From NCBI GenBank assembly GCA_046290465.1, contig JBKAGP010000001.1:608001-672000 (forward strand): DNA of 64,000 nt. The letters run 5' to 3'. The first letter of the stretch is position 1. Every line of letters starts with the position of its first letter. Positions 1 through 64,000 of the stretch are shown piece after piece. Source of the stretch: Planctomycetota bacterium (GTDB lineage: Bacteria; Planctomycetota; UBA1135; UBA2386). The position numbers and the translations under genes were made by a program. Under the pieces are notes generated by a model. That model did no database searches, was not told where the DNA came from, and saw only the letters and a program-made list of their open reading frames with translations.

Positions 1-434
1 AGCGCGTAGCTGTTGGCGAAGTAGGCCTGGCCGGTGCGCACGCTGCCGTTGCCGGCGCCGGCGCGCACCGTGTTCCAGCCCATCTGCGGGCAGCGCATGC
101 CTTTGGGGAAGCGCTGCAGGCGACCGGCCAGGGCGCCGAGGCCGGGGACGTCGGGCGCCTCGTCGCTGCCGTCACAGCACAGCTGCATGCCGAGGCAGAT
201 GCCGAGCGTCGGGCGGCCGGCGGCGAGCCGCGCGCGCAGCGGCTCGCGCAGGCAGCCCTCGCGTAGCCGCTCGGCGGCGGCGGCGAAGTGGCCGACACCG
301 GGCACGACCAGCAGGTCGGCGTCGACGACGTCGGCGGCGCTCGCCGCGACCAGCTCGCGGCCGAGCCGCCGGAACGCGGCGCGCACCGAGGCGTCGTTGG
401 CGACGCCGGTCGCGATGTAGGGAACGGTACTCAC
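1..434 (-). CDS. hisH: imidazole glycerol phosphate synthase glutaminase subunit (3' part outside window)
   Basis: Manual translation from GTG 434: MSTVPYIATGVANDASVRAAFRRLG...LVVPGVGHF...LGICLGMQL...PQMGWN; class I GATase motifs; follows hisB. Confidence 0.93.
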   Translation of the reverse strand, partial: MSTVPYIATGVANDASVRAAFRRLGRELVAASAADVVDADLLVVPGVGHFAAAAERLREGCLREPLRARLAAGRPTLGICLGMQLCCDGSDEAPDVPGLGALAGRLQRFPKGMRCPQMGWNTVRAGAGNGSVRTGQAYFANSYA

Positions 435-466
435 AGCGTCTCCTTGCGGCTCACAGCGTCTCCTTG
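430..466. repeat. 17-bp direct repeat at 20-bp period covering the hisB stop, RBS and hisH start
   Basis: ctcacagcgtctccttg at 430-446 and 450-466. Confidence 0.95.
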
Positions 467-1035
467 GTGCTCGGCAGGCGGTCCCCGCGGACCTCGACCG
501 CCGTGCGCAGCGCCACCGCCAGCGCCTTGAAGGCGGCCTCGCTGCGGTGGTGGTCGTTGTCGCCGCGCAGCACGTCGACGTGCAGGCACAGGCGCGCGTT
601 GCTCGCGAACGTCGCCAGCGCGTGGCCGACGTTCTCCATCGCCATGCCGCCGATCACCGGTCGTCGCCACGGCAGCTCGACCTGGGCGAACGGGCGGCCG
701 GACAGGTCGACGACCGCGCGCACCAGCGCCTCGTCGAGGGGCGCGTAGGCGTGGCCGAAGCGGGCGATGCCGCGACGGTCGCCGAGCGCGTCGTCGACGC
801 ACTGTCCGAGCACGATCGCGACGTCCTCGACCGTGTGGTGGTCGTCGACGTCTCGGTCGCCCTCGCAGCGGATCGTCAGGTCGATGCCACTGTGCCGGCC
901 GAGCGCGGCCAGCAGGTGGTCGTAGAACGGCACCCCGGTGCGCACGTCGATGCTGCCGGTGCCGTCGATCGCGACGGCTACCTGCACCGAGGTCTCGGCG
1001 GTCCGGCGAGAACGTTCGGCGATGCGCGCGCTCAC
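451..1035 (-). CDS. hisB: imidazoleglycerol-phosphate dehydratase
   Basis: RRTAETSV, DDHHTVEDV and NDHHRSEAAFKA motifs; GTG overlaps the hisC stop (GTGA). Confidence 0.96.
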   Translation of the reverse strand: MSARIAERSRRTAETSVQVAVAIDGTGSIDVRTGVPFYDHLLAALGRHSGIDLTIRCEGDRDVDDHHTVEDVAIVLGQCVDDALGDRRGIARFGHAYAPLDEALVRAVVDLSGRPFAQVELPWRRPVIGGMAMENVGHALATFASNARLCLHVDVLRGDNDHHRSEAAFKALAVALRTAVEVRGDRLPSTKETL

Positions 1036-2084
1036 GGTCGACCTCCGGCGAGCAAGGCCTCGACCAGCCGCGTGAACGCGGCGTCGTCGCCGGGACAGGT
1101 GATGCGCACGGCGGTGGCCGACGGTCCGTCGGCCGGGAAGCTGCGCACGGCGATGCCGCGCCCGGCCAGCCGTCGTGCCAACGCCAGCGCCTGGTCGCGA
1201 GTCGCGGCGGTCGCGTAGACGAAGTTGGCCTGGCTCGGCAGCACCGTCAGGTCGAGCGAGGCCAGCGCCACTGCCAGCCGCTCGCGTTCGTCGCGGATCC
1301 GCGTGAGCCGCGGCTGTGGTCGGTCGGCGTCGAGCAACCGTTCGCACAGCAGCAGCGACGGCGTGCTGCACGGATACGGGCTGCCGGTGGCGCGCAGCGC
1401 AGCGACGGCGGGCTCGCTGCCGAGCGCGTAGCCGACCCGCAGGCCGGCCAGCGAACGTCCCTTCGAGAACGTGCGCACGACCAGCACGTTGGGCTCGCGC
1501 AATAGCGCGGGCGTCGGGTCCTCGTCGGCGTAGTCGACGTAGGCGAGGTCGACGACCAGCAGCGCGTCGCCGACACGCCGCGCGGTGCGCAGCAGGTCGT
1601 CGGTGGCGATCGCCAGGCCGGTCGGGTTGTTGGGTGTCGTCAGCGCCAGCACCGTCGCGCCAGCCGCGCGCCGCCACAGCTGCTCGAGGTCGAGCGCGCC
1701 GTCGGTCCACGGCATCTCGGTGAGCGTGGCACCGGCCGCCTGCACGTAGCGTGGCAGCATCGGGAAGCACGGCACCGGGGCGACCAGCGAACGGCCCGGG
1801 GCGAGCCACGCGCGGCAGATCCGGTCGAGCAGTTCGTCGGCGCCGGCACCGAGCACGACCTGGGTGCTGGCGATGCCGAAGCGGGCGGCCAGCCGTTCGC
1901 GCAGCGGACCGTCGTCGGGATAGCGACGCCACAGCTCGGCCGACGCCAGGCCCGTTGCCAGGTTGTCGACCAGCTCGGCCGCGAGTGCCGGGCCCTCGTT
2001 GCCGTCGAGCCACAGGTCGATGCCGGTCGGCGGCGCGGTGCGCGCGTACGGCGGCGGCAGCACGTTGGGGGTGGGCAGGCTCAT
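1032..2084 (-). CDS. hisC: histidinol-phosphate aminotransferase
   Basis: LDGNE, PNNPTG, VDLAY and RTFSKGRSLAGLRVGY (PLP lysine); ATGA overlap with hisG. Confidence 0.95.
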   Translation of the reverse strand: MSLPTPNVLPPPYARTAPPTGIDLWLDGNEGPALAAELVDNLATGLASAELWRRYPDDGPLRERLAARFGIASTQVVLGAGADELLDRICRAWLAPGRSLVAPVPCFPMLPRYVQAAGATLTEMPWTDGALDLEQLWRRAAGATVLALTTPNNPTGLAIATDDLLRTARRVGDALLVVDLAYVDYADEDPTPALLREPNVLVVRTFSKGRSLAGLRVGYALGSEPAVAALRATGSPYPCSTPSLLLCERLLDADRPQPRLTRIRDERERLAVALASLDLTVLPSQANFVYATAATRDQALALARRLAGRGIAVRSFPADGPSATAVRITCPGDDAAFTRLVEALLAGGRP

Positions 2085-2950
2085 GGCACCAGTTGGCTGA
2101 CGGGGGTCACGACGAGGTCCCGCGCGCCCTGGTCGCGCAGGCGTGGCAGCAGCGCCGGCAGCTCTTCGCGGCGCACCGCCGCGCGCACCGCGAAGCCGTC
2201 GCCGCCGTGCAGCGTCGACACCGTCGGCTGCTGCATCGCCGGCAGCACCTCGATGACCTGCTGCAGCCGGTCGGCCGGCACGTTGACGTCGAGCATCGCG
2301 CGGCTGCGGGCCGCGAGCACCGAACGCAGCAGCAGCACGAACGCGTCGATGACGTCGCGGCGCACCGGGTCGGCGTAGCTGCGCGGGTTGGCGAACAGGC
2401 GGGTGCTGCTGCGGCTCAGCTCGGCGATGATCTGCAGGCCGTTCTGCTGCAGCGTGGTGCCGGTCGCGGTGTTGTCGACGATCAGGTCGGCGTCGTCGGG
2501 CGGGAACGCCTCGGTCGCGCCGTGGCTCAGCACGATGCTGGCCTCGAGTCCTTCGCGCGCGATCCACTCGCGGGTCAGGCCGGCATACTCGGTGGCGATC
2601 CGCAGCGGCCGCTGCGGCAGCCGGCCGTCGACCAGCAGGGCGTCGGGGGCGGCGGCGACGATGCGCACCGGATCGAGTTCGAGGTCGAGCAGTTCGACCA
2701 GCTCGGCGCCGAGCTCGCCGACCCAGTCGGCGCCGGCGAAGCCGAGGTCGCGGCTGCCCTGGTCGAGCATCGTGACGACGTTCTGCGGTTTCAGCAGCTT
2801 GACGTCGAACGCGCAGTTGCGCAGGCGGGGGCGGTAGTCACGGCCGGTCTGCACCGCGGGCATGCCAGCGTCCGCCAGCAGCTGGAGGATGCCGGCGTTC
2901 ATGCGGCCCTTGGGCAGTCCGAGGCGGACCTGCGGGGAATCGATGGTCAT
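2081..2950 (-). CDS. hisG: ATP phosphoribosyltransferase, long form
   Basis: LPKGRM, IATEY, GATEAFP..ADLIVD.TATGTTL motifs; C-terminal regulatory domain (PTVSTL). Confidence 0.96.
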   Translation of the reverse strand: MTIDSPQVRLGLPKGRMNAGILQLLADAGMPAVQTGRDYRPRLRNCAFDVKLLKPQNVVTMLDQGSRDLGFAGADWVGELGAELVELLDLELDPVRIVAAAPDALLVDGRLPQRPLRIATEYAGLTREWIAREGLEASIVLSHGATEAFPPDDADLIVDNTATGTTLQQNGLQIIAELSRSSTRLFANPRSYADPVRRDVIDAFVLLLRSVLAARSRAMLDVNVPADRLQQVIEVLPAMQQPTVSTLHGGDGFAVRAAVRREELPALLPRLRDQGARDLVVTPVSQLVP

Positions 2951-3010
2951 GGTGTCGGTCGGGTTGCCGACACCGGCCGCGCCTCCGCCGTGCGGTCGAG
3001 GGGCCTGCCC

Positions 3011-3041
3011 AAAACCACAAGACGCCGGCGTGGCCGGCGTC
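3011..3041 (-). terminator. attenuator terminator hairpin of the his leader
   Basis: Minus strand GACGCCGGC-CAC-GCCGGCGTC followed by TTGTGGTTTT, between the leader peptide and hisG. Confidence 0.8.
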
Positions 3042-3075
3042 GCGAAGGGGTCTTGCGGGTGGGACGATCAGCTCG

Positions 3076-3156
3076 TCACGCGCATACCTTCACCACACCG
3101 GCCATCGGGTGATGGTGGTGATGATGATGGTGGTGCTGGTGACGGAAGGCGCTCAT
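3076..3156 (-). CDS. hisL: his operon leader peptide MSAFRHQHHHHHHHHHPMAGVVKVCA
   Basis: 26-aa ORF with 10 His codons (9 consecutive) directly upstream of the terminator and hisG. Confidence 0.9.
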   Translation of the reverse strand: MSAFRHQHHHHHHHHHPMAGVVKVCA

Positions 3157-3166
3157 CGCGGCTCGC

Positions 3167-3194
3167 AGGGTAGGTCCCGCCGCGCAGCTTGCAA
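3167..3194 (-). promoter_or_regulatory. putative sigma70 promoter of the his leader
   Basis: TTGCAA-N16-TACCCT, ending 10 nt before the leader ATG. Confidence 0.6.
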
Positions 3195-3217
3195 GCCCCG
3201 CGGCGCGGATTCTCGGC

Positions 3218-4729
3218 TCAGCGCTGGTAGATCTCGGCCTCGAGCGGGCCGCCACCGACGACCATCACGGTGCCGTCCGGCAGGCCGACGGCTTGCGGGA
3301 ACAGGCGTTCGGCCGCCATCGAGCCGGTCGGCGCGATCGCGTTCGGGCTCTGCGAGAACACGTCGGCGGTGTCGGTCGCGGTGGCGACGAAGCCGCCGTT
3401 CGGCACGTCGATCGCGAGCTGGAAGCCACCGGCGATCAGCGCGCCGCCGCCCGGCAGCGGCGCCAGCGCGGCGCCGGCGCGGCCGACCTGCATGCCGTTG
3501 ACGGTCTGGAACGAACCGAAGAAGCCCGGCGTGTCGACGACGCAGTCCTCGCGCGTGCCGATGATGATGTCGGCGATGTTGCCGGTCTGCAGGAACACCG
3601 ACAGGTCGACGTTGAGGCCGCCGCACAGCAGCACGCGGCCGTTGCCGAGCGCGACCGCCGAATGCAGCAGGCGGCCGCCGGTGAACAGGCTCGGCAGACC
3701 GAAACCGCCGGACGCCGGGTTGTAGAGATAGGCCGTCGACGAGACGGTCGGGATGTTGACGATCGGCAGCACCGACAGGCCGCCGGCGACCAGCGCCTGG
3801 CCGTTGCTCAGCGTCGTCTGCGTGTGCAGCGCGCGCGCCTCGAGCATCGTCGCGCCGGTGCTGAACGTGTTGGTGCTCGGGTCGAACAGCTCGGTGGTGT
3901 TGAGGATGCTGGTGAAGATCGCCAGCGGGTCGCTCAGGTCGAACGCTTCGAGGCCGCCGGTGATCAGCACCTGGCCGTTGCCGAGCTGCGACGCGCCGTG
4001 GCCGGCGCGCGCGGTGTTCATCGTCAGGTTGGTGGTGGTGCCGGTGGCCGGATCGTAGATCGCCGCCGCCGCGGTCGGCTGGCCGCCGCTGAGGTCGAGG
4101 CCGCCGGTGAACAGCACCCGGCCGTCGGCGAGCGGCGTCGTCTGCGACAGCAGGCCGACACCGAACGTGCCGCCGGCCAGCGACCACTGCTCGAGGCGCG
4201 ACGAGTAGCTCTGCGCGGCGGGGCCGCTGCCGCCGACGAACAGCACCTCGCCGTCGTCGGCCGGCACCGCGCCGCCACCGAGGATCGGCAGCGTCGGCGC
4301 GCCGAGCGCCGCCTTGAAGGTGCCGGGCGCCTGCGGAGTGACGCGCGTCAGGTTCGACACGCGGAACGGACCGGAGCCGGCGACGGCCTGGAACGAGAAC
4401 ACGCAGTCCTCGAGCCACGGGTCGTTCGGCATCGTGATCGTCGGCGTCGCCTGGCCGCTGCCGTCGGTGAGCCCGACGAAGCCGGGCGTGTTGTAGCTGA
4501 CCCACGCGAACTGGTCGGTGATGTCGAGCTGCACGCCGAGCTGCGGCAGGAACGTCGGGAACTCGATCAGGTCGAACAGCAGCGCGTAGGGCTCGTTCGC
4601 CTGGCCCTGCAGCGGGCATGCGAGCTGGCCGCCGAGGCCGCCGCCGACCTTGTCGAGGTCGAGGTTCTGGGCGAGGGCCGGCGCGGCCGCGGCGGCGAGG
4701 AGTACGGGTGCGAGGATCGTGATGCGCAT
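3218..4729 (-). CDS. exported Kelch/galactose-oxidase-type beta-propeller protein
   Basis: Signal peptide MRITILAPVLLAAAAAPALA-Q; repeats R..H....L.NG.VL..GG and YDPAT/FDPST. Confidence 0.85.
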   Translation of the reverse strand: MRITILAPVLLAAAAAPALAQNLDLDKVGGGLGGQLACPLQGQANEPYALLFDLIEFPTFLPQLGVQLDITDQFAWVSYNTPGFVGLTDGSGQATPTITMPNDPWLEDCVFSFQAVAGSGPFRVSNLTRVTPQAPGTFKAALGAPTLPILGGGAVPADDGEVLFVGGSGPAAQSYSSRLEQWSLAGGTFGVGLLSQTTPLADGRVLFTGGLDLSGGQPTAAAAIYDPATGTTTNLTMNTARAGHGASQLGNGQVLITGGLEAFDLSDPLAIFTSILNTTELFDPSTNTFSTGATMLEARALHTQTTLSNGQALVAGGLSVLPIVNIPTVSSTAYLYNPASGGFGLPSLFTGGRLLHSAVALGNGRVLLCGGLNVDLSVFLQTGNIADIIIGTREDCVVDTPGFFGSFQTVNGMQVGRAGAALAPLPGGGALIAGGFQLAIDVPNGGFVATATDTADVFSQSPNAIAPTGSMAAERLFPQAVGLPDGTVMVVGGGPLEAEIYQR

Positions 4730-4803
4730 GGGTGCGGCGAGGTGGGCAGTCGGCGCACAAGTATGTCGCCGAATCCCGCCCCGCGCGAGCCGTCCCGGGT
4801 GCG

Positions 4804-6246
4804 CTACGGAGTAACGGTCAGCACCGTCGCGTTGCTCAGGAACAGCCGGAAGCCGTCGCCGCAGATCGCCTGCGCGGCCAGCGTGCCGATGGCAGCGGGC
4901 GTGTTGGGCACCGCGAACGGCTGCGTGTAGAACTGCGCCGCGTCGCTGAGGCCGGCGCCGAGCGCGACCACCTGGGTGGCGTCGATCTCGACCTGCCCGA
5001 ACGGCGGCAGCGCCACCGGCCCGGCGAGGCCGATCGACAGGAACACGCCGACCAGCTGGCCCGGCTGGTTGGTCGTCGCGAAGAAGTTGGTCGGGTTGCC
5101 GATGGCGACCGTCGCCGGCGACACCTGCAGCTCCGGGCCGCGCATCAGCGTCGCGCCGCGCGGCCGCAGGTTGCCGTTGGCGGCGACGGTGTCGTTGTAG
5201 ATCTCGGTCGCCTCGCCGGCGTCGAGCGCATCGCCGTCGCCGTTGAGGTCGCGCAGCACGACCAGCCGGTCCGGCGTCTGGTCCTCGCACAGCAGCACCG
5301 AACCGTCGTCGCGGATCACGACGTCCCACCAGGTCGACCCGGCGGTCTGGTAGTCGACGCCCTGTTCGGTCGCGTCGATGACGCCGTCGCCGTTGGCGTC
5401 GCGCGCGGTCCAGATGGTCTCGTTGCTGCTGTGGTCGCTCAGGTAGAAGCGGCCGTCGCGCGCGATCGCCATGCCGTAGTGGAACGGGCTGCTGGCACCG
5501 ATCGTCGACGTGTCCCAGAACAGGCTGCGTTCGCCCGGGTCGTTGCAGTCGCCGTCGAAGTTGGCGTCGGCGAGCCGGTAGACCCCCTTGGTGATCACGC
5601 CGGTGGCGCCGGCCTCGGTGTAGTAGAGGTTGAGGTCGGGGCCGGCGGCCAGCTCGCTCGGGATCGAGTCGCCGGTCGCGACCGAGCCGGGCACGGTGTG
5701 GTAGTCGATCGCCTCGCCCGGATCGAGCGCGTCGCCGTCGCCGTTCTGGTCCTCGAGGCGCACGATCAGGTCGACGCCGGTCGAGCCCGAGTTGGCGATC
5801 GCCAGGAACACGCGGCCGAGCAGGTCGACGTGCAGCCCCTGGATCGACGCCATCGCGATGCCGGCCGGGTTGCTGTCGTCGAAGAACACGCGGTGCTCAC
5901 CCGGGTCGTGGGCGTCGCCGTCGCCGTTGGCGTCGCGCATCGCCATCACGATGTCCGACGTCGAGTCACCGACGTAGACGGTGCCGTCGGGAGCCGCCGC
6001 GATGCACGACGGGTTGCCGAGCACCAGCGAACCGACGTTCTCGTCGTAGAACGGCAGCACCTCGCCGGCGTCGTTGAAGTCGCCGTCCTGGTTCCAGTCG
6101 ATGCAGCGCCAGATGCCGTCGTAGCTGGAGTCGGTGACCAGCAGATCGAGCGAACGGGCGTACGGAACGGCCGACGGGACCTGCGCGATCGCGGCGGCGG
6201 AGAGCGCGGCCGCGGTCAGCGGCGCGAGGATCTTATTGCGATGCAT
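4804..6246 (-). CDS. exported repeat protein with six DxNxDG-type putative Ca-binding loops
   Basis: Signal peptide ending AAIA-Q; DWNQDGDFNDAGE, DANGDGDAHDPGE, DQNGDGDALDPGE, DANFDGDCNDPGE, DANGDGVIDATE, DLNGDGDALDAGE. Confidence 0.8.
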   Translation of the reverse strand: MHRNKILAPLTAAALSAAAIAQVPSAVPYARSLDLLVTDSSYDGIWRCIDWNQDGDFNDAGEVLPFYDENVGSLVLGNPSCIAAAPDGTVYVGDSTSDIVMAMRDANGDGDAHDPGEHRVFFDDSNPAGIAMASIQGLHVDLLGRVFLAIANSGSTGVDLIVRLEDQNGDGDALDPGEAIDYHTVPGSVATGDSIPSELAAGPDLNLYYTEAGATGVITKGVYRLADANFDGDCNDPGERSLFWDTSTIGASSPFHYGMAIARDGRFYLSDHSSNETIWTARDANGDGVIDATEQGVDYQTAGSTWWDVVIRDDGSVLLCEDQTPDRLVVLRDLNGDGDALDAGEATEIYNDTVAANGNLRPRGATLMRGPELQVSPATVAIGNPTNFFATTNQPGQLVGVFLSIGLAGPVALPPFGQVEIDATQVVALGAGLSDAAQFYTQPFAVPNTPAAIGTLAAQAICGDGFRLFLSNATVLTVTP

Positions 6247-6335
6247 TCTCAACAAGCCTAGGGCTCGCCCGAGGCACCGCAAGGGGCCGAACGGCCCGTT
6301 CGAGAATCCTCACGCGCCGACCGGCGCACCGAAAG

Positions 6336-8642
6336 TCAGTTCTGCACGGTCGCGGTGCCGGCGTTCGACGTGACGATGTTGAGCGCGTTGACGGTTGGAT
6401 CCCAGATCAGCCACTGGTGGTAGAGCGTCAGGCCGACCAGGTTGGCCGCGTTGGGCACGACGATCGGGTAGCTGGCCTCGCCGTTGCCGTCGGTGATCAC
6501 AAGGTCGAGCGCCTCGGCCGCGACCAGCAGGTCACAGCCCGGCGCGTTCGGCAGTTCGAACGGCAGCGCGACGCCGTTGTAGCTGGTGTTGTCGAGGCCC
6601 GACGCCAGCAGCGCGAACGTGTTGTCGAGCGCGTCGCGGACCTTCGGCTGGTAGCTGCTGCCGAGCTGCGGCTGGCCGTCGAAGCCGAGCGCCGGCACCT
6701 TGCCGGTGGTCTGCGGCGTGCACAGCACCCGCCAGGCGGGGTTCTGCACCAGGCCGGACGCGGTCCAGCTGGAGGGGCCGTTGACCAGGTCGCGATACCA
6801 GCCGCCGCCCGACGAACCGGACGTCAGCGTGCTGATGTAGGCGTTCTGCGCCGAGGTGTCGAGGCCGAGGTAGAACGTGCCGGTCACCTGCACCGGCTGG
6901 TTCAGCACCGCGGTGTAGAAGCCCTGCGTGCTGCCGACCGTGATCGTCGCGGTTGCCGCAGCGGTCGCCGACGGCGCGCCGTTGGCGTCGAGGTAGAGCG
7001 CCGCCGGGACCTGCACGGTGCCGCCGGTCGAGCCGGTCCAGATCTCGAAGCCGGTGACCGTCAGCGTGTCGTTCTGCGCGACGGTGTAGCAGTATTCGTT
7101 GTCGCGGAGCTGGTTGGCGAGCGTGCCACCGCCGCCGTTGAGCTCGGGGCACGGGCCGACCGGGACCGGCACCGAGCCTTCGCAGCCGGCGCCGTAGAGC
7201 GAGAACGCGTCGGTCGCCAGCACGATGTCGTGCACGACCGGCTGGTCGTAGCTGGTGACGTTGACCTGGATCGAGGTCGGCACGTGGCCGGGAGCCTCGT
7301 AGGTCACGGTCCAGTTGCCGAGCGGCAGCCACAGGCCGTAGCGGCCGTCGCGGGCGCGGCTGCGGGTCTGCTCGCCGAGCGCGAACGTGGCGGGCGTGAA
7401 CGAGATGGTCGCCTCGAGCGGCACGTTGTTGGACGACGACGTGACGTGGCCGCGCACCGCCGGCCGCCAGGTCGTCAGCGCGTGCTGCACGCCGGGCCAG
7501 ACGCGCGCCTCCTCGGCGACGGTCAGCGCGAAGTCCGGCTGGAACGCGGTGCCGATCTCGATCAGGTACGACAGCGTGCCGCCCGACGACCAGTGGTCCT
7601 CGGGGGCTTCGCCCGACGCCGACGGGTCGCGCTTGCCGAACGTCATCGGCGCGCGCAGGTCGTCGCAGTAGTGTTCGATCAGCGCTGCCGTCGAAGCACT
7701 CACGTTGGCGCACGGCGCATAGGTGCGCAGCACTTCCTGTCCCGAACTGTGGAAGTCGATGTAGACCTCGGGGCGCAGCGTCGCGATCGCGTTGCGCATC
7801 GTGACCGTCTCGGGCTCGCTGCCCGCCGACGGGCCGCGGTAGATGTTGGACGTCTCGGTCGCCGACGAGCCGCAGTTGCCCCACAAGAACGGGTAGTTGC
7901 GGTTGAGGTCGACGCCGTAGCTGCCGCCTGCGTTGGCGCGGCGGTTCTTGCGCCAGAACTCGTCGACGTTCCAGACGTGGTCGACGCCGTCGGGGTTGAC
8001 CATCGGCACGAAGTACAGTTCGTAGCCGTCGACGACCGCCTGGATCGCCGGGTCGGTCGCGTAGGCGGCGAGCACGCGCTGCATCGCGCCGATCACCATG
8101 TGCGGCGAGTTGAGCTCGCGCGCGTGGTGCTGCGCGATCACGAAGATGGCCGGCTCGTCCTCGTCGCTGGCGACGTTGTCGCTGATCTTCAGCGCGTAGA
8201 TCGAGTTGCCGTCGTGGGTCTGCATGCCGCCCGGCAAGGCGCTCAGGTCGACCTTCTGCGCCAGCGTCGGGTTGCCGGCGACCTCGGCGTCGATCGCCGC
8301 CTCGATCTCGGCGACCGTGTAGTAGGCGTCGGGCGGCACGTCGATGCCGGCGGCGGCGACCGCCTGGTCGAACGTCTGCTGGAACGACCGCACCTGCCGC
8401 ACGTAGGTGGCGTTCGGCAGCAGCGACTGCACCAGGCCCTTCTGCGCGGCCTCGACGACGAACTCGGCGCTGCCGTCCTGAGGCATCGTGCCACAGCAAC
8501 TGCCCAGCGCGTCGAAGTGCTGCTGGATCATCAGCCACTGACCCGGGGTCGGGTTGGCCAGGGTGTAGAGACTACGCGGCGCCTGGGCGGCCGTACAAAC
8601 GGCGAGCGCCAGCGCGGCTGCGGCGGAGAGAGCGAGGTTCAT
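6336..8642 (-). CDS. exported M14 zinc carboxypeptidase (carboxypeptidase T-like) with C-terminal beta domains
   Basis: HHARE, NPDG, WRKNR, GVDLNRNY, SEPET, IDFHS and EIG motifs; signal peptide. Confidence 0.92.
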   Translation of the reverse strand: MNLALSAAAALALAVCTAAQAPRSLYTLANPTPGQWLMIQQHFDALGSCCGTMPQDGSAEFVVEAAQKGLVQSLLPNATYVRQVRSFQQTFDQAVAAAGIDVPPDAYYTVAEIEAAIDAEVAGNPTLAQKVDLSALPGGMQTHDGNSIYALKISDNVASDEDEPAIFVIAQHHARELNSPHMVIGAMQRVLAAYATDPAIQAVVDGYELYFVPMVNPDGVDHVWNVDEFWRKNRRANAGGSYGVDLNRNYPFLWGNCGSSATETSNIYRGPSAGSEPETVTMRNAIATLRPEVYIDFHSSGQEVLRTYAPCANVSASTAALIEHYCDDLRAPMTFGKRDPSASGEAPEDHWSSGGTLSYLIEIGTAFQPDFALTVAEEARVWPGVQHALTTWRPAVRGHVTSSSNNVPLEATISFTPATFALGEQTRSRARDGRYGLWLPLGNWTVTYEAPGHVPTSIQVNVTSYDQPVVHDIVLATDAFSLYGAGCEGSVPVPVGPCPELNGGGGTLANQLRDNEYCYTVAQNDTLTVTGFEIWTGSTGGTVQVPAALYLDANGAPSATAAATATITVGSTQGFYTAVLNQPVQVTGTFYLGLDTSAQNAYISTLTSGSSGGGWYRDLVNGPSSWTASGLVQNPAWRVLCTPQTTGKVPALGFDGQPQLGSSYQPKVRDALDNTFALLASGLDNTSYNGVALPFELPNAPGCDLLVAAEALDLVITDGNGEASYPIVVPNAANLVGLTLYHQWLIWDPTVNALNIVTSNAGTATVQN

Positions 8643-8735
8643 GGCAGTCTGGAGGGCAGACAGGACATGATAGCTCGCGGCAGCCCGGCGGGGACAAGCG
8701 CCGGCATTCGTTTGCGCGCCGCGAAGACGCCGTTG

Positions 8736-9851
8736 TTACTGGCGCTTGCGCCAGGCGGCGAGCAGCTCGGCTTCGCGTTCGGCCGACATCCCGGCGCGCC
8801 AGGGCCCGTCGCCGCGGCCGTCCTGCACCCAGGCGGCGGTGTCGGCGAGCGTCTGGGCGATCGGGCGGAACGTCAGTCCGGCCTGCATCGCGCGCCGGTT
8901 GTCGGCGTAGCCGTTGCGCTTCGCCGGCATCCACGCCGGCATCTGGCCCCACGGCGTCACCTCGTGCTCCTCGAGGAAGGCGTCGTCGACCCACGTGAAC
9001 GAACAGCGGTGGTTGATCGAGCCCTTGCCGGTGTGCAGGAACTCCGCCATCGAGATGCGCGCGTCGAAACCGGTCGCGTTGAACGGACCGTAGCTGCCGT
9101 CCTCGATCAGCTTGACGATCCAGGCACCGAGGTCGCGCACGTCGACGAACTGCGTGAACTGGTCGCGGTCGCCGGGCGCCAGGATCTCGCCGCCGCGCAG
9201 CAAGCGCTTGGGCCAGTAGGTCCAGCGGTCGGTCTTGTCGCCGGGGCCGACGATGTAGCCCGGCCGCACCTTGGTGGTCCGGCCCGGGAACGCCGCTTCG
9301 GCCGCGTCCTCGCCGTAGCGCTTCAGGGCGCCGTAGCGTTCGAAGTTCTTGCCGAGGTCGGTGGTGTACTTGTCCTCGCAGGTCGCCAGCGCCGCGTCCT
9401 CGGTGATCGTGTCGGCGTTCTCGCCGAGCGCCGGGTAGACCGACAGCGAACTGATGAACACGTACTGGCCGACGCGCCCCTGCAGCACCTTGGCGACGTC
9501 CTCGACCTCGCCGGTGAAGTAGGCGCTGGTGTCGACGACGGCGTCCCATTCGCCCCGTTCGAGCGCGCTCAGGTCCTGCGCCGGGTCGCTGCTGCCGGGC
9601 CGCGGCCGGCGGCGCTGGCCCTTGCGCTTGTCGACCTCGGGGAACAGGTGCGGATTGGAGCGGCCGCGGTTGAACAGCGTGAACGTGTGGCCGCGCTCCA
9701 GGCCGGCGCGCACGATGGCCGGGCCGAGCCAGCCGGTGCCGCCGAGCATCAGGATACGCTTGGGCTGGGTGAGGCGGAACGGCACGTAGAGGGCGCCGGC
9801 GGCGGCCGCGGACGTGCCGAGGAACGAGCGACGGGTCATCGGGACGGGCAT
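8736..9851 (-). CDS. NAD-dependent epimerase/dehydratase (atypical SDR) with Tat-like signal; start may be 9839
   Basis: TRRSFLG; LGGTGWLG Rossmann motif; YGALK; RPGYIVGP. Confidence 0.85.
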   Translation of the reverse strand: MPVPMTRRSFLGTSAAAAGALYVPFRLTQPKRILMLGGTGWLGPAIVRAGLERGHTFTLFNRGRSNPHLFPEVDKRKGQRRRPRPGSSDPAQDLSALERGEWDAVVDTSAYFTGEVEDVAKVLQGRVGQYVFISSLSVYPALGENADTITEDAALATCEDKYTTDLGKNFERYGALKRYGEDAAEAAFPGRTTKVRPGYIVGPGDKTDRWTYWPKRLLRGGEILAPGDRDQFTQFVDVRDLGAWIVKLIEDGSYGPFNATGFDARISMAEFLHTGKGSINHRCSFTWVDDAFLEEHEVTPWGQMPAWMPAKRNGYADNRRAMQAGLTFRPIAQTLADTAAWVQDGRGDGPWRAGMSAEREAELLAAWRKRQ

Positions 9852-9955
9852 GGCCGTGATACGTCGCGTCCGGACCGCCGGTGAGAAGGCAATCTCCGCA
9901 ACTCGCGACAGGCTCTGGGTTCGTGGAAAGTTCGCCGTAGAATCCCCGGTCCTCC

Positions 9956-11428
9956 ATGACCGAGCCGAAGTACCACCTGACGAGCTATGGCTGCCAGATG
10001 AACAAGCTGGACAGCGAGCTGGTCGAGACCAAGCTGCAGCAACGCGGTTACGTTCCCGCAGATGCGGAAGCGGACGCCGACGTCGTCCTGATCAACACCT
10101 GCTCGGTGCGCCAGCACGCCGAGGACCGGGTCTGGTCGAAGCTGGGCAAGCTTAGGGTGCGCAAGCGCACCGAACCGGAGCTGGTGGTCGGGGTGCTCGG
10201 CTGCATGGCCCAGGAGCACAAGCGCTACATGCTGTCGCGCATGCCGCACGTCGACCTGGTGGTCGGCCCGTCGGCGTTCGGCGACATCGACGACACGGTC
10301 GAGCAGGCGCGCTCGAAGAACTCCGAGCTGGCCCGGGAGCGCGAGCCGGCCAGGACCCGCCACGACGTCGTCGGGGCCGGCATGCTGAGCGTCGACCATG
10401 GCGTCAGCGGCGACCGCATCACCCGCAACGTCAAGGTCCGGCCGCACCAGAGCCAGGCCTACATGTCGATCATGCGCGGCTGCAACATGCCGTGCAGCTA
10501 CTGCATCGTGCCGACCACGCGCGGCGACGAGATCTCGCGGCCGATCGCGGACCTCGTCGACGAGGCCAACCGGCTGTGCGACGACGGCGTCACCGAGATC
10601 ACGCTGCTCGGCCAGACGGTCAACGCCTACGGCCGCGACCTGAAGGGGCAGAACGCCAACCTGTCGCGGCTCCTGCGCGAGCTGCACGAGATCCCGGCGC
10701 TGCGGCGGCTGGCGTTCATCACCTCGCACCCGAACTTCTTGAGCCCGGACCTGATCGACGCGATGGCCGAGCTGCCGAAGGTCGCGCGCTTCCTGCACCT
10801 GCCGGCGCAGTCGGGCAGCAACGCGGTGCTCAAGGCGATGCGCCGCGGCTACACCGTCGAGCGCTACCGAAAGCGCATCGAGCAGCTGTGGGCCAAGGCT
10901 CCCGACATCGAGCTGCACAGCGACTGGATCGTCGGCTACCCGGGTGAGACCGAGGCCGACTTCGACCAGACGGTGCAGTTCTGCAAGGACATCGGCTTCG
11001 CGCAGAGCTACGTGTTCAAGTACTCGCCGCGCCCGGGCACGCGGTCGAGCGAGCTCGTCGACGACGTGCCGACCGCCGAGAAGGAGCGCCGCAACCAGGT
11101 GCTGCTGGCGGTGCAGGAAGAGCTGACCGCCGCCAAGAACCGCGCGCTGGTCGGCCAGACCGTCGAGGTGCTGGTCGAGGGCGAGAGCAAGGTCGCCGGC
11201 CGGCTGACCGGCCGCACCGCGCAGCACCGGCTGGTGCACTTCGAGAGCGGCGACCGCGAGCTGGTCGGCCAGTACGTGCCGGTGCGCGTCACCGAGGCGC
11301 TGGCGCATTCGTGCGTCGGCGAACTGCAGCCGCACGATGCGGCCCAGCAGAGTGCTGCCGATCAGGGTGCCGCCGATCAGGGTGCGCACGATCGCGACGA
11401 AGCATCGCCGAGCGGGGTCCCTCAGTGA
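9956..11428 (+). CDS. miaB: tRNA-2-methylthio-N6-dimethylallyladenosine synthase
   Basis: GCQMNKLDSE, NTCSVR..AE, GCNMPCSYCIVP radical-SAM motif, C-terminal TRAM domain. Confidence 0.95.
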   Translation: MTEPKYHLTSYGCQMNKLDSELVETKLQQRGYVPADAEADADVVLINTCSVRQHAEDRVWSKLGKLRVRKRTEPELVVGVLGCMAQEHKRYMLSRMPHVDLVVGPSAFGDIDDTVEQARSKNSELAREREPARTRHDVVGAGMLSVDHGVSGDRITRNVKVRPHQSQAYMSIMRGCNMPCSYCIVPTTRGDEISRPIADLVDEANRLCDDGVTEITLLGQTVNAYGRDLKGQNANLSRLLRELHEIPALRRLAFITSHPNFLSPDLIDAMAELPKVARFLHLPAQSGSNAVLKAMRRGYTVERYRKRIEQLWAKAPDIELHSDWIVGYPGETEADFDQTVQFCKDIGFAQSYVFKYSPRPGTRSSELVDDVPTAEKERRNQVLLAVQEELTAAKNRALVGQTVEVLVEGESKVAGRLTGRTAQHRLVHFESGDRELVGQYVPVRVTEALAHSCVGELQPHDAAQQSAADQGAADQGAHDRDEASPSGVPQ

Positions 11429-11441
11429 GCGGGGTGGCCCG

Positions 11442-12554
11442 GTGAGCGGCGAAGACGCGTTGATGCGCGAGGCGCTCGAGCTGGCCGACCGCGGTCGGTT
11501 CGAGGTCGAGCCGAACCCGCGCGTGGGCTGCCTGCTGCTCAGGGACGGCGAGGTGGTCGCGCGCGGCTGGCACGAGTACTTCGGGGGCCGCCACGCCGAG
11601 GCGATGGCACTCGACGAGCTGCGCAGCAAGGGGCTGACCGCCGACACTGCGGTGGTCACGCTCGAGCCGTGCTCGACCGAGAAGGGCGCCGACGGCAAGA
11701 AGACCCCGCCGTGCGCGCAGGCGCTGGTCGCGGCCGGCGTGCAGCGCGTCGTGATCGGCGCCGTCGATCCCGATCCGCGCCACCGGCGCGCCGGCATCGA
11801 CCTGCTCGAGGAGGCCGGCGTCGACGTGCTCGACGGCGTGCTGGCGACGCAGTGCGACGAACTCTACGTGCCGTTCCGCAAGGCGCTGAAGCTCGATCGG
11901 CCGTGGATGCTGTGCAAGTGGGCGATGACCCTCGACGGCAAGACCGCGGCGCCGACCGGCGAGGCGCGCTGGATCAGCGGGCCGGAGGCGCGCAAGAAGA
12001 CCCACGAGCTGCGCGCGCACTGCGATGGCGTGATGGTCGGCTTCCGCACCGCGCAGATCGACGACCCCGAGCTGACCGTTCGCCACGTCGAGGGCGAGCA
12101 GCCGGTGCGCATCGTGATCGATCCGCTGGGCGAGATCGACGACGACAGCAACCTGGTGCGCACCGCGCACGACGCGCCGACCTGGCTGCTGGCCAGCGAG
12201 GACGTCGACCCGGTGCGCAGCGGCCACCTGCAGGACCTCGGCGTGCAGGTGCTGCACATCCCGACGGCCGAGGGGCCGCGCCGCCTGCACCTCGGTCGTG
12301 CCTTCAAGGAGCTGCGCCGCCGCGGCCTGCGCCGCATCCTGGTCGAGGGCGGCGGCGGCCTGGTCGCCCAGATGTTCGCCTGGAACGCCGTCGACCAGGT
12401 GCTCGCCTTCGTCGCCCCGAAGATCATCGGCGGCCAGGGCGCCCCGACCCCGGTCGGCGGCGACGGCCGCCCGTTCATGGCCGAAGCCTGGCAACTCTCC
12501 GACGTTCGCATGCAGACCTACGGCGACGACATGGCCATCGCCGGCTTCGTCTAA
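11442..12554 (+). CDS. ribD: bifunctional riboflavin deaminase/reductase
   Basis: PNPRVG, HAE, LEPC..TPPC, TLDGK, WIS, VEGGG motifs. Confidence 0.95.
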   Translation: MSGEDALMREALELADRGRFEVEPNPRVGCLLLRDGEVVARGWHEYFGGRHAEAMALDELRSKGLTADTAVVTLEPCSTEKGADGKKTPPCAQALVAAGVQRVVIGAVDPDPRHRRAGIDLLEEAGVDVLDGVLATQCDELYVPFRKALKLDRPWMLCKWAMTLDGKTAAPTGEARWISGPEARKKTHELRAHCDGVMVGFRTAQIDDPELTVRHVEGEQPVRIVIDPLGEIDDDSNLVRTAHDAPTWLLASEDVDPVRSGHLQDLGVQVLHIPTAEGPRRLHLGRAFKELRRRGLRRILVEGGGGLVAQMFAWNAVDQVLAFVAPKIIGGQGAPTPVGGDGRPFMAEAWQLSDVRMQTYGDDMAIAGFV

Positions 12555-12565
12555 CCAGAACGACC

Positions 12566-12630
12566 GCCAACCGACCGCATGCGCCGCGAAGCGGCGCAGG
12601 ATGAACCCGGTTCGGTATGCGGTGGTTGGC
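12566..12630. repeat. palindromic REP/MITE-like element, copy 1
   Basis: Inner hairpin tgcgccgc-gaa-gcggcgca; outer stem gccaacc(g)accgcat/atgcggtggttggc; 26 bp identical to 14155-14180. Confidence 0.85.
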
Positions 12631-12683
12631 CTGCAAGGCTGGTCCGGCCCCCAGGGTTGGTTCCCGGAGCAAGGCCTAGGGAC

Positions 12684-14057
12684 TCAATTGCCGATGATGC
12701 CTAGCGCGCCGTTGGATGTGCTGAACCCTGCGGGGGGCAGCAAAGACGCTGCCGTGGCCTGCGCGGCGATCGAACTGCCGATGAGGGCCGCCGACGGCGG
12801 CACCGCAATGGACAAGGTGCTGACCCCGCTGGCCGCGGGCGCGAGCAAGACGTCGATGACGTTCGTGAGGTAGGCGGAGCAGCCCGGCAAACCAGCAAAC
12901 GTCAGGTCGACGCCGCCCGGGATCGCGTTGTCGCCGAACCAGAAGAGGCATGATGGCGACGTCGGTTCGATGAACTGGGCTTGGAAATCCCAGGGGTGGC
13001 CCAGTCGGGGAGTCGTCGCAGCGAGCCGGAGGCCCGGAGCCGCACCGCAGCCGTTGCCGAACGCCACGAGAGATGCATCGTCAGGATCCGGCGCATACTC
13101 CCATGTGGTTCCCAGCCTGCTTCCGTCATAGCCACCGAAGACCACTGCCAGCCTTCGAGCTTCGTCGAATGCGAGCATGATCCGTTCGCGCTGGCCAGGC
13201 GTGGCTGCAGGGATGACCTGTTGCCAGGAGTTGCCATCGAACTCCCAGGTGTCATCGGCATACCCGAAGTTCACGGTTCCGCCGTAGACGATGGTCTTCT
13301 GACGGAACGGGTCGTAGCTCATGCCGTGGGCATAGCGCGGCGGGGGCGACTGGCTCGGCTGTAGTTGGGACCAGGACAGGCCATCCCACGACCAACTCTC
13401 GTTGTGCGAGGTCGCGCCATTGCACGGTGCGGCATCACATCGGCCGCCGTGCAGGAGGATCGCTCCAGCGGAGCGATCGAAGACCATGCCACACTCACTC
13501 GTTGCCGTCGGCGCGGGTCCGGTCGGGTTGCGCAGGGTCCAGTCTTGCCCGTCGTACTCCCAGGTCTCGCGCCAGCTGCCTGGTGAATATCCGCCATAGA
13601 GAACGCACACACCGCGCAACTCGTCATAGGCCATCGACGCGCTGTATCGCGGGTCGGGTGCCGTAGGAGTCGACACCTGAGTCCACGTGGTTCCATCCCA
13701 CTCCCAGGTGTCATTGGACGATGCGTTGGCCGAGGTGTAGCCGCCGAACATCACCACAACCTGACGGGCGGAGTCGTAGCAGATCGCTGGCCGAACTCGG
13801 CCGTCGGGGCCATTCGCCTGCACGTGTTGCGTCCAGTCGGAGCCATCCCACAGCCACGTCTCCGAAGAGTAGATGGATGCGCCGCCGGCGTTGCCGCCGA
13901 ACAGGACGCAGCTTCCGCGCGCCGCGTCGTAGGCCATGCCGTAGACCATGCGCGGTGATGGAGATGTGGCCGGGATTGCCTGGACCCAGGTCGCCTGGGA
14001 GAGCAAGGCAGTGCCGTAGGATGCAGTGACCAGGGCAAAGGCGAGGAAGCGCTTCAT
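12684..14057 (-). CDS. exported Kelch-like protein (TWEWDG repeats), atypical codon usage
   Basis: Signal peptide MKRFLAFALV...LLS-Q; repeats M.YD..R...V.FGG and DTWEWDG; more A/T-ending codons than neighbours. Confidence 0.85.
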   Translation of the reverse strand: MKRFLAFALVTASYGTALLSQATWVQAIPATSPSPRMVYGMAYDAARGSCVLFGGNAGGASIYSSETWLWDGSDWTQHVQANGPDGRVRPAICYDSARQVVVMFGGYTSANASSNDTWEWDGTTWTQVSTPTAPDPRYSASMAYDELRGVCVLYGGYSPGSWRETWEYDGQDWTLRNPTGPAPTATSECGMVFDRSAGAILLHGGRCDAAPCNGATSHNESWSWDGLSWSQLQPSQSPPPRYAHGMSYDPFRQKTIVYGGTVNFGYADDTWEFDGNSWQQVIPAATPGQRERIMLAFDEARRLAVVFGGYDGSRLGTTWEYAPDPDDASLVAFGNGCGAAPGLRLAATTPRLGHPWDFQAQFIEPTSPSCLFWFGDNAIPGGVDLTFAGLPGCSAYLTNVIDVLLAPAASGVSTLSIAVPPSAALIGSSIAAQATAASLLPPAGFSTSNGALGIIGN

Positions 14058-14126
14058 GGCAACCAAGCTAGCACCAGGTTCTCGGCTGCACCAAGCGGTT
14101 GGGAGCCATGCTCCGAGTCTCTTCCG

Positions 14127-14200
14127 AACCACCGCATACCGAACCGGTTCATCCTGCGCCGCGAAGCGGCGCAGGATGAAGCGGGTTCCTTACGCGTGGG
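14127..14200. repeat. palindromic REP/MITE-like element, copy 2
   Basis: Perfect 15-bp stem ttcatcctgcgccgc-gaa-gcggcgcaggatgaa; 14127-14162 is the inverted repeat of 12591-12627 with one indel. Confidence 0.85.
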
Positions 14201-14228
14201 TCGCCCTGCGGCGTCATGCCCTACGGCG

Positions 14229-15479
14229 TCAGCGCTTGGTCGGCCGCGGGGGCAGCCACGGCAGCTTCGGGACCGCGGCGCGGTCGGGGTAGACCTCGGC
14301 GCGGAGCTGGCGGCCGACCAGGGCGTGGTCGCCGCGCAGCGCCTGGAACGAGAAGTGCACGTGGCCGGGCATGACCGCGTCGGCGCGGCGCGTCAGCAGG
14401 ATCTCGTCGCGCAGTTCGGTGGCGCGGATGCGGCCGCCGCCGTCGCGGATCTTGCTGGTGTAGAGGCCGGGCCAGATCGCGCGGCCCTTGCGGTTCTGCG
14501 CGTGCCAGTAGTCCAGCAGCACCGCGAACGCCTGCGGCTTCTGGTCGATCGGCCAGTACAGCTGCGGCGTCAGGTAGTCGCACCAGCCGTTGCGCAGCCA
14601 CTTCGGCACGTCGGCGTAGATGTCGCTGTACTGGTCGAGTCCGGCCTGGATGCCCTTCGGCACGCCCGGCCGCGCGATCCCGAACGGGCTGATGCCGACC
14701 ATCAGCCACGGCTTCTCGTCGTGCACCAGCTGGTAGAGCCGTTCGACGAACGTGTCGATGTTCTGCCGACGCCAGTCGCCGCGCGACAGCTTGCCGCCCT
14801 GCTTGCGATAGGTCTGCCAGCTCGCGTCGTCGGGGAACGGCCGCTTGTTTTCCGGGTACGGATAGAAGTAGTCGTCGATGTGCACGCCGTCGACGTCGTA
14901 GCGGCGCACGACGTCCTGGATCACCGCCAGCGTCCACTTGCGCGCGGTCGGGTGGCCCGGGTCCATCCACGTCCAGCGACCGTACTTCCACGTCAGGTGC
15001 GGCGCGCGTCGGGTGACGTGGGTCTCGTGCGGCGGCGACTTGCTGGCCTTGTGCACGCAGCGGAACGGGTTGAACCAGGCGTGCAGCTGCAAGCCGTTGC
15101 GGTGGCAGCGGTCGACCAGGTAGGCGAGCGGGTCGAAGCCGTCGGCCGGCGCCTTGCCCTGCACGCCGGTCAGCCACTCCGACCACGGCTCCAGCGGCGA
15201 GTCGTAGAACGCGTCGCCGGCCGCGCGCACCTGGAAGATCAGCGCGTTGAGCCGCAGCTCGACGGCACGGTGCACGATCGCGTCGAGTTCGTCGCGCAGC
15301 TGGTCGACCGACAGTCCCTTGCGCGACGGCCAGTCGATGTTGTTGACGGTCGCGACCCACGCGGCGCGAAACTCGGCGGGCGTGCCGCCACGCGCACGGT
15401 CTTGTGCATCGACCGGCAGAGAACATGCGAGCGTCGCGAGCAGGCACGCGAACGGCAACCAGCGAAAGGCTTGGATCAT
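14229..15479 (-). CDS. GHL10-family glycoside hydrolase (YddW/DigH-like)
   Basis: EFRAAWVATVNNIDWPS, LHAWFNPFR, RYDVDGVHIDDYFYP and PQLYW motifs; signal peptide. Confidence 0.9.
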   Translation of the reverse strand: MIQAFRWLPFACLLATLACSLPVDAQDRARGGTPAEFRAAWVATVNNIDWPSRKGLSVDQLRDELDAIVHRAVELRLNALIFQVRAAGDAFYDSPLEPWSEWLTGVQGKAPADGFDPLAYLVDRCHRNGLQLHAWFNPFRCVHKASKSPPHETHVTRRAPHLTWKYGRWTWMDPGHPTARKWTLAVIQDVVRRYDVDGVHIDDYFYPYPENKRPFPDDASWQTYRKQGGKLSRGDWRRQNIDTFVERLYQLVHDEKPWLMVGISPFGIARPGVPKGIQAGLDQYSDIYADVPKWLRNGWCDYLTPQLYWPIDQKPQAFAVLLDYWHAQNRKGRAIWPGLYTSKIRDGGGRIRATELRDEILLTRRADAVMPGHVHFSFQALRGDHALVGRQLRAEVYPDRAAVPKLPWLPPRPTKR

Positions 15480-15702
15480 CGGCAAACAGCACCCCCGTAG
15501 CTCCCGTATCATGCCGGGTTCGACGCCGGTGTCCCACCTCGCTCTGCTCGAAGCGGCTGGCGGTGGGGTGTTGGCGGTTCGGGCCAACTTTCCTGCCGTC
15601 CTCGGCGACCTCGCAGACGGGATGCAGCGACGTCGCGTGCGAGCTACGTTGCATCCTTCCCGGCCGCGAATCTTCTCGGCCCGGACCGATACCCACGCCC
15701 AC

Positions 15703-18700
15703 ATGTCCGCCCCTCGCTCCCTGTTGTTCGTCGCGCTCGGCGCGTCGCTCGCCGTCGCCCAGAACGGCCGTCGCCCCGAGGACTTCCAGATCGCGATCGG
15801 CATGCAGAACCGCGGCCTGCACGAGGAGGCGGTGCGCTACCTGAGCAAGTTCGTGCGCGAGAACGGCCAGCACCAGCTCGTGCCCGAGGCCTACTACCGG
15901 CTGGCGCAGTCGCAGATCGAGCGCAAGCAGACCGACGCCGCCATCGACGCGCTGAAGAAGGCGCTGCAGCGCGGTGGCGCCAGGTTCGAGCTGCTGCCGG
16001 AGGCGCGCTACCGACTCGGCGGCCTGCTGCAGGAGAAGGGCGACCAGCAGGGGGCGCAGCAGCAGTTCGCGGCGCTGGCGGGCGGCGTCGCCGACGACCA
16101 CTACCTCGCAGCGGCGGCGAGCTACGCGCTCGGCGAGACGTTGCGCGACCTCGACCGCGACGCGCCGGCGGCCGAGGCGTTCGGCAAGGCGGCCGCGCTG
16201 GCCGACGGTGAGCAGCGCGGCTTCCGATTTCCGTCGCTGTACCAGCAAGGCTTCGCCTACCTGCGCCTCAACCAGTTCGATCCGGCCGCCAAGGCGTTCG
16301 CCCGGGCGTGCGACGTCGCGCCGGACCAGGCGGCCAAGGGCGAGTGCAGCTACCTGGTCGGCGACGCGCGGCTGCGGCTCGAGCAGTACGTACCCGCGCG
16401 ACAGGCGTTCGAGGCGGCGCGCAAGGTCGGCGGCGAGTTCGCCGACGACGCGCAGTTCGGCCTCGGCTGGGTCGCGCTCGGCAGCGACGATCGCGACGGC
16501 GCGCTGCGCGCGTTCGGGCGGCTGATCGAGCGCCACCCGGATTCTCCGTTCGTCGCCAATGCACGGCTCGAACGGGCGCGCTGCTACTACCAGGCGCAGC
16601 AGTTCGACCGGGCCGGCAACGAACTGCGGCCGCTGCTGGCCGAGGCCGGTCCGCTGCAGCAGGAGGCGCGCGAACTCGAAGGCCTGTGTGCGCTGGCCAG
16701 CGGCAAGGGCCAGGCGGCGGTGCAGACGCTGGAGCAAGCGCTCGCCGCGGCTAGCGACGAGGACAAGCCGCGGCTGTCGTTCGCGCTCGGTGAGGCGTTG
16801 TCCAACCTCGAGCAATGGGGCGATGCGCTGCGGGCCTACCGCGCGGTGCCGGCGTCGGTCGGCGCAGACCTCTACGGCGACGCGCTCTACGGCGCCTGCC
16901 ACGCGCTGCACGAACTCGGTCGCAACCAGGAGTCGATCCAGTGCGCCGACGCGGTCCTGCAGCTCGAGCCGGCGCACCGTTCGCGGGTGCTGGCGCAGCT
17001 GGCGATCGCCGAGAACCGCTTCGCGCTGCGCGAGTTCGCCGCCGCCGAGCAGGTCTACCAGCAGCTGGAGAAGGTCGACGCGCACCGCCGCACGGCGCGC
17101 TGGAAGCTGTCGTGGTGCCGCTACCTGCAGGGGGACAAGCAGGGCGCGGCCGAGCGCTTCGGTGCGGTCGCCAAGGACCGTGAGGACGGCAACGCCGAGG
17201 AGGCGATGGCGATGCAGGCGCTGGCGCTCTACGAGAGCGGCGCCCAGGACCCGGCGCTGCAGGTCGCCGACCGCTACCGCGCGCGCTACCAGCAGGGCCG
17301 CTTCCTGGCGCGCACCGAGCGGATCGCGGCGCGCGTGCTGCGCCAGCGCGGCGACCTCGGCGCGGCCCAGCGCCGGCTCGAGCGCGCCGCCGCGATCGCG
17401 CGGCAGCAGGGCGGTGACGAGGCCGGCAGCGCCGACGTCGCCGAGCAGGCCGACCTCGCCTACCAGCAGGGCGACTACGAGGCCGCCGACCAGCTGTTCG
17501 CGCAGCTGACGTCGCGCGACGACGCGACCGGCGCGCGCGCGCTGGCGGGGCGCGCGTGGTGTGCGTTCGAGCTGGGCAACGACGCGCCGTGCCTGCAGGC
17601 GCTGCAGGCAGCCCGGCAACACCCGGCGGCCAAGGACGAGCTGGCCGGGTTGCTCGAGCTGGAGTCGGCGGTGCGCCACCGGCGGCAGGAGTGGCCAGAG
17701 GCGATCCAGGCGGCGCGCACGTTCTTGCAGAACCACGGCAAGCACCCGAAGGCGCCGATGCTGCGCTATGCGCTCGGCGTCGCGCTGGCGCGCAACGGCG
17801 ACCAGAAGGGCGCGCAGCAGGTGCTCGCCGCGCTGGCCGCCGACGGCGGCTACAACGAGCCCGATCGCGTCGTCTACGAACTCGCGTGGGCGCTGCGGCG
17901 CGGCGGCGACGAACGCGCGGCGCTGCAGCAGTTCGGCAAGGTCACGGCGATGACCGAGGACGTCGAGCTGGCCGGCGAGTCGCGGCTGTTCGTCGGCACC
18001 GACCTGCTGGCGCAACAGCCACCGAAGCTCGCAGCCGCGCGCAAGGTGCTCGAGCAGGTGCAGGGCAGCCACCGCAAGCAGGCGCTCTACCGGCTCGGCT
18101 TCGCCGAGTTCGAGGCCGCGACCGCTGAGGCCGCGATCGCTGAGGATGGCGCGCCGGTCGATCGCAAGCTGCTCGGTGCAGCGCGCGACCACTTCACCGA
18201 GATCGTCGGCATCGAGGGCGAGGAGCTGCGCCACGAAGCGCTCTACCTCGGCGCCGAGTCGTGCCGACGGCTCGGCGATGCCGAGGGCGCGCTGCAGCGC
18301 GCGCAGCTGCTGCTGCGGGAGGCCAACCAGCACGCGCGCGCGCCGCGGGCGCGGTTGGTGGTCGGCGAGTGCGCCCTGCTTGCCGAACGGCCCGACGACG
18401 CGATCGCGCCGTTGGAGCGGTTCCTGCGCGAGCACGACGCCGCCGCGGACGAGGTCGCGCGCGCCGACGCGGCGCGCGCCAACCTGTGGCTCGGCAAGGC
18501 CCGGCTGCAGCGGCGCCAGCACGAGCAGGCCGAGCGCTGCTTCCAGCTGGTGACCGGCCTCAGCGACGGCGCGCTCGCGGCCGAGGCGCAGTTCCGGCTC
18601 GGCGAGAGCCGCGCGCTGCGCAACGACCTCAACGGCGCGGCCGACGCGTTCGTCAAGATCCCGATCCTCTATGCCGACGCCGAGTGGGTGCGTAAGGGCC

Positions 18701-18825
18701 TGCTGCAGGCCGGCCTCACCTACAAGCGCATGAAGCAGCCGGCCAAGGCCACGCGGTTCTTCGACGAGCTGCTCGACAAGCACAAGGGCAGCGACGAAGC
18801 CAAGGTCGCGGCCGCGCAACGATAG
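15703..18825 (+). CDS. large exported tetratricopeptide-repeat protein (CpoB/BamD-like repeats)
   Basis: Signal peptide ending LAVA-Q; many repeats such as EAYYRLA, EARYRLG, DAQFGLGW, HPDSPFVANA, EAQFRLG. Confidence 0.88.
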   Translation: MSAPRSLLFVALGASLAVAQNGRRPEDFQIAIGMQNRGLHEEAVRYLSKFVRENGQHQLVPEAYYRLAQSQIERKQTDAAIDALKKALQRGGARFELLPEARYRLGGLLQEKGDQQGAQQQFAALAGGVADDHYLAAAASYALGETLRDLDRDAPAAEAFGKAAALADGEQRGFRFPSLYQQGFAYLRLNQFDPAAKAFARACDVAPDQAAKGECSYLVGDARLRLEQYVPARQAFEAARKVGGEFADDAQFGLGWVALGSDDRDGALRAFGRLIERHPDSPFVANARLERARCYYQAQQFDRAGNELRPLLAEAGPLQQEARELEGLCALASGKGQAAVQTLEQALAAASDEDKPRLSFALGEALSNLEQWGDALRAYRAVPASVGADLYGDALYGACHALHELGRNQESIQCADAVLQLEPAHRSRVLAQLAIAENRFALREFAAAEQVYQQLEKVDAHRRTARWKLSWCRYLQGDKQGAAERFGAVAKDREDGNAEEAMAMQALALYESGAQDPALQVADRYRARYQQGRFLARTERIAARVLRQRGDLGAAQRRLERAAAIARQQGGDEAGSADVAEQADLAYQQGDYEAADQLFAQLTSRDDATGARALAGRAWCAFELGNDAPCLQALQAARQHPAAKDELAGLLELESAVRHRRQEWPEAIQAARTFLQNHGKHPKAPMLRYALGVALARNGDQKGAQQVLAALAADGGYNEPDRVVYELAWALRRGGDERAALQQFGKVTAMTEDVELAGESRLFVGTDLLAQQPPKLAAARKVLEQVQGSHRKQALYRLGFAEFEAATAEAAIAEDGAPVDRKLLGAARDHFTEIVGIEGEELRHEALYLGAESCRRLGDAEGALQRAQLLLREANQHARAPRARLVVGECALLAERPDDAIAPLERFLREHDAAADEVARADAARANLWLGKARLQRRQHEQAERCFQLVTGLSDGALAAEAQFRLGESRALRNDLNGAADAFVKIPILYADAEWVRKGLLQAGLTYKRMKQPAKATRFFDELLDKHKGSDEAKVAAAQR

Positions 18826-18838
18826 ACAGGACTCCGCC

Positions 18839-19573
18839 ATGCTCTCGCTGATGCCCCAGTCGCCGAACGTCGTGCAGACGATCGGCGAGTTCTTCACCGC
18901 CGGCGGCCTGTTGATGTGGCCGATCCTGATCTGCTCGATCGTGTTGGTCGGCCTTGCGCTCGAACGGTACCTGAGCCTGCGTCGCGGTCGCGTGCTGCCG
19001 CAGGTCGTCGTCGACGCGGCGCACCAGTGCACCGAGGGCCGCGCCGACGTGATCGCCGCCGGGATCCTCGAGGCCAGGGCGCCGGGCGCGCGCGTGCTGG
19101 CGGCCGGGCTGCGGCGCCGCGGCTGCCTGCTCGCCGACGTCGAGAAGGCGATGGAGGACCGCCTGCACGAGGAGGGCGCCAAGCTGAAGGGCAACGTCGC
19201 CGGCATCCTGGTGGTCGCCGCGGTCGCGCCGCTGCTCGGCCTGCTCGGCACCGTGCTCGGCATTGCCGACGCGTTCGCGGCGGTCGAACAGACCGGGCTC
19301 GGCAGCCAGGAGGGCAGCGAAGCGCTCGCCGCCGGCATCAAGGTCGCGCTCTACACGACGATCTTCGGCCTGTTCGTGGCGATCCCGGCGACGCTGCTCG
19401 CCGCGCACCTGAAGGCGCGCGCCCGGCGGCTGGTCGCGGCGATCGCCGACACCGTGACGCCGACCGTCGAGGCGCTGGCGTCGCTGCCGCCGACGGCGAA
19501 GACCCCGGACCCGGCCGCGGCCGAGCGGGACGCGGCGTCGAGCGACGAGCCGGAGGAGACCCATGCGGCTTGA
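18839..19573 (+). CDS. MotA/TolQ/ExbB proton channel protein
   Basis: GGLLMWPIL, APLLGLLGTVLG, LAAGIKVALYTTIFGLFVAIP. Confidence 0.95.
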   Translation: MLSLMPQSPNVVQTIGEFFTAGGLLMWPILICSIVLVGLALERYLSLRRGRVLPQVVVDAAHQCTEGRADVIAAGILEARAPGARVLAAGLRRRGCLLADVEKAMEDRLHEEGAKLKGNVAGILVVAAVAPLLGLLGTVLGIADAFAAVEQTGLGSQEGSEALAAGIKVALYTTIFGLFVAIPATLLAAHLKARARRLVAAIADTVTPTVEALASLPPTAKTPDPAAAERDAASSDEPEETHAA

Positions 19574-19976
19574 GTCCGACAGCGACGAAGAGCTCGGCAT
19601 CAACCTGATGCCGCTGGTCGACGTGGTGTTCCTGCTGCTGATCTTCTTTCTGGCGGCGACGACGTTCTCGCGCGACGAGGTCGAACTCGACCTGCGCCTG
19701 CCCGAGGCCAAGACCGGCGAGGCCGGCAAGTCCAACCGGCAGCTGATCATCAACGTGTCCTCGGACGGCTCGCTGACGATGGCGGGGCGCAACGTCACGT
19801 TCGAGGCGCTCAAGCAGAAGCTGGTCGCCGCCGTGTCGCGCAACAAGGACCAGGCGGTCTTGGTGCGCGGCGACAAGGCGGCGCAGTTCGGCATCGGCCT
19901 GCAGGTGCTCGACACCTGCCGGATGGCCAAGGTCAAGAAGGTCGACTTCGCGGCGCTGCCGTCGAAGAAGGGGTAG
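19563..19976 (+). CDS. ExbD/TolR family protein
   Basis: INLMPLVDVVFLLLIFF with the essential TM Asp; LRLP; VRGD. Confidence 0.95.
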   Translation: MRLESDSDEELGINLMPLVDVVFLLLIFFLAATTFSRDEVELDLRLPEAKTGEAGKSNRQLIINVSSDGSLTMAGRNVTFEALKQKLVAAVSRNKDQAVLVRGDKAAQFGIGLQVLDTCRMAKVKKVDFAALPSKKG

Positions 19977-19980
19977 GCAC

Positions 19981-22900
19981 ATGGCGATCGGGGCGCGCAC
20001 CAGGCGGTGGTTGATGTGGGCGGCGTGGACCGTCCTGTGCCTGGCGTCCGCGATGTACGTCGGCCTCGTCGTCGGTCGGCCGCTCTACTACAGCGACGGC
20101 GGCCAGCAGGTCGCCGGTGCCGACATGGCCGGCGCCGGCATGCTGCGCTGGACCACGCCCGCGGCCGAACGCGAACTGCCGGTCGATCCGATCGGGCGGG
20201 TGGCGCAGCTGCCGGACGGGGCGCTGCTGTTCGGCATGGCCACGGAAGCGGGCACCAGCGACCTGTTCACCTGGCACCCGGATCGCCCCGACGTGCCGCC
20301 CGAGCCCGCCTACGGTCTCAACACCGAGCACAACGAACTGGCGCCGGCGGTCGGTCCCGACCAGCGCGTCTACTTCACGTCGGACCGGCCGGACGCGATC
20401 GGCGGCTACGACCTGTTCGCGACCACCTGGACGCCGCGCGGCTTCGGCCGGGTGACGCCGATGGCGGCCTGCAACACGGCGTTCGACGAGACCGATCCGG
20501 CTCCCGATCCGACCGGCACGTCGCTGGTGTTCGTGCGCATCGACCGCGCCATCGACGACGGCAACGACGGCGTGCTCTACCGCTGGCTGCTCGGCGATCC
20601 GCTCGATCCGTCGCTGGTGTTCCCCGACCAGGCGCGCCGCCGCGAACGGGTGGTCGATCGCGATCCGGCGTTCGCGCCCAACGGTGCGTCGCTGTGGTTC
20701 GTGCGCAAGTTGCGCGGCCGGCCGCTGCTGGTGTGCCGCACCAGCCGGCTCGGCGACGCGTTCGACCGCCCGGTCGAACTGTCGCTCGCATGGGGCACGC
20801 GGTCGCTGCGCAGCCCGCTGCCGCTGCCGGACGGGCAGTCGGTCGCGTTCGTGCAGCCGGCGGCCGGCGAGGACCCGGCGCTGTGGTTCGTCAGCCGTGC
20901 CGAGGAGTTGGTGCCGTGGTGGCCCGGCCAGCAGTGGCTCGAATGGCTGTGCCTGTCGCTGATCGCGTGCGCGGCGCTGCTGCTGCTGCTGCTCTACTTC
21001 GGCCAGCGCTGGAGCGCGCTCGACCTGGTCGCGCAGTGCCTGCTGCTGTCGCTGCTGCTGCACGTGCTGCTGTTCCTGTGGCTGATGGGCGTCGAGATCG
21101 CCGGCTCGCTGCTGCCCGGCAGCGACGACGACGACAGCGGCATGCAGGTCAGCATCGTCGCCTCCGCGGGCGTGGCCAGCGCGAGCCCTTCGGGCGGTGC
21201 GGGCGACGTCGCCGCCAAGGTGCAGCGCACGGTGCGCGAACGTTCGTTCGAGGTGGCCCAGCCGGGCACGGCGACGCAGCGGCCGCAGCCCGACGCGAGC
21301 AACAGCCTCGCGGTCGAGAGCGGCGCCTACCAGGCCGAGCCGACCGCCGAGGCCGAGGCCGAGCCGGCGCAGCTCGACGACGCCGCGGCCGAACTGCAGA
21401 AGCGCGACGGCAGCGATGCGGCGGCCGAACTGCAGCAGGCTGCGATCGGCGCCGTCCAACAGGTGCAGCAGCGAGCCGATCGGGCAGCTGCGCGTTCGGC
21501 AGCGGCCGATCCGAACGCCGAGGCCCGGGTCGTTAGGGTCGAGACGCCCGGCAGCGGCGTGGCGCGCGCGGCGGCGCGCGCGGTCGAGATCGCTGAGGGC
21601 GACGCCAACGCGGCGATCCCGATGCGATCGAGCCCGTCCAACAGCAGCTCGCCCGATGCGCCGGCGATGCAGGACGCCGCCTCGGCGGCGTCGCTGGCCG
21701 CGGCCGAAACGCGCGCGGACGCGGCGCCCGCACCGGTCGGCATGACCACCGAGGCGTCGCTGTCGGCGGCGCCGGCGAGCGCGTCGGTCGCGGCTCCAGA
21801 GCGCGGCGCCAGCAAGACCAGCGACGACGCGGTCACGGTCGCGATGCCCGGCAGCACCGTCGGTCGTTCGGCCAGCCGTCGCATCGACGCCCAGCCGGCG
21901 GCGCGCGAGGTCGCGGTCGCCGGGCCGCGCAGCCTGCCGCGACCCAGCATGCAGCTGCGCGGCGATCGCCCGGCCGGCGGCGCGCTGCCGGCGCGCAGCG
22001 AGGCCGCCGGCCCCGCACCGACTGCTGCGGTCGCCGCCGTCGAGGTGACGGCACCGGCCACACCCGACACGTCGACGGTCCGGGCGGCCCGCACCGCGCG
22101 GGCCGGCGAGCGGCCGTCGCCGCGCGAATCGCTGGCGACGCCGGGCTCGGCGCTGCGCCGTTCGCGACCGGTGGTGGCGATGCGCGGGCCGAGCGTGCGC
22201 ACGGCGCCGAAGGCCAGCCTGCGCGGTGGTGCGCCGATCGCGCTGAAGGATGGCGGCGGCCGACGCCCCGGCGGCGACGCGCCCAGCCGCGAGCCGCGAG
22301 CAGCGGCGGCCAGTGCGCCGGTCGCCGCCGCCGCGCAGCCGCTGCCGGACCAGCCGACCGGCAACCCGTCGTTCGCGCCGCGGCGCGCGCGCCCGGCGCG
22401 CAGCAGCACCGCCGGGGCGTTCGCCGCGCGGTTCCCGGTGACGCCGCCCGGCACCGAGGTCGCGCGCGCCGCGCCGCGGCCGTCGTCGCTGCCGCAGCCG
22501 AGCCAGCCGGTGGTCCAGAAGAACGCCTACAGCAACCGCTTCGGCCCGGCCAAGGCGCAGGCGCTGGAGCGCTTCGGCGGCACCGAGGAGACCGAGCGCG
22601 CGGTGCGCGACGGGCTGGCCTACCTGGCCAGCATCCAGAACCGCGACGGCTCGTGGGGCAACCGCCGCGACTACGACGGCAAGTACGGCTTCGTCTACGT
22701 CGGCAAGACCGCGCTGTGCATGCTGGCGTTCCTGGGCGCGGGCCACACGCCGTCGTCGAACAGCGAGCACTCGGTGGTGGTCACCCGCGCGCTCGAGCAT
22801 CTGCTGGCGCTGCAGGACGAGGACACCGGCGCGTTCGGCCGCAGCTCGTGCTACGGCCACGGCATCGCGACCTATGCGCTGGCCGAGTGCTACGGCCTGA

Positions 22901-23631
22901 CCAAGAACGACGACCTGCTGCGCCCGCTCGAGGACGCGCTGACCTGGATCCTGGCCAACCAGGGCCCGCGCAGCGACCAGCGCAACCGCGGCGGCTGGGG
23001 CTACTTCTCGCCCGGTCTGCGGGCCGAGGACAGCTACGCGCGCGTGTCGGTGTCGTCGTGGATGATCATGGCGCTCGAGTCGGCGCGTCTGTCGGGCATC
23101 GAACTGCCCGAGGACGTGCTGCCGGCGGCGCGCCAGTACCTCGAGCTGTCGTTCGACCGCCCGAACGGCTGGTTCCGCTACAACCACAAGCCGTCGCGGC
23201 TGCGCTCTGGCTGGCCGACGCTGCCCGCCAGCACGCCGGCGGCGGCGTTCTGCCTGATGCTGATGGGCGTCGAGAAGGACGACCGCATGGTCGAGGTCGC
23301 CAGCGACTACACGGTCGAGCGCCGGCCGCGCAGCTACCGGCGCTACCGCGACGACGACTTCGTGCTGCGCGGCCAGGGCAACGTCTACTTCTGGTACTAC
23401 GGCTCGCTGTGCTGCTTCCTGAAGGGCGGCCAGCAGTGGCAGCGGTGGAACGAACGGCTCAGCACGGTACTGCCGCAGGCGCAGAACGAGGACGGCTCGT
23501 GGACGCCGATCGACGTCTACGCCGAGGAGGCCGGCGACAACCGGCGTGACCGCAGCTACACGACGGCGATGTGCGTGCTGAGCCTGGAGGTCTACTACCG
23601 ATACTTCACGCCGCTGCTGTTGGGTCGGTAG
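19981..23631 (+). CDS. multidomain membrane protein: PD40/TolB-like propeller, TM helices (SxxxH), Ala/Pro-rich linker, prenyltransferase/squalene-cyclase-like barrel
   Basis: LNTEHNELAPAV..D.RVYFTSDR..GGYDLF (PD40); SLLLH; QW motifs QNRDGSW, QDEDTGAF, QNEDGSW. Confidence 0.85.
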   Translation: MAIGARTRRWLMWAAWTVLCLASAMYVGLVVGRPLYYSDGGQQVAGADMAGAGMLRWTTPAAERELPVDPIGRVAQLPDGALLFGMATEAGTSDLFTWHPDRPDVPPEPAYGLNTEHNELAPAVGPDQRVYFTSDRPDAIGGYDLFATTWTPRGFGRVTPMAACNTAFDETDPAPDPTGTSLVFVRIDRAIDDGNDGVLYRWLLGDPLDPSLVFPDQARRRERVVDRDPAFAPNGASLWFVRKLRGRPLLVCRTSRLGDAFDRPVELSLAWGTRSLRSPLPLPDGQSVAFVQPAAGEDPALWFVSRAEELVPWWPGQQWLEWLCLSLIACAALLLLLLYFGQRWSALDLVAQCLLLSLLLHVLLFLWLMGVEIAGSLLPGSDDDDSGMQVSIVASAGVASASPSGGAGDVAAKVQRTVRERSFEVAQPGTATQRPQPDASNSLAVESGAYQAEPTAEAEAEPAQLDDAAAELQKRDGSDAAAELQQAAIGAVQQVQQRADRAAARSAAADPNAEARVVRVETPGSGVARAAARAVEIAEGDANAAIPMRSSPSNSSSPDAPAMQDAASAASLAAAETRADAAPAPVGMTTEASLSAAPASASVAAPERGASKTSDDAVTVAMPGSTVGRSASRRIDAQPAAREVAVAGPRSLPRPSMQLRGDRPAGGALPARSEAAGPAPTAAVAAVEVTAPATPDTSTVRAARTARAGERPSPRESLATPGSALRRSRPVVAMRGPSVRTAPKASLRGGAPIALKDGGGRRPGGDAPSREPRAAAASAPVAAAAQPLPDQPTGNPSFAPRRARPARSSTAGAFAARFPVTPPGTEVARAAPRPSSLPQPSQPVVQKNAYSNRFGPAKAQALERFGGTEETERAVRDGLAYLASIQNRDGSWGNRRDYDGKYGFVYVGKTALCMLAFLGAGHTPSSNSEHSVVVTRALEHLLALQDEDTGAFGRSSCYGHGIATYALAECYGLTKNDDLLRPLEDALTWILANQGPRSDQRNRGGWGYFSPGLRAEDSYARVSVSSWMIMALESARLSGIELPEDVLPAARQYLELSFDRPNGWFRYNHKPSRLRSGWPTLPASTPAAAFCLMLMGVEKDDRMVEVASDYTVERRPRSYRRYRDDDFVLRGQGNVYFWYYGSLCCFLKGGQQWQRWNERLSTVLPQAQNEDGSWTPIDVYAEEAGDNRRDRSYTTAMCVLSLEVYYRYFTPLLLGR

Positions 23632-23659
23632 GCCCGGCGGGCTACTGTGCCGGCCCCAG

Positions 23660-24232
23660 ATGTCCAACACCAAGTTCGTGCTCCGCACGGTCGTGCTCGC
23701 GCTCGCGGGCAGCGTGCTCGTCTTCCTCGGCGTCGGCCTGATCCTGGCCGACGAATGGACGGTCACGACCACGCGCACGATGGCGCTGCCGCCGGCGCAG
23801 GTCGCCGGGGCCGTGCGCGACCTCGACGCGTGGTCGAAGTGGTCGTCGATCGACTTCCAGCTCGGCAACCCGACCAACCGCAGCTTCCGCGGCGAGGCCG
23901 GCAAGCCGGGGCAGGAGGCGATGTGGAGCGGCCCGCTCGGCCAGGCGGTGGTGACGCTCGACGCGGTGACCGAGACCGGCGTCGACTACCGCATCGGCTT
24001 CGTCTACCGCCAGGGCAACACCGGCGGCAAGTTCGCCGGCAGCATCAGCTGGAAGGCGAACGGCGGCTCCACCGAGGTGACCTGGACCGAGCACGGCAAG
24101 CTCAACTCGCTGATCGAGCGCTGGACCAACTGGTTCGGGGCGCTGCAGGACAAGGTGCAGCAGATCCAGCGCGCCAGCCTCGCCGGCCTCGAGGAGCACG
24201 TGCTCGAGCAGCAGCCGGACGGCAACAAGTAG
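23660..24232 (+). CDS. SRPBCC/START-like (polyketide cyclase) family protein with N-terminal TM
   Basis: W.VTTTRTM.LPP..V...V.DL.AW.KWS; GSTEVTW; ASLAGL terminal helix. Confidence 0.8.
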   Translation: MSNTKFVLRTVVLALAGSVLVFLGVGLILADEWTVTTTRTMALPPAQVAGAVRDLDAWSKWSSIDFQLGNPTNRSFRGEAGKPGQEAMWSGPLGQAVVTLDAVTETGVDYRIGFVYRQGNTGGKFAGSISWKANGGSTEVTWTEHGKLNSLIERWTNWFGALQDKVQQIQRASLAGLEEHVLEQQPDGNK

Positions 24233-24289
24233 CCGCCGCTGCAGCGCCCGGTCGCGCGGTCGAACGGTCCCGCGATGGAACCCGTCGCG

Positions 24290-24796
24290 CTACTGGACCG
24301 TCACCGTGACCGGGATCGTCTGCGCCGCCAGCGGCACGGCGGCGCCGGCGCTGGTCGCGGCGCGCAGGCCGCGCAGCGCGATCGTGTAGGTGCCGGGTTG
24401 GCGCGGCTGGCTCGGCTGCACGCGCAGCCGGAACAGGTCGCCGATCGGCAGCGGGTCGGCGGACGGGTTGGTCGAATCGCCGCACAGCACCACGAAGCGC
24501 TCCCCGTCGAAGTCGCCGTCGACCGACAGCGGCGCGATCGCGCTCAGCCGCTGCTGCTGCTGGGCCAACTGCAGCTGCGGCGGCAGTTCGACATCGACCT
24601 GCAGCAGGGCCGGCGCCGGCGACGCGGTGCTGCGCAGCGCCACGATCAGGTCGGTGCCGTCGGCCGAGGGCGCGATCGGTGCCGTGGTCGCGGTGAACGC
24701 GGCGCTCTGCGTCACCGGCGGCGTGCCGTCACCGCCGCCGCCACCGCCACCGCAGGCTGCCAGCAGGAGAACCGCGATCGGGGAGCTTCGCCGCAT
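24290..24796 (-). CDS. lipoprotein with cohesin-like beta-sandwich
   Basis: Lipobox LLAAC followed by poly-Gly; beta-rich domain (LQVDVEL, GDLFRLRV). Confidence 0.7.
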   Translation of the reverse strand: MRRSSPIAVLLLAACGGGGGGGDGTPPVTQSAAFTATTAPIAPSADGTDLIVALRSTASPAPALLQVDVELPPQLQLAQQQQRLSAIAPLSVDGDFDGERFVVLCGDSTNPSADPLPIGDLFRLRVQPSQPRQPGTYTIALRGLRAATSAGAAVPLAAQTIPVTVTVQ

Positions 24797-24869
24797 GGCA
24801 GAAGGGTAGCCGATCCCCGGCAACAGGGAAGGGCTCGCGCGCCGGCCTGGACCCTGCGACGATGGCGCC

Positions 24870-27011
24870 ATGAACAAGCCGTGGGGCGTGGTGTTGGGGC
24901 TGCTGTCGATGGCCGCCCTGCCGGGGCAGGAGCACGGCGGTGGGCAGGCCGGGCAAGGCGACCGGCAGGAGCCGCGCCCGGCCAACCGCCTCGACAAGGA
25001 GTCGTCGCCGTACCTGCGCCAGCACCGGCACAACCCGGTCGACTGGCACCCGTGGGGCGACGAAGCGCTCGCGCTGGCCAAGAAGCTCGACAAGCCGATC
25101 TTCCTGAGCATCGGCTATTCGGCGTGCCACTGGTGCCACGTGATGGCGGCCGAGAGCTTCTCGGACCCCGAGGTCGCCAAGCTGATGAACGAGAAGTTCG
25201 TCTGCATCAAGGTCGACCGCGAGGAGCGGCCCGACATCGACCAGATCTACATGGGCGCGCTGCACGCAATGGGCAAGCAGGGCGGCTGGCCGCTGTCGGC
25301 GTGGCTGACGCCGGACGGCAAGCCGTTCTTCGGCGGCACCTACTTCCCGCCGACGGCGAGCCGCGGCCTGCCGTCGTTCCGCCTGGTCTGCGAGTCGCTC
25401 GCCAACGCCTGGGCGGACGAGCGCGACAAGGTGCTGCAGGGTGCGGGCGAGCTGAGCGAGCACCTCGAGCAGGCGCTGGCGCCGTCGCTGCCGGCGGGCG
25501 AGCCGACGCCGGCGCTGTTCGGCAAGGTGCTGGCGGAGGCCCGGGACTGGTACGACGCCGAGCATCCGGGCTTCGCCGCACCGCCGCGGTTCGCGCCGAA
25601 GTTCCCGCAGGCCTCGCAGCTGCAGATGCTGCTGCGGAACGACGACCAGCAGGGCCGCGCGATGGCGCTGGCGGCGCTGCGCGCGATGGCGCGCGGCGGC
25701 ATCCACGACCAGCTCGGTGGTGGCTTCCATCGCTACAGCACCGACCGCCGCTGGCTGGTGCCGCACTTCGAGAAGATGCTCTACGACAACGCGCTGTTGG
25801 CGTCGGCATACCTCGAGGCGAGCCAGGTGGAGAAGGACGGACCGTTCGCGAGCGTCGCGCGCAGCACGCTCGACTACCTGCTGCGCGAGATGCAGGCGCC
25901 CGACGGTGGCTTCTGGTCGAGCCAGGACGCGCAGTCCGAAGCCGTCGAGGGCAAGTTCTTCGTCTGGAGCCGTGACGAGATCGAGCAGCTGCTCGGCGAC
26001 GACGCCGAGCTCGTCTGCGACGTGTTCGGGGTGACGGCGGCCGGCAACTGGGACGGCACCAACGTGCTGTGGCAGGCGCAGGACGTGCCCGCGACCGAGG
26101 CGTTCGCCGCGGCGCGTGCCAGACTGTTCGCAGCGCGCGCCGAGCGGGTGCGGCCCGGCACCGACGACAAGGTGCTGGTGGCGTGGAACGGCATGGCGAT
26201 CGAAGCGCTGTGCGACGGCTACCGCGTGCTCGGCGACCGTCGCTACCTCGAGGCCGCGCAACGCGCCGGTGCGTTCCTGCTCGAACGGTGCGTGGTCGAC
26301 GGTCGGGTCCGCCGCAGCTGGCAGGGTGGCAGCGCGCCGTTCGCCGGCTACCTCGAGGACCATGCCTCGCTGGCCAACGCGCTGCTGGCGCTGTTCGAGA
26401 GCGACTTCGAGGGGCGCTGGCTGCGCGCCGCGAAGCAGGTGCTGCAGACCACCAGGGACCACTTCCGGGCCGAGGACGGTTCGTTCTACTTCACCGCCGA
26501 CGACCACGAGCAGCTGCTGGCGCGCACCAAAAGCGCCAGCGAGGGCGCGACGCCGTCCGGCATCGCGATGGCGGCGCGGGCGTTCTTGCGGGCGGGGCTG
26601 CTGCTCGGCGACGACGCCGTCTACCAGCTGGGGGCCGGCGCGCTGCGCGCCAACCACGCGCTGCTCGCCCACAGCCCGGCGTCGGCGCCGGCGCTGATGC
26701 GCGCGGTGCAGCTGCACCTCGGCGCGCCCAAGGAGATCGTGATCGCCGGCCGACCCGACGACGCGCGCACCCAGGCGCTGCTGCGCGCGGCGTGGCGGCG
26801 GTTCCCGCAGCCCGGCGTGGTCGCGTGCGTGCACGACGGCAACCGCGAGGCGCTGGTGGCGATCAGCAAGGTCTTCGATGGCAAGCTGCCGAGGGACGGC
26901 GCGCCGTGCGCCTACGTCTGCGAACGGGGCGTCTGCCAGGCGCCGGTCACGACGGTCGACGCGCTGCGGCAGGCGTGGGGGGCGGCGAAGCCCGCGGAGG
27001 GCGGCAGGTGA
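24870..27011 (+). CDS. thioredoxin-domain protein, YyaL/DUF255 family
   Basis: [52 protein letters not shown]. Confidence 0.93.
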
Positions 27012-27391
27012 GCGAGGACCTGCTCGACGTCGTCGACGGAACGCGGCGCGTGCACGAGATCGCGCGCGACCCGCAGCACGTGGCGTGGCTCGCCGAACGT
27101 CCGGTCCGCCCCGGTCACGTGGTGGTCTGTACCACCAAGCTGGTCGACTCGGTGTTCGACCTCGACGACGAGGCCAGCGCGCGGCTGTGGGCGTTCGTGC
27201 ACCGGATCGGCCGGCGAATGCGCGAACGGCTGCCGTGCGCGCGGGTCTGCGTCAGCGTCATCGGCTGGGCCGTGCGCCATGCGCACGTGCACCTGATCCC
27301 GACCGAGCAACCTGGACAGGTCCCTGGCCTCGACGGCGAGCCGCCGGATAACGACGAGATGCAGGCGCTGGCGGCGCGCCTGCGTCGGTAG
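27008..27391 (+). CDS. HIT family protein
   Basis: PVRPGHVVV and HAHVHLIP histidine triad; GTGA overlap with the upstream gene. Confidence 0.88.
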
Positions 27392-27394
27392 CGA

Positions 27395-27730
27395 TCAGCC
27401 GGTCATGCGCGGCGGTTCGGGAAACACGTCCTCGCCGTCCCGCGTGCGTAGGTAGTCGGCGAACACCCGGACGAACCACTCGAGCTCGTCGGCGGCGTCG
27501 GTGCTCAGCTCCTTGTGGCTCTGGGCCTTGCCGAGGCGGGCCGCCAGTTCGGCGAACGGCGCGGTCGCGAGCAGGAACGCGGGGAAGTCCTCCTCCGGCT
27601 TCGGCTCCTCGACGAGCACGCGCAGCTTCTGCAGCCACTGCTGCTGTTCGCGGGAGTACTGCTCGAGGGCCTCACGGCGCTCGTCCAGCGTCAGGTTGCG
27701 GGGGTCCGCCAGAAAGTCGTAGGTGTCCAA
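27395..27730 (-). CDS. hypothetical protein
   Basis: Coding-like GC3 bias; helical acidic sequence; TTG start uncertain. Confidence 0.65.
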   Translation of the reverse strand: MDTYDFLADPRNLTLDERREALEQYSREQQQWLQKLRVLVEEPKPEEDFPAFLLATAPFAELAARLGKAQSHKELSTDAADELEWFVRVFADYLRTRDGEDVFPEPPRMTG

Positions 27731-27745
27731 GGGTCTTCCTCAGGA

Positions 27746-28612
27746 ATGAGAACAACGTTGTGGATCGGCCCACGGCATTGGATTCTTGAGTCGTTGACTC
27801 CATCCGAAGGACTGCAGGTGCGGCGACTGCGTCGCGGCGACGACGCGGCAGCCGCGCTCGCCGAGGCGGCGGGCGTGCACGGTGTCTACGTTCGCAACGC
27901 CCTCTCGGAGGGATTGTCCGACGGGTTCGTGTTCGCCGTCGACGGCAGGGACTGCGGGGTCGCGTGGTTCGGCCCGCGCGGCAACCTGGTCGTGGTCAGC
28001 GACCAGCGCGCCCACGGCCACGAACGGGACCTCGCCGCGCAGGTGCTGCGGGCGCGCTGGAGCTGGCGCATCGTGCTCGGCGACGCCGGCCTGGTCGACG
28101 CGCTGGCGGCCGTCGTGCCGCGGCGGGCCCTCGCGCACCGCGACCAGATCTACTACTGCGGCGGCCCGGACGACGCCAACCCCAAGCACGTGCGCGACGA
28201 CCTGCGCGAGCCGGAGCGCGAAGACCGCGAACGGCTGGCGCGCGCGACCCTGGCGCTGAACGCGAGCGACCTCAACATCGCGCCCGACCGCGTCGATCGG
28301 CGCTGGCTCTACAGCACCATCGACGACCGGATCCACGACGGCACGACCCGCGTGCTCGGGCCGGTCGGCGGGCTGTGGAGCAAGCTCGACTTCGGCAGCC
28401 AGGGGCCCGGTGGGGTCGTGATCGAGGGCGTCTACACGTTCCCCGAGCGGCGCGGCCGCGGCCTCGGCGCCGACCTGGTCGCCAGCTGCATGGCGCAGAG
28501 CCGTGGCGCGGTGTCGCTGCACGTCGCCGAGCACAACCGGGCGGCGCGGCGCAGCTACGAGCGCGCCGGGCTGCGCGAGGCCGGCCGCTGCCGGCTGCTG
28601 CTGCTCGGCTGA
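27746..28612 (+). CDS. GNAT family N-acetyltransferase (start uncertain)
   Basis: GVYTFPERRGRGLG motif A; N.AARRSYERAG. Confidence 0.85.
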   Translation: MRTTLWIGPRHWILESLTPSEGLQVRRLRRGDDAAAALAEAAGVHGVYVRNALSEGLSDGFVFAVDGRDCGVAWFGPRGNLVVVSDQRAHGHERDLAAQVLRARWSWRIVLGDAGLVDALAAVVPRRALAHRDQIYYCGGPDDANPKHVRDDLREPEREDRERLARATLALNASDLNIAPDRVDRRWLYSTIDDRIHDGTTRVLGPVGGLWSKLDFGSQGPGGVVIEGVYTFPERRGRGLGADLVASCMAQSRGAVSLHVAEHNRAARRSYERAGLREAGRCRLLLLG

Positions 28613-28615
28613 TCG

Positions 28616-30364
28616 TCAGCGCAGCAGGTACGCGTAGGCCAGCTCCGGGCCGAACAGCGGGTGCTGGCACGGCTGCCGCAGGTGCATGGTCAGCATCTCG
28701 CGCTTCAGCGTGTCGTGCAGCCGGTCGGCCTCGACCGCCTTGCCGACCGCGCGCAGGCTGCGCGCCAGCAGCGCCTTGGTCAAAGGCGACGCCGACAGCA
28801 GGGCGGCGCGCGCCAACGCGTTCTGCATCGCGCCGACCTCGCCCTCGCGTTCGTGGGCGTAGGCGGCGAGCAGCGACGACCAGGCGCTGTCGCCGTCGCG
28901 GGCCAGCGCGTCCTCGAGCCCTTCGGCGCGCACCCCGGTGGTGAGGACCTGGTGCATGCCGCCAACGAACGCGGCCGCGTCACGCGTCACCGCCTCGACC
29001 GGCAGCTTCTGCACCGCGGCGACCAGGTTGGGCAGCTGGTCGGAGCTGCCCAGCCGGACCAGCACGGCGCCGGCCTCGGCGAAGTCGCCGACGCGCGCAT
29101 CGAGCGCCAGCGGGTGCTTGACCAGCCAGCGCAGGTCGTCGAGCAGCAGCTCGCGGGCGCGTTCGGGCTGGTCGGTCAGCAGCGCGTGCGCGGCCTGCAT
29201 GCGCAGCACCTGGTGGCTGATGCTGTCGCGGTCACCCGAACCGTAGTCGCGACGGGCGCGATCGAGCACCTGCCCGAGCTCGTCGTCGCGACGCGACTCG
29301 AACAGCGCGATCGCCCACGGCAGCAGTACCCACGGGGTCGGCAGCCGCAGGCTGGCCTCGCGCAGGTGTTCGGCGGCGGCAACGGCGTCGTCGGTGCCGA
29401 GGCAGGCCCAGCCGAGGTGGTAGGCGACGAAGCCGCGCTCGGGCAGCCGCCGGTGCAGGTCCTCGAGCAACGGCCGCGAGGTCGCGAAGTCGGCGAGGAA
29501 GTTGTGGCCGAGCGCGTCGGTGTAGCGGGGCTCGTCGTCGTGCGGCCGTTCGCGGCGGGCGACCGCGGCCAGCGTGGTCAGCTCGCGGTCGAAGCGGCCG
29601 GCGCGCCGCGGCTCGAGCGCGGCGTTGGCGAGCAGCAGCGTGCGCGCCAGCCGGTGCTGGACCGTCGGCGAGCAGCGCGCCGCGTAGCCGAGCGCCTCGC
29701 GGCTGATGTCGCGGGCGCGCGTCGGGTCGTTGCGCAGCAGTTCGAGCGCGGCCAGGGGCGCCAGCACGAACGGCGCGCCCCCGTCGTGGCGGCGGGCGGT
29801 GCGCAGCGCCGCGAACGCGCCCGAGAAGCCGCCGGTACGGATCAGTTCGTCGGCGTCCTCGACGGCGATCACCGCGCGCGGATCCTCGGAGGTGATCCGG
29901 CCGACGGGCAGCGGCCGCGTAGCCGCCTCGCCGAGGGCGCGCCGCGCCGCCCAGGCCAGCTGGTCGATCGCCGCCAGCAGGCCCGGGGTCTCGAGGCCTT
30001 CGCCGTAGGCAGCGCTCGCCAGCAACGTCTCGGTGCCGTCTCGCAGCAGCGTCGCGGTCAGCGCCTTGGCGTCGACGTCGATCGTCAGCGCCAGCTGCGC
30101 GAGGCCGTCGTAGGCCTTGGGGGCGATCGAGAACGCGACGGTCTGGCCGATCGCTTCCCGCCACCAGGTGCGCACCGCGCGCCACGGGCCGTCGACCGGC
30201 AGGCCGTCGCTGACGGTCGCCGCCACCCGGGTGCCGGCCGGCAGCCGCAGCGCGACCGGCGGCGTCGGCTCGGGCACGTCGGCCAGGGCGGATTCCGGGA
30301 TCTCTGCGGGCGCGGAGTGGCAGGCCACCAGGGCGCAGAGCGCGAGCAACGGCAACGGACGCAC
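28616..30364 (-). CDS. hypothetical lipoprotein with TPR-like helices
   Basis: Lipobox ALVAC; helical repeats such as AYHLGWACL. Confidence 0.65.
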   Translation of the reverse strand: MRPLPLLALCALVACHSAPAEIPESALADVPEPTPPVALRLPAGTRVAATVSDGLPVDGPWRAVRTWWREAIGQTVAFSIAPKAYDGLAQLALTIDVDAKALTATLLRDGTETLLASAAYGEGLETPGLLAAIDQLAWAARRALGEAATRPLPVGRITSEDPRAVIAVEDADELIRTGGFSGAFAALRTARRHDGGAPFVLAPLAALELLRNDPTRARDISREALGYAARCSPTVQHRLARTLLLANAALEPRRAGRFDRELTTLAAVARRERPHDDEPRYTDALGHNFLADFATSRPLLEDLHRRLPERGFVAYHLGWACLGTDDAVAAAEHLREASLRLPTPWVLLPWAIALFESRRDDELGQVLDRARRDYGSGDRDSISHQVLRMQAAHALLTDQPERARELLLDDLRWLVKHPLALDARVGDFAEAGAVLVRLGSSDQLPNLVAAVQKLPVEAVTRDAAAFVGGMHQVLTTGVRAEGLEDALARDGDSAWSSLLAAYAHEREGEVGAMQNALARAALLSASPLTKALLARSLRAVGKAVEADRLHDTLKREMLTMHLRQPCQHPLFGPELAYAYLLR

Positions 30365-30434
30365 CGCAGGAGTGTCGCGGAGCGGGCCCGTCGGCTCAAC
30401 CGGAGGGGGGCGGAATGCCGATGGCATCGACGTG

Positions 30435-31412
30435 ATGCGAACCCTCGTGGCTTGTCTGGTCTCGTCGCTCGCCGCCTTCGCCCAGCAGGGCCAGGAGGGT
30501 GGGCAGCGACCCGCGGGCAGCAACTCGATCTCGCCGGTGTCGTTCGACAACAACGGCTGGCCGGTCGGGTTCGGCCGCAACCCCGCCCCGGCGCCGGCCG
30601 GGGAGACCCGCCCTGCCGCCCCAGAGCGCCGCGGCGGCGCCGTCGCGAAGCGTCCGGCCGACGACGACCGGGTGATCGCGGCGGGCACCGCCGACGAACC
30701 GCTGGCGTCGGGCATGCACCTCGACTCGCCGCTGCACGACGTGTTCCGGGCGACCCGCTCGCCCGGCGCGCTGAAGCAGATCGGCGGCGTGGTCGCCTAC
30801 TGGAAGCTGACCGTGCACGGCAAGGACGGCGCGCCGATCGGCGAACGCACCTACGTGCACATCGCCGACTGTGCCCACCCCGAGCGCGACCGCCTCGAGT
30901 ACGGCGACCGCGTGTTCGTGCGCGACGCCGGCCGCGTGTCGGCCGGCCGCGGCGGCATCCCGTGGGAGAAGCTGCAGGGCACGGCCGCTGCCGAGCTTGC
31001 GCTGTTCGGCCTGCACCTGCGGCTGCCCTGGTGCTACGGCGAGGGCCGCAGCTACGCGATCCTGCGCCGGGACGCGGCCGTGCGTCGCGGCGAGACGCTG
31101 GTCAAACTGACGATCGAGCGGCGGCCAGCGGCGGCCAACGAGGTGTTCGGGCCCGAGGCGACGCCGCGGCAGCGCGACCGCTTCGAACTGCTCTACGAGC
31201 CGAGCACCGGCACGCCGCGCGAGCTGCTGCACCGGTTTGCCAGCAGCGGCCAGCAGCGCCGCGTGCTGCTCGAGGACTGGCGCGAGTTCGAGGGCGTGCG
31301 GCTGCCGCACCGCCGCATCTACGTCGACGAGTCGCTGCGCCCGACGACCACGGTGCAGCTGATGGACGTGCGCCGCCGCCGCGTCGGCGACCGCGACTTC
31401 CGGCTGCTGTAG
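30435..31412 (+). CDS. exported protein, possibly LolA-like fold
   Basis: Signal peptide ending AAFA-Q; C-terminal EDWREFEGVRLPHRRIY resembles lipoprotein-sorting-like proteins. Confidence 0.6.
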   Translation: MRTLVACLVSSLAAFAQQGQEGGQRPAGSNSISPVSFDNNGWPVGFGRNPAPAPAGETRPAAPERRGGAVAKRPADDDRVIAAGTADEPLASGMHLDSPLHDVFRATRSPGALKQIGGVVAYWKLTVHGKDGAPIGERTYVHIADCAHPERDRLEYGDRVFVRDAGRVSAGRGGIPWEKLQGTAAAELALFGLHLRLPWCYGEGRSYAILRRDAAVRRGETLVKLTIERRPAAANEVFGPEATPRQRDRFELLYEPSTGTPRELLHRFASSGQQRRVLLEDWREFEGVRLPHRRIYVDESLRPTTTVQLMDVRRRRVGDRDFRLL

Positions 31413-31416
31413 CGCG

Positions 31417-32319
31417 CTACTCGGGGCAGCCGTCGGCGATCCACTTGCGGATCGTCTCGATCTCGGCCTTGGTCAGCTGCTCCTCGTCCTTCGGCGGCAT
31501 GTGCGCGTCGTCGTCGAGCGGCAGCGCGAACGACTCGAGCATCGCGCTCTCCTCGGGCTTGCCGGGGATCACGATCTGCTCGTCGCCCCAGCCCTCGAGC
31601 ACCATCTTGCGCGTCGTCAGGTCGAGGTCGCCCTCGTAGTCCTTGGGGTTGTGGCACTGCGTGCAGACGCGCTCCATGATCGGCTGGATCTCGGTCGCGT
31701 AGCGGGAGGCGGCCGGCGGCGTGCCCGGCTGCTGGTCGCCTGCATTCTGGCCACCTGCATTCTGGCCACCTGCACCCTGGTCACCTGCACCCTGGCCACC
31801 TGGATCCTGGCCACCTGGATTCTGGCCACCTGGATCCTGGCCGCCGGGCTCGACCGTCGGCTGCCCCTGCTGCTGGTCGAGCGCGCGCGTCAGCGGCTTG
31901 AACAGGAAGTCCTTCTTGTGCGTCAGCGTGCCGCCGAAGTGGCCCGTCGGGACCGACAGCGCCAGCGCCGCCGCGAGCGCCAGACGGAACGGCCGGCGGC
32001 TCTTGCGCGGCGCCAGGATCGGCAGCAGGACGCAGCACGACGCCATCGCGATCGCGAACTTCTTGTGCAGGCCGAGTACCTCGGAGTCGACCTTCTCGGC
32101 GGCGAGCACCCAGCCCGAACCGAACGCGGCGGCGGCGGTCAGCGCCGTCATCACCGCGAGCGTCAGCAGCGCACCCTTGGGGATGTTGCGTCGGAAGATC
32201 GCGGCGCCGAACTCGAGCACCGCCATCGCCGGGATCAGCCCGATCGGCAGGTGCAGCAGCACGATGTGGAAGCGGCCGAACACTTCCAGCCAGACGGACG
32301 AATCGACTTGGAGAACCAT
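31417..32319 (-). CDS. membrane protein (DUF2231-like TM region) fused to a planctomycete-type cytochrome c domain
   Basis: GRFHIVLLHLPIG, GHFGGTLTH; IQPIMERVCTQCH; HMPP; IRKWIADG. Confidence 0.85.
   Translation of the reverse strand: MVLQVDSSVWLEVFGRFHIVLLHLPIGLIPAMAVLEFGAAIFRRNIPKGALLTLAVMTALTAAAAFGSGWVLAAEKVDSEVLGLHKKFAIAMASCCVLLPILAPRKSRRPFRLALAAALALSVPTGHFGGTLTHKKDFLFKPLTRALDQQQGQPTVEPGGQDPGGQNPGGQDPGGQGAGDQGAGGQNAGGQNAGDQQPGTPPAASRYATEIQPIMERVCTQCHNPKDYEGDLDLTTRKMVLEGWGDEQIVIPGKPEESAMLESFALPLDDDAHMPPKDEEQLTKAEIETIRKWIADGCPE
31732..31845. repeat. 15-bp in-frame tandem repeat (about 7.5 units) encoding G(G/D)Q(D/N/G)(P/A)
   Basis: ctggccacctg(c/g)a(t/c)(t/c) units. Confidence 0.9.
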
Positions 32320-32332
32320 CGCGGGGCTCGTT

Positions 32333-33793
32333 CTACGCAATCAGCTCGGGAACGACACGTCCGAAAACGTCGGTCAGGCGGTAGTCGCGCCCCTGGTGGC
32401 GGTAGGTCAGGCGTTCGTGGTCGAAGCCGAGCAGGTGCAGCAGCGTCGCGTGCAGGTCGTGCACGCTGACCGGATCGCGCACGATGTTGTAGCCGAAGTC
32501 GTCGGTCTCGCCGTGCACGTGGCCGCGGTTGACGCCGCCGCCGGCCATCCACATCGTGAAGCAGCGCGGGTGGTGGTCGCGACCGTAGTTGGTCTTGCTG
32601 AGGCCGCCCTGGCTGTAGACCGTGCGGCCGAACTCGCCGCCCCAGACCACCAGCGTGTCGTCCAGCAGGCCGCGCCGGCGCAGGTCGGTCAGCAGCGCGG
32701 CGATCGGGCGGTCGACGGCCTTGCACTGCTTGCGGATCTCGCTCGGCAGGTTGCCGTGCGCGTCCCAGCCGCGCATGTAGAGCTGCACGAAGCGCACGCC
32801 GCGCTCGTTGAGTCGGCGCGCCATCAGGCAGCTCTGCGCGAACGTGCCCGGCTTCTGCGCCTCGTCGCCGTACAGGTCCCAGGTCGCCTGGTCCTCGTCG
32901 GCGAGGTCGACCAGTTCGGGCACCGAGGCCTGCATCCGGAAGGCCATCTCCTGCTGCGCGATGCGCGCGTCGATCTCGGCGTCGCCCGTGCGCGCGCGCT
33001 CCTGCTCGGCGAACGCGTGGACCAGGTCGAGCATGCGGCGACGGTCCTGGCGGGTCACGCCGGGCGGGTCGCTGAGGTAGAGCACCGGGTCGCCGCTGCT
33101 GCGCAGCTTGCAGCCCTGGTGCTCGCTCGGCAGGAAGCCGTTGCCCCAGAAGCGCGCCGCCAGCGCCTGCATGTTGCCGAAGCCCTGGGTGATCATCACC
33201 ACGAACGTCGGCAGGTCCTTGTTGTCGCTGCCGAGGCCGTAGCTCGCCCACGAGCCGAAGCTCGGCCGGCCGGGCTGCTGGTTGCCGGTCTGCGCGAACG
33301 TGATCGCCGGCTCGTGGTTGATCGCCTCGGTGTGCATCGAGCGCACCACGCACAGCTCGTCGGCGACGCGGCCGAGGTGCGGCATCAGTTCGCTGATGTA
33401 GACGCCGTCGCCGCCGTTGTCGTGCTTGTCGAAGCGGAACAGCGACGGCGCGACCGGGAACCGCTTCTGGCCCGAGGTCATGCCGGTCAGGCGCTGGCCG
33501 TTGCGGATCGAGTCGGGCAGGTCGGTGTCGTAGAGGCGATGCAGGTCCGGCTTGTGGTCGAACAGGTCGAGGTGGCTCGGGCCGCCCTCCATGTGCAGGT
33601 AGATGACGCGGCGCGCCTTCGGTGCGAAGTGCGGCCCGTCGCCGTCGCCGATCGGCCGCGGCGGCCGGCCGAGGCTCGAGGCGAGCGCGGTCGAACCGAG
33701 CATGCCGGTCAGGCCGGTGGCGGCCGCTCCCTGGAAGAAGCGGCGCCGCGACAGGGACATCAGGTGGTCCCGGAGGAGGTCTTGGTCGGCCAT
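32333..33793 (-). CDS. DUF1501 domain protein with Tat signal
   Basis: SRRRFF; AKRVIYL.M.GGPS-like motif; EAINHEPA; WGGEFGRT; GRDHHP. Confidence 0.93.
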   Translation of the reverse strand: MADQDLLRDHLMSLSRRRFFQGAAATGLTGMLGSTALASSLGRPPRPIGDGDGPHFAPKARRVIYLHMEGGPSHLDLFDHKPDLHRLYDTDLPDSIRNGQRLTGMTSGQKRFPVAPSLFRFDKHDNGGDGVYISELMPHLGRVADELCVVRSMHTEAINHEPAITFAQTGNQQPGRPSFGSWASYGLGSDNKDLPTFVVMITQGFGNMQALAARFWGNGFLPSEHQGCKLRSSGDPVLYLSDPPGVTRQDRRRMLDLVHAFAEQERARTGDAEIDARIAQQEMAFRMQASVPELVDLADEDQATWDLYGDEAQKPGTFAQSCLMARRLNERGVRFVQLYMRGWDAHGNLPSEIRKQCKAVDRPIAALLTDLRRRGLLDDTLVVWGGEFGRTVYSQGGLSKTNYGRDHHPRCFTMWMAGGGVNRGHVHGETDDFGYNIVRDPVSVHDLHATLLHLLGFDHERLTYRHQGRDYRLTDVFGRVVPELIA

Positions 33794-33797
33794 CGGT

Positions 33798-36700
33798 TCA
33801 GTCGATGTAGAGGGTCGCGTCGAGGTCGAGGAAGGCGCTGGCCAGCACCGTGAACGCGGCCAGCCGCGCCGCGTCGAGCTCGCCGTCGACGGGCTTCTCG
33901 CCGACCGCCAGCAGCTTGCCGGCGCCGTCGGGATCCTGCTGGTAGCGGCGCTGCAGCTGCCGCAGCGTCTCGCGCGCCATCTGCAGCTGCTCGCCGCGCA
34001 GCGTGCGGCCGGTGGTGCGGCGGTACATGTCGACGAGGCGCGCCTCGTCGTCGGGCGCCGCCCGCATCGATCGGCTCGCCAGTTCGCGGGCGGCCTCGAC
34101 GAACTGCTCGTCGTTCCACAGGACCAACGCCTGCAGCGGCGTGTTGGTGGTCGAGCGCCGGATGGTGCAGAACTCGCGCGTCGGCGCGTCGAACGTCAAC
34201 AGGCTCGGCGGCGGACAGGCGCGCTTCCAGTAGGTGTAGAGGCTGCGGCGCCACAGCGCGTCGCCGTCGTCGCGCTCGAAGATGCGCGTGTTGGACTGCA
34301 GCATCGCGACCTCGCGCCACAGGCCCTGCGGTTGGTACGGCTTGACGCTCGGGCCCCCGGTGCGCTCGACCAGCAGGCCGCCGACGTAGAGCGCCTGGTC
34401 GCGGATCGCCTCGGCGGTCAGGCGTCGCCGCGGGAACCAGCCGAGCAGCCGGTTGTCGGGATCGCGGCCGACGTCGCCGACGCGGCTGCGCTGCCGGAAC
34501 GTCTCGCTGGTGACCATCAGACGCAGCATCTGGCGCACGCTGTGGCCACGGTCGGCGAACTCGAGCGCCAGCCAGTCGAGCAGCTCCGGGTGGCTCGGCC
34601 ACTCGCCCTGCATGCCGAAGTCCTCGCTGGTGCGCACGATCCCGGTGCCGAACACGAACTCCCAGTAGCGGTTGATCGCGACCCGGCGCAGCAGCGGGTT
34701 GTTGTCGGAGACCAGCCAGCGGGCCAGGCCGAGCCGGTTCTTCGGCAGGTCGGCCGGCAGCGGGCCGAACACCTTCGGCAGCTCGCGGATGACCGGGCGC
34801 TGCGGGTCGGCCTTGTCGTACTCGCCGCGCATCAGCACGAACGTCGGCCGCTGCTCGCCGCGCTCCTGCATGACCATCGCCATCGGCACCGACGCCTCGA
34901 GGGCCTCGGCCTGCTGCTGCAGTTCGGCCAGACGTGCGGTGCGCTCGAGGTAGACCGGCGAGCGCTTGCTGCGGTAGGCGTGCAGCAGCTTCTGCTGCCG
35001 TTCGGGGTCGCCGAGCACGTCGGGCACCATCGCCAGGAACAGGTCGTCGCGCAGCTCGCGTTCGCCGGCGACGGTCTGCAGCGCGAAGCCGCCGGCCCCG
35101 CCGGTGTTGACGATCTTGAGCACGACGAAGTGGGCGCCCGCCGTCAGCGTGGCCTTGGCGCGGTCCTGGTCGAGGCGCACGCCGCGCGCGACGCGGCGCT
35201 GCCCGACCAGCTTGCCGTCGACGTAGAGCTGGAAGCCGTCGTCGCTGCCGAGCTGGAACTCGACCTCGCGGCGCGACGGCACCCAGATGCGCTGGCCGAC
35301 GTAGACCGCGTTGACGCCGTTGTTCAGCAGGTTGGTACGGTCGCGGCCGAAGTTCTCCCGGTAGCTCCAGCCCTTGGTCGCCGTCTTCGCGCCTTTGGAC
35401 TTCGCGTGCTGGAAGCGGGCGTCGCGCTCGAACGACGTCGCCAGCTCGGGACCGAACGCGGTCTCGTAGAGCTTTTGCGCGTTCTTGCTCGAGAACGGTC
35501 CGCACGTGTAGTAGCCGCTGGTCCACAGCGGCAGTGCGTGCATGCCGGCGTCGCTGGCGCGGCTGGTGGCGAACCGCACCCGGCCGAAGACGTGCTGGCG
35601 GTAGCGGCTGTCGTACTTGAGGGTGACCCGCAGCTCGGTGCCGCCCTCGAACCCGAACGGCTCGCCGGCGAGGAACCACGCGGTGCGCGGCCCGGTCTGC
35701 TGGTGGCCGGCCGGGGCCCAGCCGATGCCGTCGTCGACCAGCGCGTTGCCGACGCCGAAGTCGCCGTTCTGCTGCTCGATGTCGGCGAGCGCGTAGATCA
35801 GCGGCACCTCGCGCCACGCTGCTTCGCCGTCGCCGCTGCCCTGCAGCGGGCGCGCCTCGAGGCGCAGGTGCTGGAGCACGGTGTTGCCGTGGCTGGCGCG
35901 GCTGGTGCGAGCCTGCGGCAGCGACGCATCCGGCAGGGCCTCGAGGCACAGCCAGCGTTGTGCGGTCGCGTGCGTGCGCAGTTCGTAACGCTGCACGTCG
36001 CGGTCGGGGTTGTCGCCGCTGCCGAGCACCGAGCCGTCGTCGAGCACGGTCAGCGTCGCCCCGCCGGACGAATGCGCGGCTTCGACCCGCGGGCGCGTCC
36101 AGTGCAGCGAGAGTTCGCCGCCGACGCGGGCCAGGAACTCGCCGTAGTTGCGCCGTTCGTCGGGATCGATCTGGTCGCGCAGCGCGCGCGCCGCCTCGAT
36201 CTGCGCCGACAGTTCGCCGCGCCGCTGGTGCTGCGCGTCGGTCGGCACCGACAGGTTGGGTTCGAGCGCGCGGTTGGGGTTGTTGCGCGCCTGGCTGTAG
36301 AGGCCCGGCTCCTCGTTGTTGTTGAAGAACGAGAACAGCTGGTAGTAGTCCTGCTGCGAGATCGGGTCGTACTTGTGGTCGTGGCAGCGCGCGCAGCCGA
36401 GCGTCAGGCCCATCAGCACGCTGCCGACGGTCGCGGTGCGTTCGGCCGCGTACTCGACCAGGTACTCGGCGTTGATCGCGCCGCCCTCGTCGGTGGTGAC
36501 GTGGTTGCGCAGGAAGCCGGTGGCGACCTTCTGCTGGTCGGTCGCGTCCGGCAACAGGTCCCCGGCGAGCTGCTCGACGACGAACGCGTCGAACGGCTTG
36601 TCGTCGCGGATCGCCTGGATCAGCCAGTCGCGCCACAGCCAGGCCTGGCGACCGGCGTCCATGTGGATGCCGCTGGTGTCGGCGTAGCGGCCGGCATCGA

Positions 36701-37394
36701 GCCAGATCGAGGCCAGGTGCTCGGCGTGGCGGGTCGCATACGGCTCCTCGGTCAGCAGCCGGTCGACCAGCCGTTCGTAGCGGTCGCTGCGCGCGTCGTC
36801 GAGGTAGGCCTGCAGCTCCCGCGGCGTCGGCGGCAGCCCGGTCAGGACCAGGAACAGGCGCCGGCACAGGGTCGCAGGGGCGGCGGCGGGGCTGGGCTCG
36901 GCGCCGACGCGCTGCAGCTGCTGCCGCACGAATGCGTCGATCGGGTGGCCGGCGCCGTTCTGTGGCACCGGCTGCGGCTTCGGCGGCTCGAACGCCCAGT
37001 GGCCCTCGTAGGCGGCACCCTCGCGGATCCACTGCGCGAACCTCTCGATCTCGGCCGGCTGTAGCGCCGGCTTGTTGGACGACGGCGGCGGCATGCGCTC
37101 CTGGTCGTCGTGGCTGCGGATGCGCTCCATCAGCAGGCTGCGTTCCGGATCCCCGGGCACGATCGCCGCGGCCCCGTCGCCGAGGTCGGCGATCGCGAAG
37201 CGGCGCTCGTCGAGACGCAGGTCGGCCGCGCGTTCGTTGGCATCGGGGCCGTGGCAGCGGAAGCAGCGATCCGACAGCAGCGGACGGATGTCGCGGCCGT
37301 AGCGGATGGTCTTTTCGACGGGCGCCTGGGCGAGCAGCGCCACACAGGCGGACAGCGCGCCGAGCAGGCGCGGGAGGAGTCTTCTGGGTGCCAT
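33798..37394 (-). CDS. PSD1 and planctomycete cytochrome c domain protein (DUF1549/DUF1553) with PA14-like insert
   Basis: DIRPLLSDRCFRCHGPD; LGCARCHDHKYDPI; GSDDGF; PSHPELLDWLA; TNTPLQAL. Confidence 0.93.
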   Translation of the reverse strand: MAPRRLLPRLLGALSACVALLAQAPVEKTIRYGRDIRPLLSDRCFRCHGPDANERAADLRLDERRFAIADLGDGAAAIVPGDPERSLLMERIRSHDDQERMPPPSSNKPALQPAEIERFAQWIREGAAYEGHWAFEPPKPQPVPQNGAGHPIDAFVRQQLQRVGAEPSPAAAPATLCRRLFLVLTGLPPTPRELQAYLDDARSDRYERLVDRLLTEEPYATRHAEHLASIWLDAGRYADTSGIHMDAGRQAWLWRDWLIQAIRDDKPFDAFVVEQLAGDLLPDATDQQKVATGFLRNHVTTDEGGAINAEYLVEYAAERTATVGSVLMGLTLGCARCHDHKYDPISQQDYYQLFSFFNNNEEPGLYSQARNNPNRALEPNLSVPTDAQHQRRGELSAQIEAARALRDQIDPDERRNYGEFLARVGGELSLHWTRPRVEAAHSSGGATLTVLDDGSVLGSGDNPDRDVQRYELRTHATAQRWLCLEALPDASLPQARTSRASHGNTVLQHLRLEARPLQGSGDGEAAWREVPLIYALADIEQQNGDFGVGNALVDDGIGWAPAGHQQTGPRTAWFLAGEPFGFEGGTELRVTLKYDSRYRQHVFGRVRFATSRASDAGMHALPLWTSGYYTCGPFSSKNAQKLYETAFGPELATSFERDARFQHAKSKGAKTATKGWSYRENFGRDRTNLLNNGVNAVYVGQRIWVPSRREVEFQLGSDDGFQLYVDGKLVGQRRVARGVRLDQDRAKATLTAGAHFVVLKIVNTGGAGGFALQTVAGERELRDDLFLAMVPDVLGDPERQQKLLHAYRSKRSPVYLERTARLAELQQQAEALEASVPMAMVMQERGEQRPTFVLMRGEYDKADPQRPVIRELPKVFGPLPADLPKNRLGLARWLVSDNNPLLRRVAINRYWEFVFGTGIVRTSEDFGMQGEWPSHPELLDWLALEFADRGHSVRQMLRLMVTSETFRQRSRVGDVGRDPDNRLLGWFPRRRLTAEAIRDQALYVGGLLVERTGGPSVKPYQPQGLWREVAMLQSNTRIFERDDGDALWRRSLYTYWKRACPPPSLLTFDAPTREFCTIRRSTTNTPLQALVLWNDEQFVEAARELASRSMRAAPDDEARLVDMYRRTTGRTLRGEQLQMARETLRQLQRRYQQDPDGAGKLLAVGEKPVDGELDAARLAAFTVLASAFLDLDATLYID

Positions 37395-37593
37395 CGAGAT
37401 CGAGGGACGGAGGGGTTCGCATTGTGGCGCATGCTTGCCATGCTGTCACGCCGCACGATGCCCCGTTTGCACGCAGCCGAAACGGGGTAACCTGTTGTCG
37501 GCGGCGTTCGTCCCGGAGGACCTTGGCGTTGCCGCACCTGACGTGACCAGTCCTTCTGTCGTGACCACGCAGCCGGCCGACGGCACCGGTCGG

Positions 37594-38541
37594 ATGCGCC
37601 TGCTGCACCGCCTGCTGACCCCGTACGTGCGGCGTGAGCTGCCGGCTTGGGGACGGCTCTACCGCTGGCTGGGCGGCGAGCAGGACGACCGCTTCTCCGA
37701 CAGCGGCTTCGGCGTCGTTCGCGGCAAGGTGCACGGCTTCGAGATGACGCTCGACCTCGGCAACTGGTCGGAGCGGCTGACGTGGTTCCTCGGCCGCTAC
37801 CACGACCTGCCGCTGCAGCAGATGCTGCAGCGCGTGCTGCGGCCCGGGGATCGCTTCGTCGACATCGGCGCCAACCTCGGCATGCTATCGCTGGTCGCTG
37901 CGGCGGCGGTCGGCGAGACCGGCTCGGTGCTCGCGTGCGAGCCCAATCCGCGCATGGTCGAACGTCTGCGTCAGACCCTCGAACGCAACCGGCTGCAGAC
38001 GGTCGAACTGCTGCACACCGCGGTCAGCGACGCGCCGGGCACCGCGGAGCTGCGCGAGTTCGCCGGCCACGCCGGCTGGGGTTCGCTGAGCGCCCAGGGG
38101 CCTGACGGCGCGGCGGCGACGGCGAGCTACCAGGTGGCGTGCCGGGTCGGCGACGATCTGCTGTCGGCGGACGACCCGCAGCAGCCGCTGGTGATCAAGG
38201 TCGACGTCGAGGGGCACGAGGTGCCGGTGCTGCGCGGCCTGCGGCAGACGCTCGCGGCGCGCCTGCCGCTGGTGTTCGTCGAGGTCGTCGACGAGCACCA
38301 GCGCCGCGCCGGCTTCAGCGCCGGCGAGCTTCGCGACGAACTCGAACGGCTCGGCTACCGCGGCTTCGTGCTCGACGCGCAGCGTCGTTGGCTGCGCCAC
38401 GACGTGACGCTGCGGCCGCTGCAGGCGCGCGAGCCGCACGAGGTCGACGTGCTGTTCGTGCCGCCGCGCGGCGCGCTGCGCGAGCGCGTCGCGGCGCTGC
38501 TGGACGCCGGCGCGGGTGGCTGGCCAGACCAGACGGGATGA
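37594..38541 (+). CDS. FkbM family methyltransferase
   Basis: FVDIGANLG, EPNP, IKVDVEGHE.PVL.G. Confidence 0.9.
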   Translation: MRLLHRLLTPYVRRELPAWGRLYRWLGGEQDDRFSDSGFGVVRGKVHGFEMTLDLGNWSERLTWFLGRYHDLPLQQMLQRVLRPGDRFVDIGANLGMLSLVAAAAVGETGSVLACEPNPRMVERLRQTLERNRLQTVELLHTAVSDAPGTAELREFAGHAGWGSLSAQGPDGAAATASYQVACRVGDDLLSADDPQQPLVIKVDVEGHEVPVLRGLRQTLAARLPLVFVEVVDEHQRRAGFSAGELRDELERLGYRGFVLDAQRRWLRHDVTLRPLQAREPHEVDVLFVPPRGALRERVAALLDAGAGGWPDQTG

Positions 38542-38599
38542 GCCAGACGAGATGAGCCAGATGAGATGAGAACGGCCCCAGCCCTGGCAGGCCCCGCGA

Positions 38600-39976
38600 C
38601 TAGAACGCGTTGCCGAACGCGATCGTGAAGTTGCTGCCCTCGTCGCCGTAGCCGACGTCGACGCGGAACACCGCTTCGCGCGAGAACGCGAACCGGAGGC
38701 CGAAGCCGTAGCTGTCGAGGTAGCGGCCGTCGTCGAGGCCGTCCCAGTCGCTGGCGACGGTGCCGCCGTCGTAGAACAGCGCGACGCCGATGCGTTCGAT
38801 CCGGATCGTGTCGGTGAACGCCACGCCGCGCTCGATGATGTTGACGCGGTACTCGGCGGTGAAGTGCGCCGCCGCGCGGTCGGTGAAGCGGTTCTGGATG
38901 TAGCCGCGCAGCGTACGCGAGCCGCCGAGGTTCGGCAGGCTGTAGAACGGCAGTTCGCCGACGGTGTCCTGCACGAAGCAGCCGAACGCGAGCACGTCGG
39001 TGGGCGGGTTCTCCTCGCGGCCGCTGGCGCCGCGATGGAACAGCGGCGGCACGGCGAACACCTTCTGCGCGTCGAGACTGACGATCGACCCCCACTCGCC
39101 GCCGCTCTGCCACGCGGTCGCCGCCGAGATGCCGATCCGTTCGCCGCGGTAGGCTTGGGCCAGGCTGTCGCGCGTGTCCCACGCCAGCCGCGTCGTCAGC
39201 CACAGCTGGTCGACGCCGTCGCCGTCGACGAACGCGTCCTGGAACGCCGGCAGGAACTGGTTGGTGCTCGGCACCGTCGAGACCCGGCCGGTCGACAGGC
39301 CGTGGTGCTGCGCGTCGAGGTCGACGCGGGCGAGCCAGTCGCTGCCCTCGTCCGGGATCGGCAGGCGCACGCCGACGCCGAGGTCGCTCAGCTCCTCGGT
39401 GTAGCTGGTCTCGTTGGTCTCGGGCGTGCGGCTGCCGATGCCGAAGAAGCGGCGCGTCAGCGTCTTCGAGTAGCCGCCGCGGCCGTAGATGCGGCCGCGT
39501 TCCTCGCGGATGATGCCGCCGTTGGGCATCGAGCGGTGGTTGAGCCAGCGCGACCAGTTGATCCGGTAGGTCTGCTGGCCCTCCGCCGAGTAGGTCGCAA
39601 CGATGTTCGCGAACTGGCGGAAGTTGTCGTTGAGGAAGTCGATGTCGGTCAGTGCCAGGCCGCCGCCGAAGCCGATGTCCTCCTCGCGGAACACGATCGG
39701 GCTCAGGAACGAGCTGACCCAGAAGCGGTCGATCAGGCCGCCGGGCTTGATCCGGGCCGGCGGCGTGTAGCGCCAGCGTTCGGGCCGTTCGAGGTCGTCG
39801 GGGAACTTCGGCTTCGGGATGCGGCCGCTGAAGTCCATGCCGCGGTACGGGTCGTACGGCTCGGGGCCCTGCACCGGATTCTGCGGGTCCTGCGGCAGCG
39901 GGTCGGCCGGCGCGCCGACCGACTGTTGGGCCAGGGCCAGCGTGGTCGAGAGCAGGACGGCCGCAGGGATACGCAC
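38600..39976 (-). CDS. BamA/TamA (Omp85) superfamily outer-membrane barrel protein
   Basis: LGGSRTLRGY...RF loop-6 motif; GFGLRF; C-terminal IAFGNAF; signal peptide. Confidence 0.82.
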   Translation of the reverse strand: MRIPAAVLLSTTLALAQQSVGAPADPLPQDPQNPVQGPEPYDPYRGMDFSGRIPKPKFPDDLERPERWRYTPPARIKPGGLIDRFWVSSFLSPIVFREEDIGFGGGLALTDIDFLNDNFRQFANIVATYSAEGQQTYRINWSRWLNHRSMPNGGIIREERGRIYGRGGYSKTLTRRFFGIGSRTPETNETSYTEELSDLGVGVRLPIPDEGSDWLARVDLDAQHHGLSTGRVSTVPSTNQFLPAFQDAFVDGDGVDQLWLTTRLAWDTRDSLAQAYRGERIGISAATAWQSGGEWGSIVSLDAQKVFAVPPLFHRGASGREENPPTDVLAFGCFVQDTVGELPFYSLPNLGGSRTLRGYIQNRFTDRAAAHFTAEYRVNIIERGVAFTDTIRIERIGVALFYDGGTVASDWDGLDDGRYLDSYGFGLRFAFSREAVFRVDVGYGDEGSNFTIAFGNAF

Positions 39977-40040
39977 GCGGTGAGTGTCGCGATCGGCGCG
40001 GCTCGCGCAATGCTCAGGTGGCGCGCTATCGTGGGCCGAC

Positions 40041-42032
40041 ATGAGGCGAACGCTGCGAGTCGGACTGTGTGGCATCTGGGTCGCGGGCGTGCTGTCGGCG
40101 CAGGTCGATGCGCCGCGGCCAGCCGTGGCCGAGCGGGCGGCGCCGCGCTGGGATCTCGAACACATGTTCTGGCGGTTGTTCACGCTGCACTGGATCTGGC
40201 AGCCGCCGGTCGAGGGCGAGCGCTGCGTGCAGTTCAGCAGCTACGACCGCCGCAGTGACCGCGGTGCGGCCGCGGGCGCCAGCTGGTACGCCAACCAGGA
40301 TCGCGGCCACTACCTGCGCGTCGTCGACGGTGCCAACGGCAAGGAGCACGTGATGGTCGACGTCGAGGGGCCGGGGTGCCTGGCGCGGCTCTGGTCGGCC
40401 AACCCCGAGGGCACGCTGCACTTCGACATCGACGGCGAACGGGTCTGGAGCGTCGACTTCGCCGCGCTGTGTACTGGGCGAGCCGGCGTGCCGGAGCCGC
40501 TCGCGGCGATGCGTTCGCGCGGCGGCAACGTCTACCTGCCGGTGCTGTTCGGCGAGCGGCTGGTGGTGTCGGCCACCGCGGCGGATCTGTACTACCTCGC
40601 CGACGTGGCGCTGGCGCCGCCCGGCACCGAGGTCGAGCCGTTCCGGCCCGAGCAGCTCGAAGGCAAGCGCTCGCGGATGGCGCGCGTGCTGTCGGAGGCG
40701 GCGTTCTGCGGTGGCTGGGTGCGCGAGGTGCCCGAGACGATTCCGGCCGGTCACCTCGTCGACGAACTGTACCTGCGCGTCGAGCGCGACGAGGGCGTTG
40801 AGGTCGCCGAGGTGCTGCGACGCACGCGGCTGCAGGTCACCTGCGGCGACGAACGGCTGGTCGACGTGCCGGTGACCGCGTTCTTCGGCGGCGGTCCCGA
40901 CTGGAAGCCGTGGGCGGGGCGCTGGCTCGGTGTCACCGACGACGGCGACGCCTACTGCAAGCTGCCGATGCCGTTCCCGCGCGACGGCTCGATCCGGCTG
41001 CACACCGAGGGCGCGCGCGAGGGCGTGCGGCTGTCGCTCGGCTGCCAGCTGCCCCGCTCGCAGATGCCCGAGCAGCCGCTGCTGTTCCGTGCCGGCTACC
41101 ACGTGGTCAAGGCGCAGCCGACGCGGCCGTTCTCGGACCATGTGGTGCTCGATGCGACCGGCAAGGGACGCTTCGTCGGCTGTTCGCTGCTGGTGCGCAA
41201 CCCGTCGCGGATCTGGTGGGGCGAAGGCGACGAGAAGTTCCTGGTCGACGGCGAGGCGTTCCCGTCGTGGTTCGGCACCGGCACCGAGGACTACTTCGGC
41301 TATGCGTGGTGCGACCCGACGCCGTTCGTGGCGCCGCTGCACGCGCAGGTGCAGTGCGAAGGGCCGAACAACTACGGCTTCACCCAGCTGCACCGCACCC
41401 ACGTGCTCGACAGCGTGCCGTTCCAGCGCTCGTTCCGGTTCGACCTGGAGCGCTGGCACTGGGTCGAGGACCTCGAGGTCGACTACGAGACGGTCGCCTA
41501 CTGGTACGGCGCCGCAGGTGCCGGGTCGGGACTGCCGGCGGTGCCGCCGTTCCCGGAGCGCCGACTCGAACGGCTGCCACCGCCGAAGATGCTGGTCGTC
41601 GACGGCGCGCTGGAGGGCGAGGGGCTGCGCGTGATCTCGTGCTCGGGCGGCACCCACGAGGTGCAGAACCTGGCCTTCTTCGAGGGCCGCTTCTCGCGGG
41701 ACGCGCACCGCTGGTGGCGCGACGGCAAGGTCGGCGACGCGCTGGTGCTCGGCGTGCCGGTGCCGGCATCGGGCCGCTATCGGATCACGGTGGGGATGAC
41801 CCGCGCGGACGACTTCGCGCGGGTGCAGCTGTCGATCGGCGACACGCTGCTGGGCGAGCCGTTCGACGGCTATGCGGCGCAGGTCGAGCCGAGCGGGCGG
41901 TTGGTGGCCGGCGTCGTCGATCTCGAGGCGGGCGAGCAGCCGCTGCGCCTGCGGCTCGTCGGCAAGAACCCCAAGGCCAAGGACCGCATGATGGTCGGCC
42001 TCGACTACCTGCTGCTGGAGAAGGTGCGATGA
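40041..42032 (+). CDS. DUF2961 (GH172-like) exported protein with C-terminal beta-sandwich
   Basis: FSSYDR, GPGC..RLWSA, WWGEGDEKF.VDGE.FPS.FGTGTEDYFGYAW. Confidence 0.88.
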   Translation: MRRTLRVGLCGIWVAGVLSAQVDAPRPAVAERAAPRWDLEHMFWRLFTLHWIWQPPVEGERCVQFSSYDRRSDRGAAAGASWYANQDRGHYLRVVDGANGKEHVMVDVEGPGCLARLWSANPEGTLHFDIDGERVWSVDFAALCTGRAGVPEPLAAMRSRGGNVYLPVLFGERLVVSATAADLYYLADVALAPPGTEVEPFRPEQLEGKRSRMARVLSEAAFCGGWVREVPETIPAGHLVDELYLRVERDEGVEVAEVLRRTRLQVTCGDERLVDVPVTAFFGGGPDWKPWAGRWLGVTDDGDAYCKLPMPFPRDGSIRLHTEGAREGVRLSLGCQLPRSQMPEQPLLFRAGYHVVKAQPTRPFSDHVVLDATGKGRFVGCSLLVRNPSRIWWGEGDEKFLVDGEAFPSWFGTGTEDYFGYAWCDPTPFVAPLHAQVQCEGPNNYGFTQLHRTHVLDSVPFQRSFRFDLERWHWVEDLEVDYETVAYWYGAAGAGSGLPAVPPFPERRLERLPPPKMLVVDGALEGEGLRVISCSGGTHEVQNLAFFEGRFSRDAHRWWRDGKVGDALVLGVPVPASGRYRITVGMTRADDFARVQLSIGDTLLGEPFDGYAAQVEPSGRLVAGVVDLEAGEQPLRLRLVGKNPKAKDRMMVGLDYLLLEKVR

Positions 42033-42292
42033 GCCGCAAGCGCGAGTTCTTCGAGTGCCCCAACTGCGGCGCCGACGTCGCGGTCGGGGCCAAGGCGTGC
42101 CGCGAGTGCGGCAGCGACGACACGACCGGTTGGCAGTCGAGCGAGGAGATCGACTACCACAGCATCGACATCCCCGACGGCTACGGCCCCGAGAACGAAC
42201 TCGAGCACGGCCGCGGCCGATCGTGGTTGGTCCCGATCGTCGCGGCTGTGCTCGCGGTGGCGATGGCGGCGTGGGCGCTGCGGCTGTTCTGA
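42029..42292 (+). CDS. zinc-ribbon protein with C-terminal TM helix
   Basis: CPNCG..V...AKACRECGSD; hydrophobic tail; ATGA overlap. Confidence 0.82.
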   Translation: MSRKREFFECPNCGADVAVGAKACRECGSDDTTGWQSSEEIDYHSIDIPDGYGPENELEHGRGRSWLVPIVAAVLAVAMAAWALRLF

Positions 42293-42311
42293 GCCGCGGC
42301 GCCGGCGGCGG

Positions 42312-44132
42312 CTACTGGAAGTCGACGCGCCAGTAGTTGCTCGGGTCGAACGGCGGGGCCGCCTGGCCGACGTCGACGACCATGCCCTGGAAGTAGTAGG
42401 TGCTGCCGAGCAGCGCAGCGCTCATCGGGCCGTAGGCGAACGAAGCCATGCCGTTCGCGTCGTGGCTGTAGAGCGTCGGGTCGAGCACGAAGTCGGCGAA
42501 GCCGTTGCCGATGTCGAGGCTGGTGATGCCGGGGAAGGCGCTCGGCACCAGCGACTGGCTGATGCCGATCAGCGCCAGGGCCGGGCCGATCACGACGCCG
42601 TGGTGCATGCGGAAGTGCAGCGTGCCCTGCGCTCCGACCTTGGGCTCGGCGTAGAGCACCGGCGTGGTCGGCAGCACGAAGTCGGTCGCGACCGCGTTGC
42701 TCTGGATGGCCGGGTTGTAGACCAGCAGGTTGCGCAGGCCGGCGGCGCCACCGGGCGCGGCGTGGATCTCGACGTGCTGGTTGTCGATGACGCGGAACCA
42801 GCCGTCGACGAAGTCGCTCTCGTCGCCCTTGCCAATCAGGTCGAAGTCGACCGCGGCCAGCTCGACCCAGGCGAGGTTGTCACCCTGCAGGATGACGCCC
42901 TGGTCGCTGACGGTCGGGTGCTGCGGCGGCTGCGCCGGCACGGTCAGGCTCGGGAACGGCAGCACCGGGAACACCGCGGTCAGGCCGAAGATCTCGACGT
43001 CGCCGGTCAGGCTGACGACGCGGTTGGTCGGCTGGTTGACGATGGTCGGTGCGAACGCACCGTAGAGGCCCATGTAGGTGTTGGTGTTGTTGGCGCCGCC
43101 GCCGACCTGCGCGGCGACGGTCTGGGTCAGGTCGATCTGGCCGCCGGCGTTGAGGCCGGTGCCGGTCAGCGTGCCCGAGACAGTGGTGTAGTAGTGCCAC
43201 GAGGCCGGATCCAGGGCGCCGCCGCCGCTGACGTAGGCGGTCGACAGCAGCTGCAGCACCGGGCTGCCGGCCGGCGGGTGGTTGACCTGACCGGGGTCGA
43301 CGCGGTTGTCGAACGTCAGCGCGACGTCCCACGCATCGCTCAGGTCGGCGACGCGGGCGAGCGTGCCGGTCAGCGTCGCCTGGCCGCTTTGGAACTCCTG
43401 GAAGTCGGCGGCCGGCACGAACACGTAGTCGTCGGCGAGCCCCGGCATGCTCATCGCGCGGCCCTCGACCAGCGTCGTCAGGCTCTGGTCGTAGACCTGC
43501 GGGTGGGTCGTGTCCTCGGCGTATTCGTTGACGAACTCGAGCGACAGGGTCGGGTCGCCGGTCAGCGTGATGGTGTTGAAGTTGGGGTTCGACAGCACGC
43601 TGCCGGTGAACCGCCCGAACAGGCCGAAGTTCGCGTTGTGGTTGTTGGCGCCCGAGCCGATCTGGACCGGCGCGTTGGCGGTCAGCGAGATCTTCGCGCC
43701 GGCGAGGTTGCGCACGCCGGTCAGCGTGCCAGTGGCGCCCGTGTAGTCGACGAACGTGTTGGTGTCGATGAAGCCGTTCGGCGCGTACTGCATCGGGTAG
43801 AGACCCTGGATCGGCGCGTTGGCGGGCGGGTAGCCGGGGTCGACCGGGATGATCCGTCCAGTCAGGTGCAGCTCGAGCAGCATCGCGACGTACAGGTTGC
43901 TCTGGCTGAACACGCGGCAGGTGTAGCGCGCGCTGCCGTCCGGTAGCTCGACCCACTGGCCGCCACCGGCGCGCACGAAGTCGGTGGCGAGGCCCGGCAC
44001 GTTGAGGAACGTGTCGGTGGCCGGGCTCATGGCGCCATTGACGGGCGCGTCGTCGGTCGTGCGATAGACCTGCGCGAGCAGCGCAGGCGAAGCGAGGGCG
44101 CAGAGTGCGAAGGTGGCGAGTCGGAGTTGCAT
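42312..44132 (-). CDS. exported protein with an internal ~190-aa duplication
   Basis: Signal peptide ending ALLA-Q; two copies of PGLA.D(F/Y)V...PPA..P...TGTLTG...A.Q.G.GANN.N...GL(F/Y)G.F. Confidence 0.8.
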   Translation of the reverse strand: MQLRLATFALCALASPALLAQVYRTTDDAPVNGAMSPATDTFLNVPGLATDFVRAGGGQWVELPDGSARYTCRVFSQSNLYVAMLLELHLTGRIIPVDPGYPPANAPIQGLYPMQYAPNGFIDTNTFVDYTGATGTLTGVRNLAGAKISLTANAPVQIGSGANNHNANFGLFGRFTGSVLSNPNFNTITLTGDPTLSLEFVNEYAEDTTHPQVYDQSLTTLVEGRAMSMPGLADDYVFVPAADFQEFQSGQATLTGTLARVADLSDAWDVALTFDNRVDPGQVNHPPAGSPVLQLLSTAYVSGGGALDPASWHYYTTVSGTLTGTGLNAGGQIDLTQTVAAQVGGGANNTNTYMGLYGAFAPTIVNQPTNRVVSLTGDVEIFGLTAVFPVLPFPSLTVPAQPPQHPTVSDQGVILQGDNLAWVELAAVDFDLIGKGDESDFVDGWFRVIDNQHVEIHAAPGGAAGLRNLLVYNPAIQSNAVATDFVLPTTPVLYAEPKVGAQGTLHFRMHHGVVIGPALALIGISQSLVPSAFPGITSLDIGNGFADFVLDPTLYSHDANGMASFAYGPMSAALLGSTYYFQGMVVDVGQAAPPFDPSNYWRVDFQ

Positions 44133-44377
44133 AGGATGAGGTCGCGCCGGGAACGAACGTGGAGGCCGTGATGTTGCAGCGGATCTCCCGGTCACCGAAG
44201 AAAATGCTCGGACGCAAGAACCCTAGCCCGACGCGCCGTGTGCGGCTGTCCGAATAAACCCTGAAATGGGCTGGGGAGTGCCCGCACGGCATCCAAGGTG
44301 CCGGTGGCACGGCGGTCTCGCGCCGCGGTCCCGGCGCGGTCTTTTCGCCGATTCGTTCGACCGCGCGACGGCCGCGA

Positions 44378-45520
44378 TCAGTCCTTGATGCGGACGTAGC
44401 GGACGTTCTGCATCGGGAAGCCACGCGGCTTGCCGTCGACCGCGATGACGACCCAGCCGTGCTCTCTCGGCAGGCTGCGCAGCAGCTCGCCGGTGTAGGT
44501 CTGCTCGCCGGCGTAGACGACGACCGTGGTGCCGACGGCCGGCGGCCAGGCGGGCGCGCTCGGTGCCGTGGCGGCGGCCTTCGGCCGTCGCGACAGCGGC
44601 AGCACCTGCGTGGCCGGGCCGCGCGCGAACGTCGCCTGCGGGTCGTCGTCGCCGTTCAGGTCGAGCACCACCGTGCACGGGAAGTGGTCGCTGAAGGTCT
44701 TGCGGAAGGCCGAGCGCTGCTCCTCGCCGTCGACAGCGTGTGCGACCAGCGAGTCCCGCCGGATCTCGGCGAAGCCGCGTCCGACCGCAAACTGGTCGAT
44801 CGGCGTGTCGAACCACAGGATGGTCGGGCTCGGTCGCTGCTGGTCGAGGTACTGCATCGCGCCGTCCTGCTCGAGGATCTGCTCGGGCGCGTCGCCGTAG
44901 GTGCAGTTGAAGTCGCCGAGGATGACGATGTCCGGGTCCTCGTCTGGGTCCCGCTGCAGACGGTCGACCCACTCGCGCAGCGTCTGCGCCTCGGCCCGGC
45001 GCTTCTGCTTGTCGCGGTCCTTGCGGCCGGCCTTCAGGTGCACGACGGCGATCCGGAAGTCGGCGCCGGTGCCGAAGTGGCGCAGGCACGCGGTCACCGG
45101 CTTGCGATGGAACACGTTGACGCCGTCGCGTTCGGACGGGAAGTCGAGCAGTTCTTCGCAGTGCAGCAGCTGCAGCTGGGCGCTGTTGTAGAGCAGGCCG
45201 ACGCCCTGCTGGGTCAAGCCGTCCGACCACTGGCCGGTGGTGCCGAGCACCGCGCGCCAGGTCGGGCCGATCGCCGCCGCCACCTTGTCGAGCGGTTGCT
45301 GGCCGCAGATCTCCTGCACGCCGAGCGCGCTGACGCCGAGCTCGCGGATGAACGCGCCGATCCTGGCGTAGTCCTCGTCGGTTCGCGGCGGGGTGTCGCG
45401 GCGGTACTTGGGGTCGGCGCCGAGGAACTCGAGGTTCCAGGTGCCGATCTTGAGCGGGACGGCCTCCTGCGCCGGGACGGCAGCGAGCAGGAGGGCGAGC
45501 AGGGACAGCAGTCGCAGCAT
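44378..45520 (-). CDS. exported endonuclease/exonuclease/phosphatase (DNase I-like) protein
   Basis: IGTWNLEFL, GVQEI, VHLKA, ILGDFN, ID, SDHFP. Confidence 0.9.
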   Translation of the reverse strand: MLRLLSLLALLLAAVPAQEAVPLKIGTWNLEFLGADPKYRRDTPPRTDEDYARIGAFIRELGVSALGVQEICGQQPLDKVAAAIGPTWRAVLGTTGQWSDGLTQQGVGLLYNSAQLQLLHCEELLDFPSERDGVNVFHRKPVTACLRHFGTGADFRIAVVHLKAGRKDRDKQKRRAEAQTLREWVDRLQRDPDEDPDIVILGDFNCTYGDAPEQILEQDGAMQYLDQQRPSPTILWFDTPIDQFAVGRGFAEIRRDSLVAHAVDGEEQRSAFRKTFSDHFPCTVVLDLNGDDDPQATFARGPATQVLPLSRRPKAAATAPSAPAWPPAVGTTVVVYAGEQTYTGELLRSLPREHGWVVIAVDGKPRGFPMQNVRYVRIKD

Positions 45521-45524
45521 GGGG

Positions 45525-49371
<3,847 letters not shown>

Positions 49372-49390
49372 GGCGCCGGCCGGTGCGGCG

Positions 49391-49419
49391 GGCATCCGCG
49401 CGCGGTGCGCGCGGATGCC
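49391..49419. terminator. 13-bp hairpin between convergent genes (possible terminator)
   Basis: ggcatccgcgcgc-ggt-gcgcgcggatgcc; no U-tract. Confidence 0.55.
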
Positions 49420-49473
49420 GGGGGAGGTTGCCGGCCGAAGGTTGGAGGATGAACCAGGTACCGTACGGCAACT

Positions 49474-53139
<3,666 letters not shown>

Positions 53140-53536
53140 GCCAGTCCTCCTGAGACCGTGGGGCCGGTGACCAGACCGACCCGTTTCGTGACCTGTCCCC
53201 GTGCCTGCCGCGGGGAACTGCTCTTGCTGACCAAAGCGGCGCGTGGCCTGCCGAGACGTTCCGGACCTCGATGCATGGGCCCCGCGATCGGCGAGGCATG
53301 CATGCCTCACCCGGTGCGGGATCAAGGGACGGGCGCCATGGTCGGGGCCTTGGAGGAGGCCGGGACCACCGGACGGGAAACCACTGCGCTGCGAGAGAAC
53401 GATCCCGGCTCGTGACCAACGAACCGGACCCCACAGGCAACCCGTTTCGCCGGGTCCGGGTTGCGCCCCATGCGCGCCTGGTTCTGCGCAGTGGGGGCCA
53501 ACGACCGGGGACGAAAGCGGCTTACGCCGTAGGGAG

Positions 53537-53584
53537 CCACTATCTATTGGGTGTGCCGGTCAGCTGCAACCCACTAGCTAGTGA
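53537..53584. promoter_or_regulatory. tandem NrdR boxes
   Basis: ccactatctattgggt (53537-53552) and acccactagctagtga (53569-53584), 32 bp apart, compared with consensus acaCwAtATaTwGtg; upstream of nrdJ. Confidence 0.75.
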
Positions 53585-53664
53585 AAACCGCCATGTCGGG
53601 GGTGAGCTGGGAGAGGCGGGCGGAATGCTTCGGTTTCGCAAAGAAGCGTGCCGCAGCAGCGAAA

Positions 53665-54273
53665 TCACGGGGCCTTGCGGGGCTCCGGAAGCAGGCAGCC
53701 GACCGCCTTCGGGTGCGGTCCCGGAACGGATCTGCCGTCGAGCGCCCGGGCTACGGCGTCGGCCAGGTCGTGCTGGCTGGCCGCCGGCGCGCGGCTGCCG
53801 AGCTTGCGCCACTGGTCGTCGATGCGACCACGGTACAGCTGGCCCCGCGCGGTGACGACGACGGCCTCCGGCGTGATGGTCGCGCCGCAGGCCGCCGCGA
53901 GCTGCTGGCCGGGGTCCATCAGGATCGTGCCCGGCAGTTCGTAGTCGGCGGCGTGTTCGCGCGCCTGCGCCGGCGTCAGGTCTGGATCGCAGTGCACCAG
54001 GAACAGCCGCACCCGCGGCCGTTGCTGCCAGGCGGCGGCGAGCCGGCCGAGCGTCGGCGCGTAGCCGTTGGCGATCGGGCACTCGTGGCTGGTGAAGATC
54101 AGCACGTGCACGGCGTCGGGCGGCAGCTGCAGCGGCGCGTGCGTGCGGCCGTCGAGGTCCTGCAGGTCGATCGCGCGCTCGGTGCTGGCACAGCCGCCGA
54201 GCAGCAGCGGCATCCCTGCAACGAGCAGGGCCTTGGCGATCCTGGCGTTCGCGAGCTGGCGAGAACGTCTCAT
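53665..54273 (-). CDS. redoxin/AhpC-TSA-like lipoprotein
   Basis: Lipobox LGGC; LQDLDG, FTSHECP, GATITPEAVV, YRGRIDD, AVGC; ATGA overlap. Confidence 0.85.
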   Translation of the reverse strand: MRRSRQLANARIAKALLVAGMPLLLGGCASTERAIDLQDLDGRTHAPLQLPPDAVHVLIFTSHECPIANGYAPTLGRLAAAWQQRPRVRLFLVHCDPDLTPAQAREHAADYELPGTILMDPGQQLAAACGATITPEAVVVTARGQLYRGRIDDQWRKLGSRAPAASQHDLADAVARALDGRSVPGPHPKAVGCLLPEPRKAP

Positions 54274-55733
54274 CGGCGCAACCCGGCCAGGGCTCTGGCC
54301 TCGTCCAGGGTCAGCTGGCCGTCGCCGTCGCGGTCGAGCCGCGCGAAGAAGCGACGCAGCGTGCGCGGGACCTCCTGCTTGCTCAGCGTGCCGTTGCCGT
54401 CCCGGTCGAGCGCGTCGAATCGGCTCTCGACCTTTTGCGCAACGCGGCTCTGGGCACCTCGCCGCGGCTGCTCGCGCACGGCGCGCTGCAGGGTCGCGAG
54501 GTCTGCTTCGTCGGCGGGCGTCACCAGCAGCGTGATGCTGCCCATCTCGTCGGTCGTCTCGCGACCCCAGCGCACGCGCTTGGGCGGCAGGTTGGGATTG
54601 TCCGGGTTCTGCGCGCTGTTGTCGTAGTGGAGTTCGCTGTGCACGACGGCGCCCTTGGGCAGCCGGACCTGCTCGGCGAACGTGTAGCGGCTCTGCCAGT
54701 CGAAGTCCCAGTCCTCGATGTGCAGCAGCGGCACCTCGCGGCCGTCGGGCAGCACCGCGTGCATCTTCATCGACGAGCAGAGCATGTGCGCGTGGCCGCC
54801 GACGGTCACGGCGTCGACGTCGCACGGCAGCTCGAAGTGGTCCTTCAACACCCAGTCGGCGTCGTTCGCCGGGATGTCGATGCCCGCCAGAAAGCCGAAG
54901 AACGCCGGCAGCTGTATGGACACCAGCGACCGCTCGGGCGGCTCTGCGGCGAAGTAGAGGCCGATCGTGGTCTGCTCCTCGGTGGCCTTGCCGCTCGGGT
55001 GCAGGTGGCTCTGCAGCGTCAGGTCGCTGCCCTTGGGGATGCGGATCGCCAGGCCTTGCGGCAGGTGCTCGGGCTGGCCGCCGACGGCCCAGCCGGCCAC
55101 CATCGGCGCGCGCCGGTTGCGTCGGCCGCGGTAGCCGGGCTTGCCGTCGCGGCCTTCGGCGCGACGGCCGGCGCGGTCCTGGTCGACGAACAGCAGGACG
55201 TGGTGCAGCACCTCCCGGTCCCCGGGACGCACCTCGATCGCCGTCAGCCACTTGTCCTCGGGCAGGTCGAGCTGCAGCGAGAAGTTCCGGTAGATGTCGC
55301 GGCCGCCGGCCGGCACGGGGAACGGCGCCGAGGTCTTCACGACCAGGTCCGGTTCGCCGAGCTGCCAGCCGGCGGGGAAGTCGGGCAGCGGCGGCAGCTT
55401 CGCAGCGGGGCCCTCCGGCCTGCCGGCCTCGACCCAGGCGCGGAAGGTCGCGATCTGCTGGTCCGACAGGCGCTGCTCGTTGCGGAACCGGCCGTAGCCC
55501 TCCTTGGGGTGCCACGGCGGCATCAGCCGATCCTCCATCACCGCCAGCAGGTTCGCCGCGCGCTTCTGCACGTCGCGGTAGGTCTGCAGCGGGAACGGCC
55601 CGGCCTCGTTCGGCCGGTGGCACCGCGTGCAGTGCGCGAACACCAGCGGCGCGATGTCCTCGGTGAACGTCGGCGCCTGCTCCTGCGCCAGGGCGCAGGG
55701 GGACGCGAGCAGCACGGCGAGCAGGGAACGCAT
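54270..55733 (-). CDS. cytochrome c plus copper type II (PHM/DBH-like) monooxygenase with EF-hand tail
   Basis: CTRCH, MPPW; LHHVLL, HAH, WDFDWQ..Y, DEM; DRDGNGTLSKQE and DRDGDGQLTLDE. Confidence 0.82.
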   Translation of the reverse strand: MRSLLAVLLASPCALAQEQAPTFTEDIAPLVFAHCTRCHRPNEAGPFPLQTYRDVQKRAANLLAVMEDRLMPPWHPKEGYGRFRNEQRLSDQQIATFRAWVEAGRPEGPAAKLPPLPDFPAGWQLGEPDLVVKTSAPFPVPAGGRDIYRNFSLQLDLPEDKWLTAIEVRPGDREVLHHVLLFVDQDRAGRRAEGRDGKPGYRGRRNRRAPMVAGWAVGGQPEHLPQGLAIRIPKGSDLTLQSHLHPSGKATEEQTTIGLYFAAEPPERSLVSIQLPAFFGFLAGIDIPANDADWVLKDHFELPCDVDAVTVGGHAHMLCSSMKMHAVLPDGREVPLLHIEDWDFDWQSRYTFAEQVRLPKGAVVHSELHYDNSAQNPDNPNLPPKRVRWGRETTDEMGSITLLVTPADEADLATLQRAVREQPRRGAQSRVAQKVESRFDALDRDGNGTLSKQEVPRTLRRFFARLDRDGDGQLTLDEARALAGLRR

Positions 55734-55788
55734 GCTCGGGATTGTCGCCTCGCGGTGCGCGCGGGGACAGTCCGCCCGCGCCGTTCGT

Positions 55789-55846
55789 GGCGCGGGCCGG
55801 GCGCGGGCCTGGCGCGGTCCTGGCGTGGGCCGGGCGTGGGCCGGGG
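55789..55846. repeat. five 11-bp GC-rich intergenic tandem repeats
   Basis: ggcgcgggccg ggcgcgggcct ggcgcggtcct ggcgtgggccg ggcgtgggccg. Confidence 0.8.
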
Positions 55847-55861
55847 CCGCTGGCGCGACGG

Positions 55862-58210
55862 CTACTTGCCGTCGTTGGCCTTGGCGGTCTTCTTGTCGTC
55901 GAACGAGATCTTCAGCACGTTCTTGAGCGCCGCGATGTCGCGGATGTCGGCGCCACGCTCCTTCATCAGCACGCGGATCGCCTCCTGCAGCTGGGCGTCC
56001 TCCTGGGCGTCGCCGAGCGCCCGGTTGCCCGGGTAGACGGCGCCGCGCAGGTCGCTGACCTGGTCGCGCACCTCGTAGCGCAGCCAGCGGCGCACGTCGT
56101 CCTTGCTGAGCTTGGTGTCGAGGCTCTCGTAGAACGCGTCGAACTCGGGGTAGCGCTGCGGATCGCCGTCGTCGCCCTCGGCCAGCTGGCGGAACAGCGC
56201 CTCGTCCTTCTGGATGTGCTCGCGCACGTATTCGCGGATCGACCCCTTCTTCAGGATCGCGAACACCGCGCTGTTCTTCCACGCGTCCTCGGGCTTGTTC
56301 TCGAGCAGCTCGAGCTCGACGTCCGGCTTGACGCCCCAGTTGGGATCGACGATGCGGCCTTCCTTGTCGTACTCGCGGTGCGGGCAGCGGCCCGACGGCA
56401 GGTAGTACTTGGCGACCGTCAGCTTGATGTGCGCGCCCGGGTCGTACTTGTTGTTGCCGTTCTTGTCGGTGTAGGGCTCGCCCTCCTGCCAGGTGCGGTC
56501 GCCGTTGAGGTCCTCGAACGGCTCCTCGGGGCTGGTGTTGAGCGGGAACAGGTTCTGCACGCTGCCCTTGCCGAACGAGCGCTTGCCGATGATGGTCGCG
56601 CGGCCGAGGTCCTGGAACGCGCCGGCGGTGATCTCGCTGGCCGAGGCCGACAGGCGGTTGGTCAGCACCGCGAGCGGCAGCTCGCAGACCTTGCGGCGGC
56701 GGCGGTCCGAGGTCGAGTAGGAGCGGCGCGGCTCGTTGGGGCCCTCGGTGTAGACGACCAGCTCGCGGCCCTTGACGAACTGCTCGACGACGTCGCGCGC
56801 CTGCGTCAGGAAGCCGCCGGTGTTGTTGCGCACGTCGAGCACGATGCCCTTGGCGCCCTTGTCGGTCAGGTCGGCGAGCGCGACCTGCAGCTCGGCCGAG
56901 ATGTTGGCGCTGAAGTTGATCAGCTCGATGTAGCCGATCTCGCCGGGCACCATCGTCCAGTTGACGGCCGGCACCGAGATCTGGCGGCGGGTGATGGTGA
57001 TCTCCTGCGCCTCCTGGAAGCCGAGCCGGAAGAACTTCAGGACCACCTGCGACTCCGGGCGGCCCTTGAGCTTCTTGATGATCTCCTCGGTGGTGTGCCC
57101 GCCGGTCTCCCAGCCGTCGACCTCGAGGATCTTGTCGCCGCTGCGCAGGCCGGCCTCGTAGGCCGGGCCCGAGTAGATCGGGCGCACGATCGAGAAGTCG
57201 CCGTCCTGGTCGAAGTTGACGAACGCGCCGATGCCGCCGTACTCGCGGTTGAGGTCGAAGTAGAACTTCTGGAACTCCTGCGAGGTGAAGAACGTGCTGT
57301 GCGGGTCGAGGCCCTGCAGCATGCCCTTGGCCGCGTATTCGACCATCTCGTCGTCGGTGACGTCCGAGCCGTTGATGTGCTGGATGCGGATCCGGTGGCG
57401 CAGCTCGTCGAGCACCGCGTAGTCGTCGCTGCCGGCGTTCTGCTCGGGGCCCTTGCGCTTCAGCAGCTCGGTCAGCGCGCGGTCGAACTCGCGGCGCTGC
57501 TCCTCGCGCTGGATGTAGAGGTTGGCGCGGCGGCCGAAGTCGGTCGGCTGGTCGCGGATCTCGCGCAGGATCTGCCAGGCGCGGCCGCCCTCGGTGTTGA
57601 TCTCGGCGAGCGCCAGCGCGCCGCGCTGCTGCAGCTCGCGATCGCTCGACTGCAGGAACTGCTCGAGCACGGTCTTGGCGACGCCGCGCTGGGTGTTGGT
57701 GCCGATGCTCCACAGCGCCAGGCTCGCCTCGATGCGGACCAGCGGCGCGACGAGTTCGTTCTCGCAGGCGGCCTTGACCAGGTCGCGGACGTCGGGCAGC
57801 ACGCGGGCGTTGAACAGCCGTTCGCGGCCGAGCAGCGACATCGCGACGGCGCGCGGCGCGTCGGAGCCGTCCTTGGCGACCGGCTCGAGCAGCTCGTGGA
57901 TGCTCTTGCCGAAGGTGGTGTCCTCCTTGAGGTCGGCGAGCGCGAGCGCGGCGCACAGGCGCTGCTTCTCGCTGTTGCTCTTGCCGGCCGTGTCCAGGAT
58001 CGCGGTCAGGTAGCCGTCGAGGTTGCGCTCGGGCGCGAGGTCGGCCAGCTCGATCGACAGCGGGTAGAGGGCCGGGACTTCGACGGCGTCGCTCTGCTGC
58101 AGCACGGCCGCGACCTGCTGGCGCAGCTCCTGTGCGGTGCCGGCGCTGCCGAGCGCCAGCAGGAAGAGGGGGGCGAGAACGACGGACAGCGTCGGATGGG
58201 CGTTTCGCAT
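55862..58210 (-). CDS. S41 carboxy-terminal processing protease with HEAT-like N-terminal region
   Basis: LDPHS, GGIG PDZ, LDVRNNTGG, SASASEI, GKRSFGKGSVQ, TVAKYYLPSG. Confidence 0.92.
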   Translation of the reverse strand: MRNAHPTLSVVLAPLFLLALGSAGTAQELRQQVAAVLQQSDAVEVPALYPLSIELADLAPERNLDGYLTAILDTAGKSNSEKQRLCAALALADLKEDTTFGKSIHELLEPVAKDGSDAPRAVAMSLLGRERLFNARVLPDVRDLVKAACENELVAPLVRIEASLALWSIGTNTQRGVAKTVLEQFLQSSDRELQQRGALALAEINTEGGRAWQILREIRDQPTDFGRRANLYIQREEQRREFDRALTELLKRKGPEQNAGSDDYAVLDELRHRIRIQHINGSDVTDDEMVEYAAKGMLQGLDPHSTFFTSQEFQKFYFDLNREYGGIGAFVNFDQDGDFSIVRPIYSGPAYEAGLRSGDKILEVDGWETGGHTTEEIIKKLKGRPESQVVLKFFRLGFQEAQEITITRRQISVPAVNWTMVPGEIGYIELINFSANISAELQVALADLTDKGAKGIVLDVRNNTGGFLTQARDVVEQFVKGRELVVYTEGPNEPRRSYSTSDRRRRKVCELPLAVLTNRLSASASEITAGAFQDLGRATIIGKRSFGKGSVQNLFPLNTSPEEPFEDLNGDRTWQEGEPYTDKNGNNKYDPGAHIKLTVAKYYLPSGRCPHREYDKEGRIVDPNWGVKPDVELELLENKPEDAWKNSAVFAILKKGSIREYVREHIQKDEALFRQLAEGDDGDPQRYPEFDAFYESLDTKLSKDDVRRWLRYEVRDQVSDLRGAVYPGNRALGDAQEDAQLQEAIRVLMKERGADIRDIAALKNVLKISFDDKKTAKANDGK

Positions 58211-58476
58211 ATGTGCTTCTGCTTCCGGTTGGTGCGGCCCCGGTCCTTGGGAACGGAGCCAGCTAGCTGGATCGGCGTTCGCCGTCACCGGAGGCAACGG
58301 AAAACGAGCCGTCGAGAACCGCAACAGGGGCACGTGCAGGTCTCGGAGCTGGACCGATTCGCTGGCAAGGTGCCCGACGAGGCACGCCGGGCAGCATTTC
58401 TATACGTGGCGGCGGGCGAGTTGCCGAACGGATTTCGGTTCGCCAGCGCGACGCTTACGGGCGTAGGCTCTGGGGC

Positions 58477-59013
58477 GTGAGCACGAAAGAGCCCGATCCC
58501 TCAACTGCCGCGTCGGAAGCAGGCGGACTTACCCACGTCGACGGCCGCGGACAGGCCAACATGGTCGATGTCGGCAGCAAGCCCGCGACCCAGCGGCGCG
58601 CCGTCGCCGAGGCGCGGATCCGTCTGGACCGGGAGACCTGCGAACTGCTGTTCGCCGGCCGGCTGCCGAAGGGCGAGGCACTGGCCGTCGCGCGCGTCGC
58701 CGGCATCCAGGCCGCCAAGGAGACCTCGCGGCTGATCCCGCTGTGCCACTCGCTGGCGCTGAGCCACGCCGGCGTCACGTTCGAACCGTCGGGCGCCGAC
58801 GGGGTGCGGATCGTCGCCGAGGCGGCGACGGTCGCCGGCACCGGGGTCGAGATGGAGGCGATGGCGGCGGCGAGCGTCGCGGCGCTGACCGTCTACGACA
58901 TGACCAAGGCGCGCTGCCGCGCGGCAGTGATCGAGACCGTGCGGTTGCTGCATAAGAGCGGTGGCAAGTCCGGCACGTTCGACCGGAACCCCGCGGCGGA
59001 GGGCCAGCCATGA
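58477..59013 (+). CDS. moaC: cyclic pyranopterin monophosphate synthase
   Basis: LTHVD..GQANMVDV, LIPLCH, TGVEMEA, VYDMTKA, KSGGKSG. Confidence 0.96.
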   Translation: MSTKEPDPSTAASEAGGLTHVDGRGQANMVDVGSKPATQRRAVAEARIRLDRETCELLFAGRLPKGEALAVARVAGIQAAKETSRLIPLCHSLALSHAGVTFEPSGADGVRIVAEAATVAGTGVEMEAMAAASVAALTVYDMTKARCRAAVIETVRLLHKSGGKSGTFDRNPAAEGQP

Positions 59014-60008
59014 GCGCGCCCCACGTCGCGATCGTCGGCGCGACCGGCGCGGTCGGCCACGAGTTCCTGCGCGTGCTCGAAGAGCGCGACTTCGAGATGG
59101 CGTCGCTGAAGCTGCTGGCGTCCGAGCGTTCGGCCGGCCGTCGCATCGCGTTCCGCGGCGAGGAGCACGTCGTCGAGGCGGTCGGCGAGCAGGCGTTCCG
59201 CGGCTGCGACGTCGCGTTCTTCTCGGCCGGAGGTGGCACCTCCAAGGCGTTCGCGCGGGCGGCCGTCGACCTCGGCTGCGTGGTGGTCGACAACAGCTCG
59301 GCGTTCCGCATGCACGACGACGTGCCGCTGGTAGTGCCCGAGGTCAACGCGCACGCGCTGCAGGACCACCAGGGCATCGTCGCCAACCCCAACTGCTCGA
59401 CGATCATCCTGGTGCTGGCGCTGCAGCCGCTGCACGCCGCCGCCGGCCTGCGCTCGGTGGTGGTCTCGACCTACCAGGCCGCGTCCGGGGCCGGCCAGCG
59501 CGCGATGGACGAGATGTTCGCCGGCGCCCGCGCGGTGCTCGACGGCGACGAGCCGCCGGCGCCCGACGCGCTGGCGCAGTCGCTGGCGTTCAACCTGTTC
59601 CCGCACGTCGACGTGTTCATGGAGGACGGCTACACGCGGGAGGAGGACAAGATGCTGTACGAGGTGCGTAAGATCCTCGGCCTGCCGGAGCTGCCCGTCG
59701 ACGCCACCTGCGTGCGCGTGCCGGTCGCGCGCTGCCACAGCGAGTCGGTCTCGGTGCACCTGCAGCGCGAGCTGGCCGTCGCCGACGCCCAGCGGCTGTT
59801 CGCCGAGGCGCCCGGCCTGGTCCTCGACGACGATCCCGGTGCGCACCGCTACCCGATGCCGTCGAACTACGCGCACCGCGAACCGTGCGGCGTCGGCCGC
59901 GTGCGCCGGGCGCGCGTGTTCGATCCGGGCCTGTCGTTCTGGATCGTTGGCGACCAGCTCAAGAAGGGCGCCGCGCTGAACGCCGTGCAGATCGCCGAGG
60001 CGCTGTAG
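59010..60008 (+). CDS. asd: aspartate-semialdehyde dehydrogenase
   Basis: GATGAVG, DNSSAFRM, ANPNCST, STYQAASGAG, TCVRVPV..CHSE, KGAALNAVQIAE. Confidence 0.96.
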   Translation: MSAPHVAIVGATGAVGHEFLRVLEERDFEMASLKLLASERSAGRRIAFRGEEHVVEAVGEQAFRGCDVAFFSAGGGTSKAFARAAVDLGCVVVDNSSAFRMHDDVPLVVPEVNAHALQDHQGIVANPNCSTIILVLALQPLHAAAGLRSVVVSTYQAASGAGQRAMDEMFAGARAVLDGDEPPAPDALAQSLAFNLFPHVDVFMEDGYTREEDKMLYEVRKILGLPELPVDATCVRVPVARCHSESVSVHLQRELAVADAQRLFAEAPGLVLDDDPGAHRYPMPSNYAHREPCGVGRVRRARVFDPGLSFWIVGDQLKKGAALNAVQIAEAL

Positions 60009-60147
60009 CCGGGCCCGGCGCGTCCGGCAGGGTGGGGCCGGGGACGGCCGCTCGCCGCTTCTGCCCATCGCCACATTGATTCCGCCAGCCGGAAGCCGTT
60101 GACTGTGCGGCCCATTCGGCAGGATTCCCCTGCCCCGATCCCACACG

Positions 60148-60741
60148 ATGGCTGCTAAGCGTTCCTCGAAGAAGAAGTCCACGACGAAGAAGAAGCCGGC
60201 GCCCGCCAGCAGGGTGCCCGCCAAGAAGGCCGCCCGCAAGGCCGCCAAGAAGGCGCCGGCACGCCAGGCCTCGCCGCGCAAGTCGGCCGGCGACGACCGG
60301 CTGAGCCAGCTGGAGCGGCTGGTCGAGATGATGGTCGACAAGGACGTGGTCGAGGTCGAACTGGAGGAAGCGGGCGCGCGCTGGCGCGTGCGTCGCACCG
60401 AGCCGCAGGCGGTGACCTACGCCGCCGCGCCGATGCCGATGGCCGCACCGGCGGCGATGCCGGCCGCGCCGGGCGCCATGCCGGCCGCCGCACCGGCCGA
60501 ACCCCAGGGCGAGGTGTTCAAGTCGCCGATGCTCGGCACGTTCTACTCGTCGCCGTCGCCGGATGCCGAGGCGTTCGTCAAGGTCGGCGACCGCGTCAAC
60601 GCGGACACCACGCTGTGCATCGTCGAGGCCATGAAGGTCATGAACGAGATCAAGGCCGAGCGCGAGTTCGAGATCCTCGAGGTGCTGGTCAAGAACGGCG
60701 AGCCGGTCGAGTTCGGTCAGCCCCTGTTCACCATCCGCTAA
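60148..60741 (+). CDS. accB: acetyl-CoA carboxylase biotin carboxyl carrier protein with Lys/Ala-rich N-terminal extension
   Basis: [19 protein letters not shown] biotinylation motif, VEFGQPLF. Confidence 0.95.
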
Positions 60742-60749
60742 GGCCCCCG

Positions 60750-62096
60750 ATGTTCCATCGCATCCTGGTCGCCAACCGCGGCGAGATCGCGCTGCGCATC
60801 CTGCGCGCGTGCAAGGACCTCGGCATCGAGACGGTCGCCGTCTACAGCGAAGCCGACAAGGACAGCCTGCACCTCCGCTACGCGGACGAGACGATCTGCA
60901 TCGGTCCGGCGCCGTCGGCCGACAGCTACCTCAACATCCCGGCGATCATCGCGGCGGCGGAGATCGCCGACGTCGAGGCGATCCACCCCGGCTACGGCTT
61001 CCTCAGCGAGAACGCCCACTTCGCCGAGGTCTGCCAGAGCTGCAACATCAAGTTCATCGGCCCGTCGGCCGCGGCGATCACCGAGTGCGGCGACAAGGTC
61101 GCGGCCAAGGAACTGGCGGCGCGCGCCGACGTGCCGTGTGTGCCCGGCAGCGACGGCCCGGTCGAGGACGAGCAGAGCGCGCTCGAGATCGCGCGCGAGA
61201 TCGGCTTCCCGGTGCTGATCAAGGCGGCGGCCGGCGGCGGCGGCCGCGGCATGCGGGTCGCGCACAACGAGCCGAGCCTGGTGACGGGCTTCCACTCGGC
61301 GCGCGCCGAGGCCGAGGCGGCGTTCAAGAACTCGACGGTCTACATCGAGAAGTTCGTCGAGAAGCCGCGCCACGTCGAGATCCAGATCATCGCCGACTCG
61401 CACGGCAACGTCGTGCACCTCGGCGAACGCGACTGCTCGCTGCAGCGTCGCCACCAGAAGCTGCTCGAGGAGAGCCCGTGCCCGGTGCTCGACGAGGACA
61501 CGCGCAAGGCGATGGGCGAGGCCGCGGTGCGGCTGGCCAAGGTCGCCAACTACCAGTCGGCCGGCACCGTCGAGTTCCTGCTCGACCAGCACAAGAACTT
61601 CTACTTCATCGAGATCAACTCGCGCATCCAGGTCGAGCACCCGGTGACCGAGCAGGTCACCGACACCGACCTGATCCGCGAGATGATCCTGGTCGCCGCC
61701 GGCGAGCCGCTGTCGTTCCGCCAGGAGGACATCGAGATGCGCGGCCACGCGATCGAGTTCCGCATCAACGCCGAGGACCCGGACCACAACTTCAAGCCGT
61801 CGCCCGGCACGATCTCGACGTTCGTGGCGCCGGCCGGTCCGGGCGTGCGCTGGGACAGCCACGTCTACCAGGGCTACACGGTGCCGCCGCACTACGACTC
61901 GATGGTCGGCAAGCTGATCATCCACCGGAAGACCCGCAAGCAGGCGATCGAGGCCGCGCGCCGCGCGATCGCCGAGATGCAGATGGACGGCATCGCGACC
62001 ACCGCGCCGCTGTTCCTGCGCATCCTCGAGCACAGCGACTTCTGCGCCGGCGACATCGACACCGGCTTCATCGACCGCTACTTCACGCCGAGGTAG
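60750..62096 (+). CDS. accC: biotin carboxylase
   Basis: [52 protein letters not shown]. Confidence 0.97.
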
Positions 62097-62111
62097 CGCG
62101 GAGGCCCGACG

Positions 62112-62786
62112 ATGGCTGCCCGGCGCCGCTTCTCCGAACGTCTGCTGCTGGTGGTCAACGTCGCGGTCGCCAACGGCGTCGCGGCGCTGTGGATCGCCAC
62201 GTTCCTGCAGCCGCGCGTGCTCGGCAACGACCTCGGGCCCATACCGTCCGAGCACCGCATGCTGCTGATGCCGCTGCAGACGCCGGCGGCGTGGATCGCG
62301 CTGTTCCTGGCCGTCGGGCTGTTGCTGTGGAACTTCGCGTACCTGGTGCGGCGCCGCGAGGACGGCCTGCCGGATCACTGGATCCTCAGCGAGAGTTCGA
62401 CCGGTCCGGTGCGGGTCGCGCGCGAGGCGGTCGAGATGGGCCTGCGGCTGGCCGGCGAGGCCTTGCCCGAGGTGACGCGGCTGCGCGTCCAGGTGCACCG
62501 GCCCAACCAGAAGCGGCTGCGCATCGTCGGCCAGTTCACCTGCGCCGAGGGCCAGGACCACCTGCTCGGCAGCCAGCGGCTGCGCCAGGCGCTGGAGCTG
62601 CGCTTTGGCGAACTGGTGCGGGTGACCGACGGCATGCGGGCCGAGTTCGAGCTCGAGTTCCAGGGGTTCGCCGGCAAGCTGGCCAAGAACGCACCGGAGG
62701 TGCCCAAGGCGACGCCGGCCGAGCCCGAGCCGTTCCGCGGGCCGCAGTATCCGATCGACGAAGACGACGACGAGGACGACCGATGA
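62112..62786 (+). CDS. membrane protein, possibly AmaP/Asp23-like
   Basis: Two N-terminal hydrophobic helices, then GPVRVAREAVE...LPEVTRLRVQV; position after accBC. Confidence 0.6.
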   Translation: MAARRRFSERLLLVVNVAVANGVAALWIATFLQPRVLGNDLGPIPSEHRMLLMPLQTPAAWIALFLAVGLLLWNFAYLVRRREDGLPDHWILSESSTGPVRVAREAVEMGLRLAGEALPEVTRLRVQVHRPNQKRLRIVGQFTCAEGQDHLLGSQRLRQALELRFGELVRVTDGMRAEFELEFQGFAGKLAKNAPEVPKATPAEPEPFRGPQYPIDEDDDEDDR

Positions 62787-63835
62787 CGATGCGAGTGGGG
62801 GTGCTGACCGGTGGCGGCGATGCGCCGGGTCTCAATGCGGCGATCTGCGGCCTCGGCCGTCGCCTGCTCGAGCACGACGTCGAGCTGGTCGGGTTCGCCG
62901 ACGGCTGGCACGGGCTGATGGAGAACATCACCCGCGAGATCGACCCGAGCAGCTTCCAGCACCTGCTGATCTATGGCGGCACGTCGCTCGGCAGCAGCGG
63001 CGCGTACCCGTACCGCGACCCCGACGTCTCGGTGCCCAAGGTGCTGAAGACGATCGCCGACAACCGGCTCGACGCGCTGGTCGCGATCGGCGGCGAAGGC
63101 ACGCTCGGCGCCGCCAACCGGCTGTTCCAGGAGCAGGGCGTGCCGGTGGTCGGGGTGCCGAAGACGATCGACAACGACCTCGACGCGACCGACTTCACGT
63201 TCGGGTTCTTCTCGGCGGTCGAGGTCGCGACCCGCGCGATGGACGACCTGCGCAGCACCGCCGAGTCGCACAGCCGCGTGTTCTTCGTCGAGTGCATGGG
63301 CCGGCACGCCGGCTGGATCACCGCGTATGCCGGCGTCGCGGCGGGGGCCGAGGGCATCCTGGTGCCGGAGCGGCCTGCGCACATCGAGGCGATCTGCGAA
63401 CGGCTCGAGCAGGTCCGCGCCGACGGGTCGCGCTCGGCGATCGTGGCGGTCGCCGAGGGCACGCGGATCTGGGAGAACGGCGCCTGCCTGTCGACCAGCG
63501 ACCGCGACGAATGGGGCGACTACAAGATCGGCGGCGTCGCGCACGTGCTCGCTGCCATGGTCGAGAAGCGCATGGGCTGGGACGCGCGGCCGCTGGTGCT
63601 GGGCCACCTGCAGCGCGCCGGCCACCCGATCGCCTTCGACCGGATCTTCGCGCTGCGCCTCGGTGCCCGGGCCGCGCGCCTCGTCATCGAGCGGAAGTTC
63701 GGTAGGATGGCAGCCATGCAGGCCGGCGAGATCGTCGACGTGCCGCTCGCCGACGCCGTCGCCGAGCGCAAGGTCCTGACCGACAAGTTCCTCGACAAGT
63801 ACGAGTCGTTCTTCCTGCCGATCGGAGGAATGTGA
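62783..63835 (+). CDS. pfkA: 6-phosphofructokinase (group III type)
   Basis: LTGGGDAPGLN, IGGEGT, PKTIDND, ECMGRHAGWI, LGHLQR. Confidence 0.93.
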   Translation: MTMRVGVLTGGGDAPGLNAAICGLGRRLLEHDVELVGFADGWHGLMENITREIDPSSFQHLLIYGGTSLGSSGAYPYRDPDVSVPKVLKTIADNRLDALVAIGGEGTLGAANRLFQEQGVPVVGVPKTIDNDLDATDFTFGFFSAVEVATRAMDDLRSTAESHSRVFFVECMGRHAGWITAYAGVAAGAEGILVPERPAHIEAICERLEQVRADGSRSAIVAVAEGTRIWENGACLSTSDRDEWGDYKIGGVAHVLAAMVEKRMGWDARPLVLGHLQRAGHPIAFDRIFALRLGARAARLVIERKFGRMAAMQAGEIVDVPLADAVAERKVLTDKFLDKYESFFLPIGGM

Positions 63836-64000
63836 GCGCGCAACCGACTGTCTCCCTGATGGCTTCTGGACCGGTGGCGGCCACCGTGCTGGCCCTGCTC
63901 GCGACCACGGCTCCGGCGCAGATCCAGCCGCTGAACCCGCTGAACCCGGGCGGGCAGCAGCCGCAAGGCCCAGCGAGCCAGAATCCGACTGGCCAGAATC
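63832..64000 (+). CDS. exported protein, N-terminal fragment (start 63832 GTG or 63859 ATG)
   Basis: Open frame to window end; hydrophobic signal ending TAPA-Q followed by a Q/P/G-rich stretch. Confidence 0.55.
   Translation, partial: MSAQPTVSLMASGPVAATVLALLATTAPAQIQPLNPLNPGGQQPQGPASQNPTGQN

Follow-up and report, generated by a model that had tools for sequence, protein, structure and literature searches.

The operon analysed here probably encodes a Ton/Tol-type machine of the cell envelope, powered by the proton motive force, and a 1216-aa protein, P0004, would act as its force transducer with a new head, a proposal built on sequence comparisons and predicted structures. The window, i.e. 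the whole stretch of DNA that was analysed, spans 64,000 nt of a Planctomycetota bacterium (assembly GCA_046290465.1, contig JBKAGP010000001.1, positions 608,001-672,000, forward strand). The original prediction had claimed five co-directional open reading frames, all of which were located where predicted, with the domain matches given below (positions are those of the window):

15703..18825, + strand: P0001, exported TPR protein of 1040 aa (Sec-type signal peptide by eye; TIGR02795)
18839..19573, + strand: P0002, ExbB/TolQ-type proton-channel subunit of 244 aa (MotA_ExbB, PF01618, E 1.2e-25)
19563..19976, + strand: P0003, ExbD/TolR-type subunit of 137 aa (ExbD, PF02472, E 1.4e-29)
19981..23631, + strand: P0004, candidate force transducer of 1216 aa (PD40, E 5.4e-8; SQHop_cyclase_C, sub-threshold)
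23660..24232, + strand: P0005, SRPBCC/START-like protein of 190 aa (Polyketide_cyc2, E 5.4e-12)

The start of the ExbD gene overlaps the end of the ExbB gene by 11 nt, the two genes also overlapping in nearly all related loci, and gaps of 4 nt and 28 nt separate P0003 from P0004 and P0004 from P0005, respectively. Related loci were gathered via two motifs of the P0004 C-terminal toroid domain described below. Neighbourhood conservation had been put forward as a check, and the order TPR-ExbB-ExbD-P0004 was kept in 46 of the 48 informative loci, namely those with at least 4.5 kb of upstream DNA; in one of the two exceptions (L034) a TPR match was present by tblastn. The four genes stayed together down to 25-35% identity, and no flanking gene family was common to relatives at 25-40% identity. 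A P0005-type SRPBCC/START gene adjoins them in 27 of 70 loci and is absent from distant clades that keep the other four. The core of the system is thus composed of four genes (TPR, ExbB/TolQ, ExbD/TolR and P0004), with the START gene as an accessory confined to closer relatives. The core genes co-occur across a deep planctomycete lineage, and the full N-terminal architecture of P0004 was found in about 23 of 301 sampled Planctomycetota genomes, too few for the system to stand in for Tol throughout the phylum. Most carriers are uncultured, Engelhardtia mirabilis (locus L100) being the only cultured one found.

The motor subunits carry the residues expected of a proton channel of this superfamily. 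The pore residues T138, T173, T174 and P183 of P0002 were invariant in 34 of 34 sequences, as was the transmembrane (TM) Asp of P0003, D20, which had been described as intact. Compared with solved structures, the P0002 profile reached 89 bits with TolQ and 68 bits with ExbB, whereas for P0003 the values were 82 bits with ExbD and 55 bits with TolR. Because the ExbD profile is nearer to solved ExbD than to TolR, the motor does not belong clearly to either Tol or Ton. The equivalog scores for Tol and Ton were all far under their cut-offs, both for the ExbB equivalog (TIGR02797, 44 bits vs 206 for the operon's ExbB) and for those of Tol (TIGR02796, 65 bits vs 221; TIGR02801, 64 bits vs 127). By these profiles, membership of the motor subunits in TolQ/TolR is at the superfamily level only.

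P0004 combines a membrane part, a propeller, a long linker and a C-terminal toroid, with the following features:

19993..20073, + strand: TM1, residues 5-31 (model helix, pLDDT above 88)
20086..20916, + strand: periplasmic TolB-like six-bladed β-propeller, residues 36-312 (model, Foldseek, PD40 repeats)
20920..21087, + strand: TM2-TM3 hairpin, residues 314-369 (model helices 314-341 and 345-369)
21139..21165, + strand: strand-like motif GMQVSIVAS, residues 387-395, candidate D-box/motor box
21166..22530, + strand: Ala/Pro-rich linker of about 455 residues, residues 396-850, with four PG[ST]x[VL]xR motifs
21547-21567, 21847-21867, 22141-22161 and 22447-22467, + strand: the four motif copies, at residues 523, 623, 721 and 823
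22531..23628, + strand: (α/α)6 toroid with QW-type repeats, residues 851-1216 (model, fold searches)

The N-terminus, being Arg-rich, is predicted to be cytoplasmic. The propeller was modelled with a pLDDT of 91.2, and the best 18 Foldseek rows were all TolB (2w8b, E 2.5e-12). The short loop between TM2 and TM3 holds R343, conserved in at least 90% of sequences. The SLLLH helix of the original prediction is real and corresponds to S357-L-L-L-H361 in TM3, whose His was invariant in two sets (15/15 and 36/36 sequences) and whose near-invariant Ser gives way to Ala in orthologues that are more distant. The strand-like motif starts about 18 residues after TM3, with V390, conserved at 90% or more, lying within a G-x-x-V-x-L pattern (15 P0004-type sequences); it sits where PMC10907165 places the D-box of TonB and is a putative binding element. 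The motifs of the linker recur about every 100 residues, a spacing shared by several orthologues, the number of copies being five in L063, four in L040 and three in each of L045 and L056; the linker-coding region contains no tandem repeat at the DNA level. Profile searches matched neither TonB_C (PF03544) nor TolA domain III in P0004. The propeller and the periodic linker motif, along with a separate canonical Ton cluster in the genome, go beyond what had been noted earlier for this DNA.

The terpene-cyclase-like barrel claimed for the C-terminus was borne out by a confident model (pLDDT 89.4, pTM 0.90) and by fold searches, in which the best matches were the squalene-hopene cyclase (SHC)-like 8paj (Z 26.3) and the SHC 1gsz (Z 26.0), with GH76 enzymes and epimerases close behind (Z 23-24). 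In HMM alignments the sequence likeness to SHC was confined to the QW repeats; SQHop_cyclase_C (PF13243) reached 26.0 bits, just under its cut-off of 26.1, and TIGR01507 only 24 bits against 431. The toroid ends in an invariant C-terminal tail, YYRYFTPLL. No other part of the operon is conserved as well (84 columns were invariant among 38 sequences), although its apparent conservation is inflated because the loci were gathered via two motifs of this very domain. Two shorter toroid paralogues, with 813 homologues, consist of a TonB-like SxxxH anchor, a Pro-rich spacer and the same kind of toroid, which suggests that the toroid is a recurrent head for TonB-like tethers.

The cyclase-like fold invites a reading in which a terpenoid or another lipid is bound or converted by the toroid and carried by the START protein, with the motor driving the transfer of lipid from one membrane to the other. 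P0005, with an N-terminal TM helix as membrane anchor and a Polyketide_cyc2 match over residues 33-181 (46.6 bits, cut-off 27.4), would suit such a carrier; class II terpene cyclases are the best fold matches of the toroid (Z 26 for 8paj and 1gsz) and share its QW repeats, and invariant residues are more frequent in the head than elsewhere in the operon, as might be expected if its ligand were a small molecule that does not vary. We nevertheless regard this reading as quite improbable. The START gene is missing from distant clades that keep the core; no conserved DxDD was found in the toroid alignments, the RDDDF stretch of this protein being GDNAF or SEDAF in its orthologues; the cyclases are nearly equalled as fold matches by GH76 enzymes and sugar epimerases; and a search of the genome for a squalene-hopene cyclase found none (best score 32.7 bits, cut-off 431). 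The lipid or isoprenoid role suggested earlier was therefore not upheld, given a START neighbour in only 27 of 70 loci and the lack of both DxDD and a hopene cyclase. The wider proposal of a distinct machine driven by the proton motive force survives this, by virtue of a conserved ExbB/ExbD-type module with P0004 in the transducer slot.

That (α/α)6 toroids are mostly carbohydrate-active enzymes raises another reading, namely that the toroid is a glycan- or cell-wall-active catalyst on a long leash, which the motor genes would only position or regulate. The invariant acidic and basic head residues E134, D182, D351, E368, H125, R186 and R238 (numbering of alignment A2) could be taken in its favor. 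Domain and profile searches, however, recognised no known catalytic signature in the toroid, and force transduction is what the helix with its invariant His and the close association with ExbB/ExbD suggest instead; we consider a tethered enzyme very unlikely.

The transducer slot itself is assigned to P0004 on several grounds, namely the core kept in 46 of 48 loci, its persistence where flanking synteny is lost, the invariant His of TM3 and the fact that the canonical TonB has a motor and receptor of its own. This TonB is encoded outside the window in an ExbB-ExbB-ExbD-TonB cluster beside a TonB-dependent receptor (TBDT). The two TonB_C matches of the genome lie at 2.82 and 5.64 Mb, that at 2.82 Mb being an orphan gene whose product could in principle use the motor described here. 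MotAB is encoded elsewhere in the genome, and the only two OmpA-domain matches are lipoproteins at 0.568 and 1.99 Mb. The reported absence of TonB, Pal and TonB-dependent receptors was confirmed in that all TonB_C, Plug and OmpA-domain matches of the genome fall outside the 64-kb window; the absence of partners does not extend to TolB, as P0004 carries a fused TolB-like propeller. For TolB (TIGR02800) the best score in this genome was 77 bits against a cut-off of 343, which was exceeded in none of the 301 sampled Planctomycetota genomes, this one included, but was exceeded in E. coli and Caulobacter, used as controls. The Tol-Pal-like job proposed below is one for a phylum in which, among those 301 genomes, no canonical TolB was found.

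A Ton-like gate for import or export, with the toroid engaging and opening an outer-membrane channel (a TBDT-like barrel or a secretin), would draw on the TonB logic followed by the anchor, linker and motor, on the P0003 profile being nearest to solved ExbD, and on the four Plug-domain receptors and the secretin of the genome, the latter linked to another ExbB-ExbD-ExbD set. It seems a poor candidate nonetheless, since P0004 has no TonB_C domain, the TBDT-linked Ton cluster is complete by itself, and no outer-membrane protein gene is conserved beside the operon in any clade.

The TPR protein adds a likeness to Tol-Pal. P0001 matched TIGR02795 (YbgF/CpoB) with 155.6 bits summed over four stretches (cut-off 90.1), and is matched by many TPR families. 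The best stretch comprises residues 935-1038, and the C-terminal 141 residues alone scored 51.7 bits. It is this C-terminal part that distant relatives conserve best, and the C-terminal pieces of four orthologues all matched TIGR02795. Related loci likewise encode a P0001 orthologue of about 1000-1050 aa upstream of ExbB. Given its size of about 1040 aa, P0001 is not a CpoB orthologue.

In the favored reading of a force-transducing machine, P0002 and P0003 would form a 5:2 motor, on the rim of whose ExbB pentamer TM3 of P0004 would dock via H361 in the way of TonB and TolA. The strand at residues 387-395 would be captured by the ExbD dimer in a D-box-like fashion, and the motor would then pull the linker and transmit force to the component of the cell wall or outer membrane that the toroid holds. 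Two periplasmic partners are proposed, the TolB-like propeller clamped to the membrane and the exported TPR protein with its CpoB-like modules, and for both the four PG[ST]x[VL]xR motifs of the linker are candidate docking sites. The most likely role of the operon is in envelope mechanics, i.e. tethering or remodelling of the outer membrane or cell wall in a Tol-Pal-like job; nutrient import or terpenoid chemistry is less likely.

A more far-reaching version, which we put forward tentatively and consider rather unlikely, takes the operon as the Tol-Pal equivalent of a deep planctomycete lineage. P0004 would be a TolA/TolB-like fusion whose toroid grips an invariant envelope component, for example peptidoglycan or an outer-membrane glycan or lipid, and whose linker is reeled like a winch, its modules of about 100 residues, each bearing one PG[ST]x[VL]xR motif, being caught in turn either by the ExbD dimer or by P0001 with its four CpoB-like modules. 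If true, the outer envelope could be reeled in over very long distances, which would suit cells that change shape and whose periplasm is wide and invaginated.

Yet another reading is a machine for surface motility or shape change that would work like Agl-Glt, its motor dragging either an adhesin on the cell surface or a fold of the membrane. The one cultured carrier found, E. mirabilis, belongs to the 'shapeshifting' Saltatorellus group, the P0004 linker is long enough for a wide periplasm, and gliding was suggested for a class of transducers headed by a vWA domain in the main text of Williams-Jones et al. (2025, Mol Biol Evol, PMC12204202). On the other side, the main text of the Saltatorellota preprint makes no mention of ExbB, TonB or MotA, no adhesin or Glt-type gene is conserved near the operon, and most carriers are uncultured; a motility machine is, in our judgement, highly improbable.

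Among known systems, Tol-Pal is built from similar types of parts: a TolQ/TolR-like motor, a long periplasmic arm anchored by an SxxxH helix, a TolB-type propeller and a CpoB/YbgF-like TPR protein, and the profile of P0002 is nearest to solved TolQ. In P0004, however, the propeller lacks the N-terminal domain of TolB and belongs to the same polypeptide as the arm; tied to the inner membrane at both ends, it cannot shuttle to the outer membrane as the soluble TolB does. A toroid takes the place of TolA domain III, P0001 is about four times the size of CpoB, no Pal gene is present in the operon (OmpA-domain lipoproteins are encoded elsewhere), and every Tol equivalog score stays under its cut-off. 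With Ton, the system shares an ExbB/ExbD motor with conserved Asp and Thr residues and, in P0004, an S-x-x-x-H helix, a strand at the D-box position and a Pro-containing spacer. It differs in the missing TonB_C domain, in an operon with no linked TBDT and in the presence of a separate, complete Ton cluster in the genome. TonB and TolA are single-pass proteins, whereas P0004 crosses the membrane with three TM helices and contains a propeller in addition.

With class II terpene cyclases and single-domain SHC-like toroids (8paj, 8pak, MstE 6sbb and SHC 1gsz) the head shares the (α/α)6 fold and QW-type repeats (Z 22-26, rmsd about 3 Å over 284-296 residues, identity 15-19%). It differs from these enzymes in having no conserved DxDD and a Pfam score under the gathering cut-off and in ending a periplasmic tether behind a motor, and GH76 enzymes and epimerases match it almost equally.

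The original prediction knew of no functional description of such gene sets. This calls for qualification in that a sister class was published in 2025; the toroid-headed form was not found in the literature searched. The vWA-headed motor-driven force transducers of PVC and other bacteria, encoded behind TPR-tolQ-tolR genes in PVC bacteria and carrying an SHLS-type helix, are, going by the main text of PMC12204202, the closest published relatives of the P0004 system; that text contains none of the terms 'toroid', 'prenyltransferase', 'squalene' or 'PD40'. As described there, both systems place the transducer gene downstream of TPR and tolQ/tolR-like genes, and in both transducers a disordered linker joins a globular head to a TM helix that carries the conserved His. 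Unlike the vWA-headed proteins, P0004 bears an (α/α)6 toroid as its head and adds two TM helices and an N-terminal TolB-like propeller; its operon has a single ExbD gene where the vWA class has a heterologous pair, and its linker extends over about 455 residues, compared with about 100 in that class.

Five co-directional open reading frames (ORFs) with very high third-position G+C occupy window positions 15703-24232 of a complete, single-contig genome of 6.59 Mb, in a region of about 72% G+C. The ORFs follow one another at spacings of +13, -11 (an overlap), +4 and +28 nt and, together with the Pfam and NCBIfam domain calls, they bear out the five-gene operon described in the original prediction:

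P0001, 1040 aa, TPR-rich protein with a signal peptide; TIGR02795 (YbgF/CpoB), 155.6 bits, in four stretches (Pfam, NCBIfam)
P0002, ExbB/TolQ; MotA_ExbB, E 1.2e-25 (Pfam)
P0003, ExbD/TolR; ExbD, E 1.4e-29 (Pfam)
P0004, 1216 aa, candidate force transducer; PD40 repeats and SQHop_cyclase_C match below threshold (Pfam/NCBIfam)
P0005, SRPBCC/START protein with a TM helix at the N-terminus (Pfam/NCBIfam)

A promoter scan of the operon region returned no promoter-like sites, and a terminator scan returned two overlapping sites on the minus strand (24232-24246, one hairpin) that did not rise above shuffled sequences. Rfam had no match in window 14000-26000, and the C-terminus of P0001 had none among PDB sequences with phmmer. 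Downstream, an unusually long gap of 637 nt (24233-24869) in which no gene is assigned, also empty in Rfam, separates the START gene from a Thioredox_DsbH/DUF255 gene (24870-27011) that is present in 35 of 80 related loci; an ORF overlapping this gap in another frame (24275-25975) is probably spurious. Further on, the minus strand of 31417-37394 encodes a typical planctomycete trio of a PSCyt1 protein, a DUF1501 protein and a 1198-aa PSCyt1-PSCyt2-PSD1 protein.

Both motor subunits keep their motor residues, namely D20 in ExbD and T138, T173, T174 and P183 in ExbB. When profiles were compared with solved structures, that of ExbB was closest to TolQ (89 bits, against 68 bits for ExbB) and that of ExbD closest to ExbD (82 bits, against 55 bits for TolR), so that the motor cannot be assigned clearly to either the Tol or the Ton type.

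The N-terminal part of P0004 (residues 1-387) was modelled from 36 sequences with a pLDDT of 91.2 and contains the following elements:

Residues 5-31, TM1
Residues 36-312, beta-propeller
Residues 314-341 and 345-369, TM2 and TM3, a helical hairpin

A Foldseek search with this model returned TolB in every row down to rank 18 (2w8b, E 2.5e-12). The N-terminus is Arg-rich and the near-invariant R343 lies in the TM2-TM3 loop; we infer an N-in topology with propeller, linker and head all periplasmic, under which the propeller would be tethered to the inner membrane at each end. That the propeller is a canonical TolB was ruled out by its wrong topology and by a score under the family cut-off. The best TolB match in this genome reached 77 bits against a cut-off of 343, and none of 301 sampled Planctomycetota genomes had a TolB over that cut-off, which the E. 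coli and Caulobacter controls passed.

In TonB, residues S16 and H20 have functional roles. In P0004, TM3 carries the motif S357-L-L-L-H361, with an invariant His (15 of 15 and 36 of 36 sequences) and a Ser that is replaced by Ala in distant orthologues. A strand-like motif, GMQVSIVAS, follows about 18 residues past TM3, with V390 at least 90% conserved, and occupies the position of the D-box of TonB, which is captured by the ExbD dimer via strand recruitment (PMC10907165). When residues 345-420 of P0004 were modelled together with two copies of ExbD, both runs scored 0.00 and the controls did not fold, so that the prediction counts neither for nor against this pairing.

The Ala/Pro-rich linker of about 455 residues carries four PG[ST]x[VL]xR motifs (residues 523, 623, 721 and 823), where a hand estimate from composition puts the number expected by chance far below one. 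The motif recurs at a spacing of about 100 residues in several orthologues (five copies in L063, four in L040 and three each in L045 and L056), and a pattern search in the most distant clade found none. The four units of about 100 residues can be aligned at the motif only, and Tandem Repeats Finder (TRF) detected no tandem repeat in the linker DNA underlying the periodicity. The four motifs may be considered candidate docking or capture sites.

The C-terminal head (residues 836-1216), modelled from 38 sequences with a pLDDT of 89.4 and a pTM of 0.90, adopts an (alpha/alpha)6 toroid fold in the model. Its top Foldseek matches were the single-domain, squalene-hopene cyclase (SHC)-like structures 8paj and 8pak, together with MstE and SHC (E about 5e-8, TM about 0.6). 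VIA-align gave Z scores of 26.3 to 8paj and 26.0 to 1gsz, with GH76 mannanases and sugar epimerases next at Z 23-24, so that the fold alone cannot name the function of the head. Residues 175-620 of the solved Bab1_2064 (7tkv, titled Thioredox_DsbH domain-containing) also aligned with the head model, at Z 21.7. Sequence likeness between head and SHC is confined to the QW repeats and no DxDD is conserved in the head alignment; a true terpene cyclase was ruled out by the missing DxDD and the periplasmic tether. TIGR01507 detected no squalene-hopene cyclase in the genome (best score 32.7 bits, cut-off 431), yet the genome has about nine toroid-domain paralogues. An Atlas search recovered only planctomycete 'SQHop_cyclase_C / Pec_lyase / TED' clusters. 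Between the window proteins and those of the most distant loci, identity was 51-55% for the head, 23-28% for the N-terminal part of P0004, about 30% for ExbB and 32-36% for ExbD. No other part of the operon is as well conserved as the head, in a comparison that is biased, as the loci were gathered via two toroid motifs.

Two paralogous toroid-headed proteins, their lengths given for the ORFs, are encoded elsewhere in the genome:

G000:C1:2835296-2836915 (L115:9297-10919), 540-aa paralogue with the anchor SAAIH
G000:C1:2839162-2840814 (L115:13163-14818), 551-aa paralogue with the anchor SVGVH

In both, the SxxxH anchor lies in a TonB-like TM helix, a Pro-rich spacer comes next and the head is a toroid of the kind seen in P0004; no ExbB or ExbD gene was found near either. 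Their homologues (813 at E <= 1e-10) are mostly about 505-510 aa long and are named 'terpene cyclase/mutase family protein'. Because these paralogues join anchor, spacer and toroid, it seems that TonB-like tethers of this lineage have a toroid as a recurrent head.

For P0004 itself, 244 homologues were scored; almost all come from 'Planctomycetota bacterium' metagenome-assembled genomes, and they are named as hypothetical, PD40-domain or squalene-oxidase-repeat proteins. The head type, which is fused to a TolB-like propeller, is conserved over more than 100 protein clusters at 50% identity. In the phylum survey, the first 400 residues of P0004 matched 34 of an even sample of 301 genomes (E <= 1e-10), with the match extending through TM3 in 23 of the 34. 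Searched with a profile of residues 1-387, 1.84 billion cluster representatives gave 1,959 matches (E <= 1e-30), other PD40 proteins included; of the best 150, most were full-length matches, one per protein and N-terminal, and the proteins were about 1100-1450 aa long.

A locus scan via two toroid motifs, with one genome per species, yielded 217 loci; the 80 that were kept include that of one cultured carrier, Engelhardtia mirabilis Pla133. Among the loci in which the gene was full-length and the upstream DNA reached at least 4.5 kb, 48 in all, the order TPR-ExbB-ExbD-P0004 was found in 46, ExbB and ExbD mostly overlapping; one of the two misses, L034, had a TPR match by tblastn. In the other miss (L085:6705-13198), the gene right after the TPR gene is P0004-like (31% identity over the N-terminal part), and neither ExbB nor ExbD lies between them. 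The START gene adjoins the operon in just 27 of 70 loci, all closer relatives, and the flanking GHL10, DUF255 and GNAT genes are common to close relatives only. Neighbor clustering over the 80 loci revealed no fifth gene family common to distant clades, which argues that the four-gene core is kept beyond background synteny. The possibility that P0004 is a passenger gene beside a Ton motor was ruled out by this synteny, which is too strict.

The six MotA/ExbB-family matches of the genome resolve into this operon, MotA-MotB at 4.70 Mb, clusters at 1.70 and 5.63 Mb, and one weak match. In line with the original prediction, TonB_C, Plug and OmpA-domain matches were absent from the window, all of those in the genome lying outside it. 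The relevant loci are:

4.70 Mb, MotA-MotB
5.63 Mb, ExbB-ExbB-ExbD-TonB cluster, with a Plug-domain receptor next to it
About 1.990 Mb (L109:1468-2112, minus strand), OmpA-domain lipoprotein
About 0.568 Mb (L110:1078-1821), OmpA-domain lipoprotein

Since its cluster carries ExbB-ExbB-ExbD, the canonical TonB has its own motor. The two lipoproteins, the only OmpA-domain matches, have a coiled-coil N-terminal part, lie away from motor genes and are possible Pal-like partners. A second non-canonical motor cluster at 1.70 Mb (G000:C1:1696103-1705420; L113:2104-11421) runs from a 960-aa TPR protein and a 372-aa exported protein through ExbB, ExbD and ExbD to an 889-aa lipoprotein-type secretin.

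On the simplest reading, P0004 is a force transducer of the TonB/TolA type that bears a new head, given the intact motor residues, the invariant His helix, the D-box-like strand, the long spacer, the conserved head and the synteny with the motor. This part of the original prediction is supported by motor residues, His helix and synteny; its suggestion of lipid or isoprenoid handling found no support. The balance tips towards envelope mechanics, a Tol-like role, over nutrient import, because the propeller resembles TolB, the TPR modules resemble CpoB (which binds TolA), ExbB resembles TolQ and the sample of the phylum yielded no canonical TolB. The operon would be a concrete candidate for outer-membrane-to-cell coupling in Planctomycetes, where no canonical TolB was found, and the cultured E. 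mirabilis makes the question testable.

To our knowledge, TonB and TolA were long the sole known carriers of proton-motive force out to the outer envelope. No account of a toroid-headed transducer turned up among the papers listed by the literature searches, and 'squalene', 'prenyltransferase', 'ExbB' and 'planctomycet' were not found together in any paper; term searches of main texts found ExbB, TonB and MotA unmentioned in the Saltatorellota preprint and 'toroid', 'prenyltransferase', 'squalene' and 'PD40' absent from PMC12204202. As a third kind of head, the toroid would broaden the range of outputs of 5:2 motors, a finding of real interest to envelope biologists. The closest published kind is that of the vWA-headed transducers with an SHLS-type helix, a class added in 2025 by Williams-Jones et al. 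(PMC12204202); like these, P0004 would be a force transducer with a head other than that of TonB, and it differs from the vWA-headed class in that its head is a toroid.

Follow-up and report, generated by a model that had tools for sequence, protein, structure and literature searches.

A probable force transducer with a TolB-like propeller and an (alpha/alpha)6 toroid, encoded behind ExbB- and ExbD-type genes in Planctomycetota

The question raised by this locus is what a planctomycete does with one protein that resembles TolB in its first part, carries an anchor helix of the TonB/TolA type in its middle and ends in a helical barrel with the fold of terpene cyclases. The gene, called X here, lies on the forward strand of the window, the whole 64,000-nucleotide stretch of contig JBKAGP010000001.1 that was analysed. 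Our reading is that X probably serves a dedicated proton-driven motor of the ExbB-ExbD type as its third, force-transducing component, analogous in function to TonB or TolA. The features of the gene are as follows.

19981..23631, + strand: X, putative force transducer; whole gene including the stop codon, 1216 aa
19993..20073, + strand: TM1, residues 5-31; a model helix, with a basic cytoplasmic tail in front
20086..20913, + strand: PD40 beta-propeller, residues 36-311, predicted periplasmic; Pfam PD40, model pLDDT about 90-96
20920..21000, + strand: TM2, residues 314-340, predicted to lead back to the cytoplasm; from hydrophobicity, model and alignment
21013..21087, + strand: TM3, residues 345-369, anchor helix of the TonB/TolA type; C353-x3-S357-x3-H361-x6-L368-x3-E372
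21088..22536, + strand: Ala/Pro/Ser/Arg-rich linker ('domain II'), from composition; sequence and length not conserved
21142..21159, + strand: candidate 'motor box', strand MQVSIV about 20 residues after TM3; conserved alternating hydrophobic pattern
22537..23607, + strand: (alpha/alpha)6 toroid head with QW-like motifs; model pLDDT 90, pTM 0.90
23593..23628, + strand: conserved C-terminal tail ...EVYYRYFTPLLLGR; invariant residues in the homologue alignment

An earlier note, made from the sequence, had proposed that these parts form a single polypeptide, and every sequence element that it listed was found where it had been placed. The frame is open throughout 19981-23631 (+) for 1216 residues, and it is continuous because GC3 stays at 0.84-1.00 in all 50-codon windows, including those of the linker with its 79-83% GC. 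The order of parts (TM1, six-bladed PD40 propeller, TM2-TM3 hairpin, Ala/Pro-rich linker and toroid) was found again in 120 listed homologues of 244 matches, and the N-module alone in 364 representative clusters at E<=1e-10, a recurrence that places the architecture beyond chance. A chimeric assembly, which the earlier note had considered, is contradicted by the presence of the same architecture in many independent assemblies.

Hydrophobic segments were found at residues 11-32, 318-343 and 344-380, matching helices 5-31, 314-340 and 345-369 of the AlphaFold2 model (pLDDT 86.6), so that the N-terminal membrane segment and the hydrophobic hairpin seen earlier were both borne out. The PD40-like repeats suspected at about 20200-20900 correspond to the modelled propeller, with a Pfam PD40 match at residues 113-146 (E 5.4e-8). 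In a Foldseek search the top PDB matches of the propeller were TolB chains, with E values from 4.8e-12 to 1e-9 (the best being 2w8b, over about 255 aligned columns) and 15-16% identity. The description of this part as TolB-like therefore holds for the fold of the six-bladed propeller, but not for the rest of TolB: X has no TolB_N domain, is not soluble and holds its propeller between two transmembrane helices. TolB_N was found nowhere in the genome, which is one 6.59-Mb contig of 94% completeness.

The topology was predicted by the positive-inside rule from the charge distribution in 118 sequences. Lysine plus arginine outnumber aspartate plus glutamate in the N-terminal tail (3.0 versus 0.47) and in the nine-residue loop between TM2 and TM3 (1.98 versus 0.11), whereas after TM3 the bias is reversed (1.44 versus 3.81). 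This fits a protein with its N-terminus inside, the propeller outside, the TM2-TM3 loop inside, and the linker and toroid outside. The proposal that three membrane segments would place both propeller and barrel in the periplasm is thus supported at the level of prediction, and a cytoplasmic barrel would not suit the charges.

The third helix carries the motif that first suggested a relationship to TonB and TolA. The S-L-L-L-H of X is residues 357-361, exactly nucleotides 21049-21063, and a helix with C-x3-[S/A]-x3-H was present in 120 of 121 sequences (the query and the 120 listed homologues), with Ser in 112 and Ala in 8; the one sequence lacking it is an N-truncated fragment, and the histidine is found in each of the 120 that cover the region. 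In an alignment of 46 sequences H361 is invariant, and S357, C353, R343 and W344 are conserved at 90% or more. The conservation of the serine and histidine, on which the earlier reading depended, is therefore high. According to PMC12905483, the published SHLS motif is S-3X-H-6X-L-3X-S, and its Ser and His touch TM1 of ExbB/TolQ in cryo-EM structures. X agrees at three of these four positions (S357-3X-H361-6X-L368-3X-E372), the last being Glu372 instead of Ser, and in distant members the Leu position is occupied by Phe. Beyond the helix, the candidate motor box appears as MQVSIV, LEVTVL, FKVKLA or FRVRLA at one position of the 46-sequence alignment, and is unstructured in the isolated model of X (pLDDT <50); the concept of a motor box in TolA and TonB comes from PMC12204202.

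Strong backing for the TonB/TolA-like reading came from the genes immediately upstream, a context that the earlier note had not cited. X is the last gene of a tight operon on one strand, behind genes for a secreted TPR protein, ExbB and ExbD.

15703..18825, + strand: TPR-repeat protein, opening the module; matches to TPR_16 and further TPR families of Pfam
18839..19573, + strand: ExbB/TolQ-type proton-channel subunit, 244 aa; PF01618 MotA_ExbB, E 1.2e-25
19563..19976, + strand: ExbD/TolR-type subunit, 137 aa; PF02472 ExbD, E 1.4e-29

The ExbB and ExbD genes overlap by 11 nt and only 4 nt separate the end of ExbD from X. The TPR frame is open from 15247, but translation probably begins only with the ATG at 15703 and gives the signal peptide MSAPRSLLFVALGASLAVA and then Q; GC3 reaches 0.97 only from about 15700, and the N-terminus resembling a signal peptide starts at 15703.

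This gene order was kept in three close relatives. Among 401 Planctomycetota genomes searched, 66 had a match, and in 28 of the 29 best loci, which come from across the phylum, ExbB and ExbD genes lie directly upstream of X on the same strand; the flank of the remaining locus (L052) gave no ExbB or ExbD match. All 11 distant loci scanned had a TPR gene, coding for about 900-1240 aa, directly upstream of ExbB-ExbD-X. No transporter gene was conserved next to the module, no candidate outer-membrane partner downstream of it and no Pal-like gene within it. The motor looks competent from its residues, because the transmembrane aspartate D20 is invariant in the 29 syntenic ExbDs and T138, T173 and T174 of ExbB in 29/29, with P183 in 28/29; P131 was likewise found in 29/29 and S33 of ExbB TM1 in 28/29. 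The genome also has a separate classical TBDT-ExbB-ExbD-TonB-TPR operon. The ExbB described here is 35-39% identical to syntenic copies of distant genomes versus 31% to the ExbB of that Ton operon; for ExbB and ExbD together the values are 35-42% versus 30-31%.

Compared with TonB and TolA, X shares a position behind ExbB/TolQ and ExbD/TolR genes, a predicted N-in anchor helix with Ser-3X-His-6X-Leu, a candidate strand-like motif after that helix, and a long proline-containing linker leading to a globular C-terminal head. However, TonB and TolA have one transmembrane helix each, whereas X has three, the motif being on the third, and has a propeller inserted ahead of this anchor. The final Ser of SHLS is replaced, the linker is Ala-rich and about 480 aa long, and the head is an all-helical (alpha/alpha)6 toroid of about 360 aa, with neither a TonB_C nor a TolA domain. 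The likeness to a fused TolB-TolA whose C-terminal domain was replaced is architectural and does not show membership of the Tol-Pal system, since there is no TolB N-domain, the propeller sits between membrane helices, and Pal is reported missing (no pal is known from Planctomycetes according to the supplement of PMC12204202). A precedent comes from the same paper, which proposes for PVC bacteria transducers that have an SHLS transmembrane helix and a vWA head and are encoded downstream of TPR-tolQ-tolR. These share with X the helix, a disordered linker with a motor box (a candidate one in X), a head unlike that of TonB, and the place behind a TPR gene and tolQ/tolR-like genes. They differ in that the head of X is a toroid, that its locus has one ExbD gene rather than a heterologous pair, and that X has TM1, propeller and TM2 in front. 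PD40, prenyl, squalene, terpene and toroid go unmentioned in the main text and one supplementary file of PMC12204202, and we did not find the combination of propeller and toroid in a transducer in the literature searched. This arrangement is conserved across many Planctomycetota.

The low-complexity linker was confirmed by composition: residues 373-845 contain 25% Ala, 11% Pro, 11% Ser and 10% Arg, and across 100 homologues the linker is 295-773 aa long (median 486), with 26% Ala and 12% Pro. In four other runs a single indel turned up, an in-frame insertion of 6 nt behind 21345.

The barrel reported in the earlier note was modelled with confidence as a toroid, and its three QW-like motifs were located at 22636-22656 (QNRDGSW), 22813-22836 (QDEDTGAF) and 23482-23502 (QNEDGSW). 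Identity among homologues is 51-91% in the toroid and 23-92% in the N-module. In the C-terminal tail L367, L369, E370, Y372, Y373, R374, Y375 and P378 (fragment numbering) are invariant, and of the four toroid paralogues in this genome three have a similar Y-Y-R-[YF] tail and one has N-Y-R-Y. The top Foldseek match was MstE (6sbe; E 6.9e-8, TMq 0.60), and VIA gave Z 26.6 for squalene-hopene cyclase (SHC) 1gsz (rmsd 3.0, 290 aligned) and 26.3 for the small myxobacterial 'SHC' 8paj (297 aligned). The fold alone assigns no function, because glycoside hydrolases and epimerases scored almost as high (Z 23-24.5). X shares fold and QW-like motifs with class II terpene cyclases, but differs from them in a toroid that is predicted to be periplasmic and tethered to a motor anchor and in the absence of DxDD: as noted earlier for DxDDTA, no D-x-D-[DE] occurs in residues 834-1216, and an acidic DDDD run at residue 382 is the only D.DD in X. 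The family scores also stayed below their cut-offs, at 26.0 bits for PF13243 (cut-off 26.1), 16.9 for PF00432, the toroid of prenyltransferase beta-subunits (26.5), 29.9 for TIGR01787 (322.7) and 24.0 for TIGR01507 (431.1). The toroid may thus be a non-catalytic binding head, as had been suggested before, and the suggestion keeps the standing of an inference. Public annotations call the relatives terpene cyclase/mutase or prenyltransferase/squalene oxidase repeat proteins. TonB_C (PF03544) had no match in X at E<=1 and was detected twice elsewhere in the genome. Two other kinds of head were considered and rejected: X lacks the thioester C-[GL]-E-Q of alpha-2-macroglobulin or complement TED domains, whose chains were weaker structural matches, and it has no vWA match, the C-terminal domain being a toroid.

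The modules of X also occur in other combinations. The same genome encodes two short paralogues in which a Pro-rich linker joins a toroid to an anchor of the TonB type (RLRQxPW..SxxxH); their family counted 2280 matches among 8000 candidates scored, SxxxH being present in 119 of 120 listed members, and the same anchor motif opens a canonical TonB of this genome. Elsewhere the X-type N-module carries other heads, namely CarboxypepD_reg with a beta domain, a second PD40 propeller, or a toroid with PDZ.

In the mechanism that we propose, an ExbB pentamer and an ExbD dimer would turn proton flow into movement, and X would bind both physically, TM3 docking on the outer side of ExbB through its Ser/His/Leu face and the short strand beyond it contacting the periplasmic part of ExbD. 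The linker would span the periplasm, and the toroid, in place of the TonB C-terminal domain, would grip a target remote from the inner membrane, perhaps a protein, a lipid or the wall, on which the motor would then pull. Next to the motor, TM1, propeller and TM2 would hold a second domain on the periplasmic face of the inner membrane, with the secreted TPR protein as a conserved fourth partner.

Could X be a stand-in for Tol-Pal, stabilising or tethering the outer membrane or driving envelope constriction or budding, with X both TolA- and TolB-like and the TPR protein like CpoB? This would be a specific functional version of the transducer reading, and it seems rather unlikely to us. The TolB matches of the propeller, an order of TPR, TolQ/R-like genes and SHLS anchor that recalls tol-pal plus cpoB, and the lack of TolB_N and of a known pal speak for it; however, a propeller anchored in the inner membrane on either side cannot, unlike TolB, travel to the outer one, X lacks TolA domain III as well as the TolB N-domain, the conserved module has no Pal-like gene (the genome has two ORFs with OmpA domains at other places), and one would expect a core function of the envelope in more than 66 of the 401 genomes sampled. 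We are equally doubtful of energised import, in which the toroid would open an outer-membrane channel or surface structure for large substrates, as TonB does with TonB-dependent transporters. Motor, anchor and linker follow the same logic, the heads differ between lineages as expected of adaptors to different targets, and the many short anchor-toroid paralogues have no motor genes of their own, which is usual for extra copies of TonB. Against this, no transporter gene is conserved beside the module, the genome has its classical Ton operon, and we know of no TonB-box-like partner for toroid domains.

It is improbable that X is a membrane-anchored enzyme of the periplasm whose toroid, be it a terpene cyclase, a prenyltransferase or a carbohydrate-active enzyme, works on a lipid or glycan of the envelope, the ExbBD neighbourhood being regulatory or incidental. 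The closest structures are class II terpene cyclases (MstE, SHC and drimenyl-PP synthase), then GH76 and epimerases, relatives bear names such as 'terpene cyclase/mutase family protein', and the toroid is highly conserved, numerous aromatic and polar positions in it being invariant. But the catalytic motif is missing, the family scores are sub-threshold, the toroid is only 8-19% identical to any solved enzyme, the predicted periplasmic site has no obvious supply of isoprenoid diphosphate, and other lineages replace the toroid by domains unlike enzymes on the same N-module. Least probable is that X is uncoupled from the motor, its SxxxH helix being a conserved packing helix of a protein with three membrane segments and its gene order mere co-regulation. 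The number of helices and the incomplete SHLS would suit this, but not the synteny, which persists where the motor genes share as little as about 35% identity, nor the ubiquitous histidine and the anchor motif shared with the short toroid family and the canonical TonB.

For X as a force transducer, a wider proposal can be made, which we put forward tentatively. Planctomycetota, from which Pal and a classical Tol-Pal system are reported to be absent, may possess a hitherto undescribed family of proton-driven trans-envelope machines, with a core of four genes (secreted TPR protein, ExbB, ExbD and the three-TM propeller transducer), interchangeable heads (toroid in most lineages, CarboxypepD_reg/beta domain or a second propeller in others) and a large set of short proteins with TonB-type anchor and toroid that share the motors. 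If this is true, these machines would do in Planctomycetota the envelope work of Tol-Pal or Ton elsewhere, be it tethering, remodelling or macromolecule uptake, and the toroid would be a new force-bearing grip.

The reading frame at 19981–23631 on the forward strand is open over 1216 aa, in agreement with the earlier note, which had read its product (X) as a single polypeptide. The GC content of the window is 71%, and the third-position GC of X stays between 0.84 and 1.00 in all 50-codon windows, including those of the Ala/Pro-rich linker with its 79–83% GC; one coding frame therefore runs over the whole gene. The translation of a 1323-aa antisense ORF is Arg/Ala-rich nonsense. Hydrophobic segments lie at residues 11–32, 318–343 and 344–380, as expected from the N-terminal transmembrane segment and hydrophobic hairpin (TM1, TM2 and TM3) described before; the proposed PD40-like repeats gave a Pfam PD40 match at residues 113–146 (5.4e-8), and the S-L-L-L-H sequence was confirmed exactly at 21049–21063. 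Three QW-like motifs were likewise found where the QW-repeat barrel had been placed, and the C-terminal domain was modelled as a toroid. In the Pfam search, SQHop_cyclase_C matched residues 927–1036 with 26.0 bits against a cut-off of 26.1 and Prenyltrans remained below threshold, while the NCBIfam matches to cyclase, PorE and TolB families were all far below threshold.

The genes upstream of X on the same strand, a context that the earlier note had not used, encode a TPR protein, ExbB and ExbD:

Genes around X in the window
15247–18825, (+), TPR protein, as called mechanically
18839–19573, (+), ExbB (PF01618, 1.2e-25)
19563–19976, (+), ExbD (PF02472, 1.4e-29)
19981–23631, (+), X
23660–24232, SRPBCC/Polyketide_cyc2 protein, 190 aa, directly downstream of X
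24870–27011, DUF255 thioredoxin-domain protein, 713 aa, downstream of X

There is an 11-nt overlap between ExbB and ExbD, and the ExbD stop lies 4 nt ahead of X. The mechanically called TPR gene overlaps by about 550 nt with a GHL10 glycosyl-hydrolase-like gene (14229–15803, (-)); from the GC3 profile and a predicted signal peptide, its true start is most likely 15703. The genome, a single 6.59-Mb contig, also has, elsewhere, a TBDT-ExbB-ExbD-TonB-TPR operon of the classical type as well as an orphan TonB and more ExbD copies, and the motor at the X locus is therefore an additional, dedicated one. Its ExbB and ExbD are 35–42% identical to their syntenic copies in other genomes versus 30–31% to the copies of the Ton operon in the same genome. 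Among the syntenic copies the transmembrane aspartate of ExbD (D20) is invariant, ExbB T138, T173 and T174 are present in 29 of 29, and S33 and P183 in 28 of 29; judged from these residues, the motor appears to be functional. The ExbB of the Ton operon (G000:C1:5633835–5635649; L027:3835–5649, (+)) is a 604-aa protein with a long N-terminal extension, its MotA_ExbB domain being confined to residues 464–580.

This gene order is widely maintained. Matches to X residues 1–410 (the N-module) were found in 66 of 401 sampled genomes of the phylum, and in 49 of the 243 of high quality; when the N-module was searched exhaustively by HMMER, 364 representative clusters came up at E<=1e-10. Of the 29 best loci, 28 have same-strand ExbB and ExbD genes immediately upstream, the exception being locus L052. 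The complete TPR-ExbB-ExbD-X order is intact in three close relatives, and among 12 distant loci taken with wider flanks, of which 11 were scanned (L064 was left out), all 11 have a TPR gene of 888–1237 aa ahead of ExbB-ExbD-X, with varying downstream genes. We did not retain the SRPBCC and DUF255 genes as members of the module, as their synteny is limited to close relatives.

A word-indexed search found 244 relatives of X. Almost all of the 120 listed come from metagenome bins of Planctomycetota; they are 747–1563 aa long, most with both PD40 and SQHop_cyclase_C, and their source names are only hypothetical, PD40 or prenyltransferase-repeat proteins. Conservation of the SxxxH motif, which the earlier note had proposed as a check, was evident: C-x3-[S/A]-x3-H is present in TM3 of 120 of 121 sequences (the query and the 120 listed; Ser in 112, Ala in 8), the one without it being an N-truncated fragment. 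Across an alignment of 46 sequences H361 does not vary, and S357, C353, R343 and W344 are conserved in at least 90%. Identity across the aligned sequences is 51–91% for the toroid and 23–92% for the N-module. The linker is unalignable, varies between 295 and 773 aa, and contains 26% Ala and 12% Pro. About 20 residues past TM3 there is a conserved short alternating hydrophobic motif (MQVSIV / FKVKLA).

Orientation in the membrane was predicted by the positive-inside rule from charge counts over 118 sequences. The N-terminal tail has 3.0 K+R and 0.47 D+E, the nine-residue TM2-TM3 loop 1.98 and 0.11, and the 20 residues past TM3 1.44 and 3.81. These counts place the N-terminus and the TM2-TM3 loop in the cytoplasm, and the propeller, linker and toroid in the periplasm, where propeller and barrel had previously been put.

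Contigs of four other runs were compared over 18839–23900 of the window. Long contigs span ExbB to the early linker (X2, 18839–21794; X3, 18839–21925) and the toroid (X3, 22345–23900; X2, 22540–23900), and only short pieces tile the GC-rich linker. No single contig among the four runs bridges the whole linker, and these data therefore neither prove nor disprove the continuity of X, which is accepted because of the single-contig genome, the GC3 profile and the full-length homologues. Of indels, the four runs report only a 6-nt insertion behind 21345, which lies within the linker and is in frame (GCCGAG in three runs and GCCGCG in the fourth), and such a frame-keeping length polymorphism fits a tolerant spacer. 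In some assemblies X is broken, within the linker, into two frames that overlap (L004:6001–9598, with a frame change; L067:8626–12325; and the protein pair P0087/P0126, where the tail of P0087 looks out of frame). Such splits probably reflect indel errors, or else local pseudogenisation, where the sequence is GC-rich and repetitive; gene callers then give a separate 'terpene cyclase/mutase' protein.

Models of the two folded parts were built from 46-sequence alignments:

Domain models of X
N-terminal 410 residues, pLDDT 86.6: helix 5–31, beta-propeller 36–311, helices 314–340 and 345–369, disorder past 372
C-terminal 383 residues, pLDDT 90, pTM 0.90: toroid, all helical

The best PDB matches of the N-terminal model are TolB chains (2w8b, E 4.8e-12, ~255 columns, 15–16% identity). 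For the toroid, Foldseek placed single-domain class II terpene cyclases on top (MstE, 6sbe, E 6.9e-8, TMq 0.60), followed by squalene-hopene cyclase and then GH76, epimerases and macroglobulin TED domains. An exhaustive VIA search gave squalene-hopene cyclase 1gsz (Z 26.6, rmsd 3.0, 290 aligned) and 8paj (Z 26.3), with glycosidases and epimerases close behind at Z 23–24.5. By its fold the domain is therefore an (alpha/alpha)6 toroid, with the cyclase branch as its nearest neighbour, and its function is not fixed by the fold alone; toroids of this kind are known otherwise from terpene cyclases and glycosidases. Against PDB sequences the toroid gave only marginal QW-motif matches (E 0.007–0.015 across ~25 residues), and the ESM Atlas offered no functional lead, its clusters, from Planctomycetota and Verrucomicrobiota, being either unnamed or SQHop_cyclase_C.

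The barrel had been suggested to be something other than a cyclase. In favour of this, the catalytic motif and the family scores of terpene cyclases are missing: the DxDDTA motif was reported absent and the toroid has no D-x-D-[DE]; against it, the cyclase fold is present. The variation of the distal domain bears on the same question. The TM3 motif is present in 66 of 68 new N-module representatives of at least 850 aa, and 46 of the 66 end in the YYRY tail of the toroid. In X this conserved tail reads YYRYFTPLL. The remaining 20 with the motif were sorted by inspection: eleven have a DDFEFVN-type tail (with CarboxypepD_reg in three of the four scanned), four a second PD40 propeller at the C-terminus (P0398, P0408 and P0428 among them), one a toroid with PDZ (P0449) and one a toroid with a variant tail, while three look truncated or frameshifted. 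Two small complete genomes from another family of the phylum encode 927-aa homologues with the same operon, propeller and C-x3-S-x3-H but no toroid:

Toroid-less homologues of X
L070:8001–10784, (+)
L071:5317–8100, (-)

In both, as in P0403, P0431 and P0442, CarboxypepD_reg and a beta-rich domain ending ...DDFEFVN... replace the toroid. Exchangeable heads on a constant motor-binding module are a pattern expected of a force transducer and not of an enzyme.

Besides X, nine more toroid matches were found in the genome, among them the two short paralogues below. Three toroid paralogues have the following positions outside the window:

Toroid paralogues outside the window
G000:C1:2835296–2836918 (L023:6296–7918), (+), short toroid paralogue
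G000:C1:2839162–2840817 (L023:10162–11817), (+), short toroid paralogue
G000:C1:6567496–6569739 (L021:6496–8739), (-), ExbD-like and toroid paralogue, 747 aa

In the two short paralogues, of 540 and 551 aa, a TonB-type anchor (RLRQ-x-PW...S-x3-H) is followed by a Pro-rich linker and, at the C-terminus, the toroid; no motor genes lie alongside. They belong to a family that is very large in Planctomycetota, with 2280 matches among 8000 candidates scored, and that the sources name terpene cyclase/mutase or prenyltransferase-repeat; the 120 members listed are 456–594 aa long, most about 505–510, with SxxxH within the first 160 residues in 119. The 747-aa paralogue, which adjoins a type II secretion pseudopilin G gene, was considered as an ExbD-type 'transpore helix' transducer and rejected, its ExbD match covering only the periplasmic profile positions 25–114 and its N-terminus being signal-peptide-like.

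To our knowledge, ExbBD/TolQR-type 5:2 motors drive few kinds of transducers, namely TonB, TolA and, by a recent proposal, vWA-headed proteins. X resembles TonB and TolA in the anchor motif, the linkage to a motor and the linker; it gave no defining TonB_C/TolA-III match and therefore does not belong to that Pfam family. As described in a 2026 review, the anchor motif (SHLS) is Ser-3X-His-6X-Leu-3X-Ser, whose Ser and His touch TM1 of ExbB/TolQ in cryo-EM structures (PMC12905483). In X, S357, H361 and L368 match this motif, but the last position is Glu372 instead of Ser. Williams-Jones et al. 2025 present, as a 'new class', transducers that have an SHLS helix, motor box, linker and vWA head and in PVC bacteria sit downstream of TPR-tolQ-tolR-tolR (PMC12204202); PD40, prenyl, squalene, terpene and toroid are not mentioned in its text and one supplementary file. 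In full-text literature searches that covered few subscription journals, no toroid-headed or PD40-bearing ExbBD partner was found, so one may have been published. A second TPR-led cluster of the same genome, outside the window (G000:C1:1696103–1705420, L028), resembles the layout of the vWA-transducer loci: a 960-aa TPR protein is followed by a 372-aa protein without Pfam match and two ExbD paralogues side by side (180 and 182 aa), but here a secretin (889 aa) comes next.

The likeness to a fused TolB-TolA with a replaced C-terminal domain, as put forward earlier, is one of architecture and no evidence of belonging to Tol-Pal. TolB_N was found neither in X nor in the genome, leaving the propeller as the sole part in common with TolB. 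Overall, the structural interpretation of the earlier note is supported and the observation is real, and a specific transducer mechanism can be proposed for X because of the operon context. We consider it reasonably probable that X serves a dedicated ExbBD motor as a transducer analogous to TonB and TolA, the toroid being its head.

The X locus would add a well-conserved further transducer type for ExbBD/TolQR-type motors, unusual in having a TolB-like propeller inserted ahead of the anchor helix and an (alpha/alpha)6 toroid as distal head. According to the supplement of PMC12204202, no pal is known in Planctomycetes. If this reading of X is true, hundreds of Planctomycetota proteins named 'terpene cyclase/mutase family' or 'PD40 domain-containing' would move from lipid metabolism to envelope mechanics, and there would be a concrete candidate for coupling inner-membrane energy to the outer envelope in a phylum without Pal.
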